A stretch of 64,000 nucleotides of DNA from an uncultured Parolsenella sp. (GTDB lineage Bacteria; Actinomycetota; Coriobacteriia; Coriobacteriales; Atopobiaceae): the NCBI RefSeq assembly GCF_934660935.1, contig NZ_CAKUIH010000005.1, forward strand, positions 107,848 to 171,847, written 5' to 3'. This document shows positions 1 through 64,000 of the stretch, one piece after another; position 1 is the stretch's first letter; every line of letters starts with the position of its first letter. The notes beneath the pieces are model-generated. The model saw only the letters and a list, made by a program, of their open reading frames with translations, was not told the DNA's origin and made no database searches. Position numbers and translations under genes: made by a program.

Positions 1-129
1 ACGGCCGGCTTCGACATCCGACACGGCCTCATCGGCCCCGGTGTCTACGCCTCGCACAACTACGAGCGCTCCCACATGGACGGCGTCCGCAACACCTTCG
101 AGCTTCTCCGCGCCTACGTCGCGCTGTAG
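1..129 (+). CDS. 3' end of an unidentified protein-coding gene (truncated by window edge)
   Basis: Frame 1 is open from the window edge to TAG 127-129 (...GLIGPGVYASHNYERSHMDGVRNTFELLRAYVAL*). Codons are GC3-rich and a strong hairpin follows at 205-237. The family is not recognisable from 42 aa. Confidence 0.4.
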   Translation, partial: TAGFDIRHGLIGPGVYASHNYERSHMDGVRNTFELLRAYVAL

Positions 130-178
130 ATCGAGCTTCTCCGCGCCTACGTCGCGTTGCGCCTACGTCGCGCTGTAG
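98..178 (+). repeat. Tandem duplication of the last ~31 nt of the upstream CDS including its stop codon
   Basis: tcgagcttctccgcgcctacgtcgcgctgtag (98-129) is repeated as tcgagcttctccgcgcctacgtcgcg (131-156). It recurs again partially as gcgcctacgtcgcgctgtag (159-178). Confidence 0.9.
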
Positions 179-204
179 AGACACCAAAACCCGCTAGACA
201 CAAA

Positions 205-237
205 AGCGCGCCTGCACGGTCAACGTGCAGGCGCGCT
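205..237. terminator. GC-rich hairpin between convergent genes (probable bidirectional terminator)
   Basis: agcgcgcctgcacg / cgtgcaggcgcgct form a 14-bp perfect stem with a 5-nt loop, followed by atttg. The hairpin lies between the + strand CDS end (129) and the - strand CDS end (331). Confidence 0.6.
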
Positions 238-292
238 ATTTGTAAGAACAGGAATTGGCGGGAAATCGCCCCCGAACCCAATCTCACAGCAA

Positions 293-323
293 GAGGGCGA
301 GCCAGATCGTCAGGCTCGCCCTC
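293..323 (-). terminator. Hairpin immediately downstream of the dehydrogenase-like gene
   Basis: gagggcgagcc / ggctcgccctc form an 11-bp stem with a 9-nt loop, 8 nt past the stop at 331-333. The U-tract on the minus strand is weak. Confidence 0.45.
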
Positions 324-330
324 CATTTCG

Positions 331-1302
331 CTACAGCTTCTTGTGGAGCTTCAGCAGCTCGATAAGCATATGGTCACGGTACTCCGCTAGGCTCTCGGGC
401 GTATTGCCCGTCTGTGCGGGACGCGCGGCAAGCTCGGCGTTCACGCCGTCTTGTGCCACCTGCGCAAACTCGGGCGGGAAGCTCTTCCAGTCCGCCATGT
501 CCTCAAGCCACAGGTTGATCGAGTCATTGAGGTGATTCATGAGGCCGGACACGCCGCCCTTGCCGCCGCCCAGCTCAAACACGAGAGACGGCCCCATGAT
601 GCCCCAGCGAATGCCCGGGCCAAAGGTCACCGCCTTGTCAGCGTCCTCGATGCTGCACACGCCGGAAAGCACGAGGTTCGCCACCTCACGATACAGCGCC
701 ATCTGAAGCCTGTTGCAAATAAAGCCGAGAGCCTCCTTCTGCAGCACGACCGGCTCCATACCAATAGCCGTATAGAACGCCTTGGCGCGCACGACGGTCT
801 CCTCGCCGGTCTTCTCGCCCTTCGTAATCTCCACGAGCGGAATGAGGTGAGGCGGGTTGTAGGGATGGCCGCCACAGAAGCGCTCTGGATGCTTGGCGTT
901 CTTGGCGATCTCAGTCACGAGCAGGCCAGACGTTGAGCTCGCAACGATGGCGTCTGGCTCTGCCGCCGCCTCAATCTCCTTCACGAGCTCCCATTTGACC
1001 TCATAGTGCTCAGCCGAGGACTCCTGGATGAACTGTGCGCCCGCGACCGCCTCGGCAATGGAGGTGGTGTAATGGATACGCCCCGCGATTGCCGCCGACT
1101 CTTCCTCCGTATAGACGCCATTCTTCACGAGGGACTCCAGCGAAGCCGTCACACGCTCGCGCGCGAGCTCGCTCGACTCCTCCGTGCGGTTCTGCGCCCA
1201 CACGTCAAGCCCAGCCATCGCAAACTTAAGCGCGTAGCTATACCCGATGACGCCGGCACCGACCGACGCCACCTTCTTAATCTGGATGCCGTCAATCTCC
1301 AT
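331..1302 (-). CDS. 3-hydroxyacyl-CoA dehydrogenase family protein, L-carnitine / L-gulonate 3-dehydrogenase-like
   Basis: Start taken at ATG 1302 (MEIDGIQIKKVASVGAGVIGYSYALKFAMAG, a Rossmann GxGxxG). Motifs IQES..E, SSTSGLL and HPYNPPHLIPLVE are typical of this family. The longer ORF to 1506 has an implausible R/S-rich N-terminus. Confidence 0.8.
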   Translation of the reverse strand: MEIDGIQIKKVASVGAGVIGYSYALKFAMAGLDVWAQNRTEESSELARERVTASLESLVKNGVYTEEESAAIAGRIHYTTSIAEAVAGAQFIQESSAEHYEVKWELVKEIEAAAEPDAIVASSTSGLLVTEIAKNAKHPERFCGGHPYNPPHLIPLVEITKGEKTGEETVVRAKAFYTAIGMEPVVLQKEALGFICNRLQMALYREVANLVLSGVCSIEDADKAVTFGPGIRWGIMGPSLVFELGGGKGGVSGLMNHLNDSINLWLEDMADWKSFPPEFAQVAQDGVNAELAARPAQTGNTPESLAEYRDHMLIELLKLHKKL

Positions 1303-1366
1303 GCAAAGCCTCCCAGCCGAGGAAACGCGGGTCTCGTAAGCCCGCCTCCTCTGAGTATAGGTCTGG

Positions 1367-1927
1367 CTACACCGCCTCGGCAGCGAAGTCATCCGCCTCG
1401 TCCTCGTCGCCAATAGCCCCGAGGTCCGCCAGCTCGACCGGCTCCTCAAGCACGGTCCCCATGGGGAACGCGCGGCGGAACACAAAGCGAGCGAAGGGCC
1501 CGGCAACGAGGAGGTTCCACGGCAGGGCCATCACGAAGTTCCAGGGGATGTTCGAAAGCCAGGCCATGGGGACGATCGCGAGCGTACCGGCATGGAAGGC
1601 TCCCTCAAAGGCGCCGTAGAGCGACATGATGATCACCATCGGCACTACCATGCAGCCAGAGACCACGAGCGTCATGGCGCGAGGAGAACTCTTGCCCGGG
1701 GTTACGAGGTACTTGAACGCGAAGCCTTTGGCGAGCGGTCCCGCGATTAACACGTCGCACAGCATTGCAAAGACATAGGCAGGCGGAAAACCAATCCAAG
1801 CATCCAAGATCACGTCCATCCCGACGTGGCCGTACATGCGCGCGACGTTGTAGATGGACATCCAAAGCACCATGCAGAAGCACATGATGACGGTGAAGAT
1901 CAGGCTCTCTCGCTTGTTGGTAGGCAT
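1367..1927 (-). CDS. Multi-pass membrane protein (possibly DUF2798-type), acidic C-terminal tail
   Basis: 186 aa from ATG 1927 (MPTNKRESLIFTVIMCFCMVLWMSIYN...). It has four or more hydrophobic segments and good GC3 coding bias. The family guess comes from memory only. Confidence 0.6.
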   Translation of the reverse strand: MPTNKRESLIFTVIMCFCMVLWMSIYNVARMYGHVGMDVILDAWIGFPPAYVFAMLCDVLIAGPLAKGFAFKYLVTPGKSSPRAMTLVVSGCMVVPMVIIMSLYGAFEGAFHAGTLAIVPMAWLSNIPWNFVMALPWNLLVAGPFARFVFRRAFPMGTVLEEPVELADLGAIGDEDEADDFAAEAV

Positions 1928-1986
1928 ATGTGGGCAATTCCCTTCTCTTTGTCTCCGCGGGACATCGCGCGCGGCCATGTGTCGAG

Positions 1987-2032
1987 CCAAAATAAAACGG
2001 GCGAGACGAAGTCTGAACTTCATCTCGCCCGT
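1987..2032 (-). terminator. Rho-independent terminator (minus strand)
   Basis: acgggcgaga / tctcgcccgt form a 10-bp stem. On the minus strand it is followed by TTTTATTTTGG. Confidence 0.65.
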
Positions 2033-2152
2033 ATGCGTATGCATGGCTGCGACTACATCCTATGTTGCATGGGCAACCCTACCACGAAACGCCATCCCTT
2101 CGTAAGCGTTTAGTTTGTGGAGACTAACCCATGGAAAGGAAGTGCCCTTCTC

Positions 2153-2605
2153 CTACTTAGCCCAGGGCACGCTGCAGCTGGGGTTCTCCTCGGAGGAGAA
2201 CTTCTTCTCGAGGAAGGCCCACATCTCCTCTGCGGTCTCCATCTCGGAGAGGGCAGCCTCAACAGGGCAGACCTTCGAGGGGTCCTTCGAGGACTTCACG
2301 AGCTCAATGTCCTCCTCGGCATAGAACTCGACGCCGGCAGCCTCGAGGAAACGACGGCCCGGCTGAGAGAGCTGACGGCACGCAAACCTCTTGACGCCAA
2401 GCCTCTTTCCCACGGTCGAAAGCGCGGCGCCAAGCTGAGTGGCCACGAGGGCGTACGCGCCGGGAACCTCATTGGCGAGCATCGCCTTGACGATGGTGCC
2501 AGCCGGGCTCTTCTGAGCGCTCCAAACGACCTCGCCAGTCTCGGAGACAAGCGCAACAAGCGCGCCATCGGCGGTGCCGATCTCAAGCAGTTCTTCGTTG
2601 GTCAT
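2153..2605 (-). CDS. Hypothetical protein, possibly DUF1893 (TM1506-like) family
   Basis: 150-aa ORF with RBS GGAGGG 7 nt upstream of ATG 2605. A CPVE motif near the C-terminal third and the overall size fit my recollection of DUF1893. This is not verified. Confidence 0.55.
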   Translation of the reverse strand: MTNEELLEIGTADGALVALVSETGEVVWSAQKSPAGTIVKAMLANEVPGAYALVATQLGAALSTVGKRLGVKRFACRQLSQPGRRFLEAAGVEFYAEEDIELVKSSKDPSKVCPVEAALSEMETAEEMWAFLEKKFSSEENPSCSVPWAK

Positions 2606-2703
2606 CGTATGACCCTCCTATCGCACTGACATACGAGGCGCAAACCCCGCTCTTCTCTGCCGCACTTCTACCCGCATAGTTACGTTACTAAACAGATGAG
2701 ACC

Positions 2704-2744
2704 AAGCAGAAACGGGGTGGAACGGATTTCTCCGCCCCACCCCG
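2704..2744 (-). terminator. Terminator downstream of the PatB/MalY-like gene
   Basis: cggggtgg / ccaccccg form an 8-bp stem. On the minus strand it is followed by TTTCTGCTT. Confidence 0.5.
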
Positions 2745-2792
2745 CTGTCAGCTACTTAGTGCAGCTTGGCTTTAGTCGCTTGCACGTAAGAA

Positions 2793-3974
2793 CTAGGCGC
2801 GAGCCTTGACGGCAGCCTCGATGCGCTTAGCGCCCTCCATGACCATGGAGCGCGGAGCGGCGAAGTTGAAGCGCATGAAGCCGAAGCCCTCCTTGGCGCC
2901 GAAGGTGGTGCCGTCGTTCAGCAGGACCTTAGCGTCGTTGAACATGAAGTCCTTGAGCTCCTGCTGGGTCTCGAAGCCGAGGCCGCGGCAGTCGAGCCAG
3001 CTCATGAAGGTGGCCTCGGGCTTGATGGCGGTGATGCCCGGGACGTTCTCGTTGATGTAGTCAACGAACATGTCGCGGGTGCCGTTGAGGTAAGCGAGGC
3101 ACTGGTCAGCATAGTCGTCGCACTGGCCGAAGCAGACCTCGAGGGCGATGTTGCCGAAGATGTTGCGACCCATGCCCTTGGCGTAAGCCTGCTGGTTCAT
3201 CATGCGACGGTAGATCTTCTCGTTGTGCGTGAACCAAGCAGCGGTGCGGAAGGCAGCAATGTTGAAGGTCTTGGCCGGGTTGACGAAGGTGATGGAGTTG
3301 TTAGCGAACTCCTCGGAGATGGAGCAGAACGGGATGAACTCGCCGCCGTCGAAGACGATGTCAGCGTGGATCTCGTCGATGCCGACCATAACGTCGTTGG
3401 CGATGCAGAGCTCGCCCATGCGAGTGAGCTCCTCGCGGGTGAAGTTGCGGCCGGTCGGGTTCTGCGGGTTGCAGATGAACATGACCTTGAGGGCGGGATC
3501 CTTGAGCTTCTTCTCGAGGTCCTCCCAGTCGATCTCGTAGCGACCGTCGACGAGCTTCATCTCGTTGTAGACGAGCTGACGGCCGTTGTTCTTGATGAGG
3601 CCGTGGAACGGCGGGTAAACCGGGGTCTGGAGGAGGACCTTATCGCCGACGGCGGAGAACTCCTTGACGACCCAGATCATGGCCATGATGACGTTCGGCG
3701 AGAAGTCGATGTAGTCGGGGTTCAGCACGGTGTTGTGACGAACCTTGTACCAACGAGCGACGGCGTTCTCGAAAGCGGAGTCGATGTAGGGGTAGCCGTA
3801 GTGGGGCATGTCGACGCGCTTGTGGAGGGCCTCGGTGAGCTCAACCGGGCTCTGGAACTCGGAGTCAGCAATCCAGAAGGGGAGGACGTCGTCCGGGCAG
3901 AGGGACGGGTCAAACTTCTTGGCGTCGGTGCCGCGGCGATCAACGCCCTTATCGAAATCGTAAACGTGGCTCAT
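2793..3974 (-). CDS. MalY/PatB-family PLP-dependent C-S lyase (cystathionine beta-lyase-like aminotransferase class I/II)
   Basis: Start at ATG 3974 (MSHVYDFDKGVDRRGTDAKKFD...) with GGAG 6 nt upstream. The N-terminal D..vDRrGT.s.K motif and NPQNPTGR are typical of the family. Confidence 0.85.
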   Translation of the reverse strand: MSHVYDFDKGVDRRGTDAKKFDPSLCPDDVLPFWIADSEFQSPVELTEALHKRVDMPHYGYPYIDSAFENAVARWYKVRHNTVLNPDYIDFSPNVIMAMIWVVKEFSAVGDKVLLQTPVYPPFHGLIKNNGRQLVYNEMKLVDGRYEIDWEDLEKKLKDPALKVMFICNPQNPTGRNFTREELTRMGELCIANDVMVGIDEIHADIVFDGGEFIPFCSISEEFANNSITFVNPAKTFNIAAFRTAAWFTHNEKIYRRMMNQQAYAKGMGRNIFGNIALEVCFGQCDDYADQCLAYLNGTRDMFVDYINENVPGITAIKPEATFMSWLDCRGLGFETQQELKDFMFNDAKVLLNDGTTFGAKEGFGFMRFNFAAPRSMVMEGAKRIEAAVKARA

Positions 3975-4068
3975 GATTTGCTCCATTTCTTTCTGAGTTA
4001 GAACGGACTGCAAAACAACGCACTACTTGGATGGTAGCAGCGGTACGTCCAGTAAAACAAGGGAGGGC

Positions 4069-5436
4069 TTAGAAGAACAGGGTCCAGCCGTAGCCGATGA
4101 TGACGTTCAGCAGGAACATGGTGATGCAGGGGATCATGCAGCTCTTGGAGAGATCCTGCAGGTCGATGCCGCCCATACCAGCGGTAGCGATGATGACGCC
4201 GGCGACGGGGGACATGGAGCGGCCCATAGCGGTGGCGAGCTGCATCGGGACGGCGATGCTCTGGGTGGCCATGCCCATGGTGGTGGCCATATCCGGGACG
4301 AGCGGGCCGAAGGCGTACCAAGAGGCGTTGCCAGAGCCGAGGATGAAGGCACCGAAGAACGTGATGAAGGACATGCAGAGGACGACGATGATCGGGGCAC
4401 CGTTGGCCTCGGCGAGGAGGCCGGAGACGACCGTCAGGCCACCGAGGAGCTTGATGCCCTCAGCGAAGATGGCGGCGGCAGAGAGGATGGAGACGACGCG
4501 AGCGAAGGCGCCACCCATCTCCTTCATGACGAAGCCCATGTCGTCGGTGACGGCCTTGTCGCGCTTACGAACAAGCTCGATGAGGAAGACGATGAGCAGG
4601 CAGAGCAGGTTCGCGACAGCGACGTCCATCTTAATGGGGCTGAAGGCGAAGGCAATGATGATGACGAGCGGGGCAACCGGGAAGATGGAGTACCAAACCG
4701 GGCAGTCAGAATCCTTGACGGCCTCGTGCTGGAGACCCTCGACGCCCTCAGAAGCGGCGGCCTTCTTGTCGCAGCGGTTGAGCCACATGGGAAGAAGGAT
4801 GGCGGCGATGACGGACAGGATGACACCGACGGGGAGCTGCCACTGCATGAAGTAGTCAATCATCGGGATGCCGACGACCTTCTCAGCGGCGAAGATGGCG
4901 GAGGAGTCGTTGGGGCCCCAGTCAAGGAAGCTGCCCATGACGACGGCGGTGCACGCGGAGAGCGGGCTGATGCCGAGGGAGATCATGATCGGGAAGGCGA
5001 TGGACATAAGGAGCATCGCGTGGCCGGAAGCGCTGGGGATAACGAGCTTAAGAGCGCAGCCGATGAGGAACAGGAAGCTCAGAACGATGTAGGGGTTCTT
5101 GATGCCACCGAGGGGCTTGGTGGCGAGGAAGGCCAGCTTGGTGGAGGCACCGATGTGCGTCATGTACATCGCGTAGCCGGTGACCATCATAAGCGTGAGG
5201 CCGACGCCGCTCATGTTCTTGGAGAAGCAGTTCTTCGCGAACACGACGCAGTCGAGAATGATGTTACCGGTGGTGTCCTCACCGAGGACGGAGGTGCCGG
5301 TGAAGGCGGAATAGGCCATCAGAACGGCGATGCCGGACATCATGAAGATGAAGACGGAGTTGACCTTCTTCAGGACGCAGCGCACGACGAATGCGATGTA
5401 AATCAGCGTCAGAAGAACAGAGATTGCAGGACTCAT
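4069..5436 (-). CDS. DcuC-family anaerobic C4-dicarboxylate carrier
   Basis: 455 aa from ATG 5436 with RBS GAGGAAG. The protein is polytopic, with a sequence pattern typical of the DcuC family (MSPAISVLLTLIYIAFVV..., GNASWYAFGPLVPDMA). Confidence 0.8.
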   Translation of the reverse strand: MSPAISVLLTLIYIAFVVRCVLKKVNSVFIFMMSGIAVLMAYSAFTGTSVLGEDTTGNIILDCVVFAKNCFSKNMSGVGLTLMMVTGYAMYMTHIGASTKLAFLATKPLGGIKNPYIVLSFLFLIGCALKLVIPSASGHAMLLMSIAFPIMISLGISPLSACTAVVMGSFLDWGPNDSSAIFAAEKVVGIPMIDYFMQWQLPVGVILSVIAAILLPMWLNRCDKKAAASEGVEGLQHEAVKDSDCPVWYSIFPVAPLVIIIAFAFSPIKMDVAVANLLCLLIVFLIELVRKRDKAVTDDMGFVMKEMGGAFARVVSILSAAAIFAEGIKLLGGLTVVSGLLAEANGAPIIVVLCMSFITFFGAFILGSGNASWYAFGPLVPDMATTMGMATQSIAVPMQLATAMGRSMSPVAGVIIATAGMGGIDLQDLSKSCMIPCITMFLLNVIIGYGWTLFF

Positions 5437-5555
5437 CGACTCACTTCCTCTTTTCTTTGAGGTTATAAAACGACCAGATGCGAACTGGCTTGCCATGGCG
5501 TTGTTTAGCATCTACATCGCCGTAGTTTAGACGCTAACTTGCGTTGTTTTACGCT

Positions 5556-5576
5556 TAAACTATGAACGGTAGTTTA
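5556..5576. promoter_or_regulatory. Candidate MarR operator: inverted repeat TAAACTA-N7-TAGTTTA
   Basis: The repeat lies in an AT-rich divergent intergenic region (5437-5667). Further half-site copies are TAGTTTA at 5523-5529 and TAAACT at 5629-5634. Confidence 0.35.
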
Positions 5577-5667
5577 TCGACCGCGAACGGTATCGCCATT
5601 CCCCTATTAATACTGTATGTTTTAGTAGTAAACTCATACGGTTACCTCGAATGAAGGGAGGTTGTAT

Positions 5668-6195
5668 ATGACGCAGCCAGTACCCAATGACGGCATTCGT
5701 CACCCCATTGACGACGTCACGGCATGTGACATCCTCCATCAGATGTCTTCTTTCTATTCCGGAACGAAGAAGCCCCATGACTACGGCACCGGCGAGGCAT
5801 ACACCGCCTGGGAGACCCACGTCATCAAGTACATCGCCGATCACCCCGGTGTCACGCTCACCGACATGGCACTCGCGTTTGGCAAGACCAAGGGCGCGTT
5901 CTCCCAGATCGTGAATAGGCTCGTCGCGCGCGGCCTTATCGTCAAGAACAAAGCGGAGGGTATGGACAACCGCCAGTTCCTCGAGCTGAGCGAGAAGGGC
6001 CTCGAGCTCAACGCTGCGCATGAGCACTATGATGCGGTTCACTTTGGCGAGTCGATGTCCATCGTGAGGTCTCAGTACACGGACGAGGAGGTTGACCAGG
6101 CCTTTACGGTTCTGCTGTGCTGGCTCAACGCGCGTCGCGCTATCCACAAGAAGCGCATCGAGCAGCAGAAGACTTCTGGCAACGACTCCTTCTAG
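5668..6195 (+). CDS. MarR-family transcriptional regulator
   Basis: ATG 5668 lies 6 nt after GGGAGG. The winged-HTH region is ITLTDMALAFGKTKGAFSQIVNRLVARGLIVKNK..DNRQ. Confidence 0.85.
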   Translation: MTQPVPNDGIRHPIDDVTACDILHQMSSFYSGTKKPHDYGTGEAYTAWETHVIKYIADHPGVTLTDMALAFGKTKGAFSQIVNRLVARGLIVKNKAEGMDNRQFLELSEKGLELNAAHEHYDAVHFGESMSIVRSQYTDEEVDQAFTVLLCWLNARRAIHKKRIEQQKTSGNDSF

Positions 6196-6376
6196 CGATT
6201 GCGGAGCGGCAGGCCGCGCAAGATGCGCGAATCTTGTTGGCGCGGGGTGTGCGGCCGACACTAGGTGCATACCAGCCGACGCAAAGCGAAGGCGGCTGGT
6301 GCCAAGCGCAAGATGTACGCCGATTCCAACGCCAGCCTCTTCGCGCACATATATTGTTTTGCGCGCACTAATATGT

Positions 6377-6410
6377 GGCCGGCAGGGGACGCTCCCCTGC
6401 CGGCCCTTTT
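6377..6410 (+). terminator. Strong hairpin terminator
   Basis: ggccggcagggga cgc tcccctgccggcc is a 13-bp perfect stem followed by CTTTTC. It lies between the convergent marR and permease genes. Confidence 0.7.
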
Positions 6411-6449
6411 CATCCTGGATCCGTAACCGACCACGATTCTCGTTTCCGC

Positions 6450-9400
6450 CTAGTCCACGCTCTTGAGTGCTTCGAGCATGTCGACGCGGCGCAAATACTG
6501 GTTGACGACCGCATACATCGCCGCAACCACGAGCACGATGACGACCGTCGACACCACGAAGGGGAGCCATCCGCAAGCAGGATCGAACATCACGTTCTCC
6601 GGCGGCACGGCGGCGATGATGTACTGCTGCAGCATCCAACCGAGCAGCCAGCCAACCGGCAGCGCGAGACACGAGTTGATGATCGTCTCGCGATAGATGT
6701 ACATCGAGACTTCGCGTGGATAGAACCCGAGAACCTTGATCGTGGACAGCTCGCGGATGCGCTCGGCCACGTTGATGGTCACGAGGTTGTAGACGATCAC
6801 CACCGCCAGCAGCACCGCCACCACGATAAGCACGCCCATGATCATGTTGAGGGACTTCACCACGACGTTGATCTGGTCGATAAGCGCCGCACTCTGCACA
6901 CACCCCATCACGCCCGAAAGGCTCATGAAGCGCGCCGCCTCGGAGCGAATCGCCGTCGTGCCGTTATCCGTCAGGTTCACGACAAAGGCATTCGTCTCCA
7001 GGGGCTTGCCGAAGCAGTTCTGGTAGGCCTCCGCACTCATGAACATGAAGTGTTCCATGTACATCTCGCAGATGCCAGCCACACGCACGCCGCACTCGCG
7101 ACCGTCCGCGTCCTTGAACGTGAGAGTATCCCCTACGCGCAGGCCGATGAGGCTCGCGAGGCGCTCGGAAATCACAGCGCCGTCCGGAGACAGCTCGAGC
7201 GCCCTGCCGGTCGAGCGCTCGCGAATGCGCAGGTAACTAGCAAAAGCGCTCGCGTCCTCAGGGACAAGGAGATTGATCTTCTGGTCATCGCCCTTGGCGC
7301 CGCCCCGCTTGGTCACGCTTTCGTAGCGCACAGGCAGGTGGCTGGCGACGGCACCGGAGGCAAGCTCGGCATCTATCCCCACGCGCTCTTCCTCGCTCAC
7401 GTGGCTATTCTCGGCAACGATCAAGTCATAGCCGATGATGTCGCCAAACTGGGCGTCGGCAAGGCCGTTGATGGAGTTGCGAACGGCAAAGCCGCAGAAC
7501 ATGAGACATACGGCGCCCGCCACGCCAACGACGGTCATGAGCATGCGCTTCTTGTAGCGAAGGAGGTTTCTGCAGGTGACCTTCTGCGTAAAGTTAAGGC
7601 GATTCCACACCGGCGAAATGTGCTCGAGGATGATCTTCGAGCCGGCGGCCGGAGCCTTGGGGAGGAGGAGCTGGGCGGGTTTCTCCGCCAGGCTTCGCTT
7701 GGCCACCGCTGCCGCCGGGCCAACCGAGACGGCCAGGGCCAGCGCAAAGGCAGCCGCGCTCACCAGCGGGCGGAAGTGCATCTCGATGGGTGGTAGCACG
7801 AATTTCGAACCATAGGCGCTATAGACGATGAATGGCATCAGCGTATGACCGAGCGCGATGCCGACAAACGCGCCAATGCCTCCCGCCGTAGCCCCATAGA
7901 CCACAAACTTAAGCATGACGTCGCGGTCGCGATATCCCAAGGCCTTGAGGGTGCCGGAGTTCACGCGTTCCTCATCCACCATGCGAGTCATCGTGGTCGA
8001 TGCCACGAGTGCCGCCACCAGGTAGAGAAAGTAGGGAAAGACGTCCGCGAGAGAATCGACGATCTCGCTCACGCTGCTGTAGGTCTTATAGCCTTCTGAG
8101 CCCGGGGTTTCTCGACGCGAGTCGACAGCGTAAGCCGGTTGGTCGATGGAATCTCGCTGCTCGCGCGCATCGGCGAGGGAGGCCTCGCCATCGGCGATCT
8201 CCCGCTCGGCATCGGGCAAGGCGTCGTTGTACTCCGCGAGAGCAGACTCGTACTCGGAACGCTTTTGGGCAAGCGCGCCCGCCGCCTCGTCATACGCGGC
8301 GCGGCCCTGCTGATAGGCAGCAAACCCCTCGTTGTACTCGGCCATGCCGGCGTCATAGGTGGCCTTACCGGCGGCGTACTCAGCCTGGCTTGCGGATAGC
8401 CTCTCGGCACTTGCGCCAATCTGCGCGGAGACGGCATCGAGCTCCTGCTGCTTGGCGGCAAACTCCGCCTGACCGTTCGCGACTTGCTGGTCAAGAGCCA
8501 CCTGAGCCGCGGAAATCTGCTGCTCAGCGGCATCGAGCTGCGCTGATTGCTGGGCGTAGCTCGCATCATCGATGAGGCCAGCGGCGTGTGCCTGCTCGAG
8601 TTGGTCCCTCTTTTGCGCAACGTCCGCACGTTGGGCGTCAATCTGCGCTTGCGCCTGAGCCGTTTGCTGCTCCGCTGCCGTTTTGGCGTCATCGAGGGCT
8701 TGGACGGACGCCGCGTATTGGGAGCGCGCCTCGGCAAGCTGCCGCTCTCCTTCGTCTAGCTGGGCGCGGGCGTCTGCAAGGCGATCGCGGGAAGCGAAAA
8801 GCGTTTCGCGCGCACCCGCCAGCCGCGCGGCAGCCACCTCAAGCTGTGACCAAGTGTCATCGAGAGTCAGCTGTCCATCTGCGAGTCTCGCGGCAGCATC
8901 ATCTAGCGCTGCCTTGGCATCGGAGAGCTGCTGGCGAGCGTTGTCGAGAGTCGCCTGACCGTCAGCGATCTTGTCGTCGAACTCCGCGCGTACCGCAGCG
9001 AGACGGCGCGGCGGCGCACATGCGAGCACGGTGGCAAGTTCCTCCTTATGAGCCGCGACGCGCGCGAGGTACTCCGCGCTATACGGGTCGAGACCCTCGG
9101 TGTCATCAAACGTAAGGCGCGCAACCATGCGATAGTCCGCATTGAAGACGTCGGGCGTTACCACGGCATATCCCGTAAGGTCGCCCGTTCCCACCGTTGT
9201 CTTGCCCTTGTTCACGCTCGCGATGATCTCCGTCGAGCTCACGTGTCCCACAACGCGAAAATGCGTCTGCGTCAGCACCGCGCTGCCACCCATGCCGTCC
9301 TTTTCGACCAGGTCGACCATCGAACCGAGCGGAAAACGATCCACGAGGAAGGAGTCGACGGCTATTTCGTCAGGAGCCGAAGGCATGCGACCGCCAACAA

Positions 9401-9758
9401 TCTCAAACTGGCTTACGCGCTCAGGGACCGACTCGAGTCGAATGGAGTCATTGGTGTCCGCAATCGTAACGTCCTTGAGGTAGCCGAACTCGACCTCGCG
9501 AACGCCGGGAGTCGCTTTGATATCCGCCTGGTCATCGGCATCAAGGCCAAGGTCGCCAATAACGGTAACGTCTGCCATGTCGTAGCGGTCGAAGAATCGG
9601 GCGGAAGTCGCGCGCATATCCGGGCCCGCGACCTTGAGGCCCACGAGAGCGAAGGAGCCCAGGGCGATAAGGCAGACGATGGAGCAGAAGCGCCCCTTTG
9701 ACTTCTTGAACGTGGCGAGGACGTCACGCCAAAGCATGGTCTTCTTTACGCGTGCCAT
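6450..9758 (-). CDS. Large FtsX/MacB-type ABC transporter permease with a ~280-aa coiled-coil insertion in the first extracytoplasmic domain
   Basis: 1102 aa from ATG 9758 with RBS GGGAGAGGA. It has two FtsX-like 4-TM modules. An Ala/Gln/Asp-rich heptad-like region spans about aa 255-535 (nt ~8154-8996). Confidence 0.85.
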   Translation of the reverse strand: MARVKKTMLWRDVLATFKKSKGRFCSIVCLIALGSFALVGLKVAGPDMRATSARFFDRYDMADVTVIGDLGLDADDQADIKATPGVREVEFGYLKDVTIADTNDSIRLESVPERVSQFEIVGGRMPSAPDEIAVDSFLVDRFPLGSMVDLVEKDGMGGSAVLTQTHFRVVGHVSSTEIIASVNKGKTTVGTGDLTGYAVVTPDVFNADYRMVARLTFDDTEGLDPYSAEYLARVAAHKEELATVLACAPPRRLAAVRAEFDDKIADGQATLDNARQQLSDAKAALDDAAARLADGQLTLDDTWSQLEVAAARLAGARETLFASRDRLADARAQLDEGERQLAEARSQYAASVQALDDAKTAAEQQTAQAQAQIDAQRADVAQKRDQLEQAHAAGLIDDASYAQQSAQLDAAEQQISAAQVALDQQVANGQAEFAAKQQELDAVSAQIGASAERLSASQAEYAAGKATYDAGMAEYNEGFAAYQQGRAAYDEAAGALAQKRSEYESALAEYNDALPDAEREIADGEASLADAREQRDSIDQPAYAVDSRRETPGSEGYKTYSSVSEIVDSLADVFPYFLYLVAALVASTTMTRMVDEERVNSGTLKALGYRDRDVMLKFVVYGATAGGIGAFVGIALGHTLMPFIVYSAYGSKFVLPPIEMHFRPLVSAAAFALALAVSVGPAAAVAKRSLAEKPAQLLLPKAPAAGSKIILEHISPVWNRLNFTQKVTCRNLLRYKKRMLMTVVGVAGAVCLMFCGFAVRNSINGLADAQFGDIIGYDLIVAENSHVSEEERVGIDAELASGAVASHLPVRYESVTKRGGAKGDDQKINLLVPEDASAFASYLRIRERSTGRALELSPDGAVISERLASLIGLRVGDTLTFKDADGRECGVRVAGICEMYMEHFMFMSAEAYQNCFGKPLETNAFVVNLTDNGTTAIRSEAARFMSLSGVMGCVQSAALIDQINVVVKSLNMIMGVLIVVAVLLAVVIVYNLVTINVAERIRELSTIKVLGFYPREVSMYIYRETIINSCLALPVGWLLGWMLQQYIIAAVPPENVMFDPACGWLPFVVSTVVIVLVVAAMYAVVNQYLRRVDMLEALKSVD

Positions 9759-9804
9759 GACGTCCTCTCCCGTACCAGGTCCAGTCAAGCTCAGTTTCCT
9801 GGCC

Positions 9805-10575
9805 CTACTTTGCCAGCCAGCTCGCCATCGGACGGCAAATCTGGCGCGCATTGTTATATGCCATATCGAGCGTAAGACACGTTCGCGCAGAATAGAACCC
9901 GTCCTCACGGCAGATAGTCAATGCGAGCTCCGGCTGGCTGCCCGTAAGGCAAAGCGGCAAAAGCAGCTGGATACGACCGTTGTAATACTGCGGCACCGCA
10001 ATGGTGTAGTTCGCAGCCGCGCGGCGCTCGGCCTCCGCAACAGCGCCCTCAAAGGCCCGACGCAGCAAGCACTCGTTTCCCTTGCCACGAAGTTGCTCCG
10101 GGATGCGAGCCAAGTTGTTCTCATCGCCCAGAATATGATCGATATTCGGACGAACCCGCAGGTGGAAATCATAAATGAGGTCTGCGGGGTTATCGGTGTA
10201 ATGAACGCGAGCAGGAAGCACGTCAACCTCTGACAGCGCCAAGTCGCTCGACTTAAAGAAGCCCTTAAGGAACCATGGCTGGGCATCCGGGCGATTGTTG
10301 GGCTGGAACAATGCGTATATCGCCTCGAAGCGCGGCGTGAATAACCCCGTATTGAAACAGGCGAAATCGCCATCCAACACGATGAAGGACTTCCCTCTCC
10401 CCTCTTCATCGACGCGTTCCTGCAGGTACGCGGCACGACGGTACGTGAAGTCGATGTAGTTGAGCAATATCCTGTTATCCGGGCCCCAATCCTCGGGATC
10501 AGCCAGGTCTGCCAGGTATTGGTAGCAGGGATAAGGACAGAAGGCGAAGTCGACAATCCTGTCAGGGTAGACCAT
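9805..10575 (-). CDS. DUF3825 domain-containing protein
   Basis: 256 aa from ATG 10575 with RBS GGAGGA. The C-terminal pattern AVPQYYNGRIQLLLPLCL...TCLTLDMAYNNARQI...WL matches my recollection of DUF3825. Confidence 0.65.
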   Translation of the reverse strand: MVYPDRIVDFAFCPYPCYQYLADLADPEDWGPDNRILLNYIDFTYRRAAYLQERVDEEGRGKSFIVLDGDFACFNTGLFTPRFEAIYALFQPNNRPDAQPWFLKGFFKSSDLALSEVDVLPARVHYTDNPADLIYDFHLRVRPNIDHILGDENNLARIPEQLRGKGNECLLRRAFEGAVAEAERRAAANYTIAVPQYYNGRIQLLLPLCLTGSQPELALTICREDGFYSARTCLTLDMAYNNARQICRPMASWLAK

Positions 10576-10715
10576 GCGTCCTCCGTTTCTCGGGTTTGAG
10601 GCTACTATACGCGCCATCCATACCGCACGCATCGCAAGAATCGAGGCGCGAGCGCAGATGCCGCTTGTCGGCCGCCTGTATACTAAAGGACCGCACAAAC
10701 CAGTTAAGGAGCCCA

Positions 10716-11453
10716 ATGCCCGGCCTCGGTACCCTCATCAACGTCACCCTGATCACTATCGGCGGGCTCATCGGCCTCGCCGCCAGCTCGCTCGTCACGG
10801 AGCGCCTGCAAGACGCGCTTCTCCGCGCATGCGGCGCGTGCATCGTATTCGTTGGCATCGCAGGCACGCTCCAGCACATGCTCGTCGCCACCGTTGCGGA
10901 AGACGGAGCCGTTCTCCTCTCCACGACGGGCACGATGATGCTTGTCGTGTCGATGGCGCTCGGTACGGTCATCGGCGAGGTCATCGACATCGACGCTCGC
11001 TTCGATGACCTCGGAAAATGGCTGCGCGACCACACTGGCAGCTCCGGCGACCCCCGCTTCGTCGACGGCTTCGTCACCGCATCGCTCACCCTCTCGGTCG
11101 GCGCGATGGCCATTGTGGGTTCCATCCAAGACGGCCTTGCGGGCGATTGGTCCGCCCTCGCGCTCAAAGGTTCCATCGACGCGATCATCGTCTGCGCGAT
11201 GGCGGCGTCTATGGGCAAGGGCTGTATCTTCTCCGCGCTCTCGGTTGGCGTTTTCCAGGGACTCGTCACGGCGCTCGCCACACTCATCGCCCCGGTCCTG
11301 TCCGACGCGGCGCTCGCCAACCTCACCCTCGTAGGCTCAGTCCTCATCTTCTGCGTAGGGATCAACCTCATCTGGCCTCGTACCTTCAAGCCGGCAAACA
11401 TGCTGCCTGCCGTGGTCATCGCCGCCGTATGCGCGGGACTCCCCTGGTTCTAA
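10716..11453 (+). CDS. DUF554-family membrane protein
   Basis: ATG 10716 follows AAGGAG. The N-terminus MPGLGTLINVTLITIGGLIG and the GS.QDGL.GD motif are typical of DUF554. Confidence 0.75.
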   Translation: MPGLGTLINVTLITIGGLIGLAASSLVTERLQDALLRACGACIVFVGIAGTLQHMLVATVAEDGAVLLSTTGTMMLVVSMALGTVIGEVIDIDARFDDLGKWLRDHTGSSGDPRFVDGFVTASLTLSVGAMAIVGSIQDGLAGDWSALALKGSIDAIIVCAMAASMGKGCIFSALSVGVFQGLVTALATLIAPVLSDAALANLTLVGSVLIFCVGINLIWPRTFKPANMLPAVVIAAVCAGLPWF

Positions 11454-11585
11454 GCTCAAGCGGTCCAAAGCCCGGCTCCGGCCCGCAGCCTGGCTCCACC
11501 CGTGCTGCCCGGGAGAAGCAAGTCAAACAGATGTTCGCAATCAGTGCTATCATAGGCGTCCCTAAGGCTGGCTCGGGAGGGAGGC

Positions 11586-13385
11586 ATGATGCGATCTACC
11601 GCTCAAGAAGTGCTCGACATGCTCCTCCAGAGTCCCAGCCTCCGCCGCAGCGACTTCGTGGACCGCGTCTTCACGGATGAGCCTATCCTCATGCGCGGCT
11701 CCCAAATGGCCAGCTACATCCCCCCGCGCATACAGGAGATGCGCGAGATGGCGCTCTCGCCTGAGGGTCGTGGGATGATTGGCGCCCAGCTCTTCACCAA
11801 GCAAGCGCTCTTTATGGAGGATTACGAGGACGACGTCGAATATCACGGCTCGTTCGAGCGCTATTTCCCCACTTACGTGGATATGAATGATCGCCAGCTC
11901 AGAGGCTATTTCTCATGGAGAAGCGCCGTCCGTCGCGGAGAGGAGACCCCTAAGGCGCCCCTCTCCTTTGCGTTCGTTCACCTCTATGAGCTAATCGGCA
12001 GCATTGGCATCGAACTCGAGCCCATCGGGCGCAGCCGCGAAGGCCTCACTAGGGCTGAGCAGGGTTTCCTTGCCATCGAGCATTTCTGGAAGACTCACGA
12101 GGACACCTACCCCGAGCTGCAACGTTACGTGACGCGTTGGCTCCGCGATTACGCGGTCTGGCATGGGCTTGACGCGTCCTACCTCGCTCCGTACGTAAAT
12201 ACCGCCTTTGACGAAGCACTCGTCAGCCTCACGGAGTCCCTCGGCTCTTGGATGGCGGCGACGCCCCAGAAAAAGCCTCGCAAACAAGATGCACGGGCAA
12301 TGGCTCTCGCTGGCGCAGACAGGCCGGAGGAGGAGCGGTTCTTCGCCGCACTCGACCCGCTGTCAACCTACCGGCCACGCGTAAGCCGCCTCTATCGCGA
12401 CCGTCCGAAGACGCTCCGCCATGTGACCTGCTCCGTTATCGCTGAGCTTGCCCTCTATTACGAGAAGCACCGCAAATCCGGCCTTGTCGAAGATCTTTTC
12501 GGCAGCTCGCAGGCCTTCCCCTACGTCATGTTCATGAACGCCGTCTTCTGGACGGGTAGCCCCCACGAAGACACGATCTACGAGATAAGCCCATGTAATC
12601 GCTACGGTTGCGCCAAGGGGCGCTGGTATCACGAGGGATTCCTGACCACCGCCAGACGCAGCTCCAAGCTCGGAGCCATTCTCCGCCTGATCGACCAGCG
12701 TCTGCGCGTCGCGATTGGCTATCCCCATCCGCTCACCAAGAAGGACGCACCGAAGTACCTCGACAAGATCGTGGCGGAGCAGATTGAGGCCCGCCTCGCC
12801 TGGGAGGCGGACCGCGAGGCAAGGGCCGTTCGGGTCGACCTCTCCCAGCTCGCCGGCATTCGCGTCGCGGCAAACGCCACGTGCGATTCGCTCCTCATCG
12901 ATGAAGAGCGAGAGGATGAGGCTGTGTCGGACGCGGGAGAGGCGATGTCGGCCGCGGCAGTGGCGCCCACGCTGCGGATCAAAACGCTCGAAGCCATGGC
13001 ACCTGAAGTCCCGGCAGGCGCAGCTGTGCCGGAGACTGAAAAGCCTACCGCCCGAACGGGAGAGTTCGCCGACGAGGGCCCAACGACTGGCCGCCCTTCG
13101 GCGGAGCGAGCCATAGCACCCGCTGAAGCGTCTTCCGCGGAAACAGCGCCGGCGCCCTACGGCCTCACTGCCATTGAGCTCGAGCTTCTTCAGTCACTTC
13201 TCGATGGCACCCCATGGGAGGTTCCCACAGGCACATCGCTCGACATGCTCGTGGACTCCATCAACGAGAAGCTCTTCGACTTGCTTGGAGATACCGCGCT
13301 TGAGTTCGACGGTTTAGTGTCCGGCATGCCCACTATCATCGACGACTACGCAGAAGACGTGAGGGAGGCCCTCTCCTATGAGTGA
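11586..13385 (+). CDS. TerB-N / TerB-C domain protein (Shango SngA-like)
   Basis: RBS GGGAGGGAGG precedes ATG 11586. An N-terminal region carries LRGYFSWRSAVRRGE (TerB-N-like). The C-terminal region LTAIELELLQSLLDG...INEKLFDLLGDT is TerB-C-like. Its stop overlaps the next start (ATGAGTGA, 13378-13385). Confidence 0.75.
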   Translation: MMRSTAQEVLDMLLQSPSLRRSDFVDRVFTDEPILMRGSQMASYIPPRIQEMREMALSPEGRGMIGAQLFTKQALFMEDYEDDVEYHGSFERYFPTYVDMNDRQLRGYFSWRSAVRRGEETPKAPLSFAFVHLYELIGSIGIELEPIGRSREGLTRAEQGFLAIEHFWKTHEDTYPELQRYVTRWLRDYAVWHGLDASYLAPYVNTAFDEALVSLTESLGSWMAATPQKKPRKQDARAMALAGADRPEEERFFAALDPLSTYRPRVSRLYRDRPKTLRHVTCSVIAELALYYEKHRKSGLVEDLFGSSQAFPYVMFMNAVFWTGSPHEDTIYEISPCNRYGCAKGRWYHEGFLTTARRSSKLGAILRLIDQRLRVAIGYPHPLTKKDAPKYLDKIVAEQIEARLAWEADREARAVRVDLSQLAGIRVAANATCDSLLIDEEREDEAVSDAGEAMSAAAVAPTLRIKTLEAMAPEVPAGAAVPETEKPTARTGEFADEGPTTGRPSAERAIAPAEASSAETAPAPYGLTAIELELLQSLLDGTPWEVPTGTSLDMLVDSINEKLFDLLGDTALEFDGLVSGMPTIIDDYAEDVREALSYE

Positions 13386-14856
13386 GAACACAAGTCAGAT
13401 GGCGCTATCCGCTGATGCGCCCGCCACCAAGCCACGCGTGCCCAAGCGCATCGCTGCCGTCATCATCAACTCGCTCAAGGGTGGCGTGGTGCCGCGCATC
13501 GGCCTGCCCTACGTAACGGTCGGCCGCGAGACTGAAATTCGCGCCCTCCTCCATGACCTCGACCTTATCGCCAACGGCGGCGCCAGCTTCCGCTTCCTCG
13601 TAGGTCGCTACGGCGCGGGCAAGAGCTTCCTGCTCCAGACGATCCGCACGCACGCGATGGGCAAGGGCTTCGTCGTTGCGGACGCAGACCTCTCGCCAGA
13701 GCGTCGCCTCCAAGGCACCGCCGGGCAGGGCCTCGCCACCTACCGCGAGCTCATTCGCAACCTCTCGACCAAGACGCGTCCGGAGGGCGGCGCGCTCCAG
13801 CTCGTGCTCGATCGCTGGGTCGCCACCATTGATGCCTCCCCCGCCGGCGCAGAGGCAGCCCTCGCCGCAGCATGCGCTCCGCTCGAGGAGATGGTCCACG
13901 GGTTCGACTTCGCCCGCATCCTGCGAGCCTACCACGAGGCCAGCATCCAGGGGGATGACGAGCGCCGCGCCGCCGTCCTCAGGTGGCTCCGTGGCGAGTA
14001 CCGCACCAAGACCGAGGCCCGTGGCGAGCTCGGCATCTCCTGCTGCATCGGCGATGACGACTGGTATGACTACCTCAAGCTCCTCGCGCAGTTCCTCGTG
14101 GGCGCCGGCTATCAGGGCATGCTCGTCCTCATCGATGAGCTGGTGAACCTCTACAAGATCCCAAACGCCATCACCCGCCAGTACAACTACGAGAAGATCC
14201 TCACGATGTACAACGACACGCTCCAGGGCAAGGCGCACCACCTGGGCATCATCATGGGCGGCACTCCGCAATCAATCGAGGACCGCCGCCGCGGAGTCTA
14301 CTCGTACGAAGCCCTGCGCTCGCGCTTGGCAGAGGGCCGCTTCGCGCGCGAGGGCATGTATGACATGCTCGCGCCCGTTATCAAGCTGAATCCCCTCACC
14401 TATGAGGAGCTTCTCGTCCTGACGGAGAAACTCTCGGACATTCATGCGGGCTACTTTGGGTATGAGCGCACGCTTGGCACGGAGGACCTCGTCAGGTTCC
14501 TCCAGCTCGAGTACGGGCGCGTCGGCGCGGATACCCATCTCACCCCGCGCGAGGTCATCCGCGACTTCGTCGAGCTTCTCGACATCCTCCACCAGAACCC
14601 CGGTACCACGATCGAGAGCATTCTCGCGGGCGACGGGTCCGGCGTGGGCGATACGCCGAGTGGTGCCAGCGCACTGGTCGCCACCACGTCGGCAGCCGGC
14701 AACACGGCGGACGCGGCAGCGCGGAACGGGGGCGTGACGCTCGCGGGTGCTGCGCCGTCGGGCTCGGCAGCCGCTGGCACGGCCTCCACCATCGCGGGCG
14801 CGAGCCGTCCCGCCGAAGGCACATCCAGCAGAGACTTCTCCGGGTTCAAGCTCTGA
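13378..14856 (+). CDS. DUF2791 / BrxD-like P-loop ATPase (Shango-type ATPase)
   Basis: Walker A is VGRYGAGKSFLL and Walker B is MLVLIDELV. The N-terminal SLKGGVVPRIGLPYVTVGRE motif is typical of BrxD/DUF2791. The stop TGA 14854-14856 overlaps the helicase ATG 14856. Confidence 0.8.
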   Translation: MSENTSQMALSADAPATKPRVPKRIAAVIINSLKGGVVPRIGLPYVTVGRETEIRALLHDLDLIANGGASFRFLVGRYGAGKSFLLQTIRTHAMGKGFVVADADLSPERRLQGTAGQGLATYRELIRNLSTKTRPEGGALQLVLDRWVATIDASPAGAEAALAAACAPLEEMVHGFDFARILRAYHEASIQGDDERRAAVLRWLRGEYRTKTEARGELGISCCIGDDDWYDYLKLLAQFLVGAGYQGMLVLIDELVNLYKIPNAITRQYNYEKILTMYNDTLQGKAHHLGIIMGGTPQSIEDRRRGVYSYEALRSRLAEGRFAREGMYDMLAPVIKLNPLTYEELLVLTEKLSDIHAGYFGYERTLGTEDLVRFLQLEYGRVGADTHLTPREVIRDFVELLDILHQNPGTTIESILAGDGSGVGDTPSGASALVATTSAAGNTADAAARNGGVTLAGAAPSGSAAAGTASTIAGASRPAEGTSSRDFSGFKL

Positions 14857-17429
14857 TGGACACCTTCTCTCGCTATGCGCCCTTCATCCAGGACTTCATC
14901 TATGACCATGAGTGGGAGAACCTCCGTGGCATCCAGGTGGCCGCTGCCGAGGCGATCTTCAACACGGATGACAACGTCCTGCTCACCGCGTCGACCGCGT
15001 CCGGCAAGACGGAGGCAGCGTTCTTCCCCATCCTCACGCTCTTCGACGAGAACCCTCCCGCGAGCGTGGGCGCCATATACATCGGCCCCCTCAAGGCCCT
15101 CATCAATGATCAGTTCCTCCGCCTGGAGGAACTCTGCAACGAGGAGCACATCCCCGTCTGGCGTTGGCACGGGGACGTCTCCTCGAGCCACAAGGCCAAG
15201 CTCCTCAAGAAGCCGAGTGGCATCCTCCAAATCACGCCAGAGTCACTCGAGGCGCTTCTACTCCATAAGCACTCGGCCATCCCGCATCTGTTCAGCGACC
15301 TTCGCTTCGTCGTAATCGACGAGGTCCACTCGCTTCTGCGCGGAGACCGTGGCGGCCAAACGATTTCGCTCATCGAACGCCTCGGTCGCATCGCAGGCGT
15401 CAACCCGCGCCGCATCGGACTTTCTGCCACGATCGGCGACCCAGACGCCGTTGGCGCATTCCTCTCCGCGGACACGGGCCGCGGGTGGGTGGTTCCGCGC
15501 GTTCAGGAGCCCGAGCGCGTATGGAATCTCTCGATGGAGCACTTCTACCTTGATGGAGAGCAGGCGGGAGACGCCTCGCTCGCCGAGGCGCTGCGCTCGC
15601 TTCGCGATTTCGACGCCTCGAGAAGGGCAGCAGACGCTCGCAAGGCGTCAAGCAGTAGCGCCGGACCCGCAAGCAACGCCGGCTCCGCAAGCAACAGCAC
15701 CGGCCTCGCAAGCAACGCCTGCACTGACTCCAAAAACGAGAGCGGCATCGAGGCCACAAACGAAGACGGCGGCCGCGCGTCTGGCCCCGCTGTCGCCTCA
15801 AGAGACGACGAAACCTCCCTCGCCGCCCCATCCCCCATCGAGCCCGATGAGATCGACGACGACTTCTTCATCTGTCCCACGCTCGACGTCGCCACGGACA
15901 CTGCCCCCAAGGAGGCCGACCCCGGACTCGGTTATGTCTTCGAGCACTCACGCAACAAGAAATGCCTGCTCTTCGCCAACTCCCGTGAGGACGCGGAAGC
16001 CTACTGCACGGAGCTCCGTCGTTACTGCGAGCTCGTGCACGAGCCGGATCGCTTCCTGATCCACCACGGCAACCTCTCGAGCTCAATTCGCGAGTCCGCG
16101 GAGGATCTCATGCGCGACGAGACGCAGTGCATGACCACGGTCACCACGGCAACTCTCGAGCTCGGCATCGACATCGGCCGTCTCGAGCGCGCCTTCCAGA
16201 TCGACGCCCCCTTCACGGTGAGCGCGTTTCTCCAGCGCATGGGCCGTACCGGCCGCCGGGAGCGCCCTCCCGAGATGTGGTTCGTCATGCGCGAGGATCA
16301 CCCTGACGTCAGGGCTCTCCTCCCGGAGACCATCCCGTGGAAACTCCTCCAGGGCATCGCCCTCGTCCAACTCTACCTCGAGGAGCGCTGGGTCGAGCCG
16401 CCTCGCCTCGACCGCCTCCCCTACAGCCTCCTGCTTCACCAGACGCTCGCCACGCTCGCCAGCGAGGGCGAACTCTCCGCGAGCGAGCTTGCGGGCAGGG
16501 TGCTCAACCTCACCGTGTTCAGGCGCGTGAGTCCGGATGACTTCAAGGTCCTGCTCCGCCATCTCCTCGAGACGGACTACCTCGAGCTCACGGAGGCGGG
16601 AGCGCTCATCGTCGGCCTGGCCGGAGAACGCGTCGTCAACTCGTACAAGTTCTACGGCGTCTTTCAGGAGAACATCGAGTACACCGTCCGCAGCGACTCA
16701 GCAGATCTTGGCACGCTCGTCGCGCCGCCGCCCCCGGGCGGCAAGGTCGCCATCGCCGGCGCCACCTGGATGGTCGACGAGGTCGATCACAAGCGTCTCG
16801 TCGTCTACGTCACAAAGATCAAGGGCCGCGTGCCCGCCTATTTTGGCGAGTGCGCCGGCGACATCCACACGCACGTGCTCGAGCGCATGCGTCGCGTCCT
16901 TGAGGAGCGCTGCAACTATCCGTTCCTCATGCGCAACGCAACGGTACGTCTCGCCGTCGCGCGCCGCGCAGCCGCCGGCGCGGACATAGATCGCTCGCCC
17001 CTCATCAACCTGGGGGAGGACACGTGGGCACTCTTCCCCTGGCTTGGAAGCTACGCGTTCCTCGCCCTCGAGCGCCTCATCAAGCACAAGTGCGCAAAAC
17101 AGCTCGGCATCAAGGGCCTTGACCCGACTCGCCCCTACTACCTGCAGTTCCACATGAGCGCGGGCCCCGGCGAGTTCTTCCGAACCCTCATCGACGAGGC
17201 GAACAAGCCCTTCGACCCCCTCGACCTCCTCGGCCCGACGGAGGTCCCGGTTTTCGAGAAGTACGACAGCCTGCTCCCACCCGAGCTCGTACGAAAGGGC
17301 TTTGCGGAGGGCGTCCTCGACGTCCAAGGCATGAGAAGCCGCGTCAACGAATGGGAGCCCTACGCCACGAGCGCGGAGCTTCCGTCAGGCGGTGGGGTCC
17401 CCGGCGTCGATTTCCCTTGGTTCAGCTAG
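14856..17429 (+). CDS. Lhr-like DEAD/DEAH-box SF2 helicase (Shango-type helicase, BrxHII-like)
   Basis: Helicase motifs are I ASTASGKTEAA, II VVIDEVHS, III LSATIGD and VI QRMGRTGRR. A low-complexity Ser/Ala/Asn/Asp-rich insertion of about 110 aa lies between the two RecA lobes (nt ~15558-15891). Confidence 0.85.
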   Translation: MDTFSRYAPFIQDFIYDHEWENLRGIQVAAAEAIFNTDDNVLLTASTASGKTEAAFFPILTLFDENPPASVGAIYIGPLKALINDQFLRLEELCNEEHIPVWRWHGDVSSSHKAKLLKKPSGILQITPESLEALLLHKHSAIPHLFSDLRFVVIDEVHSLLRGDRGGQTISLIERLGRIAGVNPRRIGLSATIGDPDAVGAFLSADTGRGWVVPRVQEPERVWNLSMEHFYLDGEQAGDASLAEALRSLRDFDASRRAADARKASSSSAGPASNAGSASNSTGLASNACTDSKNESGIEATNEDGGRASGPAVASRDDETSLAAPSPIEPDEIDDDFFICPTLDVATDTAPKEADPGLGYVFEHSRNKKCLLFANSREDAEAYCTELRRYCELVHEPDRFLIHHGNLSSSIRESAEDLMRDETQCMTTVTTATLELGIDIGRLERAFQIDAPFTVSAFLQRMGRTGRRERPPEMWFVMREDHPDVRALLPETIPWKLLQGIALVQLYLEERWVEPPRLDRLPYSLLLHQTLATLASEGELSASELAGRVLNLTVFRRVSPDDFKVLLRHLLETDYLELTEAGALIVGLAGERVVNSYKFYGVFQENIEYTVRSDSADLGTLVAPPPPGGKVAIAGATWMVDEVDHKRLVVYVTKIKGRVPAYFGECAGDIHTHVLERMRRVLEERCNYPFLMRNATVRLAVARRAAAGADIDRSPLINLGEDTWALFPWLGSYAFLALERLIKHKCAKQLGIKGLDPTRPYYLQFHMSAGPGEFFRTLIDEANKPFDPLDLLGPTEVPVFEKYDSLLPPELVRKGFAEGVLDVQGMRSRVNEWEPYATSAELPSGGGVPGVDFPWFS

Positions 17430-17478
17430 GAGTCGAAACATCCAGGCGCAAGCCCAACATCAGACGGGACGGGTCCCG

Positions 17479-18321
17479 CTAGTCGTACATCGGCTCGCCG
17501 AGGAACTCCTCGTCGAAGGGGATCGCATCCGGGGCTGGCCAGTTGGCATCAGTCGCAACGAGCAGGTAGTTGTCCTCCACCGCAAAGGGGTCGTCCTCGC
17601 AGGGTATCACGTGCACATGGGCGAATACCTCGGCAAACGATGAGGCGATGTCTCGGAGGAACTCGATGTCCGCACCCGCCTCCGCGGAGACGACGTTTGC
17701 GAGCGCCAAGCCATCCGACACAAGGTTGGCACGCACCGCCCGTGCGGCTTCGACGGTCGCAAGTGCGCGCACGGGTTCGGAGCCGTCGAACGCGTCAAGC
17801 ACGACCGCGCCATACGGCTCGCTCCCAGAGGCGGCACCGTCCTCGAGGAAGGCTCGCCCGTCGCCCGTGATGAGGCGGCAGCGACCCGGATGGGCGGACA
17901 TCGCCTCGTCGAGGAAGAACCAACGGCGTGCGACCTCGGTCACGGACGCGTCGATCTCAACCACGTCGAGCGAAACATCATCGCGCGTCGCGAGCACGTG
18001 CTTGGGCCACGCGTAGCCACCGCCGCCGATCATGAGGACGTGACGCGTGTCGGGGCGCAGCGTGAAGGCGTGGTCAAAGGCGCGGTAGTAGGAAAACACG
18101 GGTTCCATGCGACGCTCGTCGAGGTAGGTGGCGCTTTGGTAGACGCCTCCTATCTGCAGCACCCGCACGGACTCGCCATCGTGGTCGCGGACCTGGCGCA
18201 CGAAGCCCCACCCACTCGAGAGGCGAACGGGGCGCGGCAGCCACGAGGGCCAACGGCCCTCGGCGCCGGGCCCGCCCACACCCGGCGCGCGGCGACAGGC
18301 GTCTGTCGAGCGCTCCTTCAT
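17479..18321 (-). CDS. Spermidine-synthase-like class I methyltransferase-fold protein
   Basis: 280 aa from ATG 18321. Motifs are VLMIGGGGYAWPKH, VVEIDASV and VVLDAFDG. The start lies 1 nt after the stop of the upstream MFS gene. Confidence 0.75.
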   Translation of the reverse strand: MKERSTDACRRAPGVGGPGAEGRWPSWLPRPVRLSSGWGFVRQVRDHDGESVRVLQIGGVYQSATYLDERRMEPVFSYYRAFDHAFTLRPDTRHVLMIGGGGYAWPKHVLATRDDVSLDVVEIDASVTEVARRWFFLDEAMSAHPGRCRLITGDGRAFLEDGAASGSEPYGAVVLDAFDGSEPVRALATVEAARAVRANLVSDGLALANVVSAEAGADIEFLRDIASSFAEVFAHVHVIPCEDDPFAVEDNYLLVATDANWPAPDAIPFDEEFLGEPMYD

Positions 18322-18322
18322 G

Positions 18323-19543
18323 CTAGGCTTCCGCCCTCGAACGGCGCTCGAGCGGAATGGTGACCAGCACGAGCCCGAGCGCCACCAGCGCGAACACGGC
18401 GCCCACGGCGCCAACGTTCGCAAGCCCGAGGTTGCTCACGATGACTCCGCCAACCGCCGTGCCAAATGCGATGCCGATATTGAACGCCGTCGCCTCGAGC
18501 GAGCTCGCGAGCGTAAGCGCCTTGGGGTGCTTGCGTATTGCCGTATTCATGAACATCGAGATGCAGGGCACGGACGCAATGTACATGAGCAGCGATATCG
18601 CCATGACACACGCAAGGCCCAGCGACTGCGAGGGACCCGCGAGCCAGAGCGTGAACAGCACGACGGAAAGCATGGGGAAGGTCACGCACAGCGCTCGAAT
18701 TCCAAAGCGAGAGTCAACCCAGCCGGAAAGCAGGTTCGACGCAAACGTGCCCGCGCCATACGCCATCAGCGTGGCGCTCGCGGCAAGCGGAGACATCCCG
18801 AGGACCGTCTCGAGATAAGGCGTGACATACCCGTAGAGCACGTAAATCGAGCCCACACCAAAGACAAAGATGGCGATACCCGTCATGACCTGCGGCTCGA
18901 AGAGGAGGCGCACCTGCTCGCCGGCAGTCGCGGGCTCGTCCGTGGCACCCTCGCGCGGAAGCAATGCGACGAGAGCGACACACGTCACGAGGGCGAGCGC
19001 AAGCGCGGCCCACATGATGATGCGCCAGTCGGAGAGAGCGGCCAGGGCCTTGCCGACGGAGGTTGCGACAACCATCGCCACGGAGAACGCAGCGTAAACC
19101 ACGCTGATCATCGCGGACGTCCGCTTCGGGTCGACGAGCTCGGGGATGAACGTGATGCCCACGCCCAAAAACGTTCCAGAGACGGCACCGATAAGCACGC
19201 GACTCGCGAGGAGAATGTCAAACGTCGGGGCAAGCGACTGAACGAGATTGGCGACGCAGAACACCGCCGAGTAGGCAACGACGAGATGAAAGCGCTTGAA
19301 GCGGCCCGTCGCAAGGGTGAGCAGCGGGGTCAAGAACGCATACGTCATCGCAAAAAAGCTGATAAGCTGGCCCGCCTCCGCAAGCGTCACGCCATAGGCG
19401 TCGGCAATCTCCTGCTCGACGCCTATGACGGCGAACTCAGAGCAACCCAAAGAGAAGCCGAGGACGACGAGCAGGGCCACGCAGATACGGCGACGTGCAG
19501 GCGACAGCGCGGAAGCCCCCGCCGTCTTGGTCATCTCTTCCAC
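18323..19543 (-). CDS. MFS transporter (12-TM efflux-type)
   Basis: The 406-aa ORF is polytopic. The start is either GTG 19543 or ATG 19534, and GGAGAG lies upstream. Confidence 0.85.
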   Translation of the reverse strand: MEEMTKTAGASALSPARRRICVALLVVLGFSLGCSEFAVIGVEQEIADAYGVTLAEAGQLISFFAMTYAFLTPLLTLATGRFKRFHLVVAYSAVFCVANLVQSLAPTFDILLASRVLIGAVSGTFLGVGITFIPELVDPKRTSAMISVVYAAFSVAMVVATSVGKALAALSDWRIIMWAALALALVTCVALVALLPREGATDEPATAGEQVRLLFEPQVMTGIAIFVFGVGSIYVLYGYVTPYLETVLGMSPLAASATLMAYGAGTFASNLLSGWVDSRFGIRALCVTFPMLSVVLFTLWLAGPSQSLGLACVMAISLLMYIASVPCISMFMNTAIRKHPKALTLASSLEATAFNIGIAFGTAVGGVIVSNLGLANVGAVGAVFALVALGLVLVTIPLERRSRAEA

Positions 19544-19551
19544 TTGCTCTC

Positions 19552-20715
19552 CTATCGCGCGAGCTCCTCGGCAAGCGCCTCGATCTGGGCACGCGTCTCA
19601 TTGTTGACGGCGCCCTTGACAGTAACGACGTTCTCGCAGATATCGATATCTTTCATCGCCTCGAGCTGGGAGCGCATGACCTTGGCGGCCATCGGCGCCC
19701 AGGAACCGGCCTCGACGAGAGCGACGCGACGGTTCTGGTAGGCGTGCTCGGCGAGCGTGTGAAGGAACGTGCTCATGTGCGGGAAGATGCTGCCCGCGTA
19801 GGTGATGCTCGCCAGCACGAGGCGATCATAGCGGAAGGCGTCCTCTACAGCCTCGGACATGTCGTCACGGGCGAGGTCGAAGACCGAAACCTCCTGGCCG
19901 CGGGCCTTGAGCGCATCCGCGAGCTCAAGCGCCGCCTGCCTCGTATTGCCATAGACGGAGGAGTAGGCGATGGTCACGCCCTTATCCTCCGGCTCATAGC
20001 TTGACCACGTGTTGTAAAGGTCGAGGTAGTAGCCAAGGTTCTCAGAAAGCACAGGGCCATGAAGCGGGCAAATGTGCGCAATGTCGAGCTTCGCAGCCTT
20101 CTTGAGCACAGCCTGGACGTTCTTGCCAAACTTGCCCACGATACCGAAGTAGTAGCGCCTCGCCTCGCACGCCCAGCCCTCCGGGTCCTCGGAGTCGAGC
20201 GCACCGAACTTGCCGAAGCCGTCAGCGGAGAAGAGCACCTTGTCCTCGGGCACATAGGAGAAGAGCACCTCAGGCCAGTGCACGTTGGGCGCGCCAACGA
20301 AGGTGAGGCTACGCCCACCCAGTTCGAGCGTGGCGCCCTCCTTGACCACGAGCTTGCGCTCCGGATAGTCAGTGCCGAAGTAGGCAACCATCATCTTGAA
20401 CGCCGGCGCCGAGGCAACGACGGTCGCCTCGGGGTAGCGCTCCATGAAGGCGGCAATGCTCGCAGAGTGGTCGGGCTCCATGTGATGAACGACGAGGTAA
20501 TCAGGCGTGCGACCCGCAAGCGCGGAGTCGAGGTTCGCCAGCCACTCGTCAGTGAAGTGGGTGTCGACGGTATCCGTTACGGCGATCTTCTCGTCGCCAA
20601 AGATGACGTAGGAGTTATAGGACATGCCATTGGCGCGCACATCGTACTGCCCCTCGAACAGGTCGATGTCGTGGTCGTTTACGCCAACGTATGCAATGTT
20701 GTCGGTAACGTTCAT
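19552..20715 (-). CDS. fprA: FprA-family A-type flavoprotein (flavodiiron O2/NO reductase)
   Basis: The metallo-beta-lactamase-like N-domain has HHMEPDHS. The C-terminal flavodoxin domain has TIAYSSVYGNT. Confidence 0.9.
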   Translation of the reverse strand: MNVTDNIAYVGVNDHDIDLFEGQYDVRANGMSYNSYVIFGDEKIAVTDTVDTHFTDEWLANLDSALAGRTPDYLVVHHMEPDHSASIAAFMERYPEATVVASAPAFKMMVAYFGTDYPERKLVVKEGATLELGGRSLTFVGAPNVHWPEVLFSYVPEDKVLFSADGFGKFGALDSEDPEGWACEARRYYFGIVGKFGKNVQAVLKKAAKLDIAHICPLHGPVLSENLGYYLDLYNTWSSYEPEDKGVTIAYSSVYGNTRQAALELADALKARGQEVSVFDLARDDMSEAVEDAFRYDRLVLASITYAGSIFPHMSTFLHTLAEHAYQNRRVALVEAGSWAPMAAKVMRSQLEAMKDIDICENVVTVKGAVNNETRAQIEALAEELAR

Positions 20716-20908
20716 AAGGCCCCAATCCTTACCATTTATCTAGCCGCCCCATCCTATCACCCATGCCAACGCATAAACGCGCCCTGGTTGGTAACAATTA
20801 GGAATGACAGACTTACGGCAACCTTACATAACCCAACTCCCCCTATTTGTTATCATCTAGCCGATACAGCAACGATGGGCACCGCCCCCGGCACCAAGGA
20901 GGTGCGTC

Positions 20909-21016
20909 ATGTCCGACGGTTCCAGTCATAGTCGCAACAACAGCCACGAACCCAAGACCCTCAAGTCCATGGAGGAGGCGCCCGCCCTCGGGATGGCGGC
21001 CGCCCGTCGCGCATAG
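20909..21016 (+). CDS. Candidate 35-aa leader ORF upstream of mgtA
   Basis: AAGGAGG lies 6 nt before ATG 20909. The peptide is MSDGSSHSRNNSHEPKTLKSMEEAPALGMAAARRA*. It is too short for homology inference, so coding status is unproven. Confidence 0.25.
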   Translation: MSDGSSHSRNNSHEPKTLKSMEEAPALGMAAARRA

Positions 21017-21111
21017 CGTCAGCTAGACAGCTTGTCAGCAAGACAACCGCACAGCTGAACGGCCAAACGCTAGATAGCTAGATAATCGCGCACGCACACG
21101 TTGTGCCTCCG

Positions 21112-21141
21112 GGGTCCCCGGCAAAGCGCCGGGCCCTTTTT
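21112..21141 (+). terminator. Intrinsic-terminator-like hairpin + T5, 27 nt upstream of the mgtA start (candidate attenuator)
   Basis: cccggc aaagc gccggg forms the stem, with flanking ggg/ccc extension, followed by TTTTT (21137-21141). Confidence 0.5.
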
Positions 21142-21167
21142 AGTATCCCGGGATTGCGAGGTGCGCC

Positions 21168-23954
21168 ATGATGCTGCGCGACCTCTTCGTTCGCATGCAC
21201 GCGGACGTCAAGAAGCAGAAGCCCTCCGCCAAGAGGGAGTCCCAGGCCAAGGCACAGCAGGAGTGGCTGCGACACGCCGCCGCGGCTCCTTCTTCAGAGC
21301 TATTCTGCGAGATCAACAGCTCCGAAGAAGGCCTCGCGTCTGACCAGGTCGACACCGCCCGCGAGTTCTACGGCGCGAACTCCGTCGCCCGGGCGGCCAA
21401 GCGCCCGTTGCCGGTCCGATTCCTTGCGTCTTTCGCGGACCCCTTCACCTACATCCTCGTCTTCATCGCCATCGTCTCGGTCCTGACCGACTGGGTCTTC
21501 GCCACCGGCACCGAGCGCGACCTCTCCACCCCGCTCATCATCGGCGCGATGGTGCTCGTCTCCGGCGTGCTGCGCTTCGTCCAGGACGAGAAGAGCACCG
21601 TCGCCGCAGAGTCCCTGGCGGAAATGGTCGAGTCCACCGCCGAAGTCGAGCGCGACGGCGACGGCGGCAACGAGACCCCGATCGACGAGATCGTCGTCGG
21701 CGACGTCATCCACCTCTCATCAGGCGACATCGTCCCCGCCGATCTGCACATCTTTGCCGCCCGCGACCTCTTCGTGAGTCAGGCATCGCTCACCGGCGAG
21801 TCCGAGCCCATCGAGAAGCGCGCGAGCCTCGATGTCACGGGCCTCGAAAACCTAGACGTCGCCGCGACAGTCATCACCGATCTCCCCGACCTCGCCTTCA
21901 TGGGCTCCACCGTCATCTCCGGCAACGCGCGCGGCGTCGTCGTCGCCACGGGCGCCCGCACGATGTTCGGCGAGGCGACGGGCACGCTCGTCGGCCGCAA
22001 GCGCGAGACCTCGTTCGACACGGGCATCAAGTCGACGAGCCGCCTGCTCATGCGCCTCATGTTCGTCATGCTGCCGGTGGTCTTCGTCATCTCCGGTGTC
22101 ACCAAGGGCGACTGGGTCGACGCCCTGCTCTTCTCGCTCTCCGTCGCCGTCGGCCTCACGCCCGAGATGCTGCCCATGCTCGTGACCACCTGCCTCGGCA
22201 AGGGCGCCGTCGACCTCAGCCACTCCCGCGTCATTGTCAAGCGCCTCGACTCGATCCAGGACCTCGGCGCCGTCGACGTCCTCTGCACCGACAAGACCGG
22301 AACCCTCACCGAGGACCGCATCGTCCTCGAGCGCCACCTCGACGTCAACGGACGCGAGGACGCCCGCGTCCTGCGCTACGCCTTCCTCAACAGCTACTTC
22401 TCGACCGGCGTGAAGAACCTCGTCGATAACGCGATCATCGAGCGCGCCCTCTCGGAGGGCACCGACGAGGTCGATGCCGTGACGGAGGGAACCCCCGTCA
22501 CGGCAGAGGAGCTGGCCGAGTACTACCACGGCATCGACGAGCTTCCGTTCGACTTCGAGCGTCGTCGCCTCTCCGTTGTCGTGGGCGACGCCAGGGGCCG
22601 CACGCGCATGGTAACCAAGGGCGCCCTCGAGGAGATTCTCGGCATCTGCTCGCGCGTCGAGGTCGACGGGCAGGTCCTTCCCCTAACCGACGAGCTCGCG
22701 GAGAAGGTCATCTCCCGCGGCGCGGACCTCGCCGACGAGGGCATGCGCGTCCTCGGCGTCGCCCGCAAGGACAACCCCGCCGGCACCGGCATCCTCACGG
22801 TCGATGACGAGCGGGACATGGTCCTCATCGGCTACCTCGCCTTCCTCGATCCACCCAAGGAGAGCTCCGCCGCCGCCATCAAGGCCCTCCTTGAGCACGG
22901 CGTGGAGACGAAGGTCCTCACGGGAGACTCCGCCCGCGTCGCGGCGCACGTCTGCCGAGCCATCGGCATCCCTGCCGACAACGTCCTCACCGGCACCGAC
23001 GTCGAGGCCATGAGCGACAAGGAGCTGGCGGTTGCCGTTCAGCAGACGTCCATCTTCGCCAAGCTCTCCCCCTCCCAGAAGGCGCGCGTCGTCGCGACGC
23101 TCCGCGGCCTCGGCCACGCCGTCGCGTACATGGGTGATGGTGTGAACGACGCCGCCGCCATGCGCGAGAGCGACTGCGGCATCTCGGTCGACTCCGCCGT
23201 TGACGTAGCCCGCGAGGCCGCCGACATCATCTTGCTCGAGAAGGACCTCATGGTCCTCGAGCGCGGCATCGAGTGCGGCCGTCGCACCTACGCGAACATG
23301 ATCAAGTACGTGAAGATGACGGTCAGCTCGAACTTCGGCAACATCGCGAGCGTCCTTGTGGCGGCGGCGCTGCTACCGTTCCTCCCCATGACGGCCGTCC
23401 AGCTGCTCCTGCTCAACCTGATCTATGACCTCACCTGCACGGCCATCCCCTGGGACAACGTCGACGAGGACGCCATCCGCACCCCGCGTCGCTGGGACAC
23501 GGCCTCCGTGCGCCGCTTCATGGTCGCGTTTGGCCCCCTGAGCTCGATCTTCGACATCCTCACCTTCGCAGCGCTGTTCTTCTTCGTGTGCCCCGCCGTC
23601 GCCGGCGGCGCCTGGGGCACGCTCGACACCGCGGGTCAGGCGCTGTTCGTCGGCACCTTCCAGGCTGGCTGGTTCGTCGAGAGCATGTGGACGCAGACGC
23701 TCGTGGTGCACCTGATCCGTACCGAGAAGACCCCGTTCATCGGCAGCTGCGCGTCTCTGCCGCTCGTGATGCTCGGATCGATGGGCATCGCCGTCGCAAC
23801 GCTCCTGCCAGCGAGCGCGCTGGGCGCGGCGCTTGACTTCTGCAGCCTGCCGCCGGTGTTCTGGGGCGTCCTCGCCGTGATGGTGCTCGGCTACGCGGTC
23901 ATCGTCTCCGGCATGAAGAAGTTCTTCCTGAGCCGCAACGATTCGCTCCTGTAG
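21168..23954 (+). CDS. mgtA: Magnesium-translocating P-type ATPase (MgtA/MgtB type)
   Basis: 928 aa with the phosphorylation motif CTDKTGTLT and the hinge YMGDGVNDAAAM. The N-terminus and 10-TM layout fit the P3B MgtA family. Confidence 0.9.
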   Translation: MMLRDLFVRMHADVKKQKPSAKRESQAKAQQEWLRHAAAAPSSELFCEINSSEEGLASDQVDTAREFYGANSVARAAKRPLPVRFLASFADPFTYILVFIAIVSVLTDWVFATGTERDLSTPLIIGAMVLVSGVLRFVQDEKSTVAAESLAEMVESTAEVERDGDGGNETPIDEIVVGDVIHLSSGDIVPADLHIFAARDLFVSQASLTGESEPIEKRASLDVTGLENLDVAATVITDLPDLAFMGSTVISGNARGVVVATGARTMFGEATGTLVGRKRETSFDTGIKSTSRLLMRLMFVMLPVVFVISGVTKGDWVDALLFSLSVAVGLTPEMLPMLVTTCLGKGAVDLSHSRVIVKRLDSIQDLGAVDVLCTDKTGTLTEDRIVLERHLDVNGREDARVLRYAFLNSYFSTGVKNLVDNAIIERALSEGTDEVDAVTEGTPVTAEELAEYYHGIDELPFDFERRRLSVVVGDARGRTRMVTKGALEEILGICSRVEVDGQVLPLTDELAEKVISRGADLADEGMRVLGVARKDNPAGTGILTVDDERDMVLIGYLAFLDPPKESSAAAIKALLEHGVETKVLTGDSARVAAHVCRAIGIPADNVLTGTDVEAMSDKELAVAVQQTSIFAKLSPSQKARVVATLRGLGHAVAYMGDGVNDAAAMRESDCGISVDSAVDVAREAADIILLEKDLMVLERGIECGRRTYANMIKYVKMTVSSNFGNIASVLVAAALLPFLPMTAVQLLLLNLIYDLTCTAIPWDNVDEDAIRTPRRWDTASVRRFMVAFGPLSSIFDILTFAALFFFVCPAVAGGAWGTLDTAGQALFVGTFQAGWFVESMWTQTLVVHLIRTEKTPFIGSCASLPLVMLGSMGIAVATLLPASALGAALDFCSLPPVFWGVLAVMVLGYAVIVSGMKKFFLSRNDSLL

Positions 23955-24100
23955 GGACGAAGCGGTCGGCGAGACAAAGCCGCCGAGCATCTGAGCTCAC
24001 CCGCACCCGCCAGCAACCCCGCGGGGGCCAGTGCGACTGGAGAACCGCCGCCCGACGAGCGCGGGCGACCCATACCTCAACAACCCATACCCCAACAACA

Positions 24101-24131
24101 AGGGGCTGGCGGAAGCATCCCGTCAGCCCCT
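24101..24131. terminator. Hairpin between convergent mgtA and transglutaminase-like gene
   Basis: aggggctggcgg / ccgtcagcccct form a 12-bp stem with one mismatch. It overlaps the stop codon at 24130-24132. Confidence 0.45.
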
Positions 24132-25140
24132 ACTTCTTGCGGCAGAGAAGCACGTTGCGCCCGGGGACGAGCCGATATGCGACGTCATGGTGCCAGGTCT
24201 TCGTGGCCAGCTTGACCACCTCGTGCGCGAAGCGCCTGAACTCGCCCTCGTCACCCGAGGGCAGGCGCATCTCGACGGAAGAGGCGCCGCGTGCTCGCCG
24301 CAGGATCGTCCTCGCCCCGCCCATGTCCCACGCATCAAGGTCAAAGGCGTCGTAGTAGCCCGCCGAGACATCGCACGCGGAGCTAAAGCCAACGCCTGCG
24401 GCGAGGTGGGTTGGCGCGGCCTCGGCATCGGACAGGCCGAGATAGGCATGGCTGCAAGTCCAGCCGTCGCGCTCCGCGTCCCAGTAGGTGTCCGCATGCA
24501 CCCAGCGAGGCGGCGCGCCCCTCTCGACGGACACGTCGACGAGGTTCCAGGCATGGCTGGTCTCGCCATCGCGACCGCGCCTCGGGGGCCGGTCTCCGCC
24601 CGTAGCCCACCCGCTCACGACGGCGCACGGCACATGCGCCGCGTCACACAGCAGCTTGAACGCGCGGGCATAACCCGTGCAGACGGCCCCGGTGTGCCCG
24701 CGGCCAAGCGCGCCGACCGCGTTTCGCAGGTCGGTACCGCCTTCGATGCCAGCGCCAAGGCTGAGCAGCCCGTCATGGATGGCGGCGACGCGCGCCAGCC
24801 CCACAGGAAGCGCAGAAGCCGCCTCGAGGATCGGGTCGGCGCTGCGGGCTATCGCGTCGAGCTCCGAGCGCGCCTCGGCCTCGTCGCGCAGGTAGGAGAA
24901 GGACATCCTCGTTACCCCCTGCGACCCGCGCTCAACCGTCGTCGCGGACGAATTCGCCCAGATGATACGCGGGTTGTCGTGCATCACCAGACGGAACACC
25001 TCGAACGCGGCGGTGTGGTCGAGGCCGCCGGGAAGCGTCGCCTCGCGCGAGAAGGTGGCAAGCGCGTCGAGGATCTCCTCGTAGTAGGCACGCGAGACCG
25101 GCCCCAAGGTCGAGCGATGTAGCTGCGCGACCATCCTCAT
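24130..25140 (-). CDS. Transglutaminase-like cysteine protease-fold protein
   Basis: 336 aa from ATG 25140. The candidate Cys-His-Asp triad is GAVCTGYARAFKLLCD, TSHAWNLVDV and HADTYWD. The start overlaps the stop of the upstream kinase gene (ATGA at 25137-25140). Confidence 0.8.
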   Translation of the reverse strand: MRMVAQLHRSTLGPVSRAYYEEILDALATFSREATLPGGLDHTAAFEVFRLVMHDNPRIIWANSSATTVERGSQGVTRMSFSYLRDEAEARSELDAIARSADPILEAASALPVGLARVAAIHDGLLSLGAGIEGGTDLRNAVGALGRGHTGAVCTGYARAFKLLCDAAHVPCAVVSGWATGGDRPPRRGRDGETSHAWNLVDVSVERGAPPRWVHADTYWDAERDGWTCSHAYLGLSDAEAAPTHLAAGVGFSSACDVSAGYYDAFDLDAWDMGGARTILRRARGASSVEMRLPSGDEGEFRRFAHEVVKLATKTWHHDVAYRLVPGRNVLLCRKK

Positions 25141-26210
25141 GCCGCCTCGGCCGCAGGGGTGGCCTTGGCCATCTCGGCCTCGACGTAGCAGTACGGGCAC
25201 GCGCTGAAGCCACGGTGGTACGCGTGCCCGCAGGGACAATCGACAAGCTGGTCGAGGTAGTCGCCCAGCAGGCGCTCCCACTGGCCCGGCGCGAGGCGAC
25301 GGCTCGGGTCATCGTCGAACAGGCTCCACTGAAAGGCCTCCTGGAAGAGTGGCGGGAGATACTCCAGGGGCAGGGCCCAGGGCTTGAGCTTGAGACCGGG
25401 CGCGGTGCCGACGAACGGGGAAGCGCCTTCCGCCACCAGCTCGTCCACGGGCCTTGGGCGCTCGTAGGAGTCGTCGGGGCCGATGTCGACTGAACCAGAG
25501 AAGGGATGGACCCAGTTGTCGAGGGCGCGGAAGATCGCCACCGCGAGGCCGAAGTCATCGGTCTTGGGCGTGAACGTGGAAATGCCCTTCAGCGCCATCT
25601 CTCGATAACCGAGGCCGCATTCGCGCTGGGCGCGGACGAGCTCGGGGGCGACGTAGCCCTCGGCGCAGACGCCGCAAGGATAGACCAGGCTGCGGTCATA
25701 CGCCAGGTGGAAGCCATCGACGTCAAGAAGGCCGACATGGCCATCTTCCCCCACCACGAAGTTATAGGGGTTCCAGTCTCCCACACAGATGCCGATGTGG
25801 TGCAGGAACTCCACGACGTGGCACAGCTCCTTAAGGGCGACCAGCGAGCGACGCGTGGCGGCGGCGTCGGCACCCGGATACTCGCAGGCCACGGGAAGCG
25901 GATCACCCTGGAAGCGTCGCATCACGAAGCCCGCGAACTCCGTAGCGGCCGGATCTCTATAGAGCGCCTCGGAAGGCCAGGCGAGAGCCGCCATGGCGTC
26001 GGGGGCCTTGTCGCAGAGCGCGAGGTGGCACCTGGCCATCGCCTCGACCTTGACCTCATGGATGAACATGTCGGGGTCATCGGCGTGATAGATCTTCGCA
26101 ACCGAGCACGGGTCGTCGACGACATCGTAGACGACGCCCTCGGAACCACTTGAGCCGGCGTCGGCGAGAACCACGGGGCAGCCGGCATTCGTGTAGACAA
26201 CCATTGCCAT
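25137..26210 (-). CDS. Compact protein-kinase-fold protein (TerY-P / YegI-like) with C-terminal zinc ribbon
   Basis: The Gly-loop and Lys are GSEGVVYDV...VAKIY, the catalytic loop is GDWNPYNFVV, and the DFG equivalent is LLDVDGF. The C-terminus is CPCGHAYHRGFSACPYCY. The start is ATG 26210 or ATG 26204, after GAAGGAAGGA. Confidence 0.7.
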   Translation of the reverse strand: MAMVVYTNAGCPVVLADAGSSGSEGVVYDVVDDPCSVAKIYHADDPDMFIHEVKVEAMARCHLALCDKAPDAMAALAWPSEALYRDPAATEFAGFVMRRFQGDPLPVACEYPGADAAATRRSLVALKELCHVVEFLHHIGICVGDWNPYNFVVGEDGHVGLLDVDGFHLAYDRSLVYPCGVCAEGYVAPELVRAQRECGLGYREMALKGISTFTPKTDDFGLAVAIFRALDNWVHPFSGSVDIGPDDSYERPRPVDELVAEGASPFVGTAPGLKLKPWALPLEYLPPLFQEAFQWSLFDDDPSRRLAPGQWERLLGDYLDQLVDCPCGHAYHRGFSACPYCYVEAEMAKATPAAEAA

Positions 26211-26270
26211 TCCTTCCTTCGGACGGAGCGGGCGACGGCACCGCGCCGGGCCGAATCAAACAAACACCTG

Positions 26271-27602
26271 CTAGTTAAGGTGACGATAGGGCCTGAGCCC
26301 CACGCTTGGCCCAGGGACAAGGGCATGCGGGGAGAGCGAGCGGGGCTGGGCGTAGCACTCCGCGCGATGACTGCCGTCACGCACCTCGACGGCGGGAACG
26401 GCGCGGTCGATGACGACGGAGATGGAGGGGCGCGGCGCGGGCGCGGGCGCGGACTCGGACGTGGGACCGGCGTGCTCGGGCTCGCGTGCGGGGCCGGCGG
26501 GCTCGGGAACAGGCTCGGGCGCGGGCTCGGCGGAAGCAGACTCGGGCGCGGGCTCGGCAGCCGGCTCGGCAGGGCCAGCGCCAACCAGCTCGGGACCGGC
26601 ATCAGAATCGGCGTCAGGCTCCAAACTGGATTCGCCCCCGGGGCCTCCGACGGACCTCTCGTCATCGTCAGGCTCGTCGAACGGCTGCTTGCCGATGGGT
26701 CCCCCGTCCTCAATGACCCTCTCGGAAGCGGGGCGATCAGCGGCAACGTCCGCATCGCACCCACAGGCGTCAGGGGCCTCGTAGAGGACCACCACGGTCT
26801 TGTCGTCATAGACGTCGATCGGGTCGAGGTCCCCGAGGAACTTCTCGGCGGCGGCACTCAGGTCCTCGGGGCGAGCGGCGTCGGCTGGATCGAGGCGCAG
26901 CAGCAGGTCAAGCAACGGGTCATTAACCTCGACGTTAGCCAGGTCCCCATCCGCCTCGGACGCCGACACGACAAAGCCCGGCACGAACTGCTCGAGCATG
27001 CCGTCCGTGGCGAGGACGAGGCCCTCAACCCCCTCGGCCATCCCAAACCGCCAGTGGTCGTCCGCGCTCAGGGAGAAGACCGTGTTGCGATGCCCGGCTC
27101 GGTCCATGCGGCAGAGAGGGTGGTAGCCATCCGCGAAGAGACCCACGATGCCGGAGTCCCCGGCGCAGGCCCAGGCCACGCTATAGCCATCCCAGACGCA
27201 CAGGGCGAGGGTCGTCGCCAGCGCGGCGGGATCGGCCCCGACCTCGGCCGCCTTGCGATTAACGGCGGTAAGGGCGCGATGCACGACCCCCTCGAGCTTA
27301 AGGTCGTCAATCCCGGCAAGGCCAGGATACGTAGCCGCGGACAGCGAGAGCGCCTCCACCGCCGCCGTCGCCGCGGCGGCGGACCCGAGGTTCGAAAGCT
27401 CCGCCGAGCCGAGCCCGTCCGCCACCGCCGCCACAACGAACTCGTCGCCGCGAACACGGCGGACGCGGGTGCCGCCGGGAGCCACACACGTGCTCGACCA
27501 GCCCGAGCGCACGATGCGAACGGCGAACGAGTCCTGGTTGGGGATGCCGAGGGCGAGGTGGGAGGTCCCGGGAACGGAGGCCTGATAGCACATCAAACTC
27601 AT
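26271..27602 (-). CDS. PP2C-family Ser/Thr phosphatase with Pro/Glu/Ala-rich C-terminal extension
   Basis: Motifs are GTSHLALGIPNQD, VAAVADGLGS, CAGDSG and LATDGM. The low-complexity tail is EPAAEPAPESASAEPAPEPVPEPAGP. Confidence 0.8.
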   Translation of the reverse strand: MSLMCYQASVPGTSHLALGIPNQDSFAVRIVRSGWSSTCVAPGGTRVRRVRGDEFVVAAVADGLGSAELSNLGSAAAATAAVEALSLSAATYPGLAGIDDLKLEGVVHRALTAVNRKAAEVGADPAALATTLALCVWDGYSVAWACAGDSGIVGLFADGYHPLCRMDRAGHRNTVFSLSADDHWRFGMAEGVEGLVLATDGMLEQFVPGFVVSASEADGDLANVEVNDPLLDLLLRLDPADAARPEDLSAAAEKFLGDLDPIDVYDDKTVVVLYEAPDACGCDADVAADRPASERVIEDGGPIGKQPFDEPDDDERSVGGPGGESSLEPDADSDAGPELVGAGPAEPAAEPAPESASAEPAPEPVPEPAGPAREPEHAGPTSESAPAPAPRPSISVVIDRAVPAVEVRDGSHRAECYAQPRSLSPHALVPGPSVGLRPYRHLN

Positions 27603-27671
27603 GGATATGCCCTTCTCTCAATCGATGGTCTCGACACGCCGACGGCCAATCTCGGGCCGCCGACGAGGCGC

Positions 27672-36133: not shown

Positions 36134-36285
36134 GCGCACGCCCGGCACAGCGCCGCGAACGCGACAGAAGGCACGTTGCCTTCCTCATCCGCTCACGCAG
36201 CCCTTTCCGGACTCTCCACATCCGTGCGCTATCATGACGAGGTTCGCGCCCCAAGGCGGATCCCACCCCAACGGAAGGCAACTCC

Positions 36286-37695
36286 ATGGCAAACGCCACC
36301 GCAATCATCCTCGCCGCCGGCGAGGGCACGCGCATGAAGTCCAGTCACGCCAAGGTCTCCCACGAGATTCTCGGCAAGCCGATGATCCGCTGGGTGGCGG
36401 ACGCCGCCATCGCGGGCGGCTGCGACCGCGTGGTCATCGTTGTCGGCAGTCACGCTGATGAGGTCCGTGCCATCGTCGACGCCGCCTACGCCGGCTCCGC
36501 AACTGCGGTCGAGTGCGTCGAGCAGGCCGAGCGCAAGGGCACGGGCCACGCCGTCAAGGTCGCCCTCGAGGCCACCGGCATCGACGAGGGTCCCGTCGTG
36601 GTCCTCAACGGCGATCTTCCGCTGGTCACCGCCGAGACCGTTCGCTCCTTCGCCGAGTCCGTCTCCGCCGGCAACGCCGCGGCGACCGCCTTCACCATCA
36701 CCCCGCCCGACCCGTTCGGCTATGGCCGCATCGTCCTCGCAGAGGACGGCACCATCGAGCGCAACATCGAGCAGAAGGACTGCACGCCCGAGCAGGCGGC
36801 AACGCTCCTCGAGTGCAATGCCGGCTGCTACGCCTTCGACGGCGCCCAGCTCGCCGCCCACATCGGCGAGGTCGGGTGCGACAACGCCCAGGGCGAGTAC
36901 TACCTGCCCGACATGCTCGAGATCCTCAAGTCCCACGGCCAGGCCGTTCGCGCCTTCCACTGCGACGACTATCGCGAGGGCCTCGGCGTGAACTCCCGCG
37001 CCCAGCTCGCCCAGCTCACCGCCATCGCGCGCGACCGCATCAACGAGCACTGGATGGCCGAGGGCGTCACCTTCATCGACCCCGTCCAGGCCTGGATCGG
37101 CCCGGACGCCACCATCGGCCGCGACACCGTCGTCTGGCCCCAGACCCACCTCATCGGCGAGTGCCACATCGGCACGGATTGCCAGCTCGGCCCCAACAGC
37201 CGCCTCACCAACACGAGCGCCGGCAACGGCTGCGTCATCGACGAGACCGTCGCCATCGACGCCAAGCTCGAGAACGCCGTCGATTGCGGCCCGCGCGCCT
37301 ACCTGCGCCCCGGCACTCACATGCTCAACGGCTCCAAGGCTGGCACGCACGTCGAGATCAAGAAGTCCACGATCGGCGAGGGTTCCAAGGTCCCGCACCT
37401 CTCCTACATCGGCGACACCACGATGGGCAGCGGCGTCAACATGGGAGCCGGCTCCATTACCTGCAACTATGATGGCGTCCACAAGCACAAGACGGTCATC
37501 GGCAACGACGTCTTCGTCGGCTCGGACACCATGATCGTGGCCCCGGGCGAGATTGGCGACGGTGCCCTCGTCGCCGCCGGATCCGTCATCACCAAGCCCG
37601 TCTCCGCAGACGCGCTCGCCATCGGCCGCGCCCGCCAGACCGAGATCGCAGGCTGGGCTTCGAAGCACTTCGAAGCCCTTCGCACACAGAAATAA
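36286..37695 (+). CDS. glmU: Bifunctional UDP-N-acetylglucosamine diphosphorylase / glucosamine-1-phosphate N-acetyltransferase
   Basis: The N-terminus is AIILAAGEGTRMKS. The C-terminal left-handed beta-helix hexapeptide repeats are present. The glmU-prs-pth order is conserved. Confidence 0.95.
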   Translation: MANATAIILAAGEGTRMKSSHAKVSHEILGKPMIRWVADAAIAGGCDRVVIVVGSHADEVRAIVDAAYAGSATAVECVEQAERKGTGHAVKVALEATGIDEGPVVVLNGDLPLVTAETVRSFAESVSAGNAAATAFTITPPDPFGYGRIVLAEDGTIERNIEQKDCTPEQAATLLECNAGCYAFDGAQLAAHIGEVGCDNAQGEYYLPDMLEILKSHGQAVRAFHCDDYREGLGVNSRAQLAQLTAIARDRINEHWMAEGVTFIDPVQAWIGPDATIGRDTVVWPQTHLIGECHIGTDCQLGPNSRLTNTSAGNGCVIDETVAIDAKLENAVDCGPRAYLRPGTHMLNGSKAGTHVEIKKSTIGEGSKVPHLSYIGDTTMGSGVNMGAGSITCNYDGVHKHKTVIGNDVFVGSDTMIVAPGEIGDGALVAAGSVITKPVSADALAIGRARQTEIAGWASKHFEALRTQK

Positions 37696-37703
37696 GGCAA
37701 TCG

Positions 37704-37733
37704 ACCGCCGCGGCAAGCACCCGCGGCGGTTTG
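37704..37733 (+). terminator. Hairpin after glmU
   Basis: accgccgcgg caagcac ccgcggcggt is a 10-bp stem followed by ttgtat. Confidence 0.5.
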
Positions 37734-37836
37734 TATGAAGTACCATAGAGGGGCATGCGACGTTTCGACGCCGTAGCCGGATTCCCCCACCGGCAGTTTT
37801 TGGCCACGTACTCTCTTACGAAAGGGCGGCACTCAG

Positions 37837-38829
37837 ATGTACGAAGACCTCGACCAGCTTGTTACCATCAAGAAGCGCCTGAGGATCTACAGCGGATCGA
37901 GCAACCCCAAGCTCGCTGCAGATATCGCGAAGATTTTGGGCGTCGAGGTTGATGGCCTCGTGCTCGAGCAGTTCGCCAACGGCGAGATCTACGCTCGCTT
38001 TGACGAGACCGTCCGCGGTTGCGACGTGTTCTTCATCCAGTCCATCGTTGGCAAGAACGTCAACGACCTCATGATGGAGACCCTTATCGTCGCCGACGCC
38101 GCGCACCGCGCCTCCGCCCGCTCCGTCACCGCGGTCATCCCCCACTACGCCTACGCCCGTCAGGATCGCAAGGCCGGCCCGCGCGAGCCGATCACCGCTC
38201 GCCTCGTCGCCAACCTGCTCGAGTGCGCCGGCGTTGACCGCGTCATCACGCTTGACCTGCACCAGGGCCAGATCGAGGGCTTCTTCGACGTCCCCGTCAA
38301 CCACCTCACCGCGCTCCCGCTCTTCGGCCAGTACTTCATGAAGAAGAACTTCGACTGGGAGAACACCGTCGTCGTCTCCCCCGATGTGGGCCGCGCCAAG
38401 GCCTGCAAGAAGCTGTCCGATCAGCTCGGCTGCGACCTCGCGATCGCCCACAAGGGCCGTCCGCACCACAACCAGGCCGAGGTCATGGGCATCATTGGTG
38501 ACATCAAGGACAAGACCTGCATCATCAACGATGACATGATCGACACCGCGGGCACGCTCTGCGCCGCCATCCGCGAGCTCAAGTCCATGGGCGCCGGCGA
38601 CATCTATGTGTGCGCCACCCACGGCATCTTCTCCGGCCCGGCCATCGAGCGCCTGAATGACGCCCCCATCGTCGAGTGCGTCGTGACCGACTCCGTGCCC
38701 CAGCCCGAGGAGAACCTCCAGGGCAAGGTCTCCACGATCAGCGTCGCCAACGAGATCGCCGAGTGCATCTACCATGTCTTCACCGAGACGAGCGTCTCCG
38801 GCATGGTCGGCGGCCGTTTCGCGCTCTAA
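37837..38829 (+). CDS. prs: Ribose-phosphate pyrophosphokinase
   Basis: The sequence shows a typical Prs pattern (FANGEIYARF, HYAYARQDRK, DLHQGQIEGFF, DDMIDTAGT). Confidence 0.95.
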   Translation: MYEDLDQLVTIKKRLRIYSGSSNPKLAADIAKILGVEVDGLVLEQFANGEIYARFDETVRGCDVFFIQSIVGKNVNDLMMETLIVADAAHRASARSVTAVIPHYAYARQDRKAGPREPITARLVANLLECAGVDRVITLDLHQGQIEGFFDVPVNHLTALPLFGQYFMKKNFDWENTVVVSPDVGRAKACKKLSDQLGCDLAIAHKGRPHHNQAEVMGIIGDIKDKTCIINDDMIDTAGTLCAAIRELKSMGAGDIYVCATHGIFSGPAIERLNDAPIVECVVTDSVPQPEENLQGKVSTISVANEIAECIYHVFTETSVSGMVGGRFAL

Positions 38830-38851
38830 GGCGTCCCCAAGCAAGCAACAG

Positions 38852-38884
38852 GGCCGCGCGCTCACCTGGGCGCGCGGCCTTTCT
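38852..38884 (+). terminator. Hairpin terminator after prs
   Basis: ggccgcgcgc / gcgcgcggcc form a 10-bp stem with an 8-nt loop, followed by tttct. Confidence 0.6.
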
Positions 38885-38898
38885 CATGAAGGAGCATC

Positions 38899-39525
38899 AT
38901 GCCCGCAAAGCCGCAAGCACAACCCGGAACCATCCGCCTGGTCGCAGGCCTCGGCAATCCCGGCGACGAATACGCGAACACCCGCCACAACGCAGGCTTC
39001 CGCGCCATCGACGTGCTGGGCGAGCGCCTGGGAGCCGGCTACTGGAAGAGCCAGTGCGGAGCCGAGGTAGCCATCGTGCGCGTCCGCGGCGAGGAGGGCC
39101 CGCGCGAGGTGGTGCTCGCAAAGCCGCAGAGCTACATGAACACGAGCGGCGGCCCCATCTCCAAGCTCTGCGCCGAGTATCACGTCGCCCCCGACGAGGT
39201 CCTCGTCATCCATGACGAGCTCGACCTCGACCCCGGGGTGGTCCGCGTGAAGTTCGGCGGTGGCCACGCCGGCCACAACGGCCTCAAGTCCATCATCAAC
39301 AAGCTCGGCACCAAGGACTTCTCCCGCATCCGCGCGGGCATCGGTATGCCCCCGGGACGTATGCCCGTCGTGGACTGGGTGCTCAAGGAGTACCGCACCG
39401 GCGAGATGGAAGACGTCCGTCTCGCCGCCGTTGACGCGGCGGACGCCGTCGAGACGTGCCTCGAGCGAGGCGTCATCTTTGCCCGCGACCACATCAACGG
39501 GGCCGGCAAGCCGGGCAGCAGATAG
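38899..39525 (+). CDS. pth: Peptidyl-tRNA hydrolase
   Basis: Motifs are LVAGLGNPGDEYANTRHNAGF and HDELDL. Confidence 0.95.
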   Translation: MPAKPQAQPGTIRLVAGLGNPGDEYANTRHNAGFRAIDVLGERLGAGYWKSQCGAEVAIVRVRGEEGPREVVLAKPQSYMNTSGGPISKLCAEYHVAPDEVLVIHDELDLDPGVVRVKFGGGHAGHNGLKSIINKLGTKDFSRIRAGIGMPPGRMPVVDWVLKEYRTGEMEDVRLAAVDAADAVETCLERGVIFARDHINGAGKPGSR

Positions 39526-39559
39526 CGCACGGCCGCTGAGCCGTAAACGGTAGGTATTC

Positions 39560-39596
39560 GCCCGCGAGCGGCATGACGCTGCTCGCGGGCTTTTTT
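39560..39596 (+). terminator. Rho-independent terminator after pth
   Basis: gcccgcgagc / gctcgcgggc form a 10-bp stem followed by TTTTTT. Confidence 0.8.
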
Positions 39597-39846
39597 CTCC
39601 ACCGGCGCAACGCCCGGGCACCACCGCAGGTCAGCGCGCCGCCGGCCAAAAAGTTGACCTCTAACGCATGGTCATTTAGCCAAATACCCGCAGGTCACAG
39701 GCATTATTGTCAAGACAATTCCGATATCCGAACGCACGCAGCGCGATAGAATTACGTCGTGTGTGCAAACACGCGCCAACGCACGTCGACTCGGGGCAAA
39801 AGGTCGGCGCTCGGGCGCACGAAGCAAGACAGGAGAGGAGATCTGC

Positions 39847-40686
39847 ATGTACAAGATCCTCAAAAAGACGCAGTTCTCGGAGAAGGTGTTCGAGTTTCGC
39901 GTAGAGGCGCCGCAGATGGCGAAGAAGGCTCACGCCGGCCAGTTCCTCATGGTCCGCGCGAACGAGCAGGGCGAGCGCGTCCCGTTCACCCTCGCCGGCT
40001 GGAACGCCGAGGAGGGTTGGGTCGAGTTCATCTTCATGGTGATCGGCAAGACCACCGAGATGCTTTCCGCCTACAACGAGGGTGACGAGCTCCAGGACGT
40101 CACCGGTCCCCTGGGCAACCCCACCGAGATCGAGGGCGACCGCGTCGTCGTGCTCGGCGGCGGCGTCGGCCTGGCCATCGCCTACCCCGTTGCCCGCACC
40201 TTCTGCGAGGAGGGCAAGAAGGTCTCCGTCATCATGGGCGCGCGCACCAAGGACCTGCTCATCCTGACCGACCAGTTCAAGGCGCTCCCGCTCGAGGGTC
40301 TCTACATCACCACGGACGACGGCTCTGAGGGCGAGAAGGGCGTTGTCACCGCTCCGCTCGAGCGCCTCTGCCAGGAGGGTGCCGTCGACGGCGCCTTCTG
40401 CGTTGGCCCCGTCCCGATGATGAAGTTCTCCGCCCTTACGGCCCAGAAGTACAACCTCCCGATCATCGCCAGCCTGAACCCGATCATGGTCGACGGCACC
40501 GGCATGTGCGGCTGCTGCCGCGTCGAGGTTGGCGGCAAGACCCGCTTCGCCTGCGTCGACGGCCCGGATTTCGACGCCACCCAGGTCGACTGGGATGACC
40601 TTCGCGCCCGTCAGGGTTCGTACCGCACCGAAGAGGGCGAGTCCCTCGAGGCTTACAAGGAGGAGAGCTGCGCATGCCACAGGTAA
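39847..40686 (+). CDS. nfnA: Sulfide/dihydroorotate dehydrogenase-like FAD/NAD-binding subunit (NfnA-type ferredoxin-NADP+ oxidoreductase small subunit)
   Basis: ATG 39847 follows GGAGAGGAG. The N-terminus is MYKILKKTQFSEKVFEFRVEAP and the C-terminal 2Fe-2S Cys cluster is GTGMCGCCRV..C. It overlaps the next gene by 13 nt. Confidence 0.8.
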   Translation: MYKILKKTQFSEKVFEFRVEAPQMAKKAHAGQFLMVRANEQGERVPFTLAGWNAEEGWVEFIFMVIGKTTEMLSAYNEGDELQDVTGPLGNPTEIEGDRVVVLGGGVGLAIAYPVARTFCEEGKKVSVIMGARTKDLLILTDQFKALPLEGLYITTDDGSEGEKGVVTAPLERLCQEGAVDGAFCVGPVPMMKFSALTAQKYNLPIIASLNPIMVDGTGMCGCCRVEVGGKTRFACVDGPDFDATQVDWDDLRARQGSYRTEEGESLEAYKEESCACHR

Positions 40687-42083
40687 ACGGTAAGTACAAG
40701 CCCAACATGAAGGCTCCCCGCACCCCTTACGTCGAGGAGCTTCCTGAGGAGCGTGCACAGGACTTCCGTCCGGTCGACCGTGGCTACTCCATGGCCGACG
40801 CCGTGGCCGAGGCCAACCGCTGCCTCGACTGCAAGAACCCCAAGTGCGTCCAGGGCTGCCCGGTCAACATCAACATCCCCGGCTTCATCGAGAAGATCCG
40901 CGAGGGAGACTTCGGTGGCGGCCTCGACATCATTCGCGAGGCGAGCCTGCTTCCCTCCGTCTGCGGCCGCGTCTGCCCGCAGGAGAACCAGTGCGAGGGC
41001 AACTGCGTCCTTAACAACAAGGACCGCGCCATCGCCATCGGCCAGCTCGAGCGCTTCCTCGGCGACAACGCCACCGAGCTCGCCCATGACCCCGAGATCA
41101 AGCCGTCCAACGGCAAGAAGGTCGCCGTCGTGGGCTCCGGCCCCTCCGGCATCGCCTGCGCCGGCGAGCTCGCCCGCAACGGCTATGAGGTCACGGTCTT
41201 CGAGGCCTTCTTCACCGGCGGCGGCGTCCTGACCTACGGCATCCCCGAGTTCCGTCTTCCCAAGGCGATCGTCAAGCGCGAGATCGACGGCCTGGAGAAG
41301 CTCGGCGTCAAGTTCGAGTACAACAGCGTTGTGGGCCGCATCACCGACGCCAAGGAGCTCTTCGAGGAGCAGGGCTTTGACGCCATGTACCTCGCCGTGG
41401 GCGCCGGCCTGCCCAAGTTCCTGAACGTCCCGGGCGAGAACCTCCCCGGCGTCTTCTGCGCCAACGAGTACCTCACCCGCGTGAACCTCATGAAGGCCGA
41501 GAAGTTCCCGGTGTACGACACCCCGACCAAGCACGGCAAGAACGTCGTCGTGTTCGGCGGCGGCAACGTCGCCATGGACGCCGCGCGCACCGCGCTCCGT
41601 CTCGGCGCCGGCACCGTCACCCTCGCCTATCGCCGCACCGAGGAAGAGATGCCCGCCCGTAAGGCCGAGCTCCACCACGCCAAGCAGGAGGGCGTCAAGA
41701 TCCTCCCGCTCGTCTCGCCGCTGGAGTTCGAGGCTGACGAGAATGGCTTCGTGACCAAGGTCAAGCTCGAGAGGATGGAGCTTGGCGAGCCCGACGAGAG
41801 CGGCCGTCGTCGTCCGCACCCGGTCGAGGGTTCCGAGTTCGAGATTCCGTGCGACGTCGCCGTCACGGCCATCGGCACGAACGCCAACCCCTTCCCGAAG
41901 CTCGCCGCCGAGGAAGTCGCCCTCAACAAGTGGGGCTACATCAAGGCAGACGAGAACGGTCGCACGTCTGACCCGCGCATCTGGGCCGGCGGTGACATCG
42001 TCACCGGTGCCGCCACGGTCATCCTGGCCATGGGTGCCGGCAAGAAGGCCGCGCACTCCATGATGGAGGTCCTGGAGGGCTAA
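40674..42083 (+). CDS. nfnB: NADPH-dependent glutamate-synthase small-chain-like oxidoreductase (NfnB-type)
   Basis: Two N-terminal Fe-S Cys motifs are present (CLDCKNPKCVQGCP, CGRVCPQENQCEGNC). The dinucleotide folds are VAVVGSGPSGIACA and VVVFGGGNVAMD. Confidence 0.85.
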   Translation: MPQVNGKYKPNMKAPRTPYVEELPEERAQDFRPVDRGYSMADAVAEANRCLDCKNPKCVQGCPVNINIPGFIEKIREGDFGGGLDIIREASLLPSVCGRVCPQENQCEGNCVLNNKDRAIAIGQLERFLGDNATELAHDPEIKPSNGKKVAVVGSGPSGIACAGELARNGYEVTVFEAFFTGGGVLTYGIPEFRLPKAIVKREIDGLEKLGVKFEYNSVVGRITDAKELFEEQGFDAMYLAVGAGLPKFLNVPGENLPGVFCANEYLTRVNLMKAEKFPVYDTPTKHGKNVVVFGGGNVAMDAARTALRLGAGTVTLAYRRTEEEMPARKAELHHAKQEGVKILPLVSPLEFEADENGFVTKVKLERMELGEPDESGRRRPHPVEGSEFEIPCDVAVTAIGTNANPFPKLAAEEVALNKWGYIKADENGRTSDPRIWAGGDIVTGAATVILAMGAGKKAAHSMMEVLEG

Positions 42084-42112
42084 GCGCCCCTCACGGCATC
42101 ACTAGTACGCCA

Positions 42113-42155
42113 GCGACCCCGAAGCCTCACGGCTCCGGGGTCGCTTTTTGTTTTT
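42113..42155 (+). terminator. Rho-independent terminator after nfnB
   Basis: gcgaccccgaagcc tcac ggctccggggtcgc is a 14-bp stem with one mismatch, followed by TTTTTGTTTTT. Confidence 0.8.
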
Positions 42156-42288
42156 ATAGGCCCGCATGGGGCGGGACGGGGCGTTCGCCCGGACATATCG
42201 CCTCGCGAGCTCCCTTAGCCTCGCATCCACCTCGCCTCGCCGCATGCGGCACTCGGCAAAACGTATTTCTACACAACATCCGAAATCG

Positions 42289-43536
42289 TTAGGCCTCGAG
42301 CTTCTCGATAAGCTCGTCGATGACGGCATGGCAGTCCCCGACCACCTTGTACTGCGCGGCGCCGAAGATCGGGGCGTCGGGGTCATCGTTCACAGCAACG
42401 ATGGTCTGGGCGCCCGAGATGCCCGCGAGGTGCTGGATGGCACCGCTCACGCCAAGGCTCAGCAAGAGCTTCGGCGCCACGGAGACGCCCGTCTGGCCAA
42501 CCTGGTGCGAGTAGTCGAGCCAGCCGGCCTCGACGACCGGACGTGTGCAGCCGATCTCGACCTTGCAACCCAGGCGCTCGCCCAGAAGCTCGACGAGCCT
42601 TCGCACGGGCGCGAGCGCCTTCTTGCTGCCAACGCCACGCCCCACCACGACGAGGACGTCAGCATCGGTGATCGAGCCATCGGTACCCGCCGTCTCGCGA
42701 GAGAGCACGCGCACGCGGCGCTCGACCCCCTCCGCCAAGGGAACGTCCTCGACGACAACGCTCCGCACCTCGCGGGGTTCAGGAGCCGGAAAGATCCCCG
42801 GGCGCACGGTCGCCATCTGCGGGCGGCGACTCGGACAGACGATGGTTGCCATCAGGTTGCCGCCAAACGCCGGACGCGTCTGCTGGAGGAGACCCCTCTC
42901 GGTATCCATCTCGAGAATCGTGCAATCTGCGGTGAGACCGGTCTGGAGGAGAACCGCGACGCGTGGCGCGAGCTCGCGGCCAAAGTTGGTGGCACCGTAG
43001 AGGATGACCTCGGGCTTGCGCTCGAGAGCAAGATCGCAGAGCCACGCGGCGTAGACCTCGGCGTCATTCTCGGCGAGGCGCTCGTCGCGCGTGCGGATGA
43101 CCTCGTCCGCGCCGGCGGCGAGGAGGGTGACGACGTTCGCGTCCACCTCGGCGGCGCCGTCGGCGGTGGCCTCGTCATCGGCAGCGACACCCGCGCCAAG
43201 GGGCTCCCCGAGCACGGCCACGAGCTCGCAGCCGCGCTCGTCGGCGAGCTCGCGCGCCTTGCCCAGCAGCTCACATGCCACGGGCAACACCGCGCCCGCA
43301 GAATCCACCTGCGCGAACACCCAAATGTTCTCGTACTCAGAGAGGTCGACGCCCACGGCGTCCTTCTCGATCGAAAGGGCGCCAACAGGGCACGCGTCGA
43401 CGCACATGCCGCAGCTCACGCAGCCGTCCAGGACATGCGCCTTGCGATCGACGACCTCGATGCCCGCGTTCGCGCACACGCGCTCGCAGCGACGGCACCC
43501 CACGCACTTCTCGGTAGTAACGACCAGACCGCTCAT
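42289..43536 (-). CDS. etfA: Electron transfer flavoprotein alpha subunit with N-terminal 2x[4Fe-4S] ferredoxin domain
   Basis: The two ferredoxin motifs are CVGCRRCERVC and CVSCGMCVDACP. An EtfA body follows (SGAIQHLAGI). Confidence 0.9.
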   Translation of the reverse strand: MSGLVVTTEKCVGCRRCERVCANAGIEVVDRKAHVLDGCVSCGMCVDACPVGALSIEKDAVGVDLSEYENIWVFAQVDSAGAVLPVACELLGKARELADERGCELVAVLGEPLGAGVAADDEATADGAAEVDANVVTLLAAGADEVIRTRDERLAENDAEVYAAWLCDLALERKPEVILYGATNFGRELAPRVAVLLQTGLTADCTILEMDTERGLLQQTRPAFGGNLMATIVCPSRRPQMATVRPGIFPAPEPREVRSVVVEDVPLAEGVERRVRVLSRETAGTDGSITDADVLVVVGRGVGSKKALAPVRRLVELLGERLGCKVEIGCTRPVVEAGWLDYSHQVGQTGVSVAPKLLLSLGVSGAIQHLAGISGAQTIVAVNDDPDAPIFGAAQYKVVGDCHAVIDELIEKLEA

Positions 43537-44318
43537 CGCGCGACCTCCTCGATGACACGCAGCAAGCCCGCGGCCTGCTCGCAGACGGATCCCTCGAGCT
43601 CGACGGCCTCGTTCGAGCGCTCCGGCACGAAGGACCTGACCACCTGCGTGGGCGACCCGTCAAGGCCACAGCGGGCGCGATCGGCTCCCGCTGCCACGGC
43701 ATCAAGAATCTCGACCTCCGCCGCCTCGCCCGCTCGCACGCCGGCGATGCTGGGCATGCGCAGGGTCGCGATGTCCTTCGTCACCGTAATGACCGCAGGG
43801 AGCGGCACCTCGACGACCTCGGCGCCCTCATCCGTGTCGCGACGCACAACAAGCGAACCCTCGCTGGCGTCGATGACCTCCGAGACGCCAGCGACACAGG
43901 GAACGCCCATGATGCCCGCAAGCTCCGGGCCAATCTGCGCCGTGTCGCCATCCACCGCCATCTTGCCGCAAAGAACGAGGTCGGGACGCTCGTCACCCTC
44001 CCCTAACGCAAGCGAGAGGGCATAGGAGGTGGCAAGCGTATCCGCTCCGGCGAACGCGCGGTCCGAGAGGAGCGTCGCCGAGTCCGCACCACGGGCGACG
44101 GCATCGCGCAGGAGGCGCGCCGTATCGGGAATGCCCATCGAGAGCGCGCGAACCGTGCCGCCGAGGCGCTCTTTGAGCTCGAGCGCGACCTCGAGCGCCG
44201 CCGTGTCAAACGGATTCACGACGGACTGACGCCCGTCTCGCACGATCGTGTTGGTCTTGGGATCCATGCGCACCTCGGTGGTGGAGGGCACGGCCTTCAT
44301 GCAGACGACCATCCTCAT
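43533..44318 (-). CDS. etfB: Electron transfer flavoprotein beta subunit
   Basis: The N-terminus is MRMVVCMKAVPS, with NPFD present. It has 4-nt overlaps with both neighbouring genes. Confidence 0.9.
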   Translation of the reverse strand: MRMVVCMKAVPSTTEVRMDPKTNTIVRDGRQSVVNPFDTAALEVALELKERLGGTVRALSMGIPDTARLLRDAVARGADSATLLSDRAFAGADTLATSYALSLALGEGDERPDLVLCGKMAVDGDTAQIGPELAGIMGVPCVAGVSEVIDASEGSLVVRRDTDEGAEVVEVPLPAVITVTKDIATLRMPSIAGVRAGEAAEVEILDAVAAGADRARCGLDGSPTQVVRSFVPERSNEAVELEGSVCEQAAGLLRVIEEVAR

Positions 44319-45991
44319 GCGCGCTCACCGCCCTTCTCGGCATCGGCAGGCGCGACATTCGTCCCGGCGCCTCCACGCTCGCGCGCGTTGGCTCGAGCTG
44401 CCCCCGCGGCGACCATCTCATCCAGCAGCTCTTCACCAAAGAGGTTGCCACGACCGAGCTGGCCCTTGGGGTCGAGCTGGCACTTGAGCCGCGCCATCTC
44501 GCGGATGTGCGCGGGACCATACATCGTCTCGAGGAAGCCGCGCTTGATCTTGCCCACGCCATGCTCGGCAGAGACCGCGCCACCCATGCGCGTGACCTCC
44601 GCCGCCCAGTCGGCGAAGAGCTTCTTGCCGGCGGCAAAGTCGCGTGAATCGCGAGGCAGCACGTTCACGTGCAGGTGATTGTCACCGATGTGCCCCCACG
44701 CGGCGCTTTCGAGGCCCGCCTCGGCAAGCGTGCGACGGTAGAGCGACACGACGTCATGCAGGCGCTCGTCCGGCACGGACATGTCGCTCCCCAGCTTCGT
44801 GATGGAGGGATCGATTCTGCGGCGCTCGTCAATGAGCATGTTCACGCTCTCCGGAACGGCGTGACGGAAGAAACGCTGGCACTCACGGTCCACGTCCGTG
44901 CGCGCGACCCAAGTGTCAACCTCGCTCGCCCCCACCTCGGCCATGGCATCACCAATCGTGTAGAGCTCGGAGGCCGCCTCTGCCTCGTCGTTGCAATCGA
45001 GCTCGACGTAGACGCAGCACGCAAAGCGCTCCTCCACGGAAGGAAGGCTCGAGAAGGCGGCGCTGTTCTCGCGCTGGGAGCGCAGGATCGAGAGGGCACC
45101 GTCGTCAAAGTACTCGATAGCCTTCGCGCACGAGAGACGCGGGCGCACCGCGCAGGTGAAGTCGAGCGCTGCCGTCTCGCTCTCGAAGAAGCAACTCACG
45201 CCCCACACGACTGCCGGCGCCGGTGTAAGGGCGAGCTCAACCTCACTCACCACGCCAAGCGTGCCGTCAGACCCTACGAACAGGTCGACGGCGTCCATGT
45301 CATCCTCCACGAAGTAGCCGGAGGCGTTCTTGGTCTTGGGCATCTCATACGTGGGGAGGTCGAGCGCGATCTCGCGGCCACCCTCCGTCACGAGCGTGAG
45401 CGTGCGACCACACGCGTGCACCTCGCCGCGACGCAGCGCGACGACATCGCCATCCGCGAGCACGACGCGCAGGGCGCTCACGTGAGGACGCACGGGACCG
45501 TAGCCGTAGCTGCGGGCTCCAGAGGCGTTGCAGGCCACCATGCCGCCGATACAGGCGCTCGTCTCCGTTGGGTCCGTGGGAAAGAACTGTTCGGGACCGG
45601 CATAGAGCTCCTCAAGCGCCGCCAGGCCCTCCTTGTCCCAGCCCGCCGTGGGAATGGCCTTGTTCGCTAGGGCCTTGCGCAGGTTGGCGAGGACGACGCC
45701 CGGCTGGACGCGCAGGTAGAACCTGCCGTCCTCATCTCGCCGAAGCCCAAGATAGCCGTCCATGCGCGCGAGGCTCATGACATGGCCGCCGTGCGGGACG
45801 GCACCAGCGGCAAGACCGGTCCTCGCACCCTGGACGGTCACGGGGCCTCCCGCGACGGACGCCTCGCGCAAGACGGCACGAATCTCGTCCTCACTCACGG
45901 GAAAGGAAATGCTCTCCGCCTCTCCCGCGCTGCGCGACTCATCGCGAACGTATTCCTCGTATTCCGAGGTAAAGGGTCTGACTTGCACCAT
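44315..45991 (-). CDS. FAD-binding (GlcD/LctD-type) lactate/2-hydroxyacid dehydrogenase partnered with EtfAB
   Basis: Start taken at ATG 45991 (MVQVRPFTSEYEEY...) after AAGAGG. The FAD-binding PCMH-type domain has VTVQGARTGLAAGAVP. The annotated 1008-aa ORF continues upstream only because the GC-rich frame lacks stop codons. Confidence 0.8.
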   Translation of the reverse strand: MVQVRPFTSEYEEYVRDESRSAGEAESISFPVSEDEIRAVLREASVAGGPVTVQGARTGLAAGAVPHGGHVMSLARMDGYLGLRRDEDGRFYLRVQPGVVLANLRKALANKAIPTAGWDKEGLAALEELYAGPEQFFPTDPTETSACIGGMVACNASGARSYGYGPVRPHVSALRVVLADGDVVALRRGEVHACGRTLTLVTEGGREIALDLPTYEMPKTKNASGYFVEDDMDAVDLFVGSDGTLGVVSEVELALTPAPAVVWGVSCFFESETAALDFTCAVRPRLSCAKAIEYFDDGALSILRSQRENSAAFSSLPSVEERFACCVYVELDCNDEAEAASELYTIGDAMAEVGASEVDTWVARTDVDRECQRFFRHAVPESVNMLIDERRRIDPSITKLGSDMSVPDERLHDVVSLYRRTLAEAGLESAAWGHIGDNHLHVNVLPRDSRDFAAGKKLFADWAAEVTRMGGAVSAEHGVGKIKRGFLETMYGPAHIREMARLKCQLDPKGQLGRGNLFGEELLDEMVAAGAARANARERGGAGTNVAPADAEKGGERA

Positions 45992-46195
45992 GCGAACCTC
46001 TTTCGCGCCGCCAGTTTGTAGGGAGCCACGATACGCGCCATAGGTTGCCGTTTCGTTTCTCGAATTAACGTATCTCGGATGCGTTGCTCGATATCGCACG
46101 ACAAACGGGCGAATACGCGGCATAATGGTCAGAAAAGTTCGCGCGGTCCCACCCAAACGCCGCGCCCATCCCACTAGTTCAGGAGGCAGCGCCGC

Positions 46196-46774
46196 ATGAA
46201 GGAACTCGAGGATCGCATTCGCCAGGACGGCATCGTTCGCGAGGGCAACGTCCTGAAGGTGGACAGCTTCCTCAACCACAAGTGCGACGTCGCACTCTAT
46301 GACCAGATGGGTGCCGAGTGGGCCCGCCTGTTCGCCGGCAAGCACATCGACAAGATCTTGACGATCGAAAGCTCGGGCATCGGCATCGCTTGCGTCGCCG
46401 CCACCCACTTCAACGACGTGCCCGTGGTCTTCGCCCGCAAGACCGAGTCCAAGAACCTCGACGGCGAGCAGTACCGCACCCAGATCAGGAGCTACACCAA
46501 GGGCCGCACCTACGAGGTCATCGTCGCCAAGCGCTTCCTCGAGCGTGGCGAGCACGTCATCATCCTCGACGACTTCCTGGCCATGGGCTGCGCCCTCAAC
46601 GGCCTCCTCGAGATCTGCGAGGAGGCGGGCGTCGTGGTCGAGGGCATCGGCATCGCCATCGAGAAGGGTTTCCAGCCCGGCGGCAAGAGCCTGCGCGAGC
46701 GTGGCTACCAGGTGGAGAGTCTCGCCATCGTCCAGTCGATGGACGCCGCTACCGGCGAGATCGAGTTCGCCTAG
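46196..46774 (+). CDS. xpt: Xanthine phosphoribosyltransferase
   Basis: The N-terminus is [28 protein letters not shown]. The PRPP loop is [11 protein letters not shown]. An AGGAGG RBS precedes the start. Confidence 0.9.
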
Positions 46775-46789
46775 GCTCAGCGCAAATCC

Positions 46790-47446
46790 GTGAGCAGCTT
46801 CATTCTCTACGTGAACGACGGGGATGGCGTACGCGCTGGCGACGCCATCCCCGTTTCCGTGACGCGCAAGCACGTGCGCAATCTCAATCTGCGCATCCAC
46901 CGTGACGGTTCGGTCGTGCTGAGCATGCCGATGGCCATGCCGGCAGGTCGCGCCCAGGAGTTCCTCGACAGGCGCGCGGCGTGGATTCGCAAGAACGTCG
47001 ACTCGCGCTTCAAGCGTGCCGCGGTGCAAGATCTCCTGGCGGGTCAGGGTGCCTCCACCTATCCGCTCTGGGGTGAGTCCGTTGAGGTTCCGAATGGCGA
47101 CAAGCTCACGTTGGACGAGGTCGACGAGATCTACCGAGAAGAGCTCGCCCATCGCCTGCCAGAGATCGTCATGTGGATGGAATCGCAGGTAGGGGCCCAC
47201 GCAAGCTCCTGGAAGATTCGCGCCATGGCGACGCGTTGGGGATCGTGCACCCCTAAGACCGGTGCCATCCGCATCAACGCGCGCCTCGCCGCATACCCGC
47301 CCGAGTGTCTCTCCTACGTTGTCGCGCATGAGCTCGCGCACCTACTCGAGCCAACCCACAACGCTCGATTCCACGTGATTGTCGCTCGCGCCATCCCCAA
47401 CGAGCCCGAGATTCGCGCCCGGATGCGCAAGCCGCCCGTGGGGTAA
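46790..47446 (+). CDS. YgjP-like (DUF45 / M48-type) zinc metallopeptidase
   Basis: GTG start. The HExxH motif is YVVAHELAHLLEPTHNARF. Confidence 0.8.
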   Translation: MSSFILYVNDGDGVRAGDAIPVSVTRKHVRNLNLRIHRDGSVVLSMPMAMPAGRAQEFLDRRAAWIRKNVDSRFKRAAVQDLLAGQGASTYPLWGESVEVPNGDKLTLDEVDEIYREELAHRLPEIVMWMESQVGAHASSWKIRAMATRWGSCTPKTGAIRINARLAAYPPECLSYVVAHELAHLLEPTHNARFHVIVARAIPNEPEIRARMRKPPVG

Positions 47447-47479
47447 GATTCACGAAGGAAACGAGACCAAGGAGCCAGC

Positions 47480-47950
47480 ATGCCGGGTAAGCGCACCGAT
47501 GTCATCAGTTGGGACGAGTTCTTCATGCGTGTCGCCGTTGCGGCGAGCCTGCGCAGCAAAGACCCAAACACCCAGGTGGGCGCCTGTATCGCAGACACCA
47601 ACCATCGCATCCTGTCCGTGGGCTACAACGGCACCCCCACCGGCCTCAACGATGACGACTTCCCCTGGGAGACGGACGCTGATCCCCTGCTCGACAAGCA
47701 CAACTACGTGATCCACGCCGAGGCGAACGCGATTCTCAACTACCGCGGCTCGCTCAAGGACCTCGACGGCGCGAGCGTCTACGTGACCCTCTTCCCCTGC
47801 CACGAGTGCGCCAAGACCCTCGTGCAAGCAGGCATTGGCGAGGTCGTCTACCTGGGCGACAAGTACGAGGGCACGACGGACAACCTCGTCTCCAAGAGCA
47901 TCCTCGATCGATGCGGCATTGGCTATCGCCAGATCACGCTCTCGGACTAG
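47480..47950 (+). CDS. Deoxycytidylate (dCMP) deaminase, ComEB-type
   Basis: Motifs are HAEANAI and PCHECAK. Confidence 0.9.
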   Translation: MPGKRTDVISWDEFFMRVAVAASLRSKDPNTQVGACIADTNHRILSVGYNGTPTGLNDDDFPWETDADPLLDKHNYVIHAEANAILNYRGSLKDLDGASVYVTLFPCHECAKTLVQAGIGEVVYLGDKYEGTTDNLVSKSILDRCGIGYRQITLSD

Positions 47951-47968
47951 TCCCAAGGAGGAACGCCC

Positions 47969-48340
47969 ATGACGGAGACGAACAAGGAAACGGCCCTCGC
48001 GAGCAGCGACGAGCCCAAGAGCAGCATCATTCCCGTTGGCAAGGCACCTGAGTGCGAGCCGGACGAGGAGCTTCTCTATGACCTCGCGGACCTCTTCAAG
48101 GTCTTCTCTGACACGACGCGCATCAAGATCCTGTTCACCCTCATGGGGCGCGATCTGTGCGTGGCGGATATCGCAGACGAGACGGACACCACGCAGAGCG
48201 CCGTCTCTCACCAGCTGCGCACACTCAAGCAGGCGCACCTCGTGAAGTTCGTGCGCGACGGACGCAACATCGTCTATTCCCTCGCGGACGACCACGTCTA
48301 CACGATGCTCAACGTCGGCCTCAACCACATCTGCGAGTAG
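47969..48340 (+). CDS. ArsR/SmtB-family metal-responsive repressor
   Basis: The HTH region is CVADIADETDTTQSAVSHQLRTLKQAHLV and the C-terminus is DDHVYTML..HICE. Confidence 0.9.
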   Translation: MTETNKETALASSDEPKSSIIPVGKAPECEPDEELLYDLADLFKVFSDTTRIKILFTLMGRDLCVADIADETDTTQSAVSHQLRTLKQAHLVKFVRDGRNIVYSLADDHVYTMLNVGLNHICE

Positions 48341-48407
48341 CATCCGCGCCTGAGGCGGCGTTTGGACGCCCCGGATTCGGCACTCGAGGACATATCCTGG
48401 CGCGAGC

Positions 48408-48622
48408 GGTCAAAATACCCATCTTGGCGTACGGGTTGACCGCCGCATGGGACTAGTTAATTGACTGCAATCAAGCAACCAGCCGAACAACACAGCAATT
48501 TGGTCCTCATTCAGGACGGATTGCTATTAGCAGACATGCGTTGTGCACCCTGACGGACAAATGGAGACGCCTCGGAGCCAATTTCGGGCTACCGGGTGTA
48601 CGCCAAGATGGGTATTTTGACC
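48408..48622. repeat. 25-bp perfect inverted repeat pair bracketing 165 bp of lower-GC DNA (MITE-like element or long hairpin)
   Basis: ggtcaaaatacccatcttggcgtac (48408-48432) is the exact reverse complement of gtacgccaagatgggtattttgacc (48598-48622). Confidence 0.85.
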
Positions 48623-48734
48623 ACGATCGCAGACACATGCTATTAACGGACAGTTTCTCCCCCGGCGCTCCAGGGGAGCGACATACGTCGCGCGTCCGTT
48701 ATTTCATGCAAACCAGCCATTCGCCTATTTCTCG

Positions 48735-48762
48735 TTGACATATGAATACGCGCTCATATAAT
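48735..48762 (+). promoter_or_regulatory. Sigma70-type promoter for the HMA / P-type ATPase operon
   Basis: TTGACA (48735-48740), a 16-nt spacer, then TATAAT (48757-48762). It lies about 95 nt upstream of ATG 48856. Confidence 0.6.
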
Positions 48763-48798
48763 TAGTTCTAGCCTGGCATATGAATGATTGTTCAGATG
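48740..48798. promoter_or_regulatory. Two candidate ArsR/SmtB operators
   Basis: Site 1 is ATATGA-N8-TCATAT (48740-48759), inside the promoter spacer. Site 2 is the imperfect 22-bp palindrome CATATGAATGATTGTTCAGATG (48777-48798). Confidence 0.5.
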
Positions 48799-48855
48799 TT
48801 CCGGCTATCGTAAATACACAAGCGAGGGCACGGCCCTTGAGAGAAAGGTCCCATC

Positions 48856-49074
48856 ATGAAGAAGGCGTTCAAGCTCGACGAGATCGATTGTGCCAACTGC
48901 GCCCGCGAGCTGCAGGACGAGCTCTCCAAGCTCGAGGGCGTCAAGTCCGTCTCCGTCAATTTCATGACCCAGAAGCTCACCCTCGAGGCCGATGACGCGG
49001 AGTTTGACGAGGTCCTCGAGCGCGTCGTCGACTTCACCGCCGATGCCGAGCCCGACTGCGAGATCATCCGTTAG
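48856..49074 (+). CDS. Heavy-metal-associated (HMA) domain protein
   Basis: 72 aa with the CANC metal-binding motif (DEIDCANCARELQ). It has the ferredoxin-like HMA length. Confidence 0.8.
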   Translation: MKKAFKLDEIDCANCARELQDELSKLEGVKSVSVNFMTQKLTLEADDAEFDEVLERVVDFTADAEPDCEIIR

Positions 49075-49179
49075 CAAGCCATCCCCTGCCGCTGGCCCTA
49101 CTTTTCGCGGCGGGGGTCTTTTAAATGCTAATATATGAACGGCTGCGCATACGTTCATCGATTTGGGAGAAGGAGCACA

Positions 49180-51135
49180 ATGGCAGACCAAAAGAAAAGG
49201 AAGCGTCGCAAGAAGGAGACGCAAGAGCAGAAGCTCCGTCGCATCCTCATCGCGCTTGTCATCTTTGCCGTTATCTTCGCGATAGATGAGCTTGGCGCAC
49301 TCAAGGCCGCCTTTGGCGACCCGGGATGCGTCTATGCAAGCTTCGTACTCTATCTCGTGCCCTTCGTCATCGCTGGCCACGATGTCCTCAGGAAGGCCTA
49401 TGGCAACATCCGTCGCGGCAAGGCCTTTGACGAGTCGTTCCTCATGGCCGTCGCCACGATCGGCGCCTTCGCAATGGTCCTCTTCCCCGACACTGACCCA
49501 CATATGGCCGAGGGCGCGGCGGTCATGCTCTTCTACCAGGTGGGCGAGCTGTTCCAGGCATACGCCGTCGACAAGAGCCGCAAGTCCATCGCCGCCATGA
49601 TGGATATTGCCCCCGACTACGCAAACATCGAGGGTGAGGACGGCGAGCTCGAGCAGGTCGACCCGGACGAGGTCGCTATGGGATCCGTCATTGTGGTCAA
49701 GCCGGGCGAGCGCATCCCCATCGACGGCACCATCATCGAGGGCGCGACCCAGCTCGACACCGCCGCACTCACGGGCGAATCCGTCCCGCGCCATGCCGAG
49801 ACGGGCGCGGATGTCATCTCGGGATGCATCAACATGACCGGCCTCATCAAAGTCAGGACCACCAAACCCTTTGGGGAGTCGACCGTCTCGCGCATCCTCG
49901 AACTCGTTGAGAACGCCAGCGAGAAGAAGGCCAAGACCGAGAACTTCATCACTCGCTTCGCCCGCGTCTACACCCCGGCGGTCACTGGTGCCGCGGCCCT
50001 CCTCGCCCTTGGCGGCGGCCTCATCACCGGCGCCTGGAGCGACTGGATCCTCCGTGGCCTCACCTTCCTCGTCGTCTCCTGTCCGTGCGCCCTCGTTATC
50101 AGCGTGCCGCTCAGCTTCTTCGGCGGTATCGGCGGGGCGTCGCGCATCGGCGTTCTCGTAAAGGGATCGAACTACCTCGAGTCCCTGGCGGAGGTCGACA
50201 CGGTCGTCTTCGACAAGACGGGCACCCTTACCAACGGCACCTTCAACGTCGTCGCCATTCACCCAGAGTCCGGCGTCGACCCAGATTACGTCCTCAGCCA
50301 TGCCGCCTATGCGGAGGCCTTCTCGGACCATCCCATCGCGCTCTCCGTCAAGGCTGCGTATACGGGTGAGATCGACCGCAATCGCATTCGCGACGTCCAG
50401 GAGGAGAGTGGCCACGGCGTCGTGGCTCGCGTGGTCGAGGAGACCCAGGCCGCAGAACACGTGGTCCTCGTGGGCAACGACAAGCTCATGCGCGCACACG
50501 GCGAGACCTGGCACGATTGCTCGCTCACCGGCACCATCCTGCACGTCTCGGTCGACGGGCGCTACGTGGGCCACATCGTGATCGCGGACGTCGTGAAGGA
50601 CGACGCCGCGCAGACCATCCGCGACCTCCACGCCTGCGGCGTCCGCCGCTGCGTCATGCTCACGGGCGACCGCGAGGAGGTTGCGAAGGCCGTGGCGGAG
50701 CAGCTCGGCATCGATGAGTTCCACGCACAGCTCCTGCCCGCGGACAAGGTCGAGCGAGTCGAGACACTGCTCTCGAACGAGGATGCCAAGCACAAGCTCG
50801 CCTTCGTTGGCGACGGCATCAACGATGCCCCGGTTCTCACCCGCGCGGACGTGGGCATTGCCATGGGAGCGATGGGCTCCGACGCCGCCATCGAGGCAGC
50901 CGACGTCGTCCTTATGGACGACAAGCCCTCGAACATCTCGCGAGCCATCCGCATTGCCCGCAAGACGATGGGGATCGTCTGGCAGAACATCGTCTTCGCG
51001 CTTGCCGTGAAGCTCCTGATTCTGGCGCTGGCGGCGTTTGGCATCGCCAACATGTGGCTCGCCGTCTTTGGCGACGTGGGCGTCGCGATCATCGCGATCC
51101 TCAACGCCATGCGCGCCATGCACGTCGAGAACTAG
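49180..51135 (+). CDS. Heavy-metal (Cd/Zn/Co-type, P1B) translocating P-type ATPase
   Basis: ATG 49180 follows GGGAGAAGGAG. The TM6 motif is SCPCALV, with DKTGTLT and GDGINDAP. It has a Lys/Arg-rich N-terminus and no fused HMA domain. Confidence 0.9.
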   Translation: MADQKKRKRRKKETQEQKLRRILIALVIFAVIFAIDELGALKAAFGDPGCVYASFVLYLVPFVIAGHDVLRKAYGNIRRGKAFDESFLMAVATIGAFAMVLFPDTDPHMAEGAAVMLFYQVGELFQAYAVDKSRKSIAAMMDIAPDYANIEGEDGELEQVDPDEVAMGSVIVVKPGERIPIDGTIIEGATQLDTAALTGESVPRHAETGADVISGCINMTGLIKVRTTKPFGESTVSRILELVENASEKKAKTENFITRFARVYTPAVTGAAALLALGGGLITGAWSDWILRGLTFLVVSCPCALVISVPLSFFGGIGGASRIGVLVKGSNYLESLAEVDTVVFDKTGTLTNGTFNVVAIHPESGVDPDYVLSHAAYAEAFSDHPIALSVKAAYTGEIDRNRIRDVQEESGHGVVARVVEETQAAEHVVLVGNDKLMRAHGETWHDCSLTGTILHVSVDGRYVGHIVIADVVKDDAAQTIRDLHACGVRRCVMLTGDREEVAKAVAEQLGIDEFHAQLLPADKVERVETLLSNEDAKHKLAFVGDGINDAPVLTRADVGIAMGAMGSDAAIEAADVVLMDDKPSNISRAIRIARKTMGIVWQNIVFALAVKLLILALAAFGIANMWLAVFGDVGVAIIAILNAMRAMHVEN

Positions 51136-51140
51136 CAGCG

Positions 51141-51177
51141 CGAACCAGAAAAAGGGACAGTCCCTTTTTCTGGTTCG
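51141..51177. terminator. Near-perfect 37-nt palindrome (bidirectional terminator)
   Basis: cgaaccagaaaaagggac a gtccctttttctggttcg. Confidence 0.8.
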
Positions 51178-51502
51178 AAGGCCTCGCCGCACAACAATGC
51201 CCCCGCCGCGAGGGGGCGCGACGGGGGCCAAAGGAAGGAAGGTACTTGGTACTTACCCCTCCACCAGGCGTTATAGCGTTGCCGCACAAGCTTCACGTCT
51301 CCGTCACGTTCGCGCCACACCGCCATCACGTCCGCGACACATCACCGCCATAAATGGAACGGCGCCCCTTCGCCTTCGGCTTTCGCCAGGCGAAGGGGCG
51401 TCGCTTTTCTTACCAAACCGTCCGAATCCTCGACCCCGGAGACTCGGCCCCAAAGCCACCGTCCCGAAGTCGCGGCATAGCCACGGCCACGCTTTGGTAA
51501 CC

Positions 51503-51931
51503 CTACTCCTCGACCTCGAGAAGCTCAATCTCGAAGTTGAGCGGCTTGCCCGCAAACTCATGGTTGGCGTCGACCTTGATCTGCGCCGGGGTCACCTCGA
51601 CCACGCGCGCGGGAATGACCTGGTTGTTCGGCCCGCGAAGACCAACCTGGTCGCCCACGGACATGCGCTCCATGCCAAGGGCCTCCTCGCGGCGGAACGT
51701 AAAGACGAGCTGATCGTCGTGCTCGCCATATGCCTCGCTGGGAGCAAGGTGGACGTTCTTCTTCTCGCCAACCTGCATATCCGCAACGGCAAAGTCAAAC
51801 CCAGGAATCATCTGCTTGGCGCCGCACGTGAACTCAAGCGGCGTGCCTCGATCGTAGCTGCTGTCGAACTGCGTGCCGTCGTCGAGCGTGCCACGGTAGT
51901 TGACCTTGACCTTTTTACCGATGTTGGACAT
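51503..51931 (-). CDS. FKBP-type peptidyl-prolyl cis-trans isomerase (SlyD-like)
   Basis: 142 aa from ATG 51931 with RBS AGGAGA. Motifs are VKVNYRGTLDDGTQFDSS, MIPGFD and HEFAGKPLNFEIELLEV. Confidence 0.9.
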   Translation of the reverse strand: MSNIGKKVKVNYRGTLDDGTQFDSSYDRGTPLEFTCGAKQMIPGFDFAVADMQVGEKKNVHLAPSEAYGEHDDQLVFTFRREEALGMERMSVGDQVGLRGPNNQVIPARVVEVTPAQIKVDANHEFAGKPLNFEIELLEVEE

Positions 51932-52081
51932 TTCGTGTCTCCTGTCTATGGCGCCCTCAATACTGCTGAGGGTTTTCAGACCAGGTAGCATAAGCATTCG
52001 TAAACCAAAGGGCAATATGTCCGTTTCTTTATCTTCACACTGGAAACACGCTGTTGATATAGTTAAGGCTTCCGTATCGCA

Positions 52082-52504
52082 ATGAAAGGGGCCCGCATGT
52101 CCTCTGCCCAGAAGACCGTTAAAATCCTCAGTTTCATCGCCATGGCGATCGCCATGGCCTTCATCGTCGTCGGCGCGCTCTGCCTTGCCGGCGTCCCGGT
52201 CATCTCCAGCGACAACCCCGAGGTTCTCCGCCAGCTTGGCGTCCTCTGCTTCATCGACGCCATCGCCTTCGTCATCTACGTCGTCCTCGGCATCCGCGGC
52301 GCCAACTCTCCGCGCAAGATTGGCCCGTTCCGCGTCTACACCGTGATCGTGCTCGCGTTTGGCGTCCTCAACGTTGCCGTCGCCGTCGCCTCTCACCCTG
52401 AGAACATCATCGGCAGCGCCGGCGTCTCGACCATCGCCTCGCTCGTCCTCGCCATCGCCGGCTTCATCACCTCCGGCAAGGTCGTCAAGGAACTCGACCG
52501 CTAA
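52082..52504 (+). CDS. Small 4-TM membrane protein, function unknown
   Basis: The ORF has four hydrophobic segments and is followed by a strong terminator. The start is ATG 52082 or ATG 52097. Confidence 0.6.
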   Translation: MKGARMSSAQKTVKILSFIAMAIAMAFIVVGALCLAGVPVISSDNPEVLRQLGVLCFIDAIAFVIYVVLGIRGANSPRKIGPFRVYTVIVLAFGVLNVAVAVASHPENIIGSAGVSTIASLVLAIAGFITSGKVVKELDR

Positions 52505-52578
52505 GGACTCGCCCGGCGTGCCACACGGGCCCCTCACCGGGCTATGAGCCCAGCAACTGCACATTTCACATAAGATGG

Positions 52579-52617
52579 ACGGGTCACGGCATAGGAAGTT
52601 GCCGTGACCCGTTTTTC
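52579..52617 (+). terminator. Rho-independent terminator
   Basis: acgggtcacggca / tgccgtgacccgt form a 13-bp perfect stem followed by TTTTT. Confidence 0.85.
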
Positions 52618-52675
52618 ATGTGCTGCGGGCGACGCACGGCGTCCGTCCACGGCACGACAAAAGAGGGAGGAAACG

Positions 52676-53689
52676 ATGCTCTTCGACGTCTACGGCACCA
52701 ACGCACCATTCCAGTGGCTTGGCTGGGTCCTCGTGTTCGTTGGCCTCATCCTCGCCAACGAGTTCGCGCGCCGCTCCAAGGTTGGCGGACTCATCATGTT
52801 CGGCGCCCTTCCCATCGCCATGACCGTCTACTGCATAGCCATCGGCATTGGCGTGGCACAGGGCGCCGATTGGGCGCTCAACAACCCCACGCACGTCTAC
52901 CAGAACAGCTGGTTCCACTACGCCAAGGTCTACGCGGCGCTCGCCGGCTGCTTGGGCTTCATGGTCATCAAGTACAAGTGGGGCAGGCTCGGCCGCGCCC
53001 ACTGGTTCCGCGCCTGGCCGTTCGTCATCGTGGCCATCAACATCTTGATTGCGGTGTGCTCCGACTTCGAGAGTGCCTACCACTTCTTCGCGCTCGGCGA
53101 GACCACCTGGGTCACGTCCGAGGGCGCCACGCAGCTCGCCGGATGGAACAACGTGTTCAACGGCATCGCCGGCATCATCAACATCTTCTGCATGACCGGC
53201 TGGTGGAGCGTCTACGCGTCCAAGGACGAGGCGGATATGCTCTGGCCCGACATGACGTGGGTCTACATCATCGCCTATGACATCTGGAACTTCTGCTACA
53301 CGTACAACTGCCTGCCCACGCACTCCTGGTTCTGCGGTTTTGCGTTGCTGCTGGCCCCCACCGTGGCAAACTTCTTCTGGAACAAGGGCGGCTGGATCCA
53401 GAACCGCGCCTTCACGCTTGCCATCTGGTGCATGTTCGCGCAGGTGTTCCCCTACTTCCAGGAGCAGTCCGTCTTCGTGACGCACTCCACGCTCAACCCC
53501 ACCTCCGCACTCGTGGTCTCCGTCCTTGCGCTCGTGGCAAACGTGGCGGCCATCATCTACATCGTCTATCGCGCCAAGAAGCTCGGCGTGAACCCCTACA
53601 AGAGCGACGTCTTCAAGGGCACGCGCGACTGGGAGCAGGCCACGGCCCGTCGAGAGCCCGCCGAGAACGACCCCGCACTCGCGGCCTAA
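52676..53689 (+). CDS. Polytopic Trp-rich membrane protein, function unknown (possibly DUF5692-type)
   Basis: ATG 52676 follows AGAGGGAGG. The 337-aa protein has 8-10 hydrophobic segments. The family guess is from memory only. Confidence 0.65.
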   Translation: MLFDVYGTNAPFQWLGWVLVFVGLILANEFARRSKVGGLIMFGALPIAMTVYCIAIGIGVAQGADWALNNPTHVYQNSWFHYAKVYAALAGCLGFMVIKYKWGRLGRAHWFRAWPFVIVAINILIAVCSDFESAYHFFALGETTWVTSEGATQLAGWNNVFNGIAGIINIFCMTGWWSVYASKDEADMLWPDMTWVYIIAYDIWNFCYTYNCLPTHSWFCGFALLLAPTVANFFWNKGGWIQNRAFTLAIWCMFAQVFPYFQEQSVFVTHSTLNPTSALVVSVLALVANVAAIIYIVYRAKKLGVNPYKSDVFKGTRDWEQATARREPAENDPALAA

Positions 53690-53713
53690 CGTCTCACAAC
53701 AAAGCCTAATGCA

Positions 53714-53753
53714 ACGACCCCGCCACCATGGCAATGGTGACGGGGTCGTTTGT
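53714..53753 (+). terminator. Hairpin terminator
   Basis: acgaccccgccaccat ggca atggtgacggggtcgt is a 16-bp stem with one mismatch, followed by ttgt. Confidence 0.65.
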
Positions 53754-53780
53754 CACTGCGCAGCGGAGTGGCACGATGGG

Positions 53781-53828
53781 GCAGGGCCGCCTTTGTCACC
53801 GCAGGCAGGGCCGCCTTTGTCACCGCAG
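53781..53828. repeat. Perfect 24-nt tandem duplication spanning the stop codon of the ABC ATPase gene
   Basis: gcagggccgcctttgtcaccgcag occurs twice (53781-53804 and 53805-53828). The minus-strand stop (53820-53822) lies in copy 2. Confidence 0.95.
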
Positions 53829-54455
53829 CTCCACACGCCTCGTGGCCACACGGCCAACGAGCGCCGGAGAGTGCGAGACGAGCACGAGACCCCAGCCATC
53901 GCGCTCCTGTAGGCCCATCAGCACATGCCACAGCTCGGCCTGCGTCACGGCGTCGAGCATGGCCGTGGACTCATCGGCGATGAGGTAGCGAGGCCGCACG
54001 GACAGCGCGCGCACCATGGCGAGGCGCATGAGCTCGCCACCGCTCAGCTCGTGCGGACGCCGCGCGAGCCACTCCTCGCGCACACCAAACGAACCGAGAA
54101 GCTCGTCCGCACGTGCACGCGCGCATGCCTCGCCCGCTCCGGCAACCTCCCCCAGGCTCCGCCCAAGTCTCACCCGCGGGTCAAACGCCAACTCGGGATG
54201 CTGGGGCAGCAGCTGCACGGGGCTTGCCTCGCCCCGCAGACGCGCAATGGGACGCACGGGTTCGCTGTCCGCGAGCACACACCCAGACGCAGGCACCAGA
54301 TAGCCAGCAAGCAGTTGGCACAGCGTCGTCTTTCCGCGGCCAGACGGGGCCGTGAGCGCCACGCGCTCCCCCGGTTCCACCGAAAGGCTCAGACCTCGGT
54401 ATAGCTCGCGCCCACACGGGTAGCGAAAGGAGATGTCTCGTGCCTCGAGGCTCAT
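53820..54455 (-). CDS. ABC transporter ATP-binding protein (NikE/OppF-like)
   Basis: Walker A is APSGRGKTT, the signature is LSGGE, and Walker B is LIADEST. Its ATG overlaps the upstream stop (ATGA). Confidence 0.85.
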   Translation of the reverse strand: MSLEARDISFRYPCGRELYRGLSLSVEPGERVALTAPSGRGKTTLCQLLAGYLVPASGCVLADSEPVRPIARLRGEASPVQLLPQHPELAFDPRVRLGRSLGEVAGAGEACARARADELLGSFGVREEWLARRPHELSGGELMRLAMVRALSVRPRYLIADESTAMLDAVTQAELWHVLMGLQERDGWGLVLVSHSPALVGRVATRRVELR

Positions 54456-55405
54456 CGGGTCACCTCCAAATCGTCGCCAACCGTACCAAACGTCGCAAAG
54501 TCGTGGCCCGGCAGCGCATGCCACAGGGCACGCGAGAAGGGGTGCCTCAGCAGCTCCGGAGCCGAGAAGCTCCCCACGCCCGTCTCCTCCACGACCGTGC
54601 CATCCCGGAATACTGCCACGCGGTCCGCAACGCGCAGCGCAAGCTCGATGTCGTGCGTGATGAGCAGCACGCCGCCGCCCGCGTCCGCAAAGGCGCGCAG
54701 ATCGTCGAGGGCATGCACCGCAAGGTCAAGGTCGAGGCCTGGCGTGGGCTCGTCGGCGATGATGAGGCGCGGCTCCTCCATGAGCGCGCACATAAGCAGC
54801 ACGCGCCGCGCCATGCCGCCGGAGAGCTGGTGGGGATAGAGGCGCTCGACCTGTTCGCCGAGCCCATACGAGGCAAATAGCTCGCGTTGGCGGGCCAGCC
54901 TGCGCGCGGCGTCCGCCCTTCGCTCGGCACGCGAGGAGCCGCGAGACACGCCGCAGACCTGATCGCCCACGCGCATAAGCGGGTCGAGATTATCCACGCC
55001 CTGCGGCACGAGCGAGATCCCGTGCCCCCGCAGCCGCGCAAGCGACGCTGCGTCCTGCGCGGTGCCGTCAAACCAGATGGAGCCCGTCACCTCGGCGTTC
55101 GTCTCGTACTGACCCATGAGGGCGTCTGCGAGCACCGTCTTTCCCGAGCCGCTCGCCCCCACGACGGCCAGGAGCTCGCCCTCGTGCACGGAGAGCGTGA
55201 GGTCGTGCAGCACCTCGCCGCGACAGCGAGTGCCGGAGAAGTACGGGGCGGTTGGGTCGTAGTCATCGAACGCCACGCTCAGGTGCTCCACGGCGAGCAG
55301 GTGGTGCCCGCCGGCATGATACGAGGAGCCCGCATGGCTGTGATGGTGGTGCAGCTCGTCGGTCACGTGAGCCACGGCGTGGCCACCCGTCTGCAAAGCG
55401 TCCAT
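54452..55405 (-). CDS. ABC transporter ATP-binding protein (NikD/OppD-like) with His-rich N-terminal tail
   Basis: Walker A is GASGSGKT, the signature is LSGGMARR, and Walker B is IIADEPT. The N-terminus is MDALQTGGHAVAHVTDELHHHHSHAGSSYHAGGHH. Confidence 0.85.
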   Translation of the reverse strand: MDALQTGGHAVAHVTDELHHHHSHAGSSYHAGGHHLLAVEHLSVAFDDYDPTAPYFSGTRCRGEVLHDLTLSVHEGELLAVVGASGSGKTVLADALMGQYETNAEVTGSIWFDGTAQDAASLARLRGHGISLVPQGVDNLDPLMRVGDQVCGVSRGSSRAERRADAARRLARQRELFASYGLGEQVERLYPHQLSGGMARRVLLMCALMEEPRLIIADEPTPGLDLDLAVHALDDLRAFADAGGGVLLITHDIELALRVADRVAVFRDGTVVEETGVGSFSAPELLRHPFSRALWHALPGHDFATFGTVGDDLEVTR

Positions 55406-55414
55406 GAGCCTCCC

Positions 55415-56350
55415 CTATCTCTGCGACGAACGCGCCGACGCGAGGGCGCGCGCCAGCGAGCCCAAACATGCGAACGCGAGAACAACGACGAGCAGCGCCG
55501 CGCCGGGCAGCGCCGCGAGCCACCAGTACCCCGCGGAGAGGTACTGCATGGACTCCGAAAGAATCACGCCCACGGCAGGCTCGTCCGGCGAGAGGCCAAA
55601 CCCGAGGAACGTGATAGACGCCTCATGCAGGATCGCGTGCGGGAACATCAGAACGACACCCACGAGCAGCTGCGGGAGCGCCGCCGGCAGCACGTGGCCG
55701 CGCACGACTTGCCAGGGCGTGGCGCCCGCGGCGCACGCCGAGGCGAGCCAGGGCTGCTCGCGCAGCTGCACGATCTCTGCTCGCAGGACGCGCGCGAGGC
55801 TCGGCCAGTGCGTGAGGGCCACGCCAACCGTGACGCCCACGGCGCCGCGGCCAAGCGCATAACTCACGAGGATGAGGAGCACGATGTGCGGGATGCCCAT
55901 AACGAGGTCGACAAGCCACGACACGGCGGCGTCTGCCACCCTACCGCCGAGGGCCGCCACGCAGGCGAGCGCAAACGCGATGACGCCCGAGCACGCCGCC
56001 GCGAGCAGGCCCACGAATACCGAGGTGGAAAGGCCCGCAAGCGTACGGGCAAGCATGTCTCGGCCCATCCAGTCCGTACCAAAGGGATGCGCGGCGCACG
56101 GTGCGAGGTTCTTGGCCGTAAAGTCGCTCGCCACGGCGACGCCCGCAAGGCACCTGCCCGCGACCACGACGAGCGCGAGCAGTGCGCAGGCCCCCACGAG
56201 GCCGACGAGCATGAGGCGCCGATTACCCAGACGGCCCCGCTCGGGCGTGTGGAACACGGTGCGGGAGCCGTCCTCGCCATGGCGCCCATCCTCGTCGCGG
56301 GGCCCGGGGCACGCCACGCACGCCTGGGACGCGCTAACGACACTACCCAC
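55415..56350 (-). CDS. ABC transporter permease (NikC/DppC-like)
   Basis: An EAA-type loop region is present and the protein has 6 TM segments. The start is uncertain. GTG 56350 overlaps the upstream stop, and an internal ATG would begin inside TM1. Confidence 0.7.
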   Translation of the reverse strand: MGSVVSASQACVACPGPRDEDGRHGEDGSRTVFHTPERGRLGNRRLMLVGLVGACALLALVVVAGRCLAGVAVASDFTAKNLAPCAAHPFGTDWMGRDMLARTLAGLSTSVFVGLLAAACSGVIAFALACVAALGGRVADAAVSWLVDLVMGIPHIVLLILVSYALGRGAVGVTVGVALTHWPSLARVLRAEIVQLREQPWLASACAAGATPWQVVRGHVLPAALPQLLVGVVLMFPHAILHEASITFLGFGLSPDEPAVGVILSESMQYLSAGYWWLAALPGAALLVVVLAFACLGSLARALASARSSQR

Positions 56351-57398
56351 GAGACCTCGCCTCCTGCCCACGCACGCGCGGGTCGATGACGCCGTAGAGC
56401 ACGTCCGCAAGGGCGTTGCCCGCGAACACGACGAGCGCCGAGACGAGCGCGATGGCCACGAGCAGCGGCGCGTCCCCGCCGAGGCCAGCCGTGACAGCCG
56501 CCTGGCCAAGGCCGGGGTAGGAGAACACCTGCTCCACGAGCACCGAGCCGCCAAACACCTCGCTCACGCTCGACAGCTCGATCGTGAGCGCGGGCACGAC
56601 GAGATTTCTCAACCCATGACGGGCAAGCAGCGCGAGGCCAGACTCGCCTCGGCTGCGCGCAAAGCGCACGTAGTCACTCGCCATGACGTCAATCGTCTTC
56701 TCGCGTGTGTGCAGAGCGATGCCGGGCATGTTGGACACGGCAAGCACCAGGGCCGGAAGCACGAGGTGGTGGAGCCTGTCAGCCCAGCTCACCTGCGAGG
56801 CCGCCACGCCCACAGGCACCGAGAAGCCCAGCGGAAACCACCCGAGCCACACGCAGAAGACCATGAGGGCCAGAAGGCCCAGCCAGAAGGCCGGCGTGGA
56901 GGAGAGCAGGTAACACATGCCAAGGGCCACGCGGTCAAGGGCGCCGCCCTCTCGTGTCCCCATCGCGATCCCGAGCACAAGCCCACCGGCCCCGGCGAGC
57001 AGCCAGGCGGCGAGCATGAGCGCGGCCGAGCTCGCGAAACGTTCCCCCACGACCTCCGTCACGGGCCGAGCGAAGCGCAGGCTCTCCCCGAGGTCACCGC
57101 GAAGGGCGCCTGCCGCCCAGTGGGCATAGCGCTGCCATATGGGCGTCGAGGAACCCCAGTACTGCTCGAGCTCCTCGCGCTGCCCGACGCTCATGTGGGC
57201 GTAGGACGCCTGCCCCACGTTGGCCCTCACCGGGTCAACGGGCGAGGCCCCCACGAGCGCGAACGTCACGACGCCCGTGGCCACGAGCAGCGCCGCGAGG
57301 CGCAGCAGCGCCCTCGCCCATCTCGGCAGGGCCCTTGTCGGCCTCGCCCCCGTCGGGCCCGTCTCCGCAGACCCTCTTTCCAGCAGTCCCCTTCCCAT
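56343..57398 (-). CDS. ABC transporter permease (NikB/DppB-like)
   Basis: 351 aa with a typical DppB-type layout. The start is 4 nt after the binding-protein stop. Confidence 0.85.
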   Translation of the reverse strand: MGRGLLERGSAETGPTGARPTRALPRWARALLRLAALLVATGVVTFALVGASPVDPVRANVGQASYAHMSVGQREELEQYWGSSTPIWQRYAHWAAGALRGDLGESLRFARPVTEVVGERFASSAALMLAAWLLAGAGGLVLGIAMGTREGGALDRVALGMCYLLSSTPAFWLGLLALMVFCVWLGWFPLGFSVPVGVAASQVSWADRLHHLVLPALVLAVSNMPGIALHTREKTIDVMASDYVRFARSRGESGLALLARHGLRNLVVPALTIELSSVSEVFGGSVLVEQVFSYPGLGQAAVTAGLGGDAPLLVAIALVSALVVFAGNALADVLYGVIDPRVRGQEARSRG

Positions 57399-57401
57399 CG
57401 G

Positions 57402-59039
57402 CTACTGCCAGCTCCAACGGTCGACGTTGTTGAGCACGGACCAGCCGTGACCGTGGGGCTGTAGCTTCTGGCGGGCCACGGTGAGGCCGTCGCGCTTCCA
57501 GTACAGGTGGCTCACGTTGGCGAGCCACACCCACGTGGCGTCGCCGGCGGGCGCGATGCCGCCCACGCCATCCCACTCGGACTGCTGCCACAGCGGGTAG
57601 GACGCCTCGACGTCATCGGCGGCGAGCGCCTCGTCGAGATAGGCGTCCACGGTGGCGTCTGAGTAGCACGAGTAGTTCATCGTGCCCGAGCTGTGGCTGA
57701 GCTCGTAGACGTCAGAGGGCGAGTTGGAGCCCCAACCCCAGGTGATGGGGTCGCTGAACTCATGGGGGTAGAGGTCGTCCCAGCTGCCGCCGTGCGTGTT
57801 GACCTCGATGCCGATCTGGACCATCTGATTCGCGAAGGCGTTGGCCATGGACTGGCGCACCGAGTCGCTGGCGGGATAGTAGAGGTCAAGCGAGCAGCGC
57901 AAGTCCCCACGCGCATACACGCCGTCCTCGCCGAGCGCCCAGCCCGCACCCTCGAGCTGGGCCTTAGCGGCCTGGGGGTCATAGTCGCAACGCATGCCGT
58001 CGCTTGCCCACGGCATGCCGTCGCCGATGCTGTAAGCAACCTTGCCGTAGCCGCCCAGGACGTCATCCACGATCGCCTGGCGGTCGACGCCCAAGTTGAT
58101 GGCGCGGCGCACCTCGACGTTGCATGTCACGTCATTGCCCGCCGGGTAGGTGGCGTCACCATCGGCACGCTCGGAACCCGCCGGAATGACGGGCAGCTGG
58201 ATTCCGCGAGAGTCCACGGTGTCGTAGGCCTCGAGCGAGTAACCCTCAATCGTCTGGTCGGCGAGCGTGGCAGAGGTGTAGGCCATGTCGACCTGGCCGG
58301 CGCGCGCGGCAGCCAGGGCAGCGTCCTCGGCCATGAACACGACGACAACGCGCTCTATGTTGGGCTTCTCGCCGTAGTAACTCGGGTTGGCCTCAAGAAT
58401 GGCCTGCTGGCCGCGATCCCACTGCACAAGCCTGTAGCGCCCCGAGCCTATGGGGTTGGCGCCGTAGTCGGGGCCATAGGCGTGCTCGGGCACGATACCC
58501 ATGTTGGCAAGCGTGTATAGCAGCGTGTTGCAGGGCTTGGAGAGCGTGATGAGCGCCGTCGTATCGTCGGGCGCCGTGGCATCGGCGACCATGGAGAGGT
58601 CTGCCTGGGCGTTCTTGGAGCCGCGGATCGTGTTGATGGTGAACGCGACGTCCGCGGCCGTGAGCGCCTGGCCGTCCGAGAACGTGACGTCGTCGCGGAT
58701 CTTGAACGTCCAGGTGAGCTTGTCAGGCGAGCATGACCAGTCCGTCGCGAGGTCGTTGGTGAAGTTCATGTCCTCGTCGGTGACGATGAGGGTCGACTGG
58801 ATAAGGGGCTCGTGCACGTGCTCGCCGCAGCCCCAGTCGACGCAAGGGTCAAACCCGGCGTCCGGCTCGTTCTCGGCGCTCATCGCGATCGTGACCTGAT
58901 GGGTGGCGTCCACGTCCGAGGCGGTCGCGGCGTCCGCGCGCTCATCTCCGTTGCCGCAGCCTGCAAGACCGCACGCGGCAAGCGCCGCCGCTATGCCGCC
59001 GCCCACGAAGGCACGCCTCGTCACATTCGCACCGCTCAC
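57402..59039 (-). CDS. Family-5 ABC substrate-binding lipoprotein (nickel/peptide type)
   Basis: GTG 59039 lies 6 nt after GGAAGGAG. The Tat-like RRAFVGGG and the lipobox LAGCG are present. Confidence 0.85.
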   Translation of the reverse strand: MSGANVTRRAFVGGGIAAALAACGLAGCGNGDERADAATASDVDATHQVTIAMSAENEPDAGFDPCVDWGCGEHVHEPLIQSTLIVTDEDMNFTNDLATDWSCSPDKLTWTFKIRDDVTFSDGQALTAADVAFTINTIRGSKNAQADLSMVADATAPDDTTALITLSKPCNTLLYTLANMGIVPEHAYGPDYGANPIGSGRYRLVQWDRGQQAILEANPSYYGEKPNIERVVVVFMAEDAALAAARAGQVDMAYTSATLADQTIEGYSLEAYDTVDSRGIQLPVIPAGSERADGDATYPAGNDVTCNVEVRRAINLGVDRQAIVDDVLGGYGKVAYSIGDGMPWASDGMRCDYDPQAAKAQLEGAGWALGEDGVYARGDLRCSLDLYYPASDSVRQSMANAFANQMVQIGIEVNTHGGSWDDLYPHEFSDPITWGWGSNSPSDVYELSHSSGTMNYSCYSDATVDAYLDEALAADDVEASYPLWQQSEWDGVGGIAPAGDATWVWLANVSHLYWKRDGLTVARQKLQPHGHGWSVLNNVDRWSWQ

Positions 59040-59183
59040 TTGAAACTCCTTCCCCGCGCGCCACGACGGCGCGCACATGGAAATAAAAGGTCTGTCTTGT
59101 CGAACAGAAGAGTACTATCGTTCAATGGTATCCGAACGGATTGAACAGACTGTTCCGTAACTAGCATGCAGGAGGCATCGTCC

Positions 59184-59849
59184 ATGCAGTTCGATCTCGA
59201 CAAGGACATTCGCTACGGCCTCGCCTACTCCGGCGGCGTCGACTCGTGTTACCTGCTCGCGGAGCTCCTCCGCGAGGGCTACGACGTCAAGGCCTACACA
59301 ATCCTCGACGACCTTCAGATCACGCGAGACACCGACGACTCAGTGACCATCGCCAAGATGCTCGGCGCCGAGCAGGAAATCATCCCCATCAACATCTGGG
59401 ACGGCCACGAGGACCTGCGCGCCAACCCCTGGGACCGCTGCTACCGCTGCAAGTCCATGGTGTTCGGCACCATCCTCGAGCACATGCGTGCAGACGGCCG
59501 CACCGTCCTGCTCGACGGCACGAACGCAAGCGACCGCGAGGACCGCAGGCCGGGATTCCGCGCTATCCACGAGCTTGGCGTGCGCTCGCCGCTGCGCGAA
59601 GCCGGACTCACGAAGGACCAGGTGCGCGAGAACTCCGCCAAGCTGGGGCTGCCTACGGCCAACAAGCCAAGCTACGCCTGCTACGGCGCCTACTTCGACA
59701 GGGGCGAGGCCATCACGCCTGAGTCGCTGAAAAAGACGGTCGACAAGTTCATGGCCTCCCACCCGGACGCGGCAGACCGTGTGCGCACGGACGGCAACAT
59801 TGAGCCGAGCCCGGCCGAGGCCGCCGCGCTCGCCCGAGAGAAGGCGTAG
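59184..59849 (+). CDS. larE: LarE-type ATP-dependent sulfur transferase (nickel-pincer cofactor biosynthesis)
   Basis: ATG 59184 lies 8 nt after AGGAGG. The PP-loop is AYSGGVDS, with a conserved Cys region RCYRCK. It sits next to larB and larC. Confidence 0.8.
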   Translation: MQFDLDKDIRYGLAYSGGVDSCYLLAELLREGYDVKAYTILDDLQITRDTDDSVTIAKMLGAEQEIIPINIWDGHEDLRANPWDRCYRCKSMVFGTILEHMRADGRTVLLDGTNASDREDRRPGFRAIHELGVRSPLREAGLTKDQVRENSAKLGLPTANKPSYACYGAYFDRGEAITPESLKKTVDKFMASHPDAADRVRTDGNIEPSPAEAAALAREKA

Positions 59850-59854
59850 CGGAG

Positions 59855-60610
59855 ATGACAAAGGTGCCGGGGTCAACCGTCACACCCAAAGTGGCAGACA
59901 TCGGCTATGCGCAGCTCGACCTTACGCGTGGCGCCAGGTGCGGCGCGGGCGAGGTCATCTACGGCGAGGGTAAAACGGCCGAGCAGGTCGCCGGTATCGT
60001 GGACGCGCTCATCGCCGCAGGCCAGCGCCACGTGCTCGTCACGCGCCTGTCCGCCGAGAAGTTCGAGCGGGCCCGCGAGCTCATGGAGAGCGGCACGCCC
60101 CTCGAGTACCACGCCGACGCCCGCATCGCCATCGCGGGCGGCATGCCCGCGCAGAGCGGCAACGGCACCATCGTCGTGGCCTGCGCGGGCACGAGCGACC
60201 TGCCGGTGGCCGAAGAGGCCGCACTCACGGCCGAGTTTCTCGGCAACCGCGTCGAGCGCGTGCGCGACGTGGGCGTGGCGGGCCTGCACCGACTACTCGC
60301 CCATGCCGACCAGCTCGCCCGCGCGCAGGTCATCGTGGCCGTGGCCGGCATGGAGGGGGCGCTCGCGAGCGTCATCGGCGGACTCGTCTCATGTCCCGTC
60401 ATCGCCGTTCCCACGAGCGTGGGCTATGGCGCCAACCTCGGCGGCCTCTCCGCCCTGCTCTCGATGCTCAACTCATGCGCGAGCGGCGTAAGCGTTGTGA
60501 ACATCGACAACGGGTTCGGCGCCGGCTACCAAGCGAGCCTCATCAACCACCTGCCGGGGCGAGCCCCGGCACAGACCCACGACGCCCGCCCGGCGGACGC
60601 CCAGCGATAG
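59855..60610 (+). CDS. larB: LarB (pyridinium-3,5-biscarboxylic acid mononucleotide synthase, PurE-like)
   Basis: Motifs are AQLDLTRGARCGAGEVIYGEGKT, VACAGTSDLPVAEEA and AVAGMEGALASV. Confidence 0.85.
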   Translation: MTKVPGSTVTPKVADIGYAQLDLTRGARCGAGEVIYGEGKTAEQVAGIVDALIAAGQRHVLVTRLSAEKFERARELMESGTPLEYHADARIAIAGGMPAQSGNGTIVVACAGTSDLPVAEEAALTAEFLGNRVERVRDVGVAGLHRLLAHADQLARAQVIVAVAGMEGALASVIGGLVSCPVIAVPTSVGYGANLGGLSALLSMLNSCASGVSVVNIDNGFGAGYQASLINHLPGRAPAQTHDARPADAQR

Positions 60611-60617
60611 GAGCACC

Positions 60618-61988
60618 ATGGGCAAGACCCTCTACCTTGACTGCAGTTCTGGCATCAGCGGAGACATGACCGTCGCGGCGTTACTCGACCTCGGCGCGAG
60701 CGAGCAGCGTCTGCGCGAGGCGCTCTCCACGCTGCCCACCCACGGATTCGACGTGGCCGTAACCCGCGTGAGGAAAAGCGGGCTGGACGCCTGCGACTTT
60801 GACGTTCGCCTCGATGCCGCGCACGAGAACCATGACCATGACATGGCATGGCTCTACGGCCACCTCGACGCCAGCGATCACGAGCACGAGCACGCACACG
60901 AACACGAGCACGATCACGCACACGATCACGCGCACGAGCACTCGGCGGAGCACGATCACGCTCACCATCATCACCATCACGAGCACCGCTCGCTCGCGGA
61001 CGTCTGCGCGATCATTGACGCCTCGGCCATGAGCGAGCGCGCCAAGGAGCTCGCCCACGCCGTGTTCGGGAAGCTCGCCGAGGCCGAGGCGAAGGCGCAC
61101 GGCGCCACACCCGAGACCGTGATGTTTCACGAGGTGGGAGCCATCGACTCCATCGTCGACATCTGCTCGGTGGCCATCTGCCTCGACGACCTGGACGTCA
61201 CCGAGGTCATCGTGCCCTCGCTTGCCGAGGGGCACGGCACGATCCGCTGCGCCCACGGCATCATGCCCGTTCCCGTGCCCGCCGTGGTGAACCTGTGCCA
61301 GGCGGCCGGCATCGCCCTTGTGCCCGCGCCCGTCACCGGCGAGCTCGTGACGCCCACGGGTGCCGCCATCGTCGCCGCGCTGCGCACGGGCAACGCCCTT
61401 CCCGTGAGCTACGCCATCGAGCGCGTGGGCTACGGCGCAGGCAAGCGCGCCTACGAGAACTGCTCGGGCGTGCTGCGCGCCGTCCTCGTCGCATCCGCGG
61501 TCAGCGGCGACGCGGGCGACGGCGACCGCAGCACCGTCACGAAACTCGAGAGTGACCTCGACGACTGCACCGGCGAGGCGCTCGGCCGCGTCATCGAGCT
61601 GCTCATGGCTGCCGGCGCGCGCGAGGCGCACGCCATCCCGATCGTCATGAAGAAGGGGCGCCCGGGCCACCAGCTCGAGGTCATCTGCGATGGGGAGCTC
61701 GCGCCCGCGCTCGAGCGCATCATCTTCGAGAACACCACGACCATCGGCATCCGCTCCATGGACATGCGTCGCCATGCCCTTCCACGCACGCCCGACGGCA
61801 TCGAGACGCCCTATGGGCGCGTCGCCACAAAGCTCGTCGTGATGCCGGACGGCCACGTACGGGCCTACCCCGAGTACTCCTCGGTCGTCGAGGCGTGCGA
61901 GCGCACGGGTGCGTCGTTCCAGGACGTGTTCCGTGCCACGCAGGCGGCCACGGATACCGGGCATAGCGGCGACGCACGAGAGGCCTAG
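60618..61988 (+). CDS. larC: LarC (nickel insertion / NPN cyclometallase) with His-rich segment
   Basis: The N-terminus is MGKTLYLDCSSGISGDM. The His/Asp/Glu-rich stretch spans nt 60822-60986. Also present is FHEVGAIDSIVD. Confidence 0.9.
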   Translation: MGKTLYLDCSSGISGDMTVAALLDLGASEQRLREALSTLPTHGFDVAVTRVRKSGLDACDFDVRLDAAHENHDHDMAWLYGHLDASDHEHEHAHEHEHDHAHDHAHEHSAEHDHAHHHHHHEHRSLADVCAIIDASAMSERAKELAHAVFGKLAEAEAKAHGATPETVMFHEVGAIDSIVDICSVAICLDDLDVTEVIVPSLAEGHGTIRCAHGIMPVPVPAVVNLCQAAGIALVPAPVTGELVTPTGAAIVAALRTGNALPVSYAIERVGYGAGKRAYENCSGVLRAVLVASAVSGDAGDGDRSTVTKLESDLDDCTGEALGRVIELLMAAGAREAHAIPIVMKKGRPGHQLEVICDGELAPALERIIFENTTTIGIRSMDMRRHALPRTPDGIETPYGRVATKLVVMPDGHVRAYPEYSSVVEACERTGASFQDVFRATQAATDTGHSGDAREA

Positions 61989-61990
61989 AG

Positions 61991-62548
61991 ATGGACAAGA
62001 GACGCCAGCGCACCCGCGAGGCCATAGAGACCGCATTCGTCGAGCTCATCGACGAGCGGGGCTATGCGAAGACCACGGTCCAGGACATCCTCGAGCGCTC
62101 CGGCGTGGGGCGCGCCACGTTCTACGCGCAGTTCCACAGCAAAGACGACCTGCTCGAAGCCCAGGTCTGCGCCCTGTGCGACCACGCGCTCGACATGGGC
62201 GCGGCAACGCCCGTCTCGCCGCTCGTCCAGACCGAGCGTGTGCTGGAGAACCTCCTCGACCGCAGGGGCGGGCTGCATGCCCTCATCGTCGACGAGGGCT
62301 CCGAGCGTTTCGCAGACTGTCTGCGCCACGCCATCGTCACCCGCGCGGACGCCGCCGTCCCCGCCTGCCCCAGGGGCGCGGCAGCACGCATGAACCGCTC
62401 GTTTTTGCTGCACCACATAGCCGCGAGCTTCGTGGGCATGGTGCGCTGGTGGGCATGGAACGACTTTGCCGCCACGCCGCGCGACCTCGCAACCGACTAT
62501 CTCAATGCAATCCTCCCGCTGTTTGGCGAGAGTGCGCCCACGGAGTAA
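61991..62548 (+). CDS. TetR/AcrR-family transcriptional regulator
   Basis: The HTH region is TTVQDILERSGVGRATFYAQFHSKDDLL. Confidence 0.85.
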   Translation: MDKRRQRTREAIETAFVELIDERGYAKTTVQDILERSGVGRATFYAQFHSKDDLLEAQVCALCDHALDMGAATPVSPLVQTERVLENLLDRRGGLHALIVDEGSERFADCLRHAIVTRADAAVPACPRGAAARMNRSFLLHHIAASFVGMVRWWAWNDFAATPRDLATDYLNAILPLFGESAPTE

Positions 62549-62621
62549 AACTGTCCCAGGCATCGAGCCGGACGCGCCCGCAACGCAAGCTCGCAAGCGG
62601 CTCGGACAAAAGGAGCACACG

Positions 62622-63650
62622 ATGAGCTATCCCGTCTTTGACATGCACTGCGACACGGCAGACCGCCTGACCTGGCAGTTCCTCCCGGATGACATCAAGC
62701 AGACATGCGGCATGGACTTCTATGGATCTGGAGACGCAGACGACCCATCCGCGTGTCGAGACCTCGCGAGCAGCCACTGCCACATCTCGCTTGACAAAAT
62801 CGGCGACACGCCGTGGGCGCAGTGCTTTGCCTGCTATGTGCCCGATGCCCTCTCGCCCGAGCAGGCCACGGGCTTTCACGGGAGCGTAATGTCCCACCTC
62901 GCGCACGAGGTCGAGCGCAACGCCGGGCACGTCACCCCCGTGGCATCGGCATCTCAGCTCCGCGGCGTGCTCGAGGGCGGCGGTGAGCCACACGTGGCGG
63001 CCGTTCACACAATCGAGAACGCCCGCATGTTTGCCGCGGACCTCGGGCTCATCGAGCTCTATGCCGCAGACGGCCTCCTCATGGCCTCGCTGACATGGAA
63101 CGCCGCAGGCCCCCTCGCAAGCGGCAACGACACCCACGAGGGTCTCACCGCGCTCGGACGCGAAGCGCTTGCCGAGATGGGCCGCCATAACATCGCCGTG
63201 GACGTCTCCCACTTGAATGACGAGTCCTTCGCAGACGTCGCCCGCGCGACCGACGAGCCGCTCGTCGCGAGCCACTCAAACTCCCGCGCCGTCTGCAACC
63301 ACCCGCGCAACCTCACAGACGCCGAGTTTGCCGAGATTTGCGCCCGCGGTGGCGTCGTTGGCCTCAACTACTGCAGTTATTTCCTCTCTGAGGGCGCAAA
63401 GGGCGAGACGGGCAAGTCCGTCACGTTCGATCAGGTCGCCGCCCACATCGAGCACTGGCTCGACCTTGGCGGAGAGAACGCCATCGCACTCGGCGGAGAT
63501 CTCGACGGCGCGGATGTCCCAGACCTGCTCGACGGCGCAGACAAAATGCCCGTTTTCCAGGGCCTGCTCGAAAGGCGCTTCGGCGAGGACGTCACCGCGA
63601 AGCTCTGCTACGAAAACGCCCTCAACTTCTTCGAGCGCTACCACGGTTAG
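62622..63650 (+). CDS. M19-family (renal-dipeptidase-like) metallodipeptidase
   Basis: ATG 62622 follows AAAGGAG. Motifs are FDMHCDT, DVSHLND, ASHSNSRA and GGDLDG. Confidence 0.85.
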   Translation: MSYPVFDMHCDTADRLTWQFLPDDIKQTCGMDFYGSGDADDPSACRDLASSHCHISLDKIGDTPWAQCFACYVPDALSPEQATGFHGSVMSHLAHEVERNAGHVTPVASASQLRGVLEGGGEPHVAAVHTIENARMFAADLGLIELYAADGLLMASLTWNAAGPLASGNDTHEGLTALGREALAEMGRHNIAVDVSHLNDESFADVARATDEPLVASHSNSRAVCNHPRNLTDAEFAEICARGGVVGLNYCSYFLSEGAKGETGKSVTFDQVAAHIEHWLDLGGENAIALGGDLDGADVPDLLDGADKMPVFQGLLERRFGEDVTAKLCYENALNFFERYHG

Positions 63651-63812
63651 GCGCCGTCCGTGGCCGCCGGCGGGCCACCTCGGCCAAAACGCTGCGGACG
63701 CCCCGTGCGTCGGCCCGTGCCGGCCCGCGCCCCGCCGAACAATTGCCGTACCCTGCTATCATCTTCTCTCGGAATGGGCGCTCGCTCGAGCGAGCTCAAT
63801 AAGGGAGAGAAC

Positions 63813-64000
63813 ATGAATCGCACCAAGATTGTCGAGCTCTATCGCAACATGGAGCAGCTTGACGGCAAGACCGTCACCGTCGCCGGCTGGACCAAGTCCG
63901 TCCGCGACATGAAGAACTTCGGCTTCGTCACGCTCAACGACGGCAGCTGCTTCAAGGACCTCCAGGTCGTCATGAACCGCGAAGCCCTCGCCAACTATGA
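63813..64000 (+). CDS. asnS: Asparagine--tRNA ligase, N-terminal OB-fold part (truncated by window edge)
   Basis: RBS AAGGGAGAGA precedes the start. MNRTKIVELY...GKTVTVAGWTKSVRDMKNFGFVTLNDGSCFKDLQVV matches the class IIb anticodon-binding N-terminus and looks most like AsnS. Confidence 0.7.
   Translation, partial: MNRTKIVELYRNMEQLDGKTVTVAGWTKSVRDMKNFGFVTLNDGSCFKDLQVVMNREALANY

Follow-up and report, generated by a model that had tools for sequence, protein, structure and literature searches.

A predicted chromosomal Shango system preceded by a candidate LexA operator in a human-gut Coriobacteriia genome

Introduction

Shango is composed of a TerB-like protein, an ATPase and a helicase, and it protects E. 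coli against phage (preprint of Millman et al. 2022). The system has also been validated in the cDHS1 region of P. aeruginosa PA14 (Johnson et al. 2023, PMC10250203). Its ATPase (PF10923) and its helicase clade are homologous to BrxD and BrxHI of type 2 BREX (Pgl), and a published helicase phylogeny groups SngC with BrxHI, DruE and DpdJ (PMC12278908). The TerB-like component shares TerB-family naming, and a published TerB-linked idea of phage defence, with Bunzi, Dionysus and the tellurite-resistance Ter cluster.

The locus described here matches validated Shango systems in its protein families and their order: a TerB-N/TerB-C protein, a DUF2791 ATPase and a DExH helicase are encoded by co-directional genes, of which sngA and sngB overlap. 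However, it comes from an anaerobic gut actinobacterium (class Coriobacteriia), it is chromosomal and syntenic across genera rather than located in a defence hotspot or mobile element, and all three proteins have large low-complexity linkers. It also differs in having a conserved LexA-type box in its promoter, for which we found no report in the literature on Shango.

Results

The window, by which we mean the whole 64-kb stretch of DNA that was analysed, holds three co-directional open reading frames that overlap at both junctions, at coordinates identical to those in the preliminary description:

11586 to 13385, plus strand: sngA, 599 aa (ORF list, Pfam and PADLOC)
13378 to 14856, plus strand: sngB, 492 aa (ORF list, Pfam and PADLOC)
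14856 to 17429, plus strand: sngC, 857 aa (ORF list and PADLOC)
13378 to 13385, plus strand: sngA/sngB overlap ATGAGTGA, 8 nt
14854 to 14858, plus strand: sngB/sngC overlap TGATG, 1 nt shared

Judged from its sequence, the locus encodes a complete Shango system, sngA-sngB-sngC, on the chromosome of a human-gut member of the Coriobacteriia. Its closest relatives with a name carry the labels Collinsella sp. and uncultured Parolsenella sp. The preliminary description had proposed a Shango-like defence module, and all three proteins indeed match the PADLOC Sng models over nearly their full length as top hits (SngA 3.1e-66, 223 bits; SngB 1.6e-178, 592 bits; SngC 1.4e-262, 872 bits). Since the Sng models outscore BREX BrxD for SngB (1.9e-48, 164 bits) and BrxHI for SngC (379 bits), this is a canonical Shango triad. 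Besides generic kinase-domain matches, it is the only recognised defence system in the window, as had been supposed. Many phyla have the triad as a unit, and annotated copies also exist on Clostridium, Paenibacillus, Mesorhizobium and Klebsiella plasmids. Compared with a proteobacterial example on a plasmid, identity is only 35-44% for SngB and SngC, and SngA is barely alignable. An anti-phage function for this locus is presumed by transfer from proteobacterial homologues, whose activity against phage is documented for E. coli and P. aeruginosa (preprint of Millman et al. 2022; PMC10250203), in line with the preliminary description.

The sngA/sngB junction reads tcctATGAGTGAgaac, with a ribosome-binding site (GAGGGAGG) preceding the overlap, and the sngB/sngC junction reads gctcTGATGgac. 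Translational coupling had been proposed for the whole triad. Both overlaps are present here, and an sngA/sngB overlap of 4-8 nt recurs in relatives, but their sngB/sngC junction is frequently a gap of 12-590 nt or is occupied by unrelated genes. Tight coupling of sngB to sngC is therefore not a conserved property of Shango.

SngA has the two TerB-like regions noted earlier, which Pfam recognises as TerB_N (3.6e-20, aa 61-200) and TerB_C (2.4e-11, aa 407-593). A helical core that includes TerB_N (aa ~40-445) is followed by a disordered linker rich in Ala, Pro and Glu (aa 446-520) and by TerB_C (aa ~525-599). The AlphaFold2 model has a pLDDT of 80, and a Foldseek search of the PDB found no solved relative of the fold below E = 0.1. 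Unlike Bunzi, Dionysus and the Ter cluster, SngA has only TerB_N and TerB_C; because the TerB domain (PF05099), a transmembrane segment (hydropathy maximum 1.39) and a pore-forming partner are all absent, nothing in this protein directly supports the idea of membrane surveillance. Its rate of evolution is about double that of SngB and SngC (dN/dS 0.23-0.35 against close relatives), and its cross-genus identity is just 37-50%.

SngB is a P-loop ATPase of the BrxD/DUF2791 type, as first described, with a full-length match to Pfam BrxC_BrxD/DUF2791 (PF10923, 2.2e-157). Its translation contains GRYGAGKSF and MLVLIDELV, which hold the Walker A (GAGKS) and Walker B (LVLIDE) motifs, and the C-terminal tail (aa ~417-492) is low-complexity. 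Within the cluster, sngB shows the strongest conservation (mean pairwise distance 0.19), and its cross-genus identity of 75-81% exceeds the 55-70% of the neighbouring DUF554 protein.

The third protein is an SF2 DExH helicase (Pfam DEAD 2.9e-27, Helicase_C 1.7e-15), and the motifs reported for it are present in the translation (SGKT, DEVH, SAT and QRMGRTGRR). The core is Lhr/MrfA-like, and a profile search of the PDB places Lhr (5v9x and 7lhl, both at 6.6e-39) and YprA (6znp, 4.6e-35) as the closest solved structures. In contrast to these repair helicases, SngC is obligately linked to SngA and SngB, and the similarity is confined to RecA1 and RecA2, the C-terminal half of ~370 aa being without a sequence match. 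Between the two RecA domains lies a low-complexity, lineage-specific insert of ~100 aa (aa ~243-346; alignment A2), and sngC also contains an 18-nt imperfect tandem repeat at 15659-15719.

Upstream of sngA we find two further elements:

11524 to 11537, no strand assigned: LexA/SOS-box-like operator between DUF554 and sngA, CAAACAGATGTTCG (reverse complement CGAACATCTGTTTG)
11545 to 11553, plus strand: extended -10 element TGCTATCAT, 7 nt 3' of the box

The operator core is a 14-bp imperfect palindrome, CGAACAnnTGTTTG, which is in reverse orientation in the window. Given its distance to the extended -10, the box occupies the -35/spacer position; a consensus sigma-70 scan found nothing at the extended -10 site. 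Among the 31 window matches with at most two mismatches to CGAACNNNNGTTCG, the operator is the only intergenic one. Of 94 related loci, 77 have the core upstream of sngA; among 28 dissimilar upstream regions, 18 contain it, and its half-sites are the two most widespread 6-mers of that set. The core does not vary across 35 distinct site contexts, which include both orientations, and the sequence on either side of it is not conserved. The related loci amount to 1.73 Mb, a sample that extends only ~10 kb to each side of Shango, and about 79 of the 84 occurrences in it are upstream of sngA (77 within 300 nt and two at loci where the sngA start was undetected), and two of the other five precede sngB.

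An arrangement of box, 5-7 nt and TGnTAnnnT recurs at loci L006, L020, L025, L027-L029, L031, L039, L040, L053, L058, L061, L063, L072 and L091, and L025 has a second box before sngB in the same layout. Many lineages of Coriobacteriia conserve this operator-promoter module, although the sequence around it is in other respects unrelated. Olsenella-type lineages (10 of the 28 representatives) have other repeats in place of the box. No LexA box was found at the plasmid Shango loci of Clostridium, P. peoriae and Klebsiella, and in the Firmicute Shango on a plasmid of Paenibacillus cellulositrophicus a Bacillus-type LexA box lies inside a canonical promoter (TTGAAA-ccggCGAACGTGCGTTC-TATAAT).

In M. 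tuberculosis, LexA boxes precede lexA (TCGAACACATGTTTGA), recA (TCGAACAGGTGTTCGG) and dnaE2 (TCGAACAATTGTTCGA) (PMC2724278), and the consensus is TCGAAC(N4)GTTCGA (PMC3381160); that of S. venezuelae is tCGAAC-N4-GNNCGa (PMC9380542). The core CGAACAnnTGTTTG is identical to that of the M. tuberculosis lexA box, is one base different from the recA and dnaE2 boxes, and overlaps the promoter, as expected of a repressor site. From this comparison with the boxes of M. tuberculosis and S. venezuelae, we regard it as a candidate LexA operator. The putative target differs from those of the actinobacterial LexA regulon in being a defence-type operon and not a repair gene. Given a conserved operator that matches experimentally defined LexA boxes, DNA-damage-inducible expression of sngABC is predicted. 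Pointing the other way, defence systems of E. coli show a negative correlation between their expression and recA (bioRxiv 10.64898/2025.12.14.694197).

The triad lies between a DUF554 gene and a spermidine-synthase-like gene, as originally described:

10716 to 11453, plus strand: DUF554 polytopic membrane protein (Pfam 3.9e-62; ~8 hydrophobic segments)
17479 to 18321, minus strand: spermidine-synthase-like gene (NCBIfam NF037959 'fused MFS/spermidine synthase', 72 bits, cut-off 40)
18323 to 19543, minus strand: MFS transporter gene, beyond the spermidine-synthase-like gene

The last two genes probably form a pair, and a flavodiiron gene follows on the downstream side. The triad and its two neighbours recur in Collinsella, Parolsenella, Olsenella, Enorma and Atopobium, and synteny of the triad spans at least five Coriobacteriia genera in two families. 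DUF554 adjoins sngA in most of these loci (it is inverted in L006, a remnant in L022 and absent from L025, L029 and L039-L042) and is a frequent syntenic neighbour that we regard only as a candidate member of the system. The spermidine-synthase-like gene adjoins Shango in window-type, Olsenella-type and L025-type contexts and is absent from L020, L029, L043 and L056.

The preliminary description, in speaking of an islet, implied variable presence and recent acquisition. This does not agree with what we observe: wherever the two neighbours are so arranged, the triad is always between them, no site without it having been encountered, its G+C content is host-like, no tRNA or mobile-element genes were seen near it, and it has diverged at synonymous sites as much as the flanks have. 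Purifying selection acts on each of the three genes (dN/dS 0.06-0.35 against close relatives). From these comparisons, the triad is stably inherited in Coriobacteriia and is no mobile islet. Shango is not universal, however, as the DUF554 locus L005 lacks it and loci L031 and L091 hold only SngAB. Family-wide conservation together with a housekeeping phenotype had been named as grounds for abandoning a defence role; of these, the comparisons bear out the conservation alone.

Discussion

Taken as a whole, the data are best explained, and we think rather probably so, by a chromosomal Shango system that is repressed by LexA and that deploys a helicase-ATPase complex against the replication of phages or mobile elements. 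LexA would repress sngABC in undamaged cells, and RecA-stimulated cleavage of LexA would induce the operon upon, for example, DNA damage, prophage induction or replication stress provoked by phage. The BrxD-like SngB and the Lhr/MrfA-like SngC would then form an ATP-driven complex acting on replication or recombination intermediates of the invading DNA, and SngC would be expected to move 3'-5' along single-stranded nucleic acid. SngA, fast-evolving and soluble, would be the specificity or adaptor subunit. By analogy with proteobacterial Shango, the outcome would be a block on phage or mobile-element replication; none of the three proteins has a recognisable nuclease or other effector domain.

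Defence systems seldom show synteny across a whole class outside any mobile element or defence island, and the same pattern would fit a role in repair. Mycobacterial lhr is induced by DNA damage, and sngC likewise appears tied to the DNA-damage response. The triad might accordingly have been domesticated as a vertically inherited, SOS-induced helicase-ATPase machine that, like Lhr or MrfAB, helps the host to tolerate damage to its own DNA and has no primary anti-phage role. This alternative seems fairly unlikely to us, even though much of the genomic evidence is compatible with it: the host-like composition and flank-like divergence, the strong purifying selection on SngB and SngC, the conservation of SngB above that of DUF554, and the LexA-type box. 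Lhr and YprA/MrfA, the characterised helicases closest to SngC, work in DNA repair, the best NCBIfam match of SngC is a ligase-associated DNA-damage-response DEXH helicase, and several lineages have kept both sngB and sngC with unrelated housekeeping genes between them. However, all tested members of the family are anti-phage systems (preprint of Millman et al. 2022; PMC10250203), and the same clade occurs on plasmids beside IS elements, relaxases and toxin-antitoxin genes. Moreover, the rapid divergence of SngA is as expected of an arms-race sensor, and Shango is missing or incomplete at the loci noted above, with the box lost in some.

It is also unlikely, in our estimation, that the palindrome is the operator of a regulator other than LexA, such as another global repressor or a Shango component with a winged-helix domain that autoregulates the operon, which would uncouple expression from DNA damage. 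Nearly all sites in the 1.73 Mb are at Shango promoters, and a single one is upstream of another gene, the GyrB/ParE-like gene in L091. However, few SOS genes are expected so close to Shango, and in S. venezuelae LexA targets parE (PMC9380542). Position 13 is always T, which makes every site an asymmetric CGAAC/CAAAC pair and none a perfect LexA palindrome, but M. tuberculosis lexA has this asymmetric sequence, CGAACAcaTGTTTG, as its own box. The actinobacterial SOS boxes compared are those of M. tuberculosis and S. venezuelae. Against another regulator, the box tracks the LexA dialect of its host, as with CGAACGTGCGTTCT on the Paenibacillus plasmid, which fits a host factor and is contrary to a system-encoded regulator; Pfam also detects no helix-turn-helix domain in SngA, SngB or SngC.

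More doubtful still is a larger unit, in which DUF554, the spermidine-synthase-like protein or both would be accessories, perhaps a membrane anchor or an effector, of a Coriobacteriia-specific Shango variant. The five genes are together in 45 loci, the two main orders, S-D-A-B-C and D-A-B-C-S, differ only by circular permutation, the distance matrices of the five genes correlate (Spearman 0.36-0.70), the spermidine-synthase-like gene adjoins the triad in three different contexts, and published ideas tie TerB-type proteins to the membrane (including the preprint of Millman et al. 2022). However, both genes are dispensable, as the loci without them attest, plasmid-borne Shango has neither, and neither protein matches any PADLOC model. 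In addition, sngA has its own operator and promoter 3' of DUF554, and the spermidine-synthase-like gene, which lies beside an MFS gene, encodes a member of the 'fused MFS/spermidine synthase' family.

A BrxD and BrxHI remnant of type 2 BREX/Pgl that gained a TerB-like gene is effectively refuted: BrxD and BrxHI are the second-best PADLOC matches of proteins 2 and 3 and the ATPase family is named BrxC_BrxD in Pfam, but the Sng models score 3.6-fold and 2.3-fold higher, respectively, the NCBIfam BrxD match (164 bits) is far under its cut-off of 350, the PglX methyltransferase, PglZ phosphatase and PglW kinase are absent within 10 kb on either side and elsewhere in the window, where a TerB-N/TerB-C protein is present instead, and the triad is found as a unit across many phyla.

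If the locus is indeed a LexA-repressed Shango system, its operator may show how Shango gets switched on.

The triad is an intact Shango system

The locus at 11586-17429 encodes a Shango system that is intact and kept under purifying selection. The preliminary description had read three co-directional genes that overlap at both junctions, and its coordinates proved exact, as did the overlaps of 8 nt and 1 nt.

11586-13385, + strand: sngA, 599 aa; TerB_N and TerB_C (Pfam)
13378-14856, + strand: sngB, 492 aa; BrxC_BrxD (DUF2791), full-length Pfam match at 2e-157
14856-17429, + strand: sngC, 857 aa; DEAD and Helicase_C (Pfam)
13378-13385, + strand: sngA/sngB junction, ATGAGTGA, 8-nt overlap
14854-14858, + strand: sngB/sngC junction, TGATG, 1-nt overlap

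The domains and motifs it had named were all recovered, either in the translations or by Pfam. Protein 1 matches TerB_N and TerB_C with E-values of 3.6e-20 and 2.4e-11, SngB retains intact Walker A (GAGKS) and Walker B (LVLIDE) motifs, and in SngC the helicase motifs I, II, III and VI are all preserved, with GKT, DEVH, SAT and QRMGRTGRR present in its translation. The proposed identity of the triad as Shango is borne out by PADLOC, whose Sng models are matched over nearly their entire length by each of the three proteins. SngA matches at 3.1e-66 (aa 43-594, covering positions 65-525 of the 528 in the model), SngB at 1.6e-178 and SngC at 1.4e-262, the latter two with scores (592 and 872 bits) far above those for the BrxD (164 bits) and BrxHI (379 bits) models. 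A remnant of a type 2 BREX (Pgl) system can be ruled out because the Sng models score much higher than the Brx models, the NCBIfam BrxD score of SngB (164 bits) falls below the cut-off of 350, and neither a PglX methyltransferase nor a PglZ phosphatase is encoded in the 10 kb flanking the triad on each side or anywhere else in the window. Furthermore, the same adjacent and co-directional order sngA-sngB-sngC is repeated in over 90 related loci as well as on plasmids.

Shango, a combination of a TerB-like protein, an ATPase and a helicase, protects E. coli (Millman et al. 2022 preprint) and P. aeruginosa (PMC10250203). Anti-phage protection is known from these homologues only, and would be extended to the Parolsenella triad by analogy. 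As a system, Shango is already known; what is added here is a conserved LexA-type operator and class-wide inheritance.

A conserved chromosomal resident

The surroundings of the triad are unrelated membrane and metabolic genes, much as they had been described.

6450-9908, - strand: FtsX/MacB-type permease gene, upstream flank; unusually large, about 1100 aa
9805-10575, - strand: DUF3825 gene, upstream flank, beside DUF554
10716-11453, + strand: DUF554 membrane protein gene, upstream of sngA
17479-18321, - strand: spermidine-synthase-like gene, downstream of sngC
Downstream of the spermidine-synthase-like gene, - strand: MFS transporter gene and flavodiiron gene, flank

The suggestion that this is a single-system defence islet did not hold, and the locus is instead a conserved chromosomal resident. 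In G+C content the block (0.64-0.66) equals the window (0.648), the nearest 10 kb around the triad contain no gene for an integrase or transposase, synteny is shared with relatives, and the Sng genes (0.07-0.24) and their flanks (0.03-0.21) have diverged from close relatives to a matching extent at synonymous sites. The single tRNA gene of the window lies at a distance of 18 kb, and the remainder of the window consists of housekeeping genes. Near-identity DNA searches with the block as query returned nothing from plasmids or phages, and there is therefore no sign of a recent mobile origin. An Rfam search and a sigma-70/terminator scan around the block likewise found nothing. The window DNA belongs to a 101-kb metagenome scaffold from the human gut (ENA ERZ28616738), and relatives nearly identical to it carry the labels Collinsella sp., uncultured Coriobacteriaceae or uncultured Parolsenella sp.

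Among the genes scanned with PADLOC, immediate neighbours of the triad included, there were no other matches except for generic kinase similarity. A cluster at 25137-34820 encodes a PP2C phosphatase (26271-27602, -), a vWA protein (27672-28568, -) and a Ser/Thr kinase (28687-29784, -); the two large genes that come next (29942-31549, +; 31635-34820, -) have no Pfam match on record. The kinase-type PD-T4-6 models are matched by the kinase (8e-22) and, more weakly, by the N-terminus of the 1061-aa protein of this cluster (5.5e-11), and these matches probably reflect generic kinase similarity. A weak match of the FtsX/MacB-type permease (aa ~310-590) to coiled-coil JetC/MukB-like PADLOC models is probably compositional.

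To view the locus across species, we used two scans, and the loci gathered for comparison carry handles such as L025. A scan seeded with DUF554, using one genome per species, returned 21 loci, all with a G+C content of 0.60-0.69 whatever the label of the metagenome bin. SngABC adjoins DUF554 in 16 of these, and in a seventeenth it lies 26 kb off on the same contig. A metagenome scan seeded with SngB returned more than 523 relatives, of which the best 80 were examined; these come mostly from human gut, and most of them share the order of the window, namely DUF554(+), SngA, SngB, SngC(+) and spermidine-synthase-like(-). All five genes occur together in 45 loci. Six loci (L005, L006, L009, L010, L014 and L019) have a G+C content of 0.61-0.65 and Coriobacteriia-type gene content despite bin labels of Prevotella, Acutalibacteraceae, Oscillospiraceae, Oscillibacter, Bacteroidaceae and Paludibacteraceae, which looks like bin contamination.

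Departures from the common order are numerous. Olsenella-type loci have the order spermidine-synthase-like(-), DUF554(+), SngABC, such that the five-gene orders of the window type (10716-18321) and of L010-L017 are circular permutations of each other. Such a permutation would have originated either by tandem duplication with differential loss or by excision and re-integration of a circular intermediate. In L025, the triad and the spermidine-synthase-like gene are found in a different neighbourhood. The DUF3825 gene, which adjoins DUF554 in close relatives of the window, lies between DUF554 and sngA in L028 (7101-7862) and L036. Several loci encode SngA and SngB only (L031/L032, in which sngB is followed by purL, as well as L091, L109 and L112), with no SngC up to ~10 kb downstream. 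These pairs retain the box discussed below or a variant with two mismatches, and they may work with a helicase encoded elsewhere or may represent decaying systems. In other loci, unrelated genes are inserted between sngB and sngC, both of which are intact. The inserts comprise an Fe-only hydrogenase with an ABC transporter, an amino-acid permease, a DUF5104 protein with a PIN toxin, and a beta-helix protein.

Insertions between sngB and sngC
L066/L081/L090: ~11.4-16.3 kb
L018: 4051-5682
L049: 3574-5038
L043: 12163-13686

The five proteins differ widely in conservation across genera. Against close relatives, SngB and SngC have dN/dS values of 0.06-0.18, and SngA has values of 0.23-0.35.

Amino-acid identity to the window protein across genera
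SngB: 75-81%
SngC: 60-79%
DUF554: 55-70%
Spermidine-synthase-like: 42-65%
SngA: 37-50%

We considered DUF554, DUF3825 and the spermidine-synthase-like protein as obligate parts of the system and rejected them, as they match no PADLOC model and several lineages do without them. DUF554 and the spermidine-synthase-like gene are probably tied to the triad by ancestry and not by function, given that each is missing in several lineages, that neither matches a defence model, and that sngA has a predicted promoter of its own. The spermidine-synthase-like protein also belongs to the 'fused MFS/spermidine synthase' family and its gene adjoins an MFS gene, which again argues for a link by ancestry. Plasmid-borne triads, those of Paenibacillus included, are without both genes, and those of Clostridium, Mesorhizobium and Klebsiella adjoin relaxases, Tn3/IS elements or VapBC. 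A Paenibacillus peoriae plasmid (L116) encodes a SngA that is much longer than usual (1052 aa, 1505-4663). Two genes downstream of its helicase is a phospholipase-D-like gene (8909-9490) that is not part of the window's system and whose product is a candidate nuclease effector. Overall, our reading is that Coriobacteriia Shango is an old, stably inherited resident that has undergone lineage-specific decay and rearrangement.

An operator-promoter module upstream of sngA

The 132-nt gap between DUF554 and sngA contains two elements of a predicted operator-promoter.

11524-11537: putative LexA-type box, CAAACAGATGTTCG, inside the DUF554-sngA gap
7 nt downstream of the box: extended -10 element, TGCTATCAT

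The box differs from CGAACNNNNGTTCG by one mismatch, and its core is identical to that of the M. tuberculosis lexA box. Taken alone, the window box is not significant, since CGAACNNNNGTTCG at no more than one mismatch has 2 matches in the window versus 3.9 expected by chance. At no more than two mismatches there are 31 matches in the window, and the box at 11524-11537 is the only intergenic one.

Comparison among loci is more informative. In 77 of 94 loci the motif CGAACAnnTGTTTG, in either orientation, is found no more than 300 nt upstream of sngA, and two more sites occupy the intergenic region upstream of sngA in loci where start detection failed. Elsewhere in 1.73 Mb there are only five occurrences. 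Two of these precede sngB in a lineage whose sngA and sngB are separated, and one of the few occurrences unrelated to Shango is upstream of a GyrB/ParE-like gene. Among 35 distinct site contexts the core is invariant and the flanks are unrelated. When 28 mutually dissimilar upstream regions were compared, no other 6-mers were as widespread as the half-sites CGAACA and CAAACA, which outranked the ribosome-binding site, and the full box was present in 18. All lineages inspected have TGnTAnnnT 5-7 nt after the box, and the box therefore occupies the -35/spacer position of the putative promoter. At the level of sequence, sngABC has an operator-promoter module of its own.

In the 'Olsenella uli MC1' lineage (L025; also L037 ~14), sngA and sngB are separated by a gap of 145 nt. 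Within this gap, L025 carries a second box and extended -10 element at 11979-12011, CAAACAATTGTTCG-ttctta-TGGTATGAT, so that the predicted module is used twice in one system. Olsenella-type loci have no LexA-like box and have other tandem repeats upstream of sngA instead. These form a tandem pair of ~30 nt (ACGTG...TTTCTGCGC / TTTTGCAG) ahead of TATGAT, which may be a different operator.

Olsenella-type repeat sites
L011: ~10950-11100
L012
L018/L038: ~960-1060
L049: ~590-680

The box matches experimentally defined actinobacterial LexA boxes of M. tuberculosis and S. venezuelae. For M. tuberculosis the LexA consensus is TCGAAC(N4)GTTCGA (PMC3381160), with boxes at lexA (TCGAACACATGTTTGA), recA (TCGAACAGGTGTTCGG) and dnaE2 (TCGAACAATTGTTCGA) (PMC2724278). 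The S. venezuelae consensus is tCGAAC-N4-GNNCGa, and parE is among its LexA targets (PMC9380542). A tblastn search with approximate E. coli LexA and RecA queries against the DNA of all collected loci gave no matches, and the collected Coriobacteriia loci contain no lexA or recA gene. A scan of viral contigs for the box plus the -10 pattern yielded 48 matches, which by a rough estimate is about the number expected by chance; only one had a G+C content above 0.56. On balance, we lean slightly towards the operon being truly LexA-controlled.

Beyond the Coriobacteriia, the Shango locus on a Paenibacillus cellulositrophicus plasmid has a LexA box of the Bacillus type, set between a perfect -35 and a perfect -10 (TTGAAA-ccggCGAACGTGCGTTC-TATAAT), and no LexA box was found at the plasmid Shango loci of Clostridium, P. 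peoriae and Klebsiella. With one clear case and three taxa without a box among these other loci, SOS control is not a general property of Shango. A Shango-like locus of Nonomuraea gerenzanensis (L114, NZ_LT559118.1) is ambiguous, with a perfect palindrome, AAGGAACtgagGTTCCTT, ~70 nt upstream of the sngA ORF. The record in question is called 'plasmid I' but, at 11.85 Mb, is evidently a chromosome.

Relatives of the three proteins

Single-sequence and profile searches of the PDB place Lhr (5v9x, 7lhl) at the top of the solved relatives of SngC, and also recover YprA/MrfA (6znp). SngC shares a DExH core, closest to that of Lhr, with known DNA-repair helicases, and the similarity is limited to the RecA1/RecA2 core, with no sequence match past it to the C-terminal winged helix and domain 4 of the Lhr core. 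In a published helicase phylogeny, SngC clusters with BrxHI, DruE and DpdJ (PMC12278908). A low-complexity insert in the window's SngC (aa ~243-346) is the longest among ten aligned homologues. Short imperfect tandem repeats underlie low-complexity linkers in both SngA (12918-12965, 21-nt period) and SngC (15659-15719, 18-nt period).

Sequence searches of the PDB with SngA and SngB found no solved relative. An AlphaFold2 model of SngA built with 54 homologues is confident (pLDDT 80) and predicts a core made up largely of helices, joined by a disordered linker (aa 446-520) to a small C-terminal domain, and Foldseek gave no PDB match to it below E = 0.1. Structure has therefore offered no mechanistic clue. 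Unlike the tellurite-resistance TerB proteins, SngA is missing the TerB domain proper (PF05099), with only TerB_N and TerB_C detected by Pfam at E <= 0.01, and no transmembrane segment is predicted in SngA, SngB or SngC. Given these two absences, the published idea of 'membrane surveillance' has no direct support here. The Clostridium plasmid SngA aligns end to end with Coriobacteriia SngA at 24% identity; a profile of the Coriobacteriia SngA alignment detected nothing in the Mesorhizobium plasmid SngA because the profile was too narrow. By these predictions and comparisons, SngA is a soluble protein, the fastest-evolving of the set, without a recognisable catalytic domain. As of late 2025, the role of the Shango TerB-type protein is still described in the literature as mechanistically unclear.

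Proposed function and implications

We propose that LexA would repress sngABC, and that DNA damage or phage-induced activation of RecA would induce it. SngB and SngC might then assemble into an ATP-driven complex that, if it behaves like Lhr and MrfA, would move 3'-5' along single-stranded nucleic acid and work on intermediates of replication or recombination. SngA would supply specificity or scaffolding, and the outcome would be interference with the replication of invading DNA. We consider it an evenly balanced proposition that Coriobacteriia Shango is a long-resident and largely vertical operon under direct LexA repression, serving as a nucleic-acid-processing module armed by DNA damage.

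The main rival explanation is that the Coriobacteriia triad serves the host's own DNA-damage tolerance. The synteny, the SOS box and the repair-type relatives of the helicase each favour such a role, whereas the anti-phage role proven for the Shango family, its occurrence on plasmids and the speed at which SngA evolves argue against it. A LexA-repressed Shango could itself be understood in two ways. In one version, an SOS signal such as prophage induction or phage-induced replication stress would license an immune system. In the other, a defence system would have been caught mid co-option into DNA repair.

Shango has a proven phenotype, yet it has no known trigger, effector or regulation. If LexA control is true, either version would provide the first regulatory input defined for Shango and would tie a TerB-N/BrxD/Lhr-like machine to the SOS response. 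If the operator is not LexA-dependent, the finding is the correct annotation of a known system and no more. A lineage with a fixed, syntenic Shango behind a well-defined operator offers a testable trigger, namely DNA damage and LexA cleavage, and the lineages with a box, without a box, with SngAB only or with split operons form a natural comparative series that can reveal which parts are needed. Such a lineage also presents a test case for domestication, in which one can ask if DNA repair shares, or has recruited, helicase-ATPase modules of the 'defence' kind. The operator and the class-wide inheritance give a concrete and testable handle on Shango. The finding also adds a locus for defence or repair in Collinsella and related bacteria, which are abundant in the human gut yet poorly studied.
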